Positions 1 through 32,000 of a stretch of 32,000 nt of DNA are shown piece by piece. The notes below the pieces were generated by a model. It did not search any database and was not told where the DNA came from. It saw only the letters and a list, made by a program, of their open reading frames with translations. Numbering within the stretch: the first letter of the stretch is position 1; each line of letters begins with the position of its first letter. Source of the DNA: Telmatocola sphagniphila (lineage in GTDB: Bacteria; Planctomycetota; Planctomycetia; Gemmatales; Gemmataceae). Location: positions 6,000,001 through 6,032,000 of the forward strand of contig NZ_CP074694.1 of NCBI RefSeq assembly GCF_018398935.1, given 5' to 3'. Position numbers and translations under genes: made by a program.

Positions 1-300
1 TCACTGACGTATCGGGCTAACAACGCAAATCGGGCTAACAAAGCCTATGTGGGTGGAAGTTCTGGAAACGGGAAGTTTCGCCATATTAATGCCCTCACTG
101 ACGTTTCGGGCTAACAAAGCCTATGCGGGGGGAAGTTCTGGAAACGGGAAGTTTCGCCTTATTAATGCCCTCACTGACGTTTCGGGCTAACAACGCAAAT
201 CGGGCTAACAAAGCCTATGTGGGTGGAAGTTCTGGAAACGGGAAGTTTCGCCATATTAATGCCCTCACTGACGTTTCGGGCTAACAACGCAAATCGGGCA
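1..300. repeat. Tandem repeat array with units 1-94, 95-170, 171-264 and a partial unit from 265 to about 300; truncated by the window edge
   Basis: Read directly. Each unit runs from TCACTGACGT to ATTAATGCCC. The 94-bp units carry an internal 18-bp duplication (ATCGGGCTAACAAnGC twice); the 76-bp unit has one copy. Each full unit contains the inverted repeat GAAAC-N5-GTTTC (65-79, 141-155, 235-249). There are no unique spacers. Confidence 0.9.
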
Positions 301-584
301 AATGGAGCCAACGCGCGGTCGGACGGGATCTGACTCACTCGTCCGCTAAGAATTGAGTCCCGGCCAATTATCTCGCGCCCGGCCCGAAAATATTTGAATT
401 TTTCACTTCGTCATCAGGTGCCCCCAATTCGATCCCTTTTCTCGCATTCCTTCCCTCTCACGACTCGCTCATCAACCGCCGTTTTATCAGAGTGACTGAA
501 GAGAATTTTCTCAATTTGATTGAGTTCCGCTGATGGCATCAAAGAAATTATGCCGCAGTAGAAAAGCCGGATATTTTTGGCCTC

Positions 585-599
585 TGGCGCACCAGTTGC
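585..599 (+). promoter_or_regulatory. Candidate sigma-54 (-24/-12) promoter for the polysaccharide operon
   Basis: TGGCGCACCAGTTGC matches the consensus TGGCAC-N5-TTGC at 9 of 10 specified positions, with the invariant GG and GC at correct spacing. It lies about 100 bp upstream of an in-frame GTG (706) of the first operon gene. A sigma-54 activator gene is adjacent to the operon. Confidence 0.45.
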
Positions 600-705
600 G
601 ATTAGTAGCTCATCGAGATCAGGAAAATTCATCGCAATTATAGGGGATCTTAAAGTGGCAGCAGTCTTACTCGATGCGGAACCCATCGCAACAGTTAAAG
701 CCCCC

Positions 706-1350
706 GTGCGACGGCCGATTCCAGAAGCCGGTTTGGCCGTAGGGCGACTCTATACCATCGCAAAGCGAACGACCGACATCGTGGTTGCTCTCGGTGCGAT
801 CATCGCTCTGGCCCCTCTGGGCTTCGTGGTGGCACTGCTTATCAAGCTGACCGACATGGGACCGGTTTTCTTCGTCCAGAAGCGAATCGGCAAAGACGGT
901 AAAGCCTTCTCCTTCATCAAGTTCCGCTCGATGATCGTGAATGCCGATCAGTTGAAAATGACCTTGAGCAAGCATAGCCATCACGGGGACAGTATCACCT
1001 TCAAAATGAAACGCGACCCCCGGATTACCTGGATTGGTTCGATAATTCGCAAAACGAGCATTGACGAACTGCCACAACTGTTCAATGTTTTAACTGGCGA
1101 GATGAGTCTGGTAGGTCCGCGACCCGCCGTGCCTTCAGAGGTGGCCCGCTACGAACCCCGCCATAAGGGTCGTCTGGCCGTGCAGCCGGGTATCACTTGC
1201 ATCTGGCAGGTTCGGGGACGAGGCGACATCCCCTTCGAACAACAGGTCAAGATGGACTTGGAATACATCAACCGTCGGTCCTGGTGGTACGACCTGATAC
1301 TGATGGTGGAAACGGTTCCCGCAGTTTTAACCGGCCGTGGCGCTTACTAA
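706..1350 (+). CDS. Polyprenyl-phosphate sugar-phosphate transferase (bacterial sugar transferase family, small WbaP/EpsL-like form); priming enzyme
   Basis: Single TM helix ([25 protein letters not shown]), then family motifs [62 protein letters not shown] and PGITCIWQV. The stop at 1350 is firm. The start is uncertain: the ORF track uses TTG 577; in-frame GTGs at 655 and 706 lie downstream of the sigma-54 motif. Confidence 0.9.
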
Positions 1351-1381
1351 TACACTCGATCTTCATCAGGAGTTTACGACC

Positions 1382-2251
1382 ATGCAAATGACCATGATCA
1401 CCCCTAGCTACGGTCCCGATTTCGATCGTTGCAAGATGTTAGTCAACAGCGTAAACAAATACGTTCCCGATACTGTCGAACACGTTCTACTGGTGGATCA
1501 GCGAGACGAGGCTCAGTTCCAGAAGCTGGCCAGCTCGCGAACCCGGGTGATGACCGTCGAATCGGTTCTGCCCTGGTGGATCATGCGGCTGCCGATGGCT
1601 CGACGCTGGTGGTTCAGCTTCAAGTCGATGCCGGTCCGCAACTGGATCTTGCAACAAGTGGTGAAACTGGGTGTGGGCGAACACATCGAATCGGCCAACT
1701 ACATGTTCGTCGATTCGGATGTATCCTTCATCCGGCCGATGAACCTGGGCGAATTTACCGACGAGCAGGGTAAGCTGGTGCTCTACCGCAACCCGACCAT
1801 GGGCCGCACGGACATGCATGCCCCCTGGCACATGACCGCCGCGAAGCTGCTCGGTTTCTTCCCTTGCGATTATTTCGGGGCCAACTACATCGGCAATCTG
1901 ATCACCTGGCGCCGCGACAATCTTCTCATGCTGTACAAGCACATTGAGACGATGACTGGCATGGGGTGGATGGAAGCGATCTGCCGACAGTGGCACCTGT
2001 CCGAATATATTCTCTACGGTGTCTTCGTCGAGCACGTCCTCAACGGTCGCGGTCACTTCTTCGAGAAGTCGAACCATTGTGCCGTCAGCTGGGGTCGGGA
2101 AATTCACACCGAAGAAGGAATGGAAGGCTTCCTCTCCTCTGTCGAACCCGAACAGTGCGCGGTGATGGTTTCCTCGAAGCAGTATATTCCGGTCAGCTTC
2201 TACTCCGATAAGCTCAAGCGATTCGAGCAAGTCTCCAGCCAGATTCGGTGA
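1382..2251 (+). CDS. Uncharacterised GT-A-like (nucleotide-diphospho-sugar transferase-like) protein
   Basis: Starts MQMTMITPSYGPDFDRC, as expected for a GT-A first strand. DSD (FVDSDVSF) is a DxD-like motif. AGGAG lies 9 nt upstream of ATG 1382 (the track start, GTG 1337, overlaps the previous gene). The gene sits inside the glycan operon. I could not assign a family without an HMM search. Confidence 0.6.
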   Translation: MQMTMITPSYGPDFDRCKMLVNSVNKYVPDTVEHVLLVDQRDEAQFQKLASSRTRVMTVESVLPWWIMRLPMARRWWFSFKSMPVRNWILQQVVKLGVGEHIESANYMFVDSDVSFIRPMNLGEFTDEQGKLVLYRNPTMGRTDMHAPWHMTAAKLLGFFPCDYFGANYIGNLITWRRDNLLMLYKHIETMTGMGWMEAICRQWHLSEYILYGVFVEHVLNGRGHFFEKSNHCAVSWGREIHTEEGMEGFLSSVEPEQCAVMVSSKQYIPVSFYSDKLKRFEQVSSQIR

Positions 2252-2255
2252 GACT

Positions 2256-3692
2256 GTGTTTCAGATCTTTTCGTTGATGATTGTGATCGGGATCCTCAGC
2301 CTGGCTTCCCGATTCGGCGCCCAGAAAGCCCTTCTCTATGCCTGGCCGCCCGCCATGCTTTTGCTGCCGGTCTGGATGATCATGGAAGTCGGGTCTCTGA
2401 CACTCGACTTAAGAACCGTAGCCGAAGTGACCATCCTCGTTTCCTTTCTTCTATTCCCGGAAGAAGCTCCGCGTCTCAAAGTCAATTTCTGCGATCTGGC
2501 CGTGCTGTTTCTCTTAGGCGTTCAGGTCGTTTCGCAGTTTCATGCCGGTTCCATCGGACCCCTGACGGTTCCGGAAATCGCCCGCAAATGGCTTCTTCCC
2601 TACCTGATGGGCCGGCTCTTTTTCCGCAGTGAAAAAGACCTGACAACCGTGCTGAATATGCTCTGTCCGATGCTGGTCGTGCTCACCGCTCTGACCGTTT
2701 TCGAATGCTTCGTGAAAATCAATCCGATCAATAAAGCCCTGGGGATGAGCTTCGGCTTGCTGGAAGAAGGGGAGGGCTATCGCTGGGGCATGAAAAGAGC
2801 GCACGTCACCTTCAATCACCCGATTTTCTTCGGGATGATGCTGGTGCTGATGCTGCCCTGGTCGCTGGAAGCAGGCCGGAGGGCCAAAACGGGGGAAGGG
2901 CCGCGCTGGTGGCGGCATATGCCCAAACTTTTAGGCCTCTCTCTATTCTGCTGCGTCTCGCGCGGTCCCCAGCTGGCTGGCATGTTCACGGCGGTTGCCT
3001 ATTTCTTCTTCCGGACGCCAAAAGCCCGCATACCGATGATATGTTCGGCCTGTGCCTTAATTTTCCTGCTGCAGGCGAATAAGGACGTCATCGTCGAATT
3101 GCTCGGCAAAGCGGCGGGCGAAACTCAGGATGAGAAAAAGATGATCGACATCGACGGCGAGGAGTACGAGTACAGCGGAACGACGCATCGAATGCTGCTG
3201 TTTAAGGTTTACGACAAATCGATTCAGGCCGCGGGATTCTTCGGATTCGGCACCGAGATGAAAGGTGTGGTGGTAGATGAAGAACTGCAGCAGACGTTCG
3301 GTTCAATTGATTGTCATTACTTAATGTTCCTGCTGCAGCATGGCTGGTTCGGCGTCGGGGCCTTTGTGATTCTCATGTTGGCGGTTGTTATCAAATTGGG
3401 TCGCCGCGCGTTGCAAATTGAGAAACCGGGATCGGCTTTAGCGGCGGGACTCGCCGGAGCTATGGCCGGAGTCGCAATGTTGCTAGTATCTGTGTGGTTT
3501 TCCGTTGATTTTGCGGGTGTTTGGATTTTTTCGGCCGGATTGGCCAGCGGTTTGCAATTCCCTCCTTCAACAGGAATGAAAGTGGTTCGAAGTGTAATCA
3601 CTCCACGGAAAAAGCAAACTAAGATTGAGGCGAAGCCGAGACGGTATCTCACTCCTCCTCGGCCAATCGAAAGAGACACACACCATGCGTAA
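2256..3692 (+). CDS. O-antigen ligase/polymerase family membrane protein (Wzy-like)
   Basis: About 10 or more hydrophobic helices. Wzy_C-type motifs are present: RAHVTFNHPIFFGMMLVLMLPW, SRGPQLAGMF, AGFFGFGTE and HYLMFLLQHGWFGVGAF. GTG start at 2256, with an alternative ATG at 2277. Confidence 0.8.
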   Translation: MFQIFSLMIVIGILSLASRFGAQKALLYAWPPAMLLLPVWMIMEVGSLTLDLRTVAEVTILVSFLLFPEEAPRLKVNFCDLAVLFLLGVQVVSQFHAGSIGPLTVPEIARKWLLPYLMGRLFFRSEKDLTTVLNMLCPMLVVLTALTVFECFVKINPINKALGMSFGLLEEGEGYRWGMKRAHVTFNHPIFFGMMLVLMLPWSLEAGRRAKTGEGPRWWRHMPKLLGLSLFCCVSRGPQLAGMFTAVAYFFFRTPKARIPMICSACALIFLLQANKDVIVELLGKAAGETQDEKKMIDIDGEEYEYSGTTHRMLLFKVYDKSIQAAGFFGFGTEMKGVVVDEELQQTFGSIDCHYLMFLLQHGWFGVGAFVILMLAVVIKLGRRALQIEKPGSALAAGLAGAMAGVAMLLVSVWFSVDFAGVWIFSAGLASGLQFPPSTGMKVVRSVITPRKKQTKIEAKPRRYLTPPRPIERDTHHA

Positions 3693-4680
3693 CATCAACT
3701 CCCCGAAGATTCTGATCATCAGTCCCGTGAAGGACGAAGCGGAATACCTCGAACGGACGATCAAGTCGATGGCCGCGCAGACTCTTCTGCCCGCTCGCTG
3801 GATCATCGTCAATGATGGCAGCAAAGACAGCACGGGAACGATTGCGGAAACCGCCGCTCGCGAACATGGCTGGATTCGCGTGCTGCATCGCGAAAAAGGC
3901 CCCCGCCGCGTGGGGCCCGGTGTCATCGAAGCTTTCTACGCCGGCCTGGAAACGGTGGATCTCAACGATTTCGATTATGTCTGTAAACTGGATGGGGACA
4001 TTGAATTTCAGCCCGGCTACTTCGAAGAAATGATTAGCCGGTTCGAAGCGGACCCCCGACTGGGCACCGCCAGCGGCAAATGCTTCATCCCGGTCAATGG
4101 CGAATTCGTCTACGAGCGAACCGGTGATGAGTTCTCTCACGGGGTGGCCAAGCTGTTCCGCCGCGAGTGCTTCCAGGAAATTGGCGGCTTCGTTCGCGAA
4201 GTGATGTGGGATGGCATCGATTGCCATCGCTGCCGGATGCTCGGTTGGAAAGCCGTCAGCTATCAGGACGAAGATTTGCGAATCATTCACCTGCGTTTGA
4301 TGGGTTCCTCGCAGAAAAGCGTTTTCCACGGCCGGATGCGATGGGGCCGCGGCCAGTACTTCATGGGCACCCATCCTCTGTACCTGCTGGGGATCGCCTG
4401 CTACCGAATGCTCGAACGTCCCTGGATTCTCGGCGGCATGTGCATCCTGTTCGGTTACCTGAAAGCAGCTCTCACCAGCCATCGACAATACGGCGACGCC
4501 GAATTCAAACGCCATCTGCACGCCTGGCAGTTGCGTAAGCTGTTCGCTCCGGTGTTGCGAAGGATTCGCCCGGCGACCGCTGCCATCGCCCTGAAAACGG
4601 TTACTCCGGCGTCAGTCAAAAAACCGGCCGCTTCCACGACTATCAAACAGAACGTTGTCCGCGAACTCGAACTGGTATAA
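3685..4680 (+). CDS. Family 2 glycosyltransferase
   Basis: ILIISPVKDEAEYLERTIKSMAAQTLLPARWIIVNDGSKDST is a classic GT2 N-terminus. KLDGD is the DxD-type motif. There is a C-terminal membrane-associated segment. ATG 3685 overlaps the upstream stop by 8 nt; the track start at 3625 is probably an extension. Confidence 0.9.
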   Translation: MRNINSPKILIISPVKDEAEYLERTIKSMAAQTLLPARWIIVNDGSKDSTGTIAETAAREHGWIRVLHREKGPRRVGPGVIEAFYAGLETVDLNDFDYVCKLDGDIEFQPGYFEEMISRFEADPRLGTASGKCFIPVNGEFVYERTGDEFSHGVAKLFRRECFQEIGGFVREVMWDGIDCHRCRMLGWKAVSYQDEDLRIIHLRLMGSSQKSVFHGRMRWGRGQYFMGTHPLYLLGIACYRMLERPWILGGMCILFGYLKAALTSHRQYGDAEFKRHLHAWQLRKLFAPVLRRIRPATAAIALKTVTPASVKKPAASTTIKQNVVRELELV

Positions 4681-6042
4681 ATGAACGCACTCGTCACCCC
4701 CCCGACTGTTCGCAGTGTACCGTCCCTGAAGATTCGCACTGCGGAAAAGAAACTCTGGAGCGGCATCCGCTGGTCGGCGGCCGCTCAAATTGCTACCATG
4801 TTCGTCCGACTCGGTAGCACCTTGATCCTCACCCGACTCCTCCTGCCCGAAGCATACGGCTTGTTCGGTACGATGATGGTTGTCATGACCACCGTCGAGC
4901 TCCTCTCTGACATCGGAATGCTCCCTGCACTCCTCAGACATCCGCAGGGTGATCAGCCACGATGGCTGCTCGTGGGTTGGTGGATCGGGTTTTTTCGTTC
5001 CGCAGGGATAGCCGCGGTTCTGGTAATGGCGGCCTATCCCATGTCTATGTTCTACGGCCGGCCGGAACTGTTCGGACTGATGGCCGTGGTTTCGCTGCGT
5101 CCTTTCCTCCTGGGCATGCGCAGCCCGGCCATGGTCTTGTTCCGCCGCAAGATGGATTACCGGGCTCTGTTCATCGACGAATTTACACAAACAGTCGTCG
5201 GTGTCGGCGTCAGCGTGCTGCTGGCCTGGAAGATTCAAAGCATCGGAGCCTGGGCTCTGGTGGTGGGAACGATCGCCGGGGCTCTCTCCGGATTAGTGGT
5301 CTCCTACATTCTGGCCCCGTTTCGCGTTCGCTGGCTCTGGGACTGGACCGTCGCCCACGAACTGGGCGGGTTCGGACGAATGGTGTTCCTCAATACTTTG
5401 GTGATGGCCTTCTGGCTGGGGTTGGATCGCTTCGTCGGACCCTGGTTCGTCAGCTTCGAAGCGATGGGTTTTTACATTGTCGCCATGAATCTGGCAGCCG
5501 TGGCCGAAGGGCTCCTCACCCGCGCCACCGATGTCTATTTCTCGTCCATTTTGCAATCTCCGAACGAAGCGGAACGGGCCCTACGGCATCAGAACTATGT
5601 CAATAAGCTCTGCAGGATCGGGATGCCCTTGGGGTGTCTGGCGGCCTTGTCGGCCCCGCTCGCCGTGGCCATTCTTTACAAGCCGAACTTCGCCGAATGC
5701 GGATTGATTCTGGCCGTCTTGCTCGCGCGACTACTGCCGCGGGCTCTGGGCCAGCTCGATTTCCAAATGCTCCTGGTTCGGGGTACGCTGCGGCCCTCCA
5801 TCAGCGCCTATCTCCTCGGCGGTGTGGTGCATGGGGCCATGATCCCGCTGATGATGCACTGGCTGGGAACGGTGGGGTTGGCCATGTCCTGCCTGCTTTC
5901 GACGGTTGTGGTCACCTTCGTGCAGAATCATTATTCGGGCTTGGATGATGGGAAGGGCAGCCGACGCTTGATGCTCTCCGTTCTCTGGGGAGCCTGGGGA
6001 ATTGCCGGAGCAGCCGGGCTGGCAGTGCTGCTGATTCGCTAA
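4681..6042 (+). CDS. Polysaccharide/oligosaccharide flippase (Wzx, MOP superfamily)
   Basis: The N-terminal Polysacc_synt-like segment is WSAAAQIATMFVRLGSTLILTRLLLPEAYGLFG. About 12-14 TM helices. The ATG directly abuts the GT2 stop codon. Confidence 0.85.
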   Translation: MNALVTPPTVRSVPSLKIRTAEKKLWSGIRWSAAAQIATMFVRLGSTLILTRLLLPEAYGLFGTMMVVMTTVELLSDIGMLPALLRHPQGDQPRWLLVGWWIGFFRSAGIAAVLVMAAYPMSMFYGRPELFGLMAVVSLRPFLLGMRSPAMVLFRRKMDYRALFIDEFTQTVVGVGVSVLLAWKIQSIGAWALVVGTIAGALSGLVVSYILAPFRVRWLWDWTVAHELGGFGRMVFLNTLVMAFWLGLDRFVGPWFVSFEAMGFYIVAMNLAAVAEGLLTRATDVYFSSILQSPNEAERALRHQNYVNKLCRIGMPLGCLAALSAPLAVAILYKPNFAECGLILAVLLARLLPRALGQLDFQMLLVRGTLRPSISAYLLGGVVHGAMIPLMMHWLGTVGLAMSCLLSTVVVTFVQNHYSGLDDGKGSRRLMLSVLWGAWGIAGAAGLAVLLIR

Positions 6043-7529
6043 CTGACTCCGACGATTTTGGAATCGCCGGAGAAGATATCGAGATCGATATCGTAGCGTT
6101 TGATCTTCCGATAGATGGTCGCCTGGCTAAGGCCGATCATCGACGCGGCGTCCCGCACATTACCCCGCGTCTGCCGCAAAGCTTCTTCGATCGCCTGCTT
6201 TTCCACTTGATCGACCAGCCGCATTCCGTCCTTGCCCGAGGGCGAGGGGAGAGTGAATTCGAACTGCGACGAAGTGTTCACACAGGGTTCGACCGGCTCG
6301 GCGAATTCCACGTGAGCGTTCGAAGGGGGCCGTTTGACGTCCAGTTTCTCCGAAAGCACTTCCTCCTGCAGCATATCGGGACCGACTTCCCCGGTGGGGC
6401 TGAGAATCGCCATTCGTTCGACGAGGTTTTCCAATTGCCGAACATTGCCCGGCCAATCGTAGGAACTCATGGCGGTCAGCGTTTCCTGTCGGAAATGCAG
6501 ATCGACGCGACCGTAACTGAGCGCGGCACGCTGGAGGAAGCGGGCGGCCAGTTGCGGAATATCTTCTTTGCGTTGCCGCAGCGGTGGAACGCGAATGGGC
6601 ACCACGTTCAGGCGATAGTAAAGGTCTTCGCGGAATTGCCCTTCGCGGACCCGTTCGAGGAGATTTCGATTGGTTGCTGCGATGACCCGAACATCGACCT
6701 GCACCCGTTTGGGACTGCCGACGCGCTGCACAGTGCGTTCTTGAAGGAAGCGCAGAATTTTGGCCTGCAGAACGACATCCATTTCGCCGATTTCATCGAG
6801 AAATAAAGTGCCGTTATCGGCCAGTTCGCAACTCCCCGCCTGCGATTTGTCGGCCCCGGTGAAGGCCCCTTTTTCGTGGCCAAAAAGTAAGCTCTCGGCC
6901 AGGTCGCGCGGCAGAGCGGCCATGTTGATTGGTACGAAGGGGCCGCTGGCTCGACGACTGAGTTCATGGACGCTCTTGGCGACCAGTTCTTTGCCGGTAC
7001 CGCTCTCGCCCAGAATGAGGACCGAGGCATCGGTCTGGGCCACACTGCGAATCAACCCGACGACCTGTTGCATGGCCGGGCTGTCGCCGAGGAGTTTGAT
7101 GCCGGTCGGGGCGGTTTGAACGTACTCTTCCAGTTCCTGGATGCGGCGATTCATCGCCTGCTTTTCGACGGCGTGCTTGATCGAGACTTTCAGTCGATTC
7201 AGATCGGGTGGCTTGGTCAGAAAATCGTAAGCCCCCAGTTTCATGGCCGCGACGGCGGTATCGATCGAGCCGTGCGCGGTCAGCAGGGCCACCATCAGAT
7301 CGGGGGCCAGTTGAAGTAGCTGCGGGAGCAATTCCAGGCCGTCGGTGGTTCCGAAACGCAAATCCAACAGCAGGAGGGTGGGCTTATAGTTCGAGAGTAA
7401 AGCCAAAAGGGTACGTTTGTCGTTGGCAATTACAGTGCTGTACCCCCAGCCTTCAATATGACGTGCCAGTAACACCGTGACATCGGTGTCATCATCGGCG
7501 ATCATGACCAGGGGAGTCGTGGGTTTCAT
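6039..7529 (-). CDS. Sigma-54-dependent response regulator (REC + AAA+ + Fis-type HTH; NtrC/AtoC/PrsR-like)
   Basis: REC domain: VMIADDDTD, LLLLDLRFGTTDG, TAHGS, KLGAYDFLTKP. AAA+ domain: GESGTGKELVAKSVH, GAFTGA loop (HEKGAFTGA), DEIGEM, RVIAATNRNL, FREDLYYRL. HTH: NVRDAASMIGLSQATIYRKIKRY. The start is taken at ATG 7529 (MKPTTPLVMIADDD); the track start at 7700 adds 57 non-domain residues. Confidence 0.93.
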   Translation of the reverse strand: MKPTTPLVMIADDDTDVTVLLARHIEGWGYSTVIANDKRTLLALLSNYKPTLLLLDLRFGTTDGLELLPQLLQLAPDLMVALLTAHGSIDTAVAAMKLGAYDFLTKPPDLNRLKVSIKHAVEKQAMNRRIQELEEYVQTAPTGIKLLGDSPAMQQVVGLIRSVAQTDASVLILGESGTGKELVAKSVHELSRRASGPFVPINMAALPRDLAESLLFGHEKGAFTGADKSQAGSCELADNGTLFLDEIGEMDVVLQAKILRFLQERTVQRVGSPKRVQVDVRVIAATNRNLLERVREGQFREDLYYRLNVVPIRVPPLRQRKEDIPQLAARFLQRAALSYGRVDLHFRQETLTAMSSYDWPGNVRQLENLVERMAILSPTGEVGPDMLQEEVLSEKLDVKRPPSNAHVEFAEPVEPCVNTSSQFEFTLPSPSGKDGMRLVDQVEKQAIEEALRQTRGNVRDAASMIGLSQATIYRKIKRYDIDLDIFSGDSKIVGVS

Positions 7530-7712
7530 TAATTCGCCAGCTGCAATGAATCGATCTGCCGGAACCCAAGGGGGGTACGGTAGCTCGATTCCGAGATTAC
7601 TACACAGCAAGCTTAACTTTTGTTTGAGCCCCGTGCCGAAAAAATGGCATTTTTTCAGATAAGAGCAGAATTGGTAGCGGAAGGAGTGGGATTTTCCCAT
7701 CTAAAAGGAGAC

Positions 7713-7764
7713 TTAACTTCTCCCTAGCAGAGAAAGGAATCTTTCTCTGCTAGGGAGAAGTTAA
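7713..7764 (-). terminator. Perfect 24-bp stem with a 4-nt loop; probable intrinsic terminator of the PEP-CTERM gene
   Basis: TTAACTTCTCCCTAGCAGAGAAAG / GAAT / CTTTCTCTGCTAGGGAGAAGTTAA, verified base by base. It lies 50 bp downstream of the stop at 7814. On the minus strand it is followed by GTCTCCTTTTA. Confidence 0.6.
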
Positions 7765-7813
7765 CAACATGCCTCGGGGCTGAGGTACAACCCCGGGGAA
7801 TGCGAATTTTCAA

Positions 7814-10351
7814 TTACACGGCGATTGCATTTTTGGCCCGTTTGGAGCGGTTTCGGCGGACCCACACCAGGGAGCCGATTCCCGCCACCGCCAGAATCGA
7901 GGTCGGTTCCGGCAGCGGAACGAATTCCAGTAAGATCTCCGTCTGGGTCGAATCCAACGACAGGTAGAAATTGCCGCCGCCCAGGTTGTTCTGGAATCCG
8001 GTCGTGTCGATCTTGAACAGATTGTTGTTGAAAGCCGAGATACCACCTCCGAAGTCGGCGATCACCCAGGTACGAACCTGGGTGTTATCGAAGCCCGAGA
8101 TGGCCCCAGCCGTATTCGTAGCAGTCAAGCTGTTCACTTTAATGGTGATGGAATTCGTACCCGCTCCGTTGAATGTGAGCGAAGAACTCCCCGTTATCCC
8201 CGCCAGCTGATTGTAGTTAGTACCGGCTACGGGAGTGGAAGTCCAGGAGTTGATTCCCACGACAAAAGTCCCCCCGTTGATCAGGGAATTGGCAGCCGAC
8301 AAGATACCCAGAGTGGAATCGGGTTTGATAGTCCCCGTGGAGGACAAGGCAAATCCTGTGGGGAGCGATCCCGAACCTATCAGAGTACCGTTGGAGTTGA
8401 TGGCGACTTGACCGACACTGCTTACGGAAGAACCGGCCCCTACTGTCAACGTCCCGTTCACCAGTAAGCTGGAGCCGGTGGTGTAACTTGCACCACCGGT
8501 TACCTGAAGACTCCCAGAAACCTTCGACAGGTTAGAGATCGCGGCGAAGGTGGCGGAACTGCCCGAAAGGATAACCGTGGTGTTGCTCGCGATAGTGCCG
8601 ATCTGTCGAGTGCCAAAATCGAGCGTCGCGTTGTTCACCTGCCAGGTACCATTTACGAGGAAATTCGTGGCAGAGTTGAAGTTCGAGAGATTCGCCGAGT
8701 TATCGATCGAAAGCGTTCCTCCCGTCACGGACACGGTTCCGGCGTTAGTGAACGTCATGTTCGCGGGTACAATCAGGTTCGACGATGGGACATTAACCGT
8801 TAAGGTGCCCCCGCTGGCGATATTCAGGGCTCCGGTCGTACCGGCGTAGCCGGAGAGCGAAGTGCCCGTCGTAAAAATGGTCTGGCCGGCGATCGTCAGA
8901 ATTCCCTGCGAGCTAATGGCTATCGAACCGCTGTTAGTCGACGACGCACTAAGAGTGAAATTCGCGTTCTTAATCGTTAGAGACCCGGCGTTCGTGAAGG
9001 TCATGCCGGTGGGGGCGGTAATGGTGTTTCCACTCGCATCGACGATCAGACTACTCAACGTGTTCACGGCCAGAGTGCCGGTACCGGTCAGGGTCGTTCC
9101 CGTGGAGAACGTCGTGGTGCCCCCGATGTTGATCGTGCCACCGCTTTGAATGTTGAGAGTGCCGGTGTTGGTGGCGACGGAGTTGATTGTCAGAGACCCG
9201 CTTGAAATTAATATTGTCCCGCTGTTGGTGAACGTTAGAGCCGCGTCGAGCGAGGAGTTCCCAGTGCCACCTGATTTCGAGAATAGGCCAGCGTTCGTGA
9301 AGGTCGGCGAGCCACTCGTCACGACGATCGAGGAATTGTCGTTCAACTGAAGCGTTCCCGCGCCGCTGATGGATAGGGATCCATTATCCGTAAAATTGAT
9401 ATTCCCATTGGACCAGTTGAAGATCCCGTTATTGAGCAGCACATTGCCGGTCGAGATATTTCGGCTATAGGCGGAACTCCAAGTCCCGCCGCCGTTGGCT
9501 TTGATGGTCACTGACCCATCGATGGAAGCTTGCGAGTTGTTCCAGTTGAAGGCACCGTTAACCGTGAGGATCGCGGTTCCCGCAACGCTGGAAGGGACGG
9601 CGGAAGTCGGTGCGATCAAACTGAGATTCGCGGCCGAACTCACGTTGGCATTGACGCTGATGAGTCCGGAGTCCATGGAGATTGTCCCCAGATTATTCTG
9701 GGAATTGATAATGGCTCCTGAGTTCAGATTGAGCGTCCCGCCATTGATGTACAGGTTTCCGCTCGTCGTTCCGAAGTCCATCTTGGCGCCGAGGTTAATG
9801 ATGCCGGGGCTTTGCAAAGTTTGGGTTCCAGATCCCATGGTGAGACTGCCCTGAATTCCAATAGTCAGAGTCGTCTGCAGGATACCGCTGGACCAGGACA
9901 TTGTCCCGAAGTTGGAAACCGTGATGGACGAGCCACTTCCCGCGATGGTACCGCCGTTGAAGGACAGTGCTCCCATGGTCTGAAACGTGGCTGCTCCGCC
10001 GAGATTCAGCGTGCCGCTGGTTTGGTTAAAGGTTCCCGCCGAAACCGTCAGGGTACCGACGCCGAACCCTGAGGTGGAACCGGCGTTACTGAGCACCGTG
10101 GCCTGACTGTTGGAAATGGTCAAACTGTTCGCCGACTGGAACGAACTAATGGTCACGGTGTAAGGCGTTGTGGTTCCCACGCTCACAATGACATCGTTCG
10201 AGGAATTCGGCACCCCTGCGGGAGTCCAATTGCTGGAATTCCAGTCGCCGCTGACGGCCGTGCCCCAAGAGTACGTTTGAGCCCTCAGGGAGCCGCTGGC
10301 AACAAAAGCTAGGGAGAGGGTTAGGGCAAATCTGCACAAGTAACGTATCAT
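7814..10351 (-). CDS. PEP-CTERM-anchored secreted protein with autotransporter-associated beta-strand repeats (beta-helix-like)
   Basis: Signal peptide MIRYLCRFALTLSLAFVASGSLRAQ. Start motif TYSWG..GDWNSSNWTP. The body is 845 aa, rich in S/T/G/N, with a repetitive GTL/GSL pattern. C-terminus: VPLPEPTSILAVAGIGSLVWVRRNRSKR (PEP motif, TM helix, basic cluster). Confidence 0.92.
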   Translation of the reverse strand: MIRYLCRFALTLSLAFVASGSLRAQTYSWGTAVSGDWNSSNWTPAGVPNSSNDVIVSVGTTTPYTVTISSFQSANSLTISNSQATVLSNAGSTSGFGVGTLTVSAGTFNQTSGTLNLGGAATFQTMGALSFNGGTIAGSGSSITVSNFGTMSWSSGILQTTLTIGIQGSLTMGSGTQTLQSPGIINLGAKMDFGTTSGNLYINGGTLNLNSGAIINSQNNLGTISMDSGLISVNANVSSAANLSLIAPTSAVPSSVAGTAILTVNGAFNWNNSQASIDGSVTIKANGGGTWSSAYSRNISTGNVLLNNGIFNWSNGNINFTDNGSLSISGAGTLQLNDNSSIVVTSGSPTFTNAGLFSKSGGTGNSSLDAALTFTNSGTILISSGSLTINSVATNTGTLNIQSGGTINIGGTTTFSTGTTLTGTGTLAVNTLSSLIVDASGNTITAPTGMTFTNAGSLTIKNANFTLSASSTNSGSIAISSQGILTIAGQTIFTTGTSLSGYAGTTGALNIASGGTLTVNVPSSNLIVPANMTFTNAGTVSVTGGTLSIDNSANLSNFNSATNFLVNGTWQVNNATLDFGTRQIGTIASNTTVILSGSSATFAAISNLSKVSGSLQVTGGASYTTGSSLLVNGTLTVGAGSSVSSVGQVAINSNGTLIGSGSLPTGFALSSTGTIKPDSTLGILSAANSLINGGTFVVGINSWTSTPVAGTNYNQLAGITGSSSLTFNGAGTNSITIKVNSLTATNTAGAISGFDNTQVRTWVIADFGGGISAFNNNLFKIDTTGFQNNLGGGNFYLSLDSTQTEILLEFVPLPEPTSILAVAGIGSLVWVRRNRSKRAKNAIAV

Positions 10352-10602
10352 TCCAAACCTGTGGGAAAAAACGATTAAGCAGAATAAGTAAGGTAGACCG
10401 CGTCAGTCTACGTAACGATTTTGCCTTCTTCTAGTTATTTGCAAGCCGATTATTGAATTTTCGAAGAAGCACGCAGTTATAATCCGTACGGCCCGAACAG
10501 GCATATTCGGCGATATCACTACAGATGACGAAAGCGGTAGACCCAACGCTTCCGAAATAATCCCCATAAACCAAAATTTATCTTCAAAGCAGAGCCCGAG
10601 TA

Positions 10603-11364
10603 TCACTCCTTGAGGTCTAAAATCACCAAATCGTTGGTCGGTCGGCCGTCCTTGCGAAAGCCGGTCGCGTTCATCAGTAACTTTTTGTCCACGACGTAGC
10701 CTTGAAAATCCGAAGCCCGGAAAGTGCCCTGCACGGCCTCCGTAGTGTGAAATTCCAGCCGGTTACCGATCAGGTTGCCGGTGAATTTCATCGAGCCGGC
10801 GCGGGTCTGAGTTATCACGCCGCGTAATTCGCCCTCGGCCCGTTCGAACTGCACCGTAATGTGGGCCGTGACGTTGCCCTCCTTGCGAACGCCGACCCAC
10901 TTGGAATCTTTCTCCAGATGCTTGCGACCGGGGATCTGTTCGTCGAACTGCTTTTTCTCCTGGACCAGTTGTTTGGCCAGCTCCAGCTTCTTTTCGCCCA
11001 GCGCCTGAGCCATGCGGCGGTCGTAGAGTTTCATCACCGGTTGCTGAGCCTTGTGAACCTTTTCCGCATAGTTGTAAAGGGCCTGCAGGTACTCCTCGGA
11101 GCGCGGCAGCGTACCTTCTTTTTCGAAGCATTCCCGCTCGCGGCCGAGCCGATCGAGGATGGCAACTTTCTCGGAGGGTTTCAAACCTCGGGTGTTTTCC
11201 ACTCGATTTATTTCCGCTTTCATTGCCTGATAAAAGCTGCGTGCGGCGGCCTCCAGTGCTGTCGAATACTTCTCCTTGGCCTCGGTCAATTCCGTAGTGC
11301 TCGGCCCCTGGGCTCGCAGGCTGCCCACGGCAAAAAAGATTAACGTGATCGTCCATTTCTGCAT
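10603..11364 (-). CDS. Hypothetical secreted protein, coiled-coil N-terminal half
   Basis: Signal peptide MQKWTITLIFFAVGSLRAQ from ATG 11364 (the track start at 11448 adds 28 aa). I recognised no family motif. Confidence 0.65.
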   Translation of the reverse strand: MQKWTITLIFFAVGSLRAQGPSTTELTEAKEKYSTALEAAARSFYQAMKAEINRVENTRGLKPSEKVAILDRLGRERECFEKEGTLPRSEEYLQALYNYAEKVHKAQQPVMKLYDRRMAQALGEKKLELAKQLVQEKKQFDEQIPGRKHLEKDSKWVGVRKEGNVTAHITVQFERAEGELRGVITQTRAGSMKFTGNLIGNRLEFHTTEAVQGTFRASDFQGYVVDKKLLMNATGFRKDGRPTNDLVILDLKE

Positions 11365-11712
11365 GCGGGCGAACTCCGATTCGAGAGCAAGCAATCGGGG
11401 AGGAACAGGAGGTAGATCCGGGGACCATGCTCGCAGACGAAAATGCACAAGTCAACAAAAAATAAAATTTGTTTTAGGAATATCGCTGTTCCCGCGAACT
11501 CTGGCAATTTTGAGGAGTTCTGCAGCGGCGGCTGAGCCGGAAAATAGCCGTTCAGGAATTTACTTAGGGGCCTTCGCGCGGGTACCCTTGGAGATTAGAG
11601 CGTTATCGAGGTATACTTAAATTCGCGAAATGAGCTTGTTGGAATACTCTCTTAATTTTTCAGCAGGGCAGATCGGTTCCAATAAAAGTATTCCGAGTTC
11701 GAAAAACGATTC

Positions 11713-12570
11713 ATGCAAATATCCAAAATCCTCAGCCGCCGACGCTTTCTGGGTGCCTCCGTCACAACGCTGGCCGGGCTGGGAATCTATGGCTGGCAAG
11801 TCGAGCCGCACTGGGTGAAAATCGTCGAGCATCCCCTTCCCTTGAAGGATGCCCCAGGTAGCTGGATCGGTCGGCGGATCGTACAGATCTCCGATCCGCA
11901 TGTGGGGGCTCTGGTCGATTCCGATTATCTGATCTCCGCACTGAAAAAAGTCAACGAGCTGAAGCCGGATCTGGTCCTGGTCACCGGCGACTGGATGAGC
12001 TGCTGGAATCGGGATGTTCCAGTCCCTGAAGTAGCACGGGTATTCGCTCACCTCGATAAGCCGCCGTTGGGAATCGTGGGAATCCTGGGTAACCACGATT
12101 ACGGCGGGGAAAATCGGAACGACGTCCGACTGGCCGACCGACTTTCCGATCAGTTAGCGGCGGACGGAGTTACGGTACTCCGGAATCAGGCGAAAGAAAT
12201 TGATGGGGTGACATTCATCGGTTTGGATGAGTATTGGGCGCACCGCTTCGATACCAAACCGGTGGCCGATCATTTGGGGAAGCCAGGACCCAAGCTGGCA
12301 TTGGTCCACAACCCGGATACCTGCGATTTGCCGCAATGGTACGGATACGACGGCTGGATTTTCTGCGGTCACACGCACGGTGGACAATGCAAATCGCCGT
12401 TTCTGCCCCCGTTTATTCTGCCGGTCCAGAATCACCGCTACACGGCGGGAATCTTCGACCTCTATGATGGCCGGACGCTTCACATCAATCCCGGTTTGGG
12501 CTACGTTCGAAAAATCCGATTCAACGTCCGGCCGGAGATCAGCATTTTCACTGTGCAAGCCGCAACGTGA
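11713..12570 (+). CDS. Tat-signal metallophosphoesterase (calcineurin-like phosphoesterase)
   Basis: Twin-arginine motif SRRRFLGAS. Metallophosphoesterase motifs: ISDPHVG, TGDW, GNHDYG, GHTHGG. Confidence 0.9.
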   Translation: MQISKILSRRRFLGASVTTLAGLGIYGWQVEPHWVKIVEHPLPLKDAPGSWIGRRIVQISDPHVGALVDSDYLISALKKVNELKPDLVLVTGDWMSCWNRDVPVPEVARVFAHLDKPPLGIVGILGNHDYGGENRNDVRLADRLSDQLAADGVTVLRNQAKEIDGVTFIGLDEYWAHRFDTKPVADHLGKPGPKLALVHNPDTCDLPQWYGYDGWIFCGHTHGGQCKSPFLPPFILPVQNHRYTAGIFDLYDGRTLHINPGLGYVRKIRFNVRPEISIFTVQAAT

Positions 12571-12585
12571 AAATGACATCAGGGT

Positions 12586-15204
12586 TCAGCAGACCGTGGC
12601 ACTGACCACTTTACGCTTGCGCCGCCACACGAGGATTCCCACCAGGGCACACCCCATCAGGAGCACGTGGGCCGGTTCCGGCACCGGGATGAACGCCACC
12701 TGCAAAGCATCGCTGGAAGCGTGGATGTACTGAACCAGCGGTGTCCCGGCGTATTGGCCGGTGATATTGAACAGGCTGGTGACATCCCCGGCTGTCAATC
12801 CCGTGATGCTGGAGTACTGGGCGAACGTGTAAACCTGCGTGGTGCCATTACTGGAACCGGTCGTGAAGGCGTTAATCTGCAGATTCAATTTATTGGAAGT
12901 GCTGATTCCAGTGAGATCCAGCACGGCGCCCGTGCTACCGACGATCACGTTATTATCCACACCCGGATTGGGATTGGTCGCACCGTTGTTGTAATTGAGA
13001 ACAAAGGTGCTGCCGCCCGCCATCACCACATTTCCCGTGGTCAATTTCCCGGTAGTTGAAGGGGCCAGGGTGCCGCCCCTCTGTAGGGTCAGGGCGGAAC
13101 TGACCGTGCCGGTACCGGATAACGTTCCGCCCGATGTAACGACCGTATTGCCCGTGCCGTTGATTGCACTACTGACGGTGTAATTGCCACTGATTTGCAG
13201 GGTGGCGCCACTGCTGACAATCGCTTTGCCGGTGCCGGTATAGCTGCCGCTGACGACCAATGTTCCCTGATTGATGAGGGTGTTGCCGGAGTAAGAGTTG
13301 GCGGCCGAAAGATTGAGCGTGCCCGACCCGGTTTTCAGCAGGTCGGCATTACTGGCCCCGGTAATCGCACCGGCCAGGACCGTACTATCGCCGCCCGCTC
13401 CGCCGATGACCCGAATTTCGCGCAATTGGTACGGGATGGCGGAGCCATTATCGAGTTGGATCGGGTTGAGAAAAGTTAAGACGGCATTCGATTTGGTGGA
13501 ACCGAAAATCAGGGCGTAGCCGTCGCCAACGAAGTTGGTGGAATTCCATTGGAGAGTGGAGGGAGTTGCGTTCCCACCAATGTTCACGGAAGCGTTGCTG
13601 CCGAAGGCCGAGAATCCGCCACTGCCGACTTCATTCGTCGTACCCGCCCCCCAGGTGACGTTGCCAGCCGCCGCCCCAAGTCCGCGAGTGAAGTCTGCCG
13701 AACTTCCGGTGCCATTGGAGCCGTTTTGAATCTCGAGAACTCCACCAGTCAGCGAGATTACGCCGTTACCCGAAGATGTGAAGCCGACTTGGGCATTATT
13801 CGCTCGGACCGTGCCGCCGGCGATGACGAAACGGTTGGTGGTAGTCAGAGTATTTTGGCTGGTCGAGCCGGAGAGAACTACGAAGCCCGGTCCGCCGAAG
13901 GAAGTCGGATTCCCCGCATTGGCGACCTGCAGACCACTGATGGTCAATGTCGTGTTGGGGTTGTTGACATAGATGTAACGGGTTCCGGATCCGCCGAACA
14001 AAGCCGTGGAATTTGCGGAAATCGCGTAATCGGTTGCCCCATCGAGCATCAGGGCGTTGGTGGCGAGGTTGGAAGCGCCTAGCGTGAGTGTGAGTCCCGC
14101 GGCGGCTGGGGTGATACGCAGCGAGCCATTGGTAATCGTCGCGCTGGGGTTGCTACCGGTGCCATCGGGATTGAACTGCACGCGATCGGTCGCGGCATAG
14201 GTCTGCAATTTACTGGGATCGCTGGCAGTCTGCGTCGGAGTGGCGCGAACAATGCCATTCGTTGCATTCCAGGTGGCAAAGTCAGTACCGCCTGCATCCG
14301 TGACGATGGCATAGCCGAAGGTGCCACCGCCCGAAGTGTTCGAGAGAAGGCCGTTGGCTCCCAGGAAGGGGGTACCTGCGAAGGTGATGCGTGCCCCATT
14401 AACATCGCCCAGGTTTCCCGTGGTGGCGATAAATTCGTAAATCCCGCGCGTTCCCGGTCTCGTGGTGAAGCCCGCTGCCGAATTCGCGAAGACGAGCGTG
14501 GTCGCTGCTCCATTCGGGGTGACTTTGAAACTGTTGACGCCGCCGATCGTGTTCGCACCGGCCGAGAGGGAGCCCACGTTGAAGGTGGTTCCCGAGGAGT
14601 TCCCGATCAACTCAAAAGTCCCGCCGCCTGTGACCGTCACCAGATTACTCGTCGCGGAACCGAAGCGAGCGATATTATTCACCGAATTGTCGACTTGCAG
14701 ATAGCCGCCACCGACCACGATATTCCCCAAGTTGGTAGTGGCGGTGGAAGTTCCTTTGAAAACCAGCGTGCTGCTGGTGTAAACGTTCAGATTGAGAAGC
14801 GAGGTAGCGCTGGATCCGGAGAGGGCGGGGCCGTTGAGATTGTAAGTCGCCGGGCCGTAGGTGGAGATTCCCGTCGATGCCGTCCCCCCGACGGTAAGCG
14901 TGCCGCTACCGGAGAAGTTCCAGCCGCCCAGGTTTTGATTCGGGGCGAAAGTGACGGAAAGTACGGCTGTGGCCGAGTTCAACTGAGGATCGGATACTGT
15001 GGAACCATAGCTGGAAGAGTTGATGGAGAAAAGAGCCAGATCTGCGGTCGAGGGGGGCCCGCCGGCCGGGCTCCAACTCGTTCCGCTGGTCCAATCGGTG
15101 CCCAGATTGTTCCAGGTGTAGGTGGCTGCCTGGGTCGATTGGGATAATCCCAAAAGAATGGCGAGGGAGGCTAACGATCGCTTTCGGGATAATTCGAATT
15201 TCAT
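12586..15204 (-). CDS. PEP-CTERM-anchored secreted protein with autotransporter-associated beta-strand repeats
   Basis: Signal peptide ...LAILLGLSQSTQAATYTWNN. PATR-type unit LLKTGSGTLNLSAANSYSGNTLINQGTLVVSG. C-terminus: IPVPEPAHVLLMGCALVGILVWRRKRK. Confidence 0.92.
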   Translation of the reverse strand: MKFELSRKRSLASLAILLGLSQSTQAATYTWNNLGTDWTSGTSWSPAGGPPSTADLALFSINSSSYGSTVSDPQLNSATAVLSVTFAPNQNLGGWNFSGSGTLTVGGTASTGISTYGPATYNLNGPALSGSSATSLLNLNVYTSSTLVFKGTSTATTNLGNIVVGGGYLQVDNSVNNIARFGSATSNLVTVTGGGTFELIGNSSGTTFNVGSLSAGANTIGGVNSFKVTPNGAATTLVFANSAAGFTTRPGTRGIYEFIATTGNLGDVNGARITFAGTPFLGANGLLSNTSGGGTFGYAIVTDAGGTDFATWNATNGIVRATPTQTASDPSKLQTYAATDRVQFNPDGTGSNPSATITNGSLRITPAAAGLTLTLGASNLATNALMLDGATDYAISANSTALFGGSGTRYIYVNNPNTTLTISGLQVANAGNPTSFGGPGFVVLSGSTSQNTLTTTNRFVIAGGTVRANNAQVGFTSSGNGVISLTGGVLEIQNGSNGTGSSADFTRGLGAAAGNVTWGAGTTNEVGSGGFSAFGSNASVNIGGNATPSTLQWNSTNFVGDGYALIFGSTKSNAVLTFLNPIQLDNGSAIPYQLREIRVIGGAGGDSTVLAGAITGASNADLLKTGSGTLNLSAANSYSGNTLINQGTLVVSGSYTGTGKAIVSSGATLQISGNYTVSSAINGTGNTVVTSGGTLSGTGTVSSALTLQRGGTLAPSTTGKLTTGNVVMAGGSTFVLNYNNGATNPNPGVDNNVIVGSTGAVLDLTGISTSNKLNLQINAFTTGSSNGTTQVYTFAQYSSITGLTAGDVTSLFNITGQYAGTPLVQYIHASSDALQVAFIPVPEPAHVLLMGCALVGILVWRRKRKVVSATVC

Positions 15205-15363
15205 GTAGCTCAGTCCAAGTAGGATTAAACCGTCAGGTCCTTAAAGGTAAATTTAAGTTAGCGGTAATCAGGATTGACCGAGTGAAGACTGGATGAATTT
15301 TAAGTTAAGCTTACTTTTGGTTGTGTTGCTTTTGGCGCGTCGCACAACAGCTACAAAAGAGAA

Positions 15364-15385
15364 CCACCCGCCTTTTGGCGGGTGG
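15364..15385 (-). terminator. GC-rich hairpin with a T-tract (intrinsic-terminator-like) inside the upstream region of the PEP-CTERM gene
   Basis: CCACCCGCC / TTTT / GGCGGGTGG, a perfect 9-bp stem. On the minus strand it is followed by TTCTCTTTTG. It lies 160 nt upstream of the start codon at 15204. Confidence 0.5.
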
Positions 15386-15440
15386 TAAGGGGTAATTGGT
15401 GTGATGTTCGACCTGAGGGATAGAAAGGAGACTCGATCGA

Positions 15441-15571
15441 CCGTCGGGGGGGATGACGGGGGATTTCGCCGGGGGGAGGCTTGATCCCAGGGATCGGTCT
15501 TTTCCCGAAAACCATCACTTTATAGGGGGGAGTGATAACTTTCGGTGTCTAACATTCGGGGGGGAGTGTTA
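15441..15571. other. Array of four stem-loops whose loops are G6-G7 runs (C6-C7 on the minus strand)
   Basis: A: CCGTC (15441-45) / GACGG (15455-59), loop GGGGGGGAT. B: GGGATT (15460-65) / GATCCC (15483-88), with inner GCC/GGC and loop GGGGGGA. C: ATCACT (15514-19) / AGTGAT (15531-36), loop TTATAGGGGGG. D: TAACATT (15550-56) / AGTGTTA (15565-71), one G-U pair, loop CGGGGGGG. Confidence 0.6.
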
Positions 15572-15587
15572 TGACGAAAGAATACAT

Positions 15588-15603
15588 AGCAGGGCTCGTG
15601 CCA
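15588..15603 (-). promoter_or_regulatory. Candidate sigma-54 (-24/-12) promoter
   Basis: The minus strand reads TGGCACGAGCCCTGCT against the consensus TGGCACG-N4-TTGCW. The -24 hexamer is perfect and GG/GC spacing is exact. It is intergenic, about 385 nt upstream of the PEP-CTERM CDS. Confidence 0.45.
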
Positions 15604-15735
15604 AAGCCCGGAGAAATTTTGGTTCTGAATTGTAAGTGTAGATAGAGAAAGGGTTTGCAGTGCGTTGGCTTGCTCGGATTTTAATAACTGAATGCGGCTT
15701 TTGAAAAATCTACATCCCTTTCAGGCTTGTAACAA

Positions 15736-15750
15736 TTGCAATTATTGCAA
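15736..15750. promoter_or_regulatory. 15-bp perfect palindrome TTGCAAT-T-ATTGCAA (possible operator)
   Basis: Read directly. It is intergenic and AT-rich. A 6-bp hairpin (GGACTC/GAGTCC, 15762-15782) and a CGGGACTC direct repeat (15760-67, 15791-98) follow it. Confidence 0.3.
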
Positions 15751-15869
15751 AGCTTACTCCGGGACTCAATGCGAAGGAGTCCTAAATGATCGGGACTCCC
15801 CGTTGAAAAGCTGAATCGCAAACTTGGGGGAAATAGACAGTTTGGGAAATTGAATGTACAGTGGGCCAA

Positions 15870-16322
15870 TCAACCCATCAGGGAGCCCGGGGTGTATTGA
15901 CGCTCTCCCGCCAAGGGGGCGGCCAGTCCCAACTGACGGAGAACACGAGTATTTTCGAACTCGAGACCGACGAGATGGCCAATATCGAGAACCAGCAAGG
16001 ATTCCTGAAGCGATTCTTCGCCAGTCGTTTGCTTGTGGCGGGATCGTTGGATCACCAGAAGCGCTCGCTGATCGGGGAGCAGACAGATAGCGTCCGCACT
16101 AACTCGCCCGCTGGTGATCCGCGGTGCGTAAACTTTGTTGCCACCACCCATAATGTGGTCCGGGCCGGGCGTTTTGACAGAGGCATCTGCAGCGACAATT
16201 GCAATACAGGGGCCATGCCACGATTGGCTTTCGCCGAAGATTTTGATGAGAAGTCCCAGGTCCATGATGCGAACTCGGAGAAAGGGTCGATACCGGTACA
16301 GTTCAGTTCTCAACTGTAACAT
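15870..16322 (-). CDS. Hypothetical protein (150 aa); strand assignment uncertain
   Basis: Two fully overlapping antisense ORFs: 15870-16322 (-) and 15861-16319 (+). By hand count, GC3 is about 59% for minus and 65% for plus, so it is not decisive. The minus product has a more protein-like hydrophobic pattern. No motif was recognised on either strand. Confidence 0.3.
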   Translation of the reverse strand: MLQLRTELYRYRPFLRVRIMDLGLLIKIFGESQSWHGPCIAIVAADASVKTPGPDHIMGGGNKVYAPRITSGRVSADAICLLPDQRALLVIQRSRHKQTTGEESLQESLLVLDIGHLVGLEFENTRVLRQLGLAAPLAGERQYTPGSLMG

Positions 16323-16574
16323 AATTTTTGATGCTAGGATTAACCCGTAACCATTTCATATCAGGAACTTGTGAAAATTCCCTTGCGCGGGAAGCGATAA
16401 AATGCTAGGAACTCCGGCGGAAACTCCGTCAGCGGTGCAAAGGCTCAGGCTGCAGAAAAAATCTGGATCTCGGCATTCAGACAATCTTCCCAAGGTTTCC
16501 CGGATTGCCTTGTTTGCTTTATCCTTACAATCGGACCTGTTTCGCTTGCCCGATAACTTTATCTCACCCGATTT

Positions 16575-16603
16575 TTGCTTGTAATCGGTTCGCGCGATAT
16601 ATA
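16575..16603 (+). promoter_or_regulatory. Possible sigma-70-type promoter (TTGCTT-N17-TATATA)
   Basis: The hexamers are 17 bp apart, about 55 bp upstream of ATG 16659. Planctomycete promoter consensus is poorly defined. Confidence 0.25.
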
Positions 16604-16658
16604 TTTTCAATGAGACTAATAAGAATGCACTTAGATGGGCCTCGCGGGAGTTTGCATC

Positions 16659-17270
16659 ATGATTCGCTCTGCCACACCGATTCGATTTGGCTTACTCGTC
16701 GTCGTTCTGTCCTTGGCGGCTCAACCCGTTTTGGCCCAGGAAAAGGTCGATACCGATAAGATCATGCTGGCCATCAAGGATTTGGAAAAATCACTGACCG
16801 AACAGAAGAATAAGCAGGATAACAGCAACCTGAATCTGCTCAGCGATATCTCCGCCTTGAAGCTTCGGCTGGATAAGCTGGAAACCGCATTGTCCGCACC
16901 ACCCAAAAACACCGATACTTCCAAGAAAATCGACACTTCAAAGCTCGATTCGGTTGCGAACGAGGATCTCAAGAAGCAAATTGAAGATCTGCGAAAAGAA
17001 AACCTGGAATTGAAAGAACGGCTGCGAACCCAGTCGAAGCGAATCGACACCACGAACGTAGCCAAGCCGGGCAAGATTCGTTTCGTAAATCAGTATCCCA
17101 CCGAAATGACCATTGTTGTGAATAGCCGCCGAATCGACCTCAGCCCATTCCAGGATATAACGGTCACGGTTCCGGCAGGCAGCTTCAACTATCAGGTTCT
17201 CCAAGTTCAGGAATTCATGCAGACACGAACCGTTAGCGAAAACGAAACTTTCGAAGTGAACATCAAATAA
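16659..17270 (+). CDS. Hypothetical secreted coiled-coil protein
   Basis: GGGAG lies 8 nt upstream of ATG 16659. Signal peptide MIRSATPIRFGLLVVVLSLAAQPVLAQE. A heptad-like K/E/L-rich central region, then a beta-rich C-terminus. The track start is 16635. Confidence 0.7.
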   Translation: MIRSATPIRFGLLVVVLSLAAQPVLAQEKVDTDKIMLAIKDLEKSLTEQKNKQDNSNLNLLSDISALKLRLDKLETALSAPPKNTDTSKKIDTSKLDSVANEDLKKQIEDLRKENLELKERLRTQSKRIDTTNVAKPGKIRFVNQYPTEMTIVVNSRRIDLSPFQDITVTVPAGSFNYQVLQVQEFMQTRTVSENETFEVNIK

Positions 17271-17281
17271 ATTTCAGAGGA

Positions 17282-17308
17282 CTCTCCCGGGAAAATTCTC
17301 CGGGAGAG
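17282..17308 (+). terminator. Hairpin with a T-rich tail downstream of the 16659-17270 gene
   Basis: CTCTCCCGG / 9-nt loop / CCGGGAGAG, followed by CTCCGTTTATCTTCCCTTTCTC. Confidence 0.5.
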
Positions 17309-17399
17309 CTCCGTTTATCTTCCCTTTCTCGCTTGCTGTAGCCCATAATTCCAGCGACAATCAATAGATGTACCCTAGGCTCGCTTCCGGAGACCGGGC

Positions 17400-19331
17400 A
17401 TGGCAAGTCGTTCGTCGTTAGGAATTGCTTTTTGCTGGCTGGCTCTGGCCACGCTGTGCGGTTGTTCCCCGACAGTCCAATCCCAGGAAAAACCTCGCGC
17501 CATCCAGGACGCCATTCAACGGGGGGCGGCCTACCTCGAAGCTTTCTACAGCACGGGGGACGACTTTAAAACGGGCGATCATCCGGTAGGGATGGCCGCG
17601 CTCTGTGGCTTGGCGTTGCTGGAATCCGGAATCAAAAAGGATTCCGCTGCGATTCGAAAAATCACCAGCTATATTCGCGAACAGGCCCTGCAGCAGACCA
17701 CCACCTATGAAATCGCATTGATATCCATGTATCTGGACCGTCATGGGGATCTCAGCGATCGACCGACCGTTCAATTTATGGGCGTCCGGCTTCTAGCGGG
17801 TCAGACCGGCATGGGCGGCTGGAGCTATTCCTGCGGCGAGGCCCTGCCCCCCGCCGAGATGCGCAGACTGCAAACCAATTTTGCCGGTGGAAATTCTGAA
17901 CTCAGCACTCCCGACGCCAAAGAAGGGGATAGCAAAACTCCTCGTAAGAAGGTCGATCCCAACAAACCCGAAGTTGTGACCAAGCCTAAAGATAAACCCA
18001 CCCCCACGGAAACCGGCCCCAGCACCTTGCATCCCGATGTCGAAAAATACCTTCGTCTGGTGAATAAAAACCCCCGTTTCGATAATTCGGATGGCGACAA
18101 TTCCAACACGCAATTCGCGATAGTCGGGCTTTGGTGCGCGCGGCGGGCCGGTCTGAACGCGGATAACGCTTTGAAAAAAGCTGAAGCGAGATTCCGGAAA
18201 ACGCAGAGTGGTGACGGCGGCTGGAGCTACATCGGCGCGGATCGACAGCAGTCCACGCCATCGATGACCTGTGCCGGCTTGCTGGGGATAGCCCTGGGTA
18301 TGGGGACCGCGGGTTTGGATCCCACGGGCAACGCTTCCTTGCGAACCCAAAATGCCCCAATTCCCTTGAAAAAAGACGGTACGGAAGAAGCAAAGAAACA
18401 GAACATCAACGATCTCGCATTGAAAGCCGGCCTGTTGCGACTCGAAGCCCACATCCTGCAGAACCAGAACGGAAACAACAATGCGCTGATCGATAACTGC
18501 TACTTTCTCTGGGGTCTGGAGAGAGTTTGCATGGCACTCGGCCTGGATCGCGTCGGTCGGGTCGACTGGTATAAATGGGGCGCCGATCTGTTGGTGCGTT
18601 CTCAACAGGCCAACGGAGCATGGGTGGGCGGCAGTTACGCCGGCGCTAAAGAGGAAGTGAATACCTGTTTCGCCTTGTTGTTTCTGAATCGGACCAACCT
18701 GACCAAGGAATTGACCAAGAGTCTTCGGGTGAAAAATGATTTGAATACTCCGTCGGACTCGGCCCCGAAGACGGGAGGCAAAGAAATCGCGAATACTCCC
18801 CGCACCAATACTCCCATCCCGGTTCGGCGGGAGAATATGAACCCGACACCGGTACCGAAAATCAACGAAGATCTATTCAGCCTCGAAGCCAATCGATTGC
18901 TGCAAAAACTGCTGCAGGCTCCGCCCGGTTCGCGCGCCGCGGTGCTGGAGGAATTACGCGATTCCAAGGGAAGCGTTTATACAGAAGCCTTGATTCGCGC
19001 GGCGGCTCAAGGTCCACAATCGATGCTCGGCGATATTCGCGAAGCCCTGGCTCTTCGTCTGAAACGGATGACCCGTTCGACTCTTCAAGAGATGCTGAAG
19101 GATCCCAATAAAGAGATACGACTCGGAGCGGCGCGGGCTGCGGGGATGAAATTCGATCTCGAACTGGTGCCGCACCTGATCAATGTGGTGACCGATACCG
19201 AAGATCTGGTTGTGCAGGCTGCCCGGACTTCGCTGAAAACTCTCACCGGACAGGACTTTGGGCCGCAGCCGCTAGCCTCGGCCGATGAAAAATTGAAATC
19301 GCAGGGGGACTGGAAGGCGTGGAAGAAGTAG
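17400..19331 (+). CDS. Lipoprotein with prenyltransferase/squalene-oxidase-like (alpha-alpha toroid) repeats and a C-terminal HEAT-repeat domain
   Basis: Lipobox ...ATLCGC. Repeated GGWSY-type motifs: QTGMGGWSYSCG, QSGDGGWSYIG, QQANGAWVGG. A K/P/T-rich linker. C-terminal HEAT-like units: DPNKEIRLGAARAAG, LVPHLINVVTDTEDLVVQAARTSL. Confidence 0.8.
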   Translation: MASRSSLGIAFCWLALATLCGCSPTVQSQEKPRAIQDAIQRGAAYLEAFYSTGDDFKTGDHPVGMAALCGLALLESGIKKDSAAIRKITSYIREQALQQTTTYEIALISMYLDRHGDLSDRPTVQFMGVRLLAGQTGMGGWSYSCGEALPPAEMRRLQTNFAGGNSELSTPDAKEGDSKTPRKKVDPNKPEVVTKPKDKPTPTETGPSTLHPDVEKYLRLVNKNPRFDNSDGDNSNTQFAIVGLWCARRAGLNADNALKKAEARFRKTQSGDGGWSYIGADRQQSTPSMTCAGLLGIALGMGTAGLDPTGNASLRTQNAPIPLKKDGTEEAKKQNINDLALKAGLLRLEAHILQNQNGNNNALIDNCYFLWGLERVCMALGLDRVGRVDWYKWGADLLVRSQQANGAWVGGSYAGAKEEVNTCFALLFLNRTNLTKELTKSLRVKNDLNTPSDSAPKTGGKEIANTPRTNTPIPVRRENMNPTPVPKINEDLFSLEANRLLQKLLQAPPGSRAAVLEELRDSKGSVYTEALIRAAAQGPQSMLGDIREALALRLKRMTRSTLQEMLKDPNKEIRLGAARAAGMKFDLELVPHLINVVTDTEDLVVQAARTSLKTLTGQDFGPQPLASADEKLKSQGDWKAWKK

Positions 19332-19384
19332 AGATTCCTCCCGCGACGGGAGGCTAAGTCCCCCGCAACAACCAGATTTTTACC

Positions 19385-20116
19385 ATGCCAGCCATCCGGA
19401 TCGAAACCCTTTCCAAGCAATATTCCAACGGTACGGTGGGCTTGAAGCCGTGCACTTTTGAAATTCATTCGGAGGAATGTCTGGTCCTGACCGGACCTTC
19501 CGGATCGGGCAAATCTACCCTGCTGCGATTGATTGCCGGGTTGGAAAAAGCCTCCACCGGCAAGATTTTTTTTGATGGTCAGGAAGTCCAGAATCTTCCG
19601 CCGCACCAGCGACAACTGGCGTATCTGGCTCAAAAGCCGGCCCTGTTTCCTCACCTGAACGTGCGAGAGAATCTGAGCGTCGGCCGCGAATTCGAGGAGA
19701 AGCGCAAGCCGCGGGTGGAACGGCTTTCGAACGTGAAGATTCAAGGAATTGTCGAGGAAAAAGCAAATTCCTTACAGATTGCCGATCTTCTCCAACGGCG
19801 GGTTCACGAACTCTCCGGCGGAGAACAACAGCGGGTGGCGCTCGGGCGGGCCTTGGTTCGCGGCGTCAAATTGTGGCTACTGGACGAGCCGATCAGTCAA
19901 CTCGATTTTCCGCTTCGGCAGAAATTATCCGCGGATATTCACTTGCTAAAACGCTCGGAAGGCATCACAATAGTTTATGTAACACACGATCCCCTAGAAG
20001 CGAAGGCACTTGCCGACCGCTTGGGTGTCCTGGAAGAAAATTCCCTCCGGAAGATAGTATCTCCGGAAGAAATTTTAGTTTCCTCGGGACAACCATCGGT
20101 CTTTTTTCGTTTTTAG
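19385..20116 (+). CDS. ABC transporter ATP-binding protein (no permease nearby)
   Basis: Walker A GPSGSGKST, signature LSGGEQQRV, Walker B LWLLDEP, H-loop VTHD. Confidence 0.92.
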   Translation: MPAIRIETLSKQYSNGTVGLKPCTFEIHSEECLVLTGPSGSGKSTLLRLIAGLEKASTGKIFFDGQEVQNLPPHQRQLAYLAQKPALFPHLNVRENLSVGREFEEKRKPRVERLSNVKIQGIVEEKANSLQIADLLQRRVHELSGGEQQRVALGRALVRGVKLWLLDEPISQLDFPLRQKLSADIHLLKRSEGITIVYVTHDPLEAKALADRLGVLEENSLRKIVSPEEILVSSGQPSVFFRF

Positions 20117-20148
20117 AGGATCAGCTTCCCGAGTAAGAGAAATTCGTC

Positions 20149-21534
20149 ATGAATGGTGCCGAACTGCTGCGCGTCATAGACATGATCCATCGCGAGAAGA
20201 ATATCGCGAAGGAAACGATTTTCAACGGTATCGAAGATGCCTTGAAAGTCGCCATGGAACGCAACGGAGCAGCCGAAGACGACGTCATTGTGCACATCGA
20301 CCGCGTCAGCGGTCAGATCGTGGCCCAGCGCGGCGACAAGCAGATCGATCCGGAAGAATTGGGTCGCATCGCCGCACAATCGGCCAAACAACTGATGATT
20401 CAGAAGATGCGCGAAGCCGAAAGCGATGGCGTCTTCAATGAGTTTTCGACGCGCAAAGGGGACATGGTCACCGGCACTGTGCAGCGCGTCGATAATGGCA
20501 CCGGTATTCTCAGCATCTCCAAGGACGGCAAGAACGGCGCCGCCACCATCGAGGCGATACTTCCCCGCAGCGAACAGATCCCCGGCGAAACACTGCACGT
20601 CAACGACCGCGTCAAAGCGGTGGTGATGGATGTCCGCCGCAACGGCCACCGGGTGAAAATCGTTCTGTCTCGTTGCCATCCCGACTTTGTGCGGGCGCTT
20701 TTCGAACAGGAAATTCCCGAAATCGCCGATCGCACCATCGAAATCAAAGCCGTCTCCCGCGAAGCGGGTTATCGCAGCAAGGTCGCCGTCAGTTCCATCG
20801 ATATGAAAGTCGATTGCGTCGGCGCTTGCGTCGGGGTTCGCGGCAGTCGTATCAAGAGCGTGATCGACGAACTCAACGGCGAGCGAATCGACATCGTGCG
20901 CTGGAATGATTCCATGCAGATCATGATTCCCAATGCGCTGTCGCCGGCGGAAATCAGCGAAGTGATGATGTATCCGCGTCTGGGCCGGGCGATCGTTCTG
21001 GTTACCGATGAGAATCTCTCCCTGGCCATCGGTCGCCGCGGTCAGAACGTCCGGTTGGCCAGTAAGCTCGTCGGCTGGGACATTGAAATCATGACCATCG
21101 AAGAGCTGACCGAAGGTGTGGAGAAGGCCGAACGCTGGTTCGGCGGAATCCCGAATGTGCCGGAAAACTTTGCCGAATCGATGATTACCGAAGGTTTCCT
21201 GAGCTACGAAGACATCACCTTCCTCGAACCGGAACAGCTGGCCGAGATGGTGGGTGTAACGCCTGAGGCGGCGGACGAATTCATCCTGTATTGTGAAGAG
21301 CAGGCCGAGCGCATCGAGCGGGAAGGTGAAAGCGAACAGGATCGCGCACCGGTAGTTGCGGTGACCGAAGATACGGAACCCACGCCCGAAGAAATCGCGG
21401 CGGCGGAAGCCGCGCTGGCGGAACAGCAAGGGGAAGAAGTTGTGGTGGAAGCGGAGGCGGAACCGGCTCCGGTTGAGGCGGAAGTTCCTTCGGGCAAAGG
21501 ACTGGATGCTCTGTTCTCGGATGACCCGAAATAA
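20149..21534 (+). CDS. nusA: Transcription termination/antitermination factor NusA
   Basis: The N-terminal domain begins LLRVIDMIHREKNI. S1 domain: GDMVTGTVQRV. Two KH domains: VGACVGVRGSRIKSVIDELNGERIDIV and LAIGRRGQNVRLASKLVGWDIEI. Acidic C-terminal tail. Confidence 0.97.
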   Translation: MNGAELLRVIDMIHREKNIAKETIFNGIEDALKVAMERNGAAEDDVIVHIDRVSGQIVAQRGDKQIDPEELGRIAAQSAKQLMIQKMREAESDGVFNEFSTRKGDMVTGTVQRVDNGTGILSISKDGKNGAATIEAILPRSEQIPGETLHVNDRVKAVVMDVRRNGHRVKIVLSRCHPDFVRALFEQEIPEIADRTIEIKAVSREAGYRSKVAVSSIDMKVDCVGACVGVRGSRIKSVIDELNGERIDIVRWNDSMQIMIPNALSPAEISEVMMYPRLGRAIVLVTDENLSLAIGRRGQNVRLASKLVGWDIEIMTIEELTEGVEKAERWFGGIPNVPENFAESMITEGFLSYEDITFLEPEQLAEMVGVTPEAADEFILYCEEQAERIEREGESEQDRAPVVAVTEDTEPTPEEIAAAEAALAEQQGEEVVVEAEAEPAPVEAEVPSGKGLDALFSDDPK

Positions 21535-21540
21535 GTCGGA

Positions 21541-22290
21541 TCACATCAGGGATTCGATATCCTGGGCCGTCAATTCGTGAATGAACGTGCAACCGATGAT
21601 CCAACCATCATCGGTTTTTTCGCCTAGATAGACGCAGCAAGCCAGAATATTGACGAGCCGATCCTTGGAGGATCGCCGCAACTCCAATTTTAAAGCGGTC
21701 CCGGGTTGGACCGGTGCCTCGACGATCAAACCCACTCCCGAAGGCGAGATATTGGTGATCTTGCCCAGGCCGGCAAACAGGCCATCCGAGGGGACTTTCT
21801 GGAAGCGCACTTCGCCCTGGGTGTTGTAGCGTCGCCAGGCTCGTTTATCGCCCGCTTCCGTACGCACCTTCTTGGCGCCAAACTGTTGCAGATCCTGATC
21901 GTCCAATTCAGCAGAGAAGGTGCAGCCGTGGCTGTACATCCCGCCCGACAGAGGCACGGCATGCATCACGCAGGCAAGAGCCACCACGGAGTCGCCGCAC
22001 AGGCTTTTGGGAAGATCGATGCAGACCAGGCTACCTTCGTCCAGCGCGCGGTTCAATTGCAGCTTCACCCCGCCTCGGGATAGGTCGCAGATCTCCGCCG
22101 GCATATTTTCCGAGTTTGGGACGGCGAAACGACAATGCGTTTTGACCCGCATCTCGTAGCGCGGATGAGCGCGTCGATCATCCAGCGAGATGTCTTCGGC
22201 TGAATCCGTCCACTTATGTATCAGACTTTTCGTGCGTTCGAACATTAGAAGGATTCCAAGGGCTAAATGATCTAAAATGTAATCTAGCAC
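21541..22290 (-). CDS. Tandem PilZ-domain protein (putative c-di-GMP receptor)
   Basis: Domain 1: RRAHPR ... DLSRGG. Domain 2: KRAWRR ... NISPSG. These match the RxxxR and D/NxSxxG PilZ motifs. The start is either GTG 22290 or ATG 22245. Confidence 0.85.
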   Translation of the reverse strand: MLDYILDHLALGILLMFERTKSLIHKWTDSAEDISLDDRRAHPRYEMRVKTHCRFAVPNSENMPAEICDLSRGGVKLQLNRALDEGSLVCIDLPKSLCGDSVVALACVMHAVPLSGGMYSHGCTFSAELDDQDLQQFGAKKVRTEAGDKRAWRRYNTQGEVRFQKVPSDGLFAGLGKITNISPSGVGLIVEAPVQPGTALKLELRRSSKDRLVNILACCVYLGEKTDDGWIIGCTFIHELTAQDIESLM

Positions 22291-22400
22291 ACACTTTTAG
22301 CCCCTAGGTCCGATTCAATCGACTTTCTCCCCGGGACATTTTTGAGATGAGGGTTACAATTTGCTTGCGACCGGGCTTTGAATCGAATTAAAATTCAGCG

Positions 22401-22463
22401 TACGCAGAAGTTGCGCTCTGCGTATCTCCTGGGACGTCGTGGGAGCAACGACCCACGGCGTCC
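22401..22463 (-). terminator. Two adjacent hairpins downstream of the 22511-23677 gene
   Basis: TACGCAGA / 8 nt / TCTGCGTA (22401-24), and a 12-bp stem GGACGTCGTGGG / 8 nt / CCCACGGCGTCC with one G-U pair (22432-63). The minus strand continues with AATTTTAATT after the first hairpin. Confidence 0.4.
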
Positions 22464-22510
22464 TGCTTCTAAATTGGAATTTAGATGGGATTTGCTCCGG
22501 AATCGGCCCA

Positions 22511-23677
22511 TCATTTTCGAAGCAAATCGGCATAAACCGAGAAGCTTTTCAGCCGTGACTCGTCGTTGACGAAGCCCAGATAATAGGGAAAAAATTGGAG
22601 CTCGAGATTGTTTCCCAGGGCCTCAAAACCGGCCTGGCGCAGATTGACTTTGTTCAAACGCAGAATCATGGCCAGGGCGATATCCCGATACTGAACGTGA
22701 TAGACGGTTTGCCGAAGATTAATGGTACTGCATTCTTCCTGCTTCATCAGAAACTTCTCGAGCTGTTCCACGTTCTTCAGCGAACCAAATTTTCCGATCA
22801 CCGTCATGGCTTCCGCAGCGGTGTCCGTCAGGTTTTGATGCTTCCTGAGATATTCGGCGGCGAAATTCAAAGCCTCCCGGAGATCGTTCTCGCGGGCAAA
22901 GTAAAAAGCGGAGGAAAGCTCGGAGGAATCGGCGTCGTCTTTCAGAGATTCCATCCAACCAAGTAGGACTTTGTGGTAAAGCGGCCGCTGATTTCGATTG
23001 GCCAGCGCCCTCTGAAACACGATATCGTTGATGAGGTAGATCGAATTGAGTTGATCGGGCTCTTTCCGCAGTTCAACGCGAACATCTTCCAGAGAGCAGA
23101 CGAAAACCCAGAAAGCAATTTCAATGGCATCGAAAGAAAGAGTCTCTTTCCGACCCGAGCCGCGCGGCTGAGGATCCTCATTTGCTCTCTCGCGTTCTGT
23201 GGTAATCTCGGACTGCCGGGAGCTGCAATAATTTGCCAGCTTTTGCGAATCCTTCCCGATGAGCAGGGCCGCATTCGGTACGCGCCGCAGCATTTGGGCG
23301 TAGAACTGCCGAGTATCCGGAGTGTCCCCCGTCCGCTGGCAGAAGATGTCCCAACCCGGGACTTTCGCTTGAGATTTACCGGTTGGCTCCTGGAGAAAAG
23401 CGTCCAGACGAAGATTCAGATCCTGTTGGCGGACCCGCGGCAGAAGTTCCCGGCAACGCTCCCGAACTTCCGCTTCGGGATGGTGCGCCCCCTGTTCGAG
23501 GGCCTGCAGTGCCGAAGATCCCAAAGACAATAATTCCCGGGAGGCGGACTCCCGAACGCGAAACGAGCGACTTTCGAATTGCCGAACCAATTCCAACGCC
23601 CGTTCCCTCTGTTTGGTGCTTTCCGAGGGAGTGTCGTCGGGCAATGCGAAAGCAAAAAGTAGACAAAGCGACAGCAA
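22511..23677 (-). CDS. Hypothetical secreted protein (helical repeat-like)
   Basis: TTG start, with AGGAGG 7 nt upstream. Hydrophobic N-terminus LSLCLLFAFAL. No family motif recognised. Confidence 0.7.
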   Translation of the reverse strand: MLSLCLLFAFALPDDTPSESTKQRERALELVRQFESRSFRVRESASRELLSLGSSALQALEQGAHHPEAEVRERCRELLPRVRQQDLNLRLDAFLQEPTGKSQAKVPGWDIFCQRTGDTPDTRQFYAQMLRRVPNAALLIGKDSQKLANYCSSRQSEITTERERANEDPQPRGSGRKETLSFDAIEIAFWVFVCSLEDVRVELRKEPDQLNSIYLINDIVFQRALANRNQRPLYHKVLLGWMESLKDDADSSELSSAFYFARENDLREALNFAAEYLRKHQNLTDTAAEAMTVIGKFGSLKNVEQLEKFLMKQEECSTINLRQTVYHVQYRDIALAMILRLNKVNLRQAGFEALGNNLELQFFPYYLGFVNDESRLKSFSVYADLLRK

Positions 23678-23782
23678 GATAACCCCTCCTAGTTGTTGCC
23701 AACCGGTGGCCGGTCCGCAGAAGCGGCCCGTTCTTTATTGTCGCGAATATCGCAGCCAAATTAAAAGGATTTTTTTGGAATA

Positions 23783-23813
23783 CGAAGGATCGGCTAGGCA
23801 AGCCGACCCTTCG
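23783..23813 (-). other. 13-bp hairpin (one mismatch) just after the stop of the 1105-aa gene
   Basis: CGAAGGATCGGCT / AGGCA / AGCCGACCCTTCG. There is no clean U-tract on the minus strand, and a T7 run sits on the plus side. A terminator role is uncertain. Confidence 0.3.
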
Positions 23814-23822
23814 CGAATGAGA

Positions 23823-26800
23823 TCAAGTCCAATCGCAAATCCGCTCGATGTAATCGGCGCTGCCTTCCCGAAGCCAGCCGTCCAGTTGAGCCTGATCCTT
23901 CAATTGCTGGCCGCGCATGCGGGGCACAACCAGGAACCCGCAGTCCAGATCGGTGAGCGCAGTCATGTCGCCCCAGAGTTTTTCGAACTGGCAGACCGGG
24001 AAAATATCCTCCTGTCCGTGGCCCCAGCGTTTCTTCACATCCTTCAAGGTGATGTAAGTTGGCATTCGCCCGGCCAGTCGATGCACGGCCTCGGCGACTT
24101 TGGTTTCGTTTTCCAGGTCGCTTCTGTGCAGTCCGAACACTTCCAGCAGTTGATCGATAGTTGCCCAGGTCGTTAGCGTGTTGTAGTAGAGCAGTTTGAA
24201 TTCATCTTCCTGCCGGGGAAGCGCCAGCCCTTCCACAATGCGAGTCCGACCATCGATTCTCGCCAAGCCGCCGCCGCGGTCGTCGATGCGCTTGCTGATC
24301 ACTTCGTAGCTCAGCGTTTTGCCCGTTTCGATATGCGTGCCGAGCAGACCCGCGTCCAGATTGGCACCCAGCGTATCGATATTGTGAATCAGGAGGTACT
24401 TCAACTGCGACGACTTGCGGAGAGCATCGCGCAATACGCCGTTGCGAAGCATATTGGGAATTTCGAACCAGTGACCGACCGGATGCAGACACTGCATCGG
24501 CAGATTGTCGGTGTAGTCGTTCGCTTCGCCGACGCTGCGGGCCCAGTTGATTAAAGCCGCCTGGATGCTTTCGCGCATCTTCTGTTTTTGTTCGTCCAGC
24601 TGCTGGTGAGCCACTTCCTCCCAGGCGAATCGCAAATCGCGGACCATGGGAACCATTCGAAGGCCGACGCTGCGACCGGTCGAGAGCATCACCTCGCCGG
24701 AATAGTTGTAGTTGCCGACCTGCTGCAGATACTGTTGAATCGGCGCGTGAGTCATGTAACCGGTGGTGAAGACGACGGGAGCGGCTGGCCCGAAGAGCTT
24801 GGCCGATTTACGGGCTTTCGCCAGATGCACTTCCAGGAAGGTGCGATGCCGGCTGGCCAGTTTGCAGAAGGGATGCAAAGCTTTGACGACGCCAGCACCC
24901 TGCGTCCAACGGCTGCCGGCTCCGGCGGCGAGTGTGACGGTTAAAACTTCGCCGCGTTCCAGAGCTTGCCGGCCGAGTTTCTGCCGGTGTTCACTCAGGG
25001 AGCCGCGCGTGTCGATGATGTCTCTGGGGCTGACGTCTTCAATTGAGGAGGTCGAGGAAAGACGATTTTGTGCCAGACCGATCAAGCCCCGGCGGAGATC
25101 GGTCCGGATTCGCTCGTGCTGCTCCCGATCGAAGCCGAATTTCGTCAGCAGATCTTCGAGTTTGTTCGAATCGATGCTCTTCTTTTCTTCCTTGGGGAGC
25201 AGTCTCTCAAATAGAGTCTCGATCACCCCGGCCATGGCAGTTTCAGATCGGCAGGCCGCGCCCATTCGGGTCAGTTCGTCGCGCCGCAACGGCGACATGC
25301 GGCGAATATCCTGCTTCAACCAGAGCGGGGCACAGAGAGCATAATAACCGGGGGAAAGAAGTGCTTGGGCGCCTTCCAGCAGTTCCGCATGAGTACCGTT
25401 CGGATTGATGCGGAAGTCGTAAACGACCGGGTCCATGGCAAAAGGCAGCGAGTGCACCAACTCGCGGCGCAGCTTAGACATTTCTTCCTGAAGAATTGCC
25501 TGCGCATCGACCTTGCGGCTGGGATCGACGATGAAGCCCATGCCGCCACCCGACATGCCGCCGAGCATCCAGAAGCCCCAGAACTGACTTTTCAAACGTC
25601 CTTCGATGCGGGAGATCAAAGTTTCCGTGAAGTAGTTGCTGGCCCAGGGAATGATCTGTTGAATCGGTTCGCGGAAGTTTTTCGTGGTGGCTTTGGCGAG
25701 ATCCTGAATCCGGCCCTGACGCAGCGAATCGACGATGTGATCGAATAAGCCCAGAGCATTCTGCCGGGCAGTCCATTCCTTTTCGCCGCGCAGCAGATAT
25801 TTTTCGGTGACCATTTCCAGAATGGGGCCGACGTTCTGAGCCATGCCGCCGTGGACCAGCACCAGACTGTCCTGGAGTTGTTGACGAGTCAGTTGCGGGA
25901 CCGTTCGCTCACCCATGACGGTGTGTTGAGGGAGCAAGCGGCCGCGGCTGATTCCGAATTCCGGATCGCCTTCGACTGCGAAAGTCCCTTCGATCTTCTT
26001 GATACCGGGCCAGACACCGCCGGAGTCCTGCCAGCCGCCACCTGAACCGCCGATCCATTCTCCCAGAATGGCGCGAGCCGCCACTAATCGCCGTTCGCTC
26101 TCTTCGAGAGGACCGGTCAAAGACCGGGCTTGCCGGGTTGCCCGCATACACACCGCAATTACGCCAGCGAGGAGATTGGTTGAAACCGCCAGTCGGGAGC
26201 CCTTGGGGATGTTGTTCACCTGGCTGACGATTTCCAGACCGCGCCCCGGCCCGACCAGATGCGCCAAGAGGTCGGTGAGCTTTTGCTCCGAACCTTCCAG
26301 GCCCGGCGGCACGATGCCGGAAGAGATCACCCCGGCTTTCAGGAGCCCGGTGTAATCTTTGGCGAAGTTAAAAACTTCGGAGAGTTCGGTAATGTCGGCA
26401 CTGGAATCGAGATCGACCGAGACCAGTCGCAGCACTGGTTCGTCGATCACGCGCAGGTAAACTTCGATAGGCGGTTTGGGTTCGGCATCCCGGCCATGCA
26501 CACCCAGATCGATGGAGACGTTCAGGACCTTCGCCCCTTCGGGATAATCCATGCCGAGAAAGAAGATGTCACTCCAGCAGGAGTGGGTCAGATCCATGCG
26601 AACGGGGGTACGTTCGCGAAGAATCGGATAGGGCGAAGAAGCGGAGGGCCGTTCTAACAGTTCGGGTCGGATGCGCAAACAGTGGTCGGCCGGGTGGCCC
26701 ATGCGGAACATCCAGCGATTTCCCGGTACGCTGCGTACGCTTTTGCGAACCTGCCCGGCCAGAGTTTGAAAGGCCAGGGCGTAATAACCAGCGCCGAGCG

Positions 26801-27140
26801 CGCTGCTGAGACCATCGGATAATCCATCCGATTTTTGCAGTTCCTGAAATGCGTGAATCGCTTCCTCGAAGCGCCGGGACAGCAACTTGTCGTAGCCGGC
26901 GAAGGGAATGCGGCCATCCGGCTTGATTTCTTTGCGGGCCGGCAGCAGGAAGCGGTGGATTGCGTAGAGGAAAAAGAGAGCCCGAACCCGATCATAAAGG
27001 TTATCGGAGTTCCGTCGAAACAGTTCGAGATCGGCGCATTCCTCGAGCAATTGAGTATAGCTCAGCGGGGTGCAGGCCGATTCGAGAGAGCTATTCCGAA
27101 CCTTGGGGTTGGTGGAAGTGATGAGTTGGCGGAGTTTCAT
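23823..27140 (-). CDS. Fusion protein: unknown N-terminal domain + GHMP (fucokinase-like) sugar kinase + UDPGP-family nucleotidyl-sugar pyrophosphorylase
   Basis: Kinase part (about aa 300-545): PKGSRLAVSTNLLAGVIAVCMRA (motif II-like), GGSGGGWQD, MLGGMSGGGMGFIVDP (motif III-like). Pyrophosphorylase part (about aa 660-1085): LAAGAGSRWTQGAG, LLIHNIDTLGA, KRIDDRGGGLARIDG, which are typical UGPase/UAP-type motifs. Confidence 0.85.
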   Translation of the reverse strand: MKLRQLITSTNPKVRNSSLESACTPLSYTQLLEECADLELFRRNSDNLYDRVRALFFLYAIHRFLLPARKEIKPDGRIPFAGYDKLLSRRFEEAIHAFQELQKSDGLSDGLSSALGAGYYALAFQTLAGQVRKSVRSVPGNRWMFRMGHPADHCLRIRPELLERPSASSPYPILRERTPVRMDLTHSCWSDIFFLGMDYPEGAKVLNVSIDLGVHGRDAEPKPPIEVYLRVIDEPVLRLVSVDLDSSADITELSEVFNFAKDYTGLLKAGVISSGIVPPGLEGSEQKLTDLLAHLVGPGRGLEIVSQVNNIPKGSRLAVSTNLLAGVIAVCMRATRQARSLTGPLEESERRLVAARAILGEWIGGSGGGWQDSGGVWPGIKKIEGTFAVEGDPEFGISRGRLLPQHTVMGERTVPQLTRQQLQDSLVLVHGGMAQNVGPILEMVTEKYLLRGEKEWTARQNALGLFDHIVDSLRQGRIQDLAKATTKNFREPIQQIIPWASNYFTETLISRIEGRLKSQFWGFWMLGGMSGGGMGFIVDPSRKVDAQAILQEEMSKLRRELVHSLPFAMDPVVYDFRINPNGTHAELLEGAQALLSPGYYALCAPLWLKQDIRRMSPLRRDELTRMGAACRSETAMAGVIETLFERLLPKEEKKSIDSNKLEDLLTKFGFDREQHERIRTDLRRGLIGLAQNRLSSTSSIEDVSPRDIIDTRGSLSEHRQKLGRQALERGEVLTVTLAAGAGSRWTQGAGVVKALHPFCKLASRHRTFLEVHLAKARKSAKLFGPAAPVVFTTGYMTHAPIQQYLQQVGNYNYSGEVMLSTGRSVGLRMVPMVRDLRFAWEEVAHQQLDEQKQKMRESIQAALINWARSVGEANDYTDNLPMQCLHPVGHWFEIPNMLRNGVLRDALRKSSQLKYLLIHNIDTLGANLDAGLLGTHIETGKTLSYEVISKRIDDRGGGLARIDGRTRIVEGLALPRQEDEFKLLYYNTLTTWATIDQLLEVFGLHRSDLENETKVAEAVHRLAGRMPTYITLKDVKKRWGHGQEDIFPVCQFEKLWGDMTALTDLDCGFLVVPRMRGQQLKDQAQLDGWLREGSADYIERICDWT

Positions 27141-27150
27141 AGGGATTGCT

Positions 27151-27996
27151 TCAGCCGCCTCGCTGGGCCAGGAGTTCCACTAATTGGGTCAGCACGTTTT
27201 CCCGGTCAGCTCCTTCCAGAGCCAGAGCCAGTTGGGCGTTGAGCAAACCGTATTTGACGCCCAGGTTATAGCGTCGGCCTTTCATTTCCATGGCCAGGAA
27301 CCGCTCCTGTTCCACCAGTTCAGCCAGAATGGGGGAGAGCGAAGGCGTCTGGCCGGGCGGTAGATCCGTCAGCTTTTTCTCGAGCAGTTGCATCACGACC
27401 GGCGTAAGAACATGCATCCCGAAGAGGCAGAGATAGTAGCCCGCTCGCAGACCGGGCACGAGCAGAGATTGCTCGGCTTCGCTGGGGGTCGGTTTTTCGA
27501 GAACGTTTTCGATTTCGTAGAGATCGTTCAGGCCGGGCACGCGGCGGGCCGCCACCGTGCCATAGAAAGGCAGCATATTCTCGCGAGTCGGTTGCACGGC
27601 CGAGACGCTGCAGGCTTCGCGCTTGGCCACTTCCACGAGTTGCTGGGCTGAGCGAAGTTTCCCCTGCGACGTGTAGACATGATCGCCGACCAGATGCAGG
27701 AAGGGCTGATTATCGGTGAATTTTTTGGCCTGAAACAGAGCGTGAGCATAGCCGCGTGGCTCGACCTGTTCGACGAAATGCAGCTGTGGTCCGTAGGGCC
27801 CGGCCGCCTCCAGGTAAGCGGTCTGATCTCCCGGCGCGACGATGACGCAGACTTCTTCGATATCGCAGCGGATGGCTTCCTCCACGATAATTTCGAGGGC
27901 TTTCTTCTCCACACCGTCGCGATCAACGAGGGTTTGGAGAGGGATCGTGCGTTGGGATCGCCCGGCGGCAGTGATGACGGCTTTGCGAATATTCAT
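27151..27996 (-). CDS. GalU-like sugar-1-phosphate nucleotidyltransferase (divergent)
   Basis: KAVITAAGRSQRTIPLQ aligns with GalU KAVIPVAGLGTRMLPAT, but GxGTR is replaced by GRSQR. LEKPTPSEAEQSL (VEKP motif) and a GalU-type C-terminal dimerisation region are present. It lies 10 nt upstream of the fusion gene. Confidence 0.8.
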   Translation of the reverse strand: MNIRKAVITAAGRSQRTIPLQTLVDRDGVEKKALEIIVEEAIRCDIEEVCVIVAPGDQTAYLEAAGPYGPQLHFVEQVEPRGYAHALFQAKKFTDNQPFLHLVGDHVYTSQGKLRSAQQLVEVAKREACSVSAVQPTRENMLPFYGTVAARRVPGLNDLYEIENVLEKPTPSEAEQSLLVPGLRAGYYLCLFGMHVLTPVVMQLLEKKLTDLPPGQTPSLSPILAELVEQERFLAMEMKGRRYNLGVKYGLLNAQLALALEGADRENVLTQLVELLAQRGG

Positions 27997-28085
27997 GTCG
28001 GTAGTTTATCTTGGCTCTGGTGGATGTCTTCATTTTGATATCTCAGAGCGAATCTCAATAGAGAATGTGGGCTAAAAAATGAGAT

Positions 28086-28101
28086 TGGCACGCACGTAGC
28101 A
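28086..28101 (+). promoter_or_regulatory. Sigma-54-like -24/-12 motif, pointing antisense into the response-regulator gene
   Basis: TGGCACGCACGTAGCA against TGGCACG-N4-TTGCW: a perfect -24 element, and GC at the correct spacing. Confidence 0.3.
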
Positions 28102-28111
28102 TGCGGGTTTT

Positions 28112-28483
28112 TCAGGCCGGTACGATAAATTGGTTTACAATCGTTAGAAGATCGGCCTGATCGAACGGCTTGTAAAGTATGGCGGCTGCCCCAAAATGCC
28201 GGGCCGCCGAGAGCAAATCCATTTCGCCGTTAAAACCGCCACCGCTAATGGCGATCACTTTTACGGATTCATATTCCGCCGTGAGGGAGCGAATGACTTC
28301 CAGCCCATCCTTCTCTGGCATGAAGACGTCGCAGATGATCAGTTCCGCTGGGTTCTCGCGGTAGCGTTTCAGCGCTTCATGGCCATCTTCCGCTTCCTCG
28401 ATTTCGTAGCCGGTGGGCGCGAGCATGCGCCGCATCGTGGTGCGAAGCATTGGTTCGTCGTCGACAATCAAAATTCTAGGCAT
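28112..28483 (-). CDS. Single-domain response regulator (CheY-like receiver)
   Basis: ILIVDDEP, ELIICDVFMPEKDG, VIAISG and LYKPF are canonical receiver residues. ATG 28483 is preferred over TTG 28519. Confidence 0.9.
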   Translation of the reverse strand: MPRILIVDDEPMLRTTMRRMLAPTGYEIEEAEDGHEALKRYRENPAELIICDVFMPEKDGLEVIRSLTAEYESVKVIAISGGGFNGEMDLLSAARHFGAAAILYKPFDQADLLTIVNQFIVPA

Positions 28484-28803
28484 GGTCTGCTCGAGAGTAT
28501 CACATAAATTTAGGTTCAAGATAAAGCTCAGTATAAGAATCGGATTAAAATCAGCCCAAAGAGTAGCGATTTCGATCCGGATGCACCAATCCTGACGGCT
28601 GGATTGATAATCTCAGATTGAGAATACTCCCTCGAATATTAAGTACAGCAAATCTCGATCCAATTGAAAATGAGGGGGTCTTTACGGAATTTTAACGGCT
28701 CCATTCTCACTCTTGACGCCTTCTGAATGTCAATTTGATTACCATTCTCAATCAGAGATATTTTGCGCATTCGCCAGAGCGTAACTTTCGTCCGGAGCAG
28801 GAA

Positions 28804-29025
28804 ATGAAAAACTACTGCCTCGAGAGGGAGGAACAGGATTCTCTTCTGGTTTGGGAGAGAAGAGTGTTCGCCGTGGCGCTAGCCTGGACGCTTCCCGGCT
28901 TTATTGTGGGGGCTTTTGTCGGCCTGATGCTGCCGGGTGAGGAGGTGCGATACCTTTGCCTTGCTCTGAGCATGGCGGTATCGGCTCTGGTCGGTGGTCT
29001 GCTGGAAGCCGATCATCTGATTTGA
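28804..29025 (+). CDS. Small hypothetical membrane protein (73 aa, 2 TM helices)
   Basis: GGAG lies 7 nt upstream of ATG 28804. Two hydrophobic helices: VFAVALAWTLPGFIVGAFVGLML and YLCLALSMAVSALVGGLL. GC rises within the ORF. Confidence 0.4.
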   Translation: MKNYCLEREEQDSLLVWERRVFAVALAWTLPGFIVGAFVGLMLPGEEVRYLCLALSMAVSALVGGLLEADHLI

Positions 29026-29059
29026 AATTTTTGGTGAATTATTCCCTTATCCTCGAGAT

Positions 29060-30469
29060 GTGATGGTCGAGAAAGAGCTGTACTTCGTCATCCCCACTTA
29101 TCGCCTTCGCGATGTCGGCGAAACGATTCGCGAATACGACGAGCATTTTCGCCGCAACGGGCACACCGTTCGGCTCATCGTCTTCGACGATTCCAGCCGA
29201 CCGACGCAGGAAAAGTATTTTTCCCATCTGGAGTCGGTGAAGACCCACAACGAACTTTACTACGTCGGCCCCGCGGAAAAAGACCAGTTCCAGAGCTATC
29301 TCGGCGAGCGGTTGCGCGATAAGCGACTCGACGGATTGGTGAAAAATCTCTTTCGACCCAGCTACGGCGGAAATCGTAACTACACCCTGATGTATACGCT
29401 GGGGGGCCTCGTCGTCAGTTCGGATGACGACATGCGTCCCTACGCCCTGATGGAAGACAGTCCGGAATCCTTGGGAGAGCATGAAATCGGCCGTGGCAAG
29501 CTCTATCCGGTCAACGCCCAAGGGTACACCCGAAAATCGTTCGATATTCTTTCCTCCTTTCTCGATGTGCTTGGCAAGCCGGTTGCCGATCTGCCTCACA
29601 ACTACGAACGGGGCGAACTCCTGGTCGACACGGCCATGGATCTGGAAACCAATGCCACGCGCGGCCTGTCGCGTGAAAACTCCCTGGTTTTGCGCTCGGG
29701 AACGATAGCGGATAGTGCCGTGGTGAAAATGGCTCAGACCTTTCGATCCGGTACCAACGACATCGACGCATTGGATTTCGTCGATCTGTTTCTGACCAAC
29801 GAAGAGCAAATCGATCCCGATGCATTGAATGAACTCTATGTGCTGGTCAATTTTCGCGCGGCGGTCACCAAACTGAACTGGCGCATGGACTGCGGTGTGG
29901 CGGGGTATGACAATTCCTTTGGTTTGCCGCCGTTTTTTCCCACCCGTTTGCGCTTTGAAGACTACATCTACCGGCTCTGGATCCAGCAGCCCGGTCTGGC
30001 GGCGGCCCACGTCGATGCGGCCCAGAATCACATCAAGAACAACTACATGCGGAACCCGCCGGCGGCGGAGATCTTCAACGAAGAAGTTTCGAACCTGTTG
30101 AAGACCAAGATTCGCACCACTCTTTCGAAGATCGATGAGTTGAGTATCTCGTTCGATTACGAAGGGGAAGTCACTTCGCGGGATGCCGACGAGATCCTCA
30201 CCAAAATCTCCGAGTTGCATTCCCGTTCCTTGGCCGCCGCCGAACGCACTGTGAATCCGGCACGGGCCGAGGCATTGCGAGTGTTCGCGGCCAATCTGCA
30301 AAAGGTCTTTTACGGTTTCGAACCCGATTTTTTCCAGCAGAATCTGCTGCGTATCGTGGACGACGTGGTCTCGGGGATAAAAGGATCGATTGAACTTTGG
30401 CCCACTCTGGTGGAAATCTGTTACTTTCAAAAGGGCCGCAAAGGATTAGCCCAAAAAAGAATCAACTGA
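29060..30469 (+). CDS. Uncharacterised GT-A-like protein (putative glycosyltransferase)
   Basis: YFVIPTYRL ... RLIVFDDSS ... PSYGGNRNYTL ... VVSSDDDMRP: a Rossmann-like start with acidic DxD-type motifs. The 463-aa antisense ORF is a shadow. The start is GTG 29060 or ATG 29063. Confidence 0.6.
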   Translation: MMVEKELYFVIPTYRLRDVGETIREYDEHFRRNGHTVRLIVFDDSSRPTQEKYFSHLESVKTHNELYYVGPAEKDQFQSYLGERLRDKRLDGLVKNLFRPSYGGNRNYTLMYTLGGLVVSSDDDMRPYALMEDSPESLGEHEIGRGKLYPVNAQGYTRKSFDILSSFLDVLGKPVADLPHNYERGELLVDTAMDLETNATRGLSRENSLVLRSGTIADSAVVKMAQTFRSGTNDIDALDFVDLFLTNEEQIDPDALNELYVLVNFRAAVTKLNWRMDCGVAGYDNSFGLPPFFPTRLRFEDYIYRLWIQQPGLAAAHVDAAQNHIKNNYMRNPPAAEIFNEEVSNLLKTKIRTTLSKIDELSISFDYEGEVTSRDADEILTKISELHSRSLAAAERTVNPARAEALRVFAANLQKVFYGFEPDFFQQNLLRIVDDVVSGIKGSIELWPTLVEICYFQKGRKGLAQKRIN

Positions 30470-30607
30470 GGATTTCATTTCCCGGAGAGACCGATCCATC
30501 TTGATACTTTCTTAACACTTCCCGGTGGTCTCTTAACCTCTCTTTGACATCGATCGGGCTAATATACTCGAGTCGAAATCTCTTTCGATTTCGACGGGAG
30601 TTTAGCC

Positions 30608-30706
30608 ATGAACGACTACGTCTATCTCGGCTTCATTTTGATTTTTTCGCTTCTGACCTGGGGCTTTTTGACCCTGTGCGAAGCGCTGATGAAGGAGAAG
30701 CGATGA
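30608..30706 (+). CDS. Unlisted 32-aa hydrophobic peptide, translationally coupled to kdpF
   Basis: MNDYVYLGFILIFSLLTWGFLTLCEALMKEKR. GGGAG lies 7 nt upstream of the ATG. Its TGA overlaps the kdpF ATG (ATGA). It is below the 60-aa cutoff of the ORF track. Confidence 0.4.
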   Translation: MNDYVYLGFILIFSLLTWGFLTLCEALMKEKR

Positions 30707-30795
30707 ATGAGATTGAAGTCATAGGACTCGCAATTTCCCTACTGTTGCTGGTTTACCTGGGAATCGCCTTACTGAAGCCGGAGTGGTTTTCATGA
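30703..30795 (+). CDS. kdpF: K+-transporting ATPase subunit F
   Basis: MNEIEVIGLAISLLLLVYLGIALLKPEWFS is a 30-aa single-TM peptide with the KdpF-type YLxxALLxPExF ending. GGAG lies upstream. Its stop overlaps the kdpA ATG. Confidence 0.8.
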   Translation: MNEIEVIGLAISLLLLVYLGIALLKPEWFS

Positions 30796-32000
30796 GCTCT
30801 AATGCCTGGATACAAATCGCCCTTTATATAGCAGTACTCGTTGGATTCGCGCGCCCGCTGGGCTGGTTGATGGCTCGCATCTATCAGGGCAAGCCGCTTC
30901 TGCTGGATCGAATCTTCTACAAGCTGGCCGGTGTCGATCCCAACAAGGAGATGGGCTGGCGTCAGTACGCCGGAGCGGTACTGGTGTTCAACCTCCTGGG
31001 GGTAATCACCGTCTATACCTTGATGCGCTGGCAGGCCGAGTTGCCTTTGAATCCTCAGAAATTCGATGCCGCCAGTCCCGATCTGGCCTTCAACACGGCC
31101 ATCAGTTTCGCCACCAATACGAACTGGCAGAGTTACGGCGGCGAGAACACCATCAGTTATCTGGTGCAGATGCTGGCGCTGGCTGTGCAGAACTTTCTTT
31201 CCGCGGCCACCGGCATGGCGGTGTTGATTGCGTTAATTCGCGGTCTGGCGCGTCATTCCAGCGAAACCATCGGCAATTTCTGGGTCGATGTGACCAAGAG
31301 CACGCTTTATATCCTGCTGCCCTTGAGCGCGATACTGGCCCTGGTGCTGGTCAGCCAGGGAGTGATTCAGAACTTCAAGACCTACGATACGGCCACTGTC
31401 CTCCAGCCGTTTACCACTTCGGAAGATCAGAAGGATGCGGATGGTAAGCCCGTGCTGGGAGCCGACGGCAAACCGCTGCAGGTGGAGAAAAAAGTCACCG
31501 AACAAACCTTACCCATGGGACCGGCCGCCTCGCAGATTGCCATCAAGCAACTGGGCACCAACGGCGGCGGCTTCTTTAACACCAACAGTGCTCACCCCTA
31601 TGAGAACCCCACGCCCCTTTCGAATTTCCTGCAGGTTCTTTCGATACTGCTGATCCCGGGAGCGCTGTGCTACACCTACGGCCTGCTGGTGAATGACCGG
31701 CGGCAGGGTTGGGCCATTCTCGCCGCGATGCTCATCATCTTCATTCCTTGTGTGATCGGAACCACTCTGGCCGAGCAATCGGGCGTGCCGAAATACGCCG
31801 AGCTGGGGGCCGACGGGCATGCGGGAAACATGGAAGGTAAAGAAACCCGCTTTGGCATTACCAACTCCGCGCTCTGGGCGGTGGCCACCACGGCCGCTTC
31901 CAATGGCTCGGTCAACTCCATGCATGATAGCTATACCCCACTGGGCGGTTTGATCCCCCTATGGTTGATGCAACTGGGCGAAGTCGTCTTTGGCGGCGTC
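30792..32000 (+). CDS. kdpA: K+-transporting ATPase subunit A (3' end cut by the window edge)
   Basis: Translation: MSSNAWIQIALYIAVLVGFARPLGWLMARIY..., NTNWQSYGGE, LGTNGGGFFNTNSAHPYENPTP, NGSVNSMHDS. These are KdpA selectivity-filter-type motifs. The frame is open to base 32000. Confidence 0.95.
   Translation, partial: MSSNAWIQIALYIAVLVGFARPLGWLMARIYQGKPLLLDRIFYKLAGVDPNKEMGWRQYAGAVLVFNLLGVITVYTLMRWQAELPLNPQKFDAASPDLAFNTAISFATNTNWQSYGGENTISYLVQMLALAVQNFLSAATGMAVLIALIRGLARHSSETIGNFWVDVTKSTLYILLPLSAILALVLVSQGVIQNFKTYDTATVLQPFTTSEDQKDADGKPVLGADGKPLQVEKKVTEQTLPMGPAASQIAIKQLGTNGGGFFNTNSAHPYENPTPLSNFLQVLSILLIPGALCYTYGLLVNDRRQGWAILAAMLIIFIPCVIGTTLAEQSGVPKYAELGADGHAGNMEGKETRFGITNSALWAVATTAASNGSVNSMHDSYTPLGGLIPLWLMQLGEVVFGGV

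Follow-up and report, generated by a model that had tools for sequence, protein, structure and literature searches.

A predicted sigma-54-type RNA unit with four C-run loops ahead of a PEP-CTERM gene in Telmatocola sphagniphila

Does the DNA between two genes of Telmatocola sphagniphila, a peat-bog planctomycete of the Gemmataceae, encode a small RNA of its own, or do its hairpins serve one of the genes on either side? The locus holds a non-coding unit of about 220 nt on the minus strand, in which a -24/-12 motif (15603-15588) is followed by four hairpins with apical C6-7 loops and then by an intrinsic terminator (15386-15354). Positions refer to the window, the whole 32-kb stretch of DNA that was analyzed. 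The four stem-loops, with G6-7 loops on the plus strand and C6-7 loops on the minus strand, had been described in an original prediction on this DNA and were recovered at the same positions in both the sequence and the fold. The parts of the unit, in minus-strand order, are:

15588-15603, minus strand: sigma-54-type -24/-12 motif TGGCACGAGCCCTGCT, GG and GC correctly spaced, one mismatch to TGGCAC-N5-TTGCW
15547-15575, minus strand: hairpin D, the 5'-terminal stem-loop; C7 run 15564-15558 in the loop, MFE helix of 10 pairs, run unpaired with P 0.86
15505-15545, minus strand: hairpin C; 15-bp stem CCGAAAGUUAUCACU/AGUGAUGGUUUUCGG, loop CCCCCCUAUAA, run unpaired with P 1.00
15423-15504, minus strand: predicted Y-shaped domain; long-range helix GAAAAGACCGAUC / GAUCGAGUCUCCUUUC enclosing hairpins B and A in the MFE and centroid structures
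15483-15497, minus strand: alternative small hairpin GAUCCCUGGGAUC (GATCC/GGATC), -5.3 kcal/mol, competing with the outer helix of hairpin B
15460-15488, minus strand: hairpin B; outer GGGAU/AUCCC helix, inner GCC/GGC helix, loop UCCCCCC (run 15476-15471)
15441-15459, minus strand: hairpin A; stem CCGUC/GACGG, loop AUCCCCCCC (run 15452-15446), -6.4 kcal/mol, run unpaired with P 1.00
15354-15386, minus strand: intrinsic terminator, ACCACCCGCC-AAAA-GGCGGGTGGT followed by TCTCTTTTGT; 10-bp stem with 8 G-C pairs, tail UCUCUUUUGU, -21.4 kcal/mol

The window has 14 G/C runs of six or more, and four of them belong to the array. On the plus strand these are G runs at 15446-15452 (7), 15471-15476 (6), 15525-15530 (6) and 15558-15564 (7), and at least four same-strand runs within 120 nt have a probability of 3.5e-5 when 14 runs are placed randomly. 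Folding, which had been proposed as a check, supported the prediction: the minus strand from 15590 to 15350 folds at -77.6 kcal/mol (z = -5.79), with none of 200 shuffles as good, and the plus-strand fold of the array gave z = -3.65. Each C run has a probability of 0.86-1.0 of being unpaired when the predicted transcript is folded, and apical loops of at most 12 nt hold three of the runs wholly and the fourth apart from its leading C. In 300 trials in which the flanks were shuffled around fixed C runs, a mean of 0.25 and a maximum of 2 runs fell into apical loops. The open reading frames that overlap the element score as non-coding, with codon scores (-0.28 and -0.46) like those of off-frame controls. 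A 55-aa frame with PPP that reads through the terminator was considered as a leader peptide and rejected, because its codon score is -0.28 and its start codons lie hidden within the hairpin C stem.

The loops are variations on one theme, the C run, and the stems all differ. Three of the four loops read (A/C)CUCCCCCC, and hairpins C and D have CACUCCCCCC in common. On the minus strand hairpin C is strong (15 bp, -15.8 kcal/mol), hairpins D (-7.1 kcal/mol) and A are moderate, and hairpin B is weak. The inner stem of hairpin B alone has 3 bp and -3.5 kcal/mol and requires the outer GGGAU/AUCCC helix; its loop including the closing pair reads CCUCCCCCC. The GATCC/GGATC pairing that had been proposed as a competitor of hairpin B proved real. 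Hairpin D reaches -12.3 kcal/mol on the plus strand. Hairpin C contains three G-U pairs on the minus strand only, and its plus-strand stem is interrupted by an internal loop, which leaves two short helices. In the predicted fold the Y-shaped domain and the terminator are separated by a spacer of about 35 nt. The terminator had been called correctly as a GC hairpin with a tail, although its stem has 10 bp and not 9. It ranks first among the terminator-like sites of the window, whose overall number, 18 in one half and 17 in the other, is just what shuffled sequence would give, and its U tract follows the stem on the minus strand only.

The near-consensus sigma-54 motif was likewise found where it had been placed, and TGGCACGAGCCCTGCT is the sole match in the window to a strict regular expression for such motifs. 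However, three sites in the window come within one mismatch of TGGCAC-N5-TTGCW, against 0.79 expected, so that the motif alone is not significant. It counts by its position, about 12 nt ahead of the first hairpin and on the strand of the terminator. Taking 12 nt from the C of the -12 element, we infer a transcription start at about 15577. The neighborhood adds the following features:

6039-7700, minus strand: NtrC-family sigma-54 enhancer-binding response regulator, 553 aa, with receiver, AAA+ with GAFTGA, and Fis-type HTH
12586-15204, minus strand: downstream PEP-CTERM gene; the encoded PATR (autotransporter-associated beta-strand repeat) protein has 872 aa, ends in a PEP-CTERM tail (Pfam PF12951 and PF07589) and is 100% identical to a Telmatocola sphagniphila protein
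15760-15799, no strand assigned: putative upstream activator site, with CGGGACTC twice (15760, 15791) and the inverted repeat GGAGTCC/GGACTCC; such short repeats are common
15870-16265, minus strand: upstream gene for a 131-aa conserved protein of unknown function, its stop codon 266 nt ahead of the promoter motif

The putative activator site would sit some 185-220 nt ahead of the predicted start; sites of this kind are expected at about 80-200 nt. The sigma-54 activator that had been noted 8 kb away is indeed encoded there, with GAFTGA at residue 278, but its gene ends at 7700 and not at 7529. This regulator stays under the cut-offs of all NCBIfam equivalogs, PEP_resp_reg among them (TIGR02915; 406 versus 502.6 bits), and NtrC scores higher. 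It is a candidate activator of the predicted promoter. The rpoN gene lies outside the 32-kb window. Only a CTTACA is seen about 27 nt upstream of the sigma-54 motif; the 17-nt motif 1 of the proteobacterial PEP-CTERM system ends in TTTACA and lies 32-92 nt upstream of its sigma-54 motif (PMC1569441).

The window as a whole is a locus of the exopolysaccharide type; it encodes a flippase, glycosyltransferases, a Wzy-like protein and the NtrC-family activator. The start codon of the PEP-CTERM gene is situated 150 nt beyond the terminator, and 383 nt separate the end of the sigma-54 motif (15588) from this ATG (15204). No sigma-70-like promoter was detected from the terminator to the PEP-CTERM start codon. 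The 131-aa protein, which the original prediction did not mention, is a real one, with 44 representative homologues (best E = 7e-36, full-length alignment) and a codon score of +0.25; neither Pfam nor NCBIfam yielded a match for it. From its stop codon to 15386 there is no other terminator-like site. Shine-Dalgarno sequences are rare ahead of the 20 genes of the window. Two GGGGGG runs encoding Gly-Gly are present in the neighboring PATR/PEP-CTERM mRNA. A perfect 12-nt complementarity between loop A and this mRNA (14884-14895) was discarded, as shuffled RNAs average one such 12-mer per window.

The original prediction held that no described RNA family has such a layout. This was incorrect, since both the cuckoo RNAs (PMC4615179) and 6C RNA (PMC6486639) come close to it. 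Cuckoo RNAs (ar14/CcsR) consist of two to four adjacent hairpins, each with a C-rich, anti-Shine-Dalgarno-like loop, followed by a terminator-like hairpin; their stems vary, they are driven by alternative sigma factors and they lie just downstream of a small conserved ORF, with which the Rhodobacter members are co-transcribed (PMC4615179). The family, which includes Rfam ar14 (RF02344), CcsR1-4 (RF02791), RSs0680 and SmelA075/A099, was found in Alphaproteobacteria only, among 2,680 genomes (PMC4615179). The Telmatocola element shares the modular array, here of four predicted hairpins, the terminator behind it and an ORF (131 aa) upstream. However, its loops (CCCCCC(C), CCCCCCUAUAA, UCCCCCC and AUCCCCCCC) are C6-7 homopolymers and not CCUCCUCCC, which only loop B with its closing bases (CCUCCCCCC) approaches, at 8/9 positions. 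Hairpins B and A are nested in the Y-shaped domain rather than simply adjacent, the promoter is of the -24/-12 type in place of RpoHI/HII, the host belongs to the Planctomycetota, and neither RF02344 nor RF02791 matched the element even at E = 10. In 6C RNA (RF01066; B11 in mycobacteria), an actinobacterial RNA, loops with at least six cytosines are direct mRNA-binding sites and no chaperone is needed, because the pairing is G-C-rich (PMC6486639). The Telmatocola element likewise shows C6-7 loops that are predicted to be unpaired. 6C RNA, in contrast, has two hairpins with C loops, and the terminator is one of them, whereas the element has four and a terminator loop of AAAA; it has no RF01066 match or sequence similarity, and the phylum differs. 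The element is therefore not a member of the cuckoo or the 6C family.

C-rich loop sRNAs are also found in Firmicutes. The RNAs Qrr1-5 and CrcZ are precedents of another kind, being small RNA genes under a -24/-12 promoter and an NtrC-family activator, with tight on/off control. Qrr RNAs lack C-run loops and act by Hfq-dependent base-pairing, and CrcZ uses A-rich (CA) motifs to sequester the Hfq/Crc protein complex. The Qrr and CrcZ families of Rfam had no match in the element.

Searches for relatives left the element on its own. No Rfam family matched the window at gathering scores, and at E up to 10 the segment 15250-15700 gave only a nematode snoRNA and a terminator-type match. Homologous regions, the collection of which had been suggested, were not found beside relatives of the flanking genes at the loci examined. 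The element is absent upstream of six PATR/PEP-CTERM homologues (L002-L007, 49-63% identity), whose upstream regions are unrelated, two of these contigs starting about 310 nt upstream of the PATR gene. It is also absent beside the closest homologue of the HEAT-repeat protein (57% identity), where the neighbors differ, and from five loci (L143-L147) that cover the flanks of three 131-aa protein homologues. An nhmmer search with the element against all PATR, HEAT and 131-aa homologue loci recovered only the element itself. Because no relative was found, the element stays a single-genome prediction. A genome scan for three CTCCCCCC runs, a pattern that proved too unspecific, did match planctomycete DNA, but among the matches listed these consisted of hairpins in tandem in which a C run pairs with a G run, and they were set aside as unrelated.

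A metagenome scan for a -24/-12 motif with two CTCCCCCC runs found no relative of the Telmatocola element. As a side finding, it brought up a conserved C-loop RNA of two hairpins, the terminator stem of which covaries, in environmental Coriobacteriia (6C/ar14-like loci L130-L133, L135-L138 and L140-L142, assigned via DinG homologues). The same building plan thus recurs elsewhere: a TGGCAC-N5-TTGCT motif, then hairpins with CUCCCCCC loops, then a terminator. Unlike the Telmatocola element, the Coriobacteriia RNA has two hairpins and about 90 nt, carries a C loop within the terminator itself and adjoins pafB/pafC-like WYL genes. A covariance model (R1) built from nine members of this family scored 6.8 bits against the Telmatocola element (E = 2.7 over 15351-15444), which is chance level, like its other matches in the window, and the element does not belong to this family either.

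The original prediction had offered four readings of the locus. The one best backed by the anatomy is that of a free-standing, sigma-54-dependent and trans-acting sRNA gene of the C-loop kind, about 220 nt long and read from the minus strand; we put its probability at roughly 40%. It is favored because promoter motif and terminator are co-oriented, because hairpin C has its 15-bp stem on the minus strand only and because the overlapping ORFs are non-coding. The fold and clustering statistics, the top rank of the terminator, the GAFTGA activator encoded in the window and the recurrence of the plan in Coriobacteriia also count for it. Its mechanism has precedent, since cuckoo and 6C RNAs use C-rich loops. 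The weak hairpin B and the greater stability of hairpin D on the plus strand argue weakly against it, and the rarity of Shine-Dalgarno sequences in the window leaves few obvious targets for an anti-Shine-Dalgarno mode.

An sRNA gene of this kind would work as follows. Sigma-54 RNA polymerase, switched on by an enhancer-binding protein, would start near 15577, and the transcript of about 220 nt would stop at the intrinsic terminator with its 3' end at about 15356. The RNA would fold into hairpin D, the long hairpin C, the Y domain (B and A), the spacer and the terminator, with each of the four apical loops exposing an unpaired run of six or seven C. By analogy with cuckoo/CcsR and 6C RNAs, the loops may act as redundant seeds: by base-pairing with single-stranded, G-rich stretches of mRNAs they would alter the translation or the stability of these targets. 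Transcription might also run past the terminator into the PEP-CTERM gene to some degree, so that the unit might dampen this gene as well.

Chief among the rivals is a 5' leader or attenuator acting in cis, which had been another of the four readings. Here the sigma-54 promoter would serve the PEP-CTERM gene through a 373-nt leader, the terminator would stop most transcripts, and expression would need read-through, for example via a C-loop-binding protein or processive antitermination, with the short RNA as a by-product. We regard this as a serious but rather unlikely account. It draws its weight from the documented sigma-54 promoters ahead of PEP-CTERM genes in Proteobacteria, to which the original prediction made no reference: a sigma-54 motif precedes 99 of 167 such genes there, and over 65% of PEP-CTERM genes form single-gene operons, preceded by over 200 nt of non-coding DNA (Haft et al. 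2006; PMC1569441). Telmatocola resembles the PrsR/PrsK/PrsT system in having a -24/-12 motif in a long non-coding region ahead of a single PEP-CTERM gene, and polysaccharide genes with an NtrC-type response regulator at the locus. The lack of a sigma-70-like promoter between terminator and start codon fits a leader as well, and directly after the closest PATR homologue (L006, 60% identity) there is a sigma-54 activator gene. However, in the described system the distance from motif to start codon is 23-221 nt with a mean of 71 (PMC1569441), as compared to 383 nt in Telmatocola, where the hairpin array and a strong terminator intervene. Moreover, the sigma-54 system and PrsR/K/T were reported from Proteobacteria only and were absent from Rhodopirellula (PMC1569441), and the Telmatocola regulator falls under the cut-off of TIGR02915, the PrsR equivalog. 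None of the PATR homologue loci examined has a -24/-12 motif or a similar leader. Inspection revealed no segment complementary to either arm of the 10-bp terminator stem and thus no alternative pairing able to disrupt it, the GATCC/GGATC pairing competing with hairpin B only.

Two further explanations do without the promoter or without a regulatory role. The element could be lineage-specific sequence that does nothing beyond termination, such as a decayed repeat or a duplicated C-run hairpin unit. This is improbable, although hairpins C and D do share CACUCCCCCC, the element was found at none of the related loci examined, and planctomycete genomes carry homopolymer-rich hairpin repeats; those repeats are tandem copies with the C run paired in the stem, whereas the Telmatocola runs are unpaired, the stems all differ, and promoter motif and terminator frame the unit in the right order. 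Still less probable is a 3' UTR of about 515 nt belonging to the 131-aa gene, in which the terminator would end the mRNA of that gene, the hairpins would stabilize or process it and the -24/-12 match would be fortuitous. The 131-aa ORF is conserved and on the same strand, the next terminator-like site after it is the one at 15386, chance alone would produce a motif this good about 0.8 times per window, and the Rhodobacter cuckoo RNAs offer a parallel in their co-transcription with a small upstream ORF (PMC4615179). Against this, no comparable region lies downstream of the homologues of the 131-aa gene, the motif is exactly one promoter-to-start distance ahead of the first hairpin, and four loops on one C-run theme are left unexplained. 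The two remaining readings of the original prediction, a plus-strand RNA whose GGA loops act as a sponge for a CsrA-type protein and a G-quadruplex-prone DNA or RNA element, are disfavored, and a functional plus strand is very improbable. Each loop does contain GGGGGGA there, and hairpins D, A and B are somewhat stabler. However, no promoter-like site lies upstream of the array on that strand, the sole terminator-like site (15481-15497, weak) would cut the array in half, the strong terminator is without its U tract, the 15-bp stem of hairpin C is broken, and no CsrB/RsmY/RsmZ-type family of Rfam matched. The G tracts are 18-48 nt apart, which is too long for a conventional quadruplex.

Returning to the trans-acting sRNA, a more ambitious version can be formulated. 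The element might be the first defined regulatory sRNA of the Planctomycetota, a sigma-54 RNA with four C loops as redundant seeds that acts in trans on G-rich sites, for example the GGGGGG runs in the Gly-Gly codons of the PATR/PEP-CTERM mRNA, and at the same time gates that gene through its terminator, coordinating surface and exopolysaccharide proteins; the cuckoo/6C principle would then have been invented convergently in a third phylum. This extended proposal is speculative and, taken as a whole, doubtful. We know of no base-pairing sRNA that has been characterized in Planctomycetes, and a narrow literature search was consistent with this; sigma-54 regulons in this group are, to our knowledge, little explored.

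As a mere leader or terminator, the element would be an unremarkable part of a single gene. Its place beside a gene for a PEP-CTERM surface protein means that it may bear on how such sorting substrates, which are poorly understood, are controlled outside Proteobacteria. If it is transcribed as predicted, the C-rich loop principle would gain a third distant lineage and a new class of promoter.

Reading the minus strand from 15720 to 15190 located the -24/-12 motif, the C-loop hairpins, the terminator and the PEP-CTERM gene, all in the order that the original prediction had given.

15603-15588, minus strand: sigma-54-type -24/-12 motif, TGGCACGAGCCCTGCT
15575-15547, minus strand: hairpin D, the 5'-most, with a C7 loop, starting about 12 nt past the -24/-12 motif (predicted fold)
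15545-15505, minus strand: hairpin C, 15-bp stem, loop CCCCCCUAUAA (predicted fold)
15504-15423, minus strand: long-range helix domain bearing hairpins B and A (predicted fold)
inside 15504-15423, minus strand: hairpin B, loop UCCCCCC (predicted fold)
inside 15504-15423, minus strand: hairpin A, loop AUCCCCCCC (predicted fold)
between this domain and the terminator, minus strand: spacer of about 35 nt
15386-15354, minus strand: intrinsic terminator, ACCACCCGCC-AAAA-GGCGGGTGGT followed by TCTCTTTTGT
150 nt past the terminator, minus strand: ATG of the PATR/PEP-CTERM gene

The loop sequence is (A/C)CUCCCCCC in three of the hairpins and CCUCCCCCC in B. The predicted transcript contains 37% C and 18% G, and hairpin B is marginal alone (3 bp, -3.5 kcal/mol).

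The hairpin array and the terminator exceed chance. The 32 kb hold 14 G or C runs of at least 6 nt, 4 of which lie on one strand within 119 nt (P = 3.5e-5 under random placement of runs). The minus strand also folds more stably than its dinucleotide shuffles (z = -5.79; 0/200 as good). The C runs of the element are positioned in apical loops, with a predicted probability of being unpaired of 0.86-1.0; with the flanks shuffled around the fixed C runs, a mean of 0.25 and a maximum of 2 of these runs fell in an apical loop (300 trials). Terminator-like sites are as numerous in the window as expected from shuffles, whereas the element's own terminator ranks first among them and so stands apart from the rest. 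Taken alone, the -24/-12 motif is weaker evidence than array and terminator, since three sites with at most one mismatch occur in the window against 0.79 expected. It is credible because it lies one promoter-to-start distance before hairpin D, on the strand of the terminator.

Rfam contains no family that matches the element, whether the gathering score or a cut-off of E = 10 is applied. The earlier statement that no described RNA family has this layout did not stand, as the cuckoo and 6C RNAs share the C-loop hairpin principle (PMC4615179, PMC6486639). Cuckoo RNAs (ar14, CcsR) consist of 2-4 adjacent hairpins with variable stems and CCUCCUCCC in each loop; in the founding Rhodobacter RSs0680/CcsR cluster, which depends on an alternative sigma factor and shares its transcript with a small ORF upstream, a terminator-like hairpin follows the array (PMC4615179). 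The actinobacterial 6C RNA binds mRNA through its C-rich loops without a chaperone (PMC6486639). The Telmatocola element is like both in its C-rich hairpin loops; however, its loop motif, covariance-model scores and host place it outside either family.

A pattern search of metagenomes for loci combining a -24/-12 motif with two CTCCCCCC runs gave 14, and 11 of these represent a single conserved RNA family of environmental Coriobacteriia.

L130 9410-9540, minus strand, with matching places in L131-L133, L135-L138 and L140-L142: Coriobacteriia C-loop RNA of about 90 nt

About 30 nt past an invariant TGGCAC-N5-TTGCT comes a hairpin with the loop CUCCUCCCCCCUCAG, and then a terminator hairpin with the loop UCCCCCC; the stem of this terminator has five pairs with compensatory changes. 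At most of its loci this RNA is immediately followed by pafB/pafC-like WYL genes. Its scores stay below the Rfam thresholds (ar14, 30.2 vs 58.8; 6C, 28.5 vs 47). To our knowledge Actinobacteria are held to lack sigma-54, so that a -24/-12-type motif in this lineage is unexpected. The Telmatocola element scores at chance level with a covariance model built from this family. The building plan thus recurs, but the element is not homologous to anything retrieved. A second, unrelated unit lies on a 268-kb metagenome contig of 63% G+C (L134 11349-11441, plus strand): TGGCACGTCGTCTGCA, then three C6-7 runs, then a terminator (GGGGGTCTTTTTTT).

Among public data T. sphagniphila is isolated; the closest homologues of the proteins flanking the element show 57-63% identity, and gene order is not retained. 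We read the sequence upstream of six PATR/PEP-CTERM homologues (L002-L007), the surroundings of the nearest HEAT-protein homologue (L008) and five loci with three homologues of the 131-aa protein (L143-L147), and found neither the element nor a cluster of C runs nor a leader of this kind. At the closest PATR/PEP-CTERM homologue (60% identity; L006 310-4641), a gene for a sigma-54 activator with GAFTGA and no receiver domain directly follows the PATR/PEP-CTERM gene, an arrangement that hints at a recurrent link of this family with sigma-54 control in Gemmatales. Upstream of a metagenome PATR homologue (L003 3540-3690), about eight copies of a palindrome-like unit, TTGGCAACCTTGCCAA, form an array; the unit resembles paired -24-like TTGGCA half-sites and could be a repeated protein-binding site. 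Tandem short hairpins in Planctomycetota/Gemmatales MAGs (L025 6175-6242, L049 3008-3300, L050 2305-2600, L034 6673-6812), often at contig ends, pair a C6-8 run with a G6-8 run, e.g. CCCTCCCCCC-AGGGGGGAG; these are REP-like repeats unrelated to the Telmatocola element.

The 872-aa PATR/PEP-CTERM protein (15204-12586) shares 100% identity with a protein assigned at NCBI to T. sphagniphila (Gemmataceae, Planctomycetota), and it is also encoded on Logan contig L001, whose called genes mirror those of the window. The window holds a polysaccharide-type locus (flippase, glycosyltransferase, Wzy-like protein), and its NtrC-family regulator (6039-7700) reaches no NCBIfam equivalog cut-off, that of the PEP-CTERM-box regulator included. 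Short repeats at 15760-15799 could be an activator site. Between them and the promoter, about 125-150 nt before the -24/-12 motif, lies an AT-rich palindromic stretch, TTGTAACAATTGCAATTATTGCAAAGC (15727-15757), which may act in binding or bending.

The -24/-12 motif is on the minus strand, and only there does a U tract follow the terminator stem. Three G-U pairs extend hairpin C to 15 bp; in the plus-strand version they become C-A mismatches. Hairpin D, however, is more stable on the plus strand, with one G-U pair there, and counts against the minus strand. On the plus strand, no sigma-70-like site was found ahead of the array, and the sole terminator-like site falls mid-array. Plus-strand or quadruplex readings are very improbable. 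Codon scores were -0.28 and -0.46 for the two ORFs overlapping the element, against +0.19 to +0.47 for real genes of the window and a mean of -0.42 for off-frame controls. The element is a real and well delimited non-coding unit.

We tentatively propose, with a probability of roughly 0.4, that sigma-54-dependent transcription would yield an independent sRNA, about 220 nt long, in which the four C loops would act as seeds for G-rich mRNA sites. This reading is favoured over its chief rival, in which the promoter serves the PEP-CTERM gene and the hairpin array and terminator form an attenuating leader, although the two are compatible. As a rule, a PEP-CTERM gene forms an operon of its own behind a long non-coding region, which in Proteobacteria carries a sigma-54 motif (Haft et al., PMC1569441), and no sigma-70-like promoter was found between the terminator and the PEP-CTERM gene. 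However, the motif lies 383 nt from the ATG, against a described maximum of 221, the system of Haft et al. was not found in Planctomycetes, no antiterminator was seen in the element, and PATR homologues lack such leaders. Less probable than the leader is a lineage-specific sequence without function. The element could also be the 3' UTR of the 131-aa gene (16265-15870, minus strand), a co-oriented gene located 266 nt ahead of the -24/-12 motif; we regard this as improbable. That ORF is a genuine conserved gene, with 44 representative homologues (50% clustering; best E = 7e-36, end-to-end alignment) and no Pfam or NCBIfam match; conserved motifs of the family include GPC, GPD, YAPR and SGR.

Few of the window's 20 genes have a recognisable Shine-Dalgarno sequence, which tempers an anti-Shine-Dalgarno mode of action, and the targets of the predicted sRNA may therefore be other G-rich sites. 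Loop A with its 3' stem arm (CCCCCCGACGGU, 15441-15452) is a 12-nt perfect complement of ACCGUCGGGGGG in the PEP-CTERM mRNA (14884-14895); this segment encodes TVGG and is similar to a G-loop hairpin itself. Since shuffled RNAs yield about one 12-mer of this kind in each window, the match is at chance level, not significant by itself, and was set aside as target evidence.

The C-loop layout itself is not new, and the element, known from one sequence, makes a good sRNA candidate. We know of no sRNA characterised in Planctomycetota, and the candidate that the element would add to this phylum is of a functional kind already known.

Follow-up and report, generated by a model that had tools for sequence, protein, structure and literature searches.

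Fusions of a sugar kinase with a pyrophosphorylase are, as such, known. Bacteroides fragilis Fkp, a bifunctional L-fucokinase/GDP-L-fucose pyrophosphorylase (PDB 9iit, 9iip, 5yys; PRK13412), is a characterised example (PMC11982464), and so is the zebrafish glucuronokinase/putative UDP-GlcA pyrophosphorylase DrGKUP (PMC3938481). Separate anomeric GHMP kinases also serve the eukaryote-type UDPGP pyrophosphorylases (UGPase, UAP1/AGX1, USP): GALK2 is paired with AGX1 and the plant kinases GlcAK, AraK and GalAK with USP (reviewed in PMC6329318). The GDP/ADP-heptose pathway comprises the isomerase GmhA, the GHMP kinase HddA/WcbL, the phosphatase GmhB and the nucleotidyltransferase HddC. Moreover, catalytic and modulatory nucleotidyltransferase paralogues form pairs, GalU/GalF and GlgC/GlgD, and GalF differs from GalU at the GxGTR loop.

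Here we analysed a gene pair in a 32,000-nucleotide window of the Telmatocola sphagniphila genome. It encodes an unstudied fusion of a GHMP kinase with a UDPGP-type pyrophosphorylase, labelled in databases merely as a UDP-glucose enzyme (UGPase), and a GalU-like protein. We found no paper on this kinase/UDPGP fusion. The features are as follows (window positions).

23823..27140, minus strand: fusion gene, 1105 aa plus stop, ATG start
26625..27140, minus strand: N-terminal all-helical domain, aa 1-172 (AF2 model; no known relative)
25371..26624, minus strand: fucokinase-type GHMP kinase domain, aa ~173-590 (HMM, phmmer, Foldseek)
26547..26615, minus strand: sugar/anomeric-OH binding segment ERTPVRMDLTHSCWSDIFFLGMD with R181, W189 and D191 (Fkp alignment; invariant)
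26172..26210, minus strand: GHMP motif II (phosphate loop) IPKGSRLAVSTNL, aligned with Fkp IPAGSGLGTSS, residues 710-720
26016..26066, minus strand: LGEWIGGSGGGWQDSGG with E361, Q371 and the general base D372 (Fkp alignment; invariant)
25533..25568, minus strand: GHMP motif III MLGGMSGGGMGF, invariant in the core clade
23826..25370, minus strand: helical linker and UDPGP-family nucleotidyltransferase, aa 591-1105 (Pfam, PDB, Foldseek)
24882..24932, minus strand: UDPGP nucleotide-binding loop LAAGAGSRWTQGAGVVK with invariant G740, G742, R744 and K753
24363..24485, minus strand: UDPGP core from HPVGHW (H890) to HNIDTLGA (D922) (yeast Ugp1p alignment)
23895..23921, minus strand: RMRGQQLKD with K1081, the putative C-terminal catalytic Lys, aligned with RRKRFFPIK of the divergent relative P0152
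27151..27996, minus strand: GalU-family nucleotidyltransferase partner gene, 281 aa, ATG start
27934..27972, minus strand: remodelled NTP-binding loop TAAGRSQRTIPLQ (canonical GalU: AAGLGTRFLPATK) (54-orthologue alignment)
27484..27504, minus strand: VLEKPTP, GalU-type sugar-phosphate-binding EKP motif, aligned with VEKP of YngB
28112-28519, minus strand: CheY-like receiver (Pfam domain match)
29060-30469, plus strand: 469-aa ORF neighbouring the pair

The gene pair and its distribution

Both ORFs described in the initial annotation, of 1105 and 281 aa, are present, as is the ten-nucleotide gap that it had reported between them (TGA AGCAATCCCT ATG); a GAGG lies immediately 5' of the stop codon preceding the fusion gene. 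The motifs that it had quoted were all located, namely GGSGGGWQD (aa 364-372), MLGGMSGGGMGF (aa 525-536), NIDTLGA (aa 920-926) and DDRGGGL (aa 953-959) in the fusion and GRSQR (aa 12-16) in the 281-aa protein. Since thousands of full-length homologues exist, the ORFs are real genes and not chance. The fusion family numbers at least 8000 proteins in at least 599 species genomes with pairwise identities of 59-99%, and the best 120 homologues are full-length at 65-85% identity. Conservation is very strong and flat, with about 65% identity between phyla. The pairing extends to bacteria of at least eight phyla: of 76 informative loci, 72 have the GalU-like gene immediately upstream of the fusion, and when the GalU-like gene is taken as the starting point, the fusion comes next in 31 of 35 cases. 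The two genes remain linked in a relative of 44% identity, in which they overlap, and also in a lineage whose identities are 41%/52%. Among 80 loci the GalU-like gene is the only conserved neighbour of the core clade, and no consumer glycosyltransferase was linked to the fusion in the neighbourhoods of core-clade loci. The GalU-family protein is thus most likely an obligate partner of the fusion, a feature by which the locus differs from Fkp.

A CheY-like regulator and a GT-A-like protein had also been placed beside the pair. The receiver domain of the former was confirmed by Pfam; the 469-aa ORF had no match in Pfam, NCBIfam, PADLOC or PDB sequences, which leaves the GT-A-like assignment unsupported. 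Both were considered as members of the system and rejected, because out of 80 loci they turned up in 0-3, at no fixed position.

The helical domain and the fucokinase-type kinase

The first 300 residues or so of the fusion had been described as free of recognisable motifs. For aa 1-172 this is correct, with no match in Pfam and nothing convincing in a Foldseek search of the PDB (best E 0.8), but the unassigned part is shorter than thought because the GHMP domain begins at about aa 173 (nt ~26624) and not at about aa 300; the stretch from aa 173 to 300 makes up the N-lobe of the kinase, where the sugar-binding Arg/Trp/Asp lie. The AF2 model of the N-terminal domain is all-helical (pLDDT 87.4), and divergent relatives retain this domain. 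A helical subdomain precedes the kinase in Fkp too, although no similarity between the 172-aa domain and the Fkp linker could be detected; the domain may likewise pack on the kinase as a structural scaffold.

HMM, sequence and structure searches agree with the initial annotation that the middle module has a fucokinase-type GHMP fold. Positions 611-953 of the NCBIfam Fkp profile PRK13412 match aa 175-555 at E=4e-16 (whole-protein score 58 bits, cut-off 721), phmmer retrieves 9iip, and in Foldseek the domain matches 9iip with TMt 0.81 and the heptokinase WcbL (4usm) with TMt 0.80. The Pfam GHMP models did not detect the domain at all in the fusion; the divergent relative P0152 passes GHMP_kinases_N. 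The catalytic residues of Fkp are present and invariant: R181, W189 and D191 align with Fkp R592, W599 and D601, S320 with S719, and E361, Q371 and D372 with E751, Q761 and D762, so that the Arg/Trp/Asp/Glu/Gln/Asp set and GGGWQD are common to both kinases. GGGWQD is also retained in divergent relatives. Invariant columns make up 43-44% of the kinase domain and 21-34% elsewhere in the fusion, and this best-conserved part of the protein argues against a decaying pseudoenzyme. Nevertheless, in the phosphate loop (PKGSRLAVST) the signature Gly, Gly715 in Fkp, is replaced by Arg316, invariant in the core clade, and A318/V319 stand in for Gly/Thr; divergent relatives, like Fkp, have Gly at position 316. 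Owing to this substitution and to the silence of the Pfam GHMP models, kinase activity is putative rather than assured. The initial annotation did not mention this non-canonical loop.

The equal fold match to the heptose-7-phosphate kinase WcbL (TMt 0.80, against 0.81 for Fkp) also suits a route of the NDP-heptose type, which would start from a central sugar phosphate and not from a free sugar: the GHMP domain would phosphorylate C1 of an already phosphorylated sugar, a separate phosphatase would remove the distal phosphate, and the nucleotidyltransferase would then activate the sugar-1-phosphate. The extra Arg of the phosphate loop could bind the second phosphate, and in divergent relatives ROK kinases and an inositol-monophosphatase-family domain are fused or adjacent; one such relative adjoins a beta-phosphoglucomutase-type HAD hydrolase and a GmhA-like SIS isomerase. 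In the 80 core-clade loci, however, ROK, IMPase, HAD and SIS proteins are all unlinked, the relatives that have such partners carry Gly instead of Arg at position 316, and W189 and Q371, which in Fkp-type kinases contact fucose, are retained in the core clade. The nucleotidyltransferase of the core clade is UDPGP-type, unlike that of the heptose pathway. We regard this route as quite improbable.

Two nucleotidyltransferase-family modules, one with a remodelled loop

The assignment of the C-terminus to the UDPGP family was sustained, with a Pfam match (PF01704, 35.8 bits, cut-off 22) and with catalytic residues present and invariant. PDB UGPases match it at E=1e-7, and Foldseek retrieves UGPase, UAP1 and AGX over about 445 aligned columns (TMt 0.5-0.58); the nucleotidyltransferase takes up residues ~640-1105, with the catalytic fold from about aa 660. 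Relatives show the nucleotide-binding loop in the form GG(x)G(T/S)R...K, and the core, with invariant G889, H890 and D922, aligns with yeast Ugp1p (PPGHGD, SNGDNLGA). K1081, also invariant, is presumably the 'PVK' lysine of UGPases; the P0152 segment aligned with it comes from a protein with a UDPGP match at E=1e-23. In contrast to eukaryote-type UDPGP enzymes, with which it shares catalytic fold and core motifs, the fusion has no C-terminal beta-helix/oligomerisation domain, as the protein ends 24 aa past K1081; it has Arg955 for the VKGG lysine and a conserved insertion of about 65 aa (aa 825-890), modelled with low confidence. The domain order is opposite to that of Fkp, as had been noted, and the pyrophosphorylase fold differs, being alpha/beta plus left-handed beta-helix in Fkp. 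DrGKUP likewise joins a GHMP sugar-1-kinase to a UDP-sugar nucleotidyltransferase in one natural fusion, but in this animal protein a short bacterial-type NTP_transferase is N-terminal, the kinase is C-terminal and a UDPGP domain is absent.

The partner matches Pfam NTP_transferase (E=4.6e-11), and its closest solved structures are YngB and GalU. Its scores are far below the cut-offs of the GalU model (TIGR01099, 84.5 bits against 326.8) and the GalF model (18 bits against 659). The GalU-like glucose-1-phosphate half is retained (EKP and RY(D/N)xG), with E167, K168 and P169 invariant in 54/54 sequences. The altered GxGTR signature reported initially proved to be a remodelled loop (G-x-x-Q-R) with an invariant Gln: A10, A11, Q15, P19 and Q21 never vary among 54 orthologues, 45 of which also have R16; position 13 is mostly basic and position 14 is variable. 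The partner may be a second nucleotidyltransferase of altered specificity or a modulatory subunit; its mate, in contrast to the GalU/GalF pair, is a UDPGP-type domain within the fusion and not a paralogue.

A modulatory role would fit a regulated UDP-glucose (or UDP-hexose) pyrophosphorylase complex in which the UDPGP domain alone is catalytic, the GHMP-like domain is a sugar or nucleotide sensor, by analogy with Gal3p relative to Gal1p, and the partner is a non-catalytic modulatory subunit, in a role like that of GalF beside GalU or of GlgD beside GlgC. UGPase is already the database name of the protein, both accessory modules are altered precisely in their phosphate-binding loops (R316; GxGTR to G-x-x-Q-R), the kinase is invisible to Pfam, and the very strong, flat conservation and the whole-chain pTM of 0.80 would suit a tightly interacting regulatory assembly. 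We nevertheless consider such a complex unlikely. Asp372, Arg181, Glu361, Ser320 and motif III are invariant in what is the best-conserved domain, relatives with the canonical Gly loop exist, the partner keeps R16 and a mostly basic residue at position 13, and it hardly scores with the GalF model. Furthermore, the changed residues R316, Q15 and Q21 are themselves invariant, and thus look like new specificity rather than decay.

A putative route from free sugar to NDP-sugar

The fusion is most likely a one-chain, two-step enzyme converting a free sugar into an NDP-sugar. Its GHMP domain would phosphorylate the anomeric hydroxyl of the free sugar at the expense of ATP, with Asp372 as the base and Arg181 and a metal stabilising the transition state. 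The UDPGP domain would then convert sugar-1-phosphate and NTP to NDP-sugar and PPi, nucleotidyl transfer proceeding via loop 737-746, K753, H890, D922 and K1081; the NTP is most likely UTP, a guess, because the uracil-recognising Gln could not be placed in the fusion's UDPGP domain. We agree with the initial annotation that the substrate cannot be deduced from sequence; since five of the six L-fucose side-chain contacts of Fkp are kept, an L-fucose-like pyranose (L-Fuc, L-Gal, D-Ara) is our first guess. To our knowledge there is no precedent for a UDPGP-type enzyme activating such a sugar.

Functional coupling is suggested by P0257, in which the kinase and UDPGP modules are fused in reverse order, and an NDP/UDP-sugar product is consistent with the relative P0136 adjoining a protein with UDP-glucose dehydrogenase domains. 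Moreover, the pTM of 0.80 suggests a fixed inter-domain arrangement. The kinase-then-UDPGP logic is that of the eukaryote-type systems, but here both steps reside in a single polypeptide. As a whole, a self-contained sugar-activation module, the GalU-family protein being co-translated with the fusion as its obligate partner, is the best explanation of the two genes, and we hold it at about an even chance; a free sugar would then be activated within one chain, with a dedicated partner enzyme. The identities of the domains, the conserved residues and the linkage of the genes are established; the two activities, their order, the nucleotide, the sugar and any physical complex are inferred. Against such a module stand Arg955 in place of the VKGG lysine and the lack of a linked consumer glycosyltransferase; furthermore, a simple salvage enzyme has no obvious need of a second nucleotidyltransferase, and about 65% identity between phyla would be unexpected for one.

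The last two points would be accommodated by a uridylyl-exchange assembly, a GalT-independent Leloir bypass, in which the obligate co-encoding of two different nucleotidyltransferases with one anomeric kinase, and the strong constraint on both proteins, would find a reason. The kinase would make X-1-P, one pyrophosphorylase would run backwards (UDP-Glc + PPi -> Glc-1-P + UTP) and the other forwards (UTP + X-1-P -> UDP-X + PPi), with UTP and PPi recycled inside the complex. The retained glucose-1-phosphate half of the partner, EKP and RY(D/N)xG, would be in keeping with this scheme, the rest of which is conjecture. Pyrophosphorylases are, however, freely reversible in solution, so that a special assembly is not strictly needed, and we hold such an exchange to be very improbable.

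Gene pair, distribution and linkage

The pair consists of two open reading frames:
27151-27996, minus strand, gene for the GalU-like partner protein (281 aa)
23823-27140, minus strand, gene for the fusion protein (1105 aa)

Both minus-strand reading frames proposed in the initial annotation were recovered at exactly those coordinates and all the motifs quoted for them lie at the expected residues, so that its observation was confirmed; its interpretation was supported in part. The GalU-like gene ends 10 nt ahead of the fusion gene (TGA-AGCAATCCCT-ATG), with a GAGG just inside its 3' end, ahead of the fusion start. Generic scans of the pair region for promoters (2 vs 1.9 expected from shuffled sequence) and terminators (8 vs 6.3) did not rise above expectation, no Rfam families or tRNAs were found in the window and PADLOC gave no match to anti-phage defence.

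Homologues of the fusion number at least 8000, the best 120 being all full-length at 65-85% identity, and are named in databases as "hypothetical", "UTP--glucose-1-phosphate uridylyltransferase" or "galactokinase/mevalonate kinase-like predicted kinase". In the species-representative genomes scanned, the fusion was confirmed at 599 loci or more and, among the matches listed, was present in Planctomycetota, Verrucomicrobiota (including Akkermansiaceae), Kiritimatiellae, Chloroflexota, Armatimonadota, Acidobacteriota, Myxococcota and Rhodothermaceae. Pairwise identity across 75 sequences ranged from 59 to 99%, with means of about 70% within and 65% between phyla. The family is thus very flat and strongly constrained, and it has probably undergone some horizontal transfer, as with a Myxococcota and a Verrucomicrobiota sequence that share 85% identity.

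Of the 76 loci whose upstream DNA reached far enough, 72 had the GalU-like gene directly ahead of the fusion. Conversely, when metagenomes were scanned with the GalU-like protein, 31 of 35 informative loci carried the fusion as the next gene downstream, among them a lineage whose identity is as low as 41% and 52%. In a 44%-identical relative the two genes overlap. Chance adjacency or an assembly artefact is ruled out by thousands of collinear homologues. No third conserved gene emerged from all-vs-all ORF clustering of 80 loci. The upstream GalU-like gene was missing from four fusion loci (L012, L023, L044, labelled as an Akkermansia muciniphila metagenome-assembled genome, and L061) and the downstream fusion from four GalU-like loci (L100, L116, L119, L130).

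Domain architecture and conserved residues

UDPGP was the sole Pfam match in the fusion (PF01704, aa 887-1004, 35.8 bits vs a cut-off of 22). The fucokinase part (positions 611-953) of NCBIfam PRK13412, the model for the Bacteroides fragilis L-fucokinase/GDP-L-fucose pyrophosphorylase Fkp, aligned to aa 175-555 (E=4e-16), and sequence searches of the PDB returned UGPases at aa ~880-1013 and the Fkp kinase domain at aa ~173-386. Modelled in full by AlphaFold2 from a 48-sequence alignment, the chain reached a mean pLDDT of 78.8 and a pTM of 0.80, and a Foldseek search of this model against the PDB retrieved full-length Fkp (9iit, E=4e-17). Stretches of low confidence correspond to the glycine-rich active-site loops (190-198, 366-374, 527-532, 741-746) and to an insertion at 825-890. 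Since aa 173-300 form the kinase N-lobe, the unassigned N-terminal region shrinks to about 172 aa from the roughly 300 aa of the initial annotation. This region is all-helical (pLDDT 87.4 when modelled alone); Foldseek against the PDB returned only generic helical bundles, none significant (E>=0.8), and Pfam at E<=5 nothing beyond a TPR hint (E=0.11).

The two-lobed GHMP fold is present in the fusion, as judged by Foldseek matches to the kinase part of Fkp (9iip, TMt 0.81, E=3.7e-16) and to the heptokinase WcbL (4usm, TMt 0.80). Using the Fkp structure paper (PMC11982464) and a phmmer alignment, we mapped Fkp R592, W599 and D601 to R181, W189 and D191 of the fusion, Fkp E751, Q761 and the general base D762 to E361, Q371 and D372, and the Fkp glycine-rich loop G713-S-G-L-G-T-S-S720 to G314-S-R-L-A-V-S-T321. 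None of these residues, the whole loop included, varied among 48 homologues from databases or 75 sequences taken from genome loci; in the latter set the kinase region is the best-conserved part of the protein. The predicted catalytic Asp D372 and the predicted anomeric-hydroxyl Arg R181 are thus both in place and invariant, as expected of the fucokinase/HddA branch of the GHMP superfamily; the motif III glycine-rich loop LGGMSGGGMGF (aa 526-536) is likewise invariant. The view of the pair as a sensor-regulated UGPase complex appears unlikely.

The single clear departure from the Fkp residues concerns motif II, which reads P-K-G-S-R-L-A-V-S-T vs the signature P-x-x-x-G-L-x-S-S-A, in register with Fkp 711-720. 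In the core clade, i.e. the close fusion homologues, the signature Gly is replaced by an invariant Arg (R316), which accounts for the failure of the Pfam GHMP models to recognise the domain even at E<=5. Divergent relatives, obtained by searching cluster representatives, retain the motif II Gly (GSGLAVST), with one recognised by Pfam GHMP_kinases_N, which argues that the kinase module is GHMP by descent and that Arg316 would be a feature derived in the core clade.

The UDPGP catalytic fold is whole in the fusion: Foldseek matched it over ~445 aligned columns to UGPase, UAP1 and AGX structures (2icx, 9swy, 1jv1, 4r7p; TMt 0.5-0.58, E down to 7e-13). The motif set tested (nucleotide-binding loop G-G-x-G-(T/S)-(R/S)... 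then Lys; PGH; N-x-D-x-L-G; C-terminal Lys) is present and invariant as LAAGAGSRW...VVK753, HPVGH890, HNID922TLGA and QQLK1081, as are E970 and N987. K1081 we take to be the C-terminal Lys of the family, from alignment to a relative and general family knowledge. The chain stops 24 residues beyond K1081 and therefore lacks the C-terminal beta-helix that UGPases carry, none being seen in the model; this helix is typical of the UDPGP family (UGPase/UAP/USP) and is not defining. The database name "UTP--glucose-1-phosphate uridylyltransferase" for the fusion is domain-based only. Within the UDPGP fold lies a well-conserved insertion of ~65 residues (aa 825-890, RDLRFAWEE...DYTDN..., window ~24471-24668, minus strand), which was modelled with pLDDT <50 and to which nothing corresponds in the aligned UGPase segments.

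The 281-aa partner belongs to Pfam NTP_transferase and is akin to YngB and GalU over aa 71-269. It scored 84.5 bits against the GalU equivalog TIGR01099, below the membership cut-off of 326.8 and over aa 71-254 only, and 18.3 bits against the GalF model TIGR01105 (cut-off 659.2), so that it falls outside the GalF type of non-catalytic regulator. Among 54 orthologues, its triphosphate loop reads A-A-G-x-x-Q-R-x-L-P-L-Q-T, unlike the GxGTR(F)LPATK of GalU, with Q15 and Q21 invariant and R16 kept in 45. The GalU-type sugar-phosphate half, tested as Q...G(L/Y)GHA, GD, VEKP and RYDxG, is invariant in the same orthologues (Q77, G82, D105, E167-K168-P169, R242, G250). Selection, not drift, acts on the changed loop residues. 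A two-pyrophosphorylase uridylyl-exchange assembly is highly improbable.

Relation to known enzymes and proposed function

Compared with Fkp, in which an N-terminal GDP-fucose pyrophosphorylase with a beta-helix precedes a C-terminal kinase, the fusion has the opposite domain order and a different pyrophosphorylase fold. Its whole-protein score against PRK13412 is 57.9 bits vs a cut-off of 721, the kinase part alone matching. On account of the reversed order, the different fold and a score far under the cut-off, the fusion stands outside the Fkp family and is best regarded as its functional analogue. Fkp, the proposed functional parallel, carries kinase and pyrophosphorylase in one chain (PMC11982464), and a further parallel is the zebrafish glucuronokinase/pyrophosphorylase (PMC3938481); the fusion is proposed to follow the kinase-then-UDPGP salvage logic known from plants and animals (PMC6329318). 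In the full texts open without subscription we found no description of this kinase-UDPGP fusion, and an Akkermansia transcriptome paper mentions no more than a generic UGPase.

The best-supported reading, to which we give about even chances, is that the fusion is a one-chain anomeric sugar kinase and NDP-sugar pyrophosphorylase with an obligate GalU-family partner. As for the sugar, the nucleotide and the role of the partner, these we infer; the sugar pocket shares R/W/D/Q/D with Fkp, and L-fucose-like sugars are therefore the first candidates. Heptose-pathway logic acting on a phosphosugar is very unlikely. A bolder version, distinctly unlikely in our estimate, would make the pair a three-active-site assembly, spread over at least 8 phyla, which either produces an undescribed nucleotide sugar (e.g. 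of a UDP-activated L-fucose/L-galactose type) or runs GalT-independent uridylyl exchange, the Arg-containing GHMP loop and the helical domain being adaptations to coupled chemistry. In the exchange version, UTP and PPi would be recycled between two sugar-1-phosphates by the UDPGP domain together with the GalU-like subunit and its remodelled loop.

Should the one-chain kinase and pyrophosphorylase reading hold, the fusion would be the first natural joining of a GHMP anomeric kinase to a eukaryote-type (UDPGP) pyrophosphorylase in the literature covered, having arisen separately from Fkp and being paired with an obligate GalU-family protein. It would represent an unrecognised, widespread route to activated sugars in groups of poorly known envelope and polysaccharide chemistry, would correct a systematic database mis-annotation as "UTP--glucose-1-phosphate uridylyltransferase", and could serve as a compact one-pot biocatalyst for nucleotide-sugar synthesis. 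Furthermore, two substitutions, the invariant Gly-to-Arg of the GHMP phosphate loop and the Thr-to-Gln of the GalU loop, offer clean test cases for loop tuning of phosphoryl and nucleotidyl transfer. The pair is a good, widely distributed enzymology target and not a categorically new system.

Divergent relatives and local neighbours

Among the divergent relatives, P0142 (2318 aa, L081 87-7043) and P0157 (2939 aa) are giant single ORFs in which the helical, kinase and UDPGP module is fused to ROK-family domains, in P0142 additionally to an inositol-monophosphatase-family domain; such a giant might carry out four steps of sugar activation within a single polypeptide. BLASTP found no GalU-like domain within P0142, P0157 or the further relative P0136. 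Two divergent paralogues occur in one metagenome-assembled genome (GCA_016177145.1, loci L084 and L086): ROK and PPDK-like genes come after P0147, and P0136 overlaps a protein of 1857 aa bearing UDP-glucose dehydrogenase domains and is succeeded by 317- and 701-aa proteins without a Pfam match. Another relative follows a HAD hydrolase of the beta-phosphoglucomutase type and a SIS protein resembling GmhA. P0257 (L088 6001-9741, GCA_030765505.1) has the reverse order, UDPGP then kinase, and is surrounded by 943-1288-aa proteins without Pfam matches, NUDIX, FBPase_2 and a weak NAGPA match. P0152, with a canonical GHMP loop, lies in L082 with a B12-binding radical-SAM gene on one side and a xylose-isomerase-like gene on the other, with an adjacent GT2 gene and five further radical-SAM genes. 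Apparent three-way fusions (P0171, P0206, P0263) gave fragment-only matches to each protein and were set aside as probable frameshifted gene calls. From these contexts the superfamily belongs in sugar-phosphate and nucleotide-sugar metabolism, and they show that fusion of kinase and UDPGP took place on more than one occasion. None of the partners of the divergent relatives (ROK, IMPase, PPDK-like, HAD, SIS, UDP-glucose dehydrogenase) accompanies the core clade.

In the window itself, the pair lies among signalling and other genes:
21541-22290, minus strand, double-PilZ protein, signalling gene near the pair
22511-23677, minus strand, HEAT-like protein of 388 aa, near the pair
28112-28519, minus strand, stand-alone receiver domain, signalling gene near the pair
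6039-7700, minus strand, sigma54 activator with a receiver domain, signalling gene
577-6042, plus strand, polysaccharide-biosynthesis gene set, by domain matches

None of the PilZ, HEAT-like, receiver and sigma54-activator genes is conserved beside the pair in other loci. Two flanking genes named in the initial annotation proved to be local neighbours and not parts of the system: of 80 loci, just 3 had a match to the response regulator, its position differing among them, and none had one to the 469-aa ORF (29060-30469, plus strand). HEAT and PilZ proteins were rejected as system parts on the same count (0/80 each). The 469-aa ORF had no match in Pfam, NCBIfam, PADLOC or PDB sequences; it is overlapped almost fully by an antisense 463-aa ORF (29039-30430, minus strand) that looks like a high-GC shadow ORF. 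The polysaccharide set, ~18 kb from the pair, comprises a Bac_transf initiating sugar transferase, DUF6492, a GT2 glycosyltransferase, a Polysacc_synt_3 flippase and a 478-aa ORF without a match, and is possibly linked to the product of the pair.
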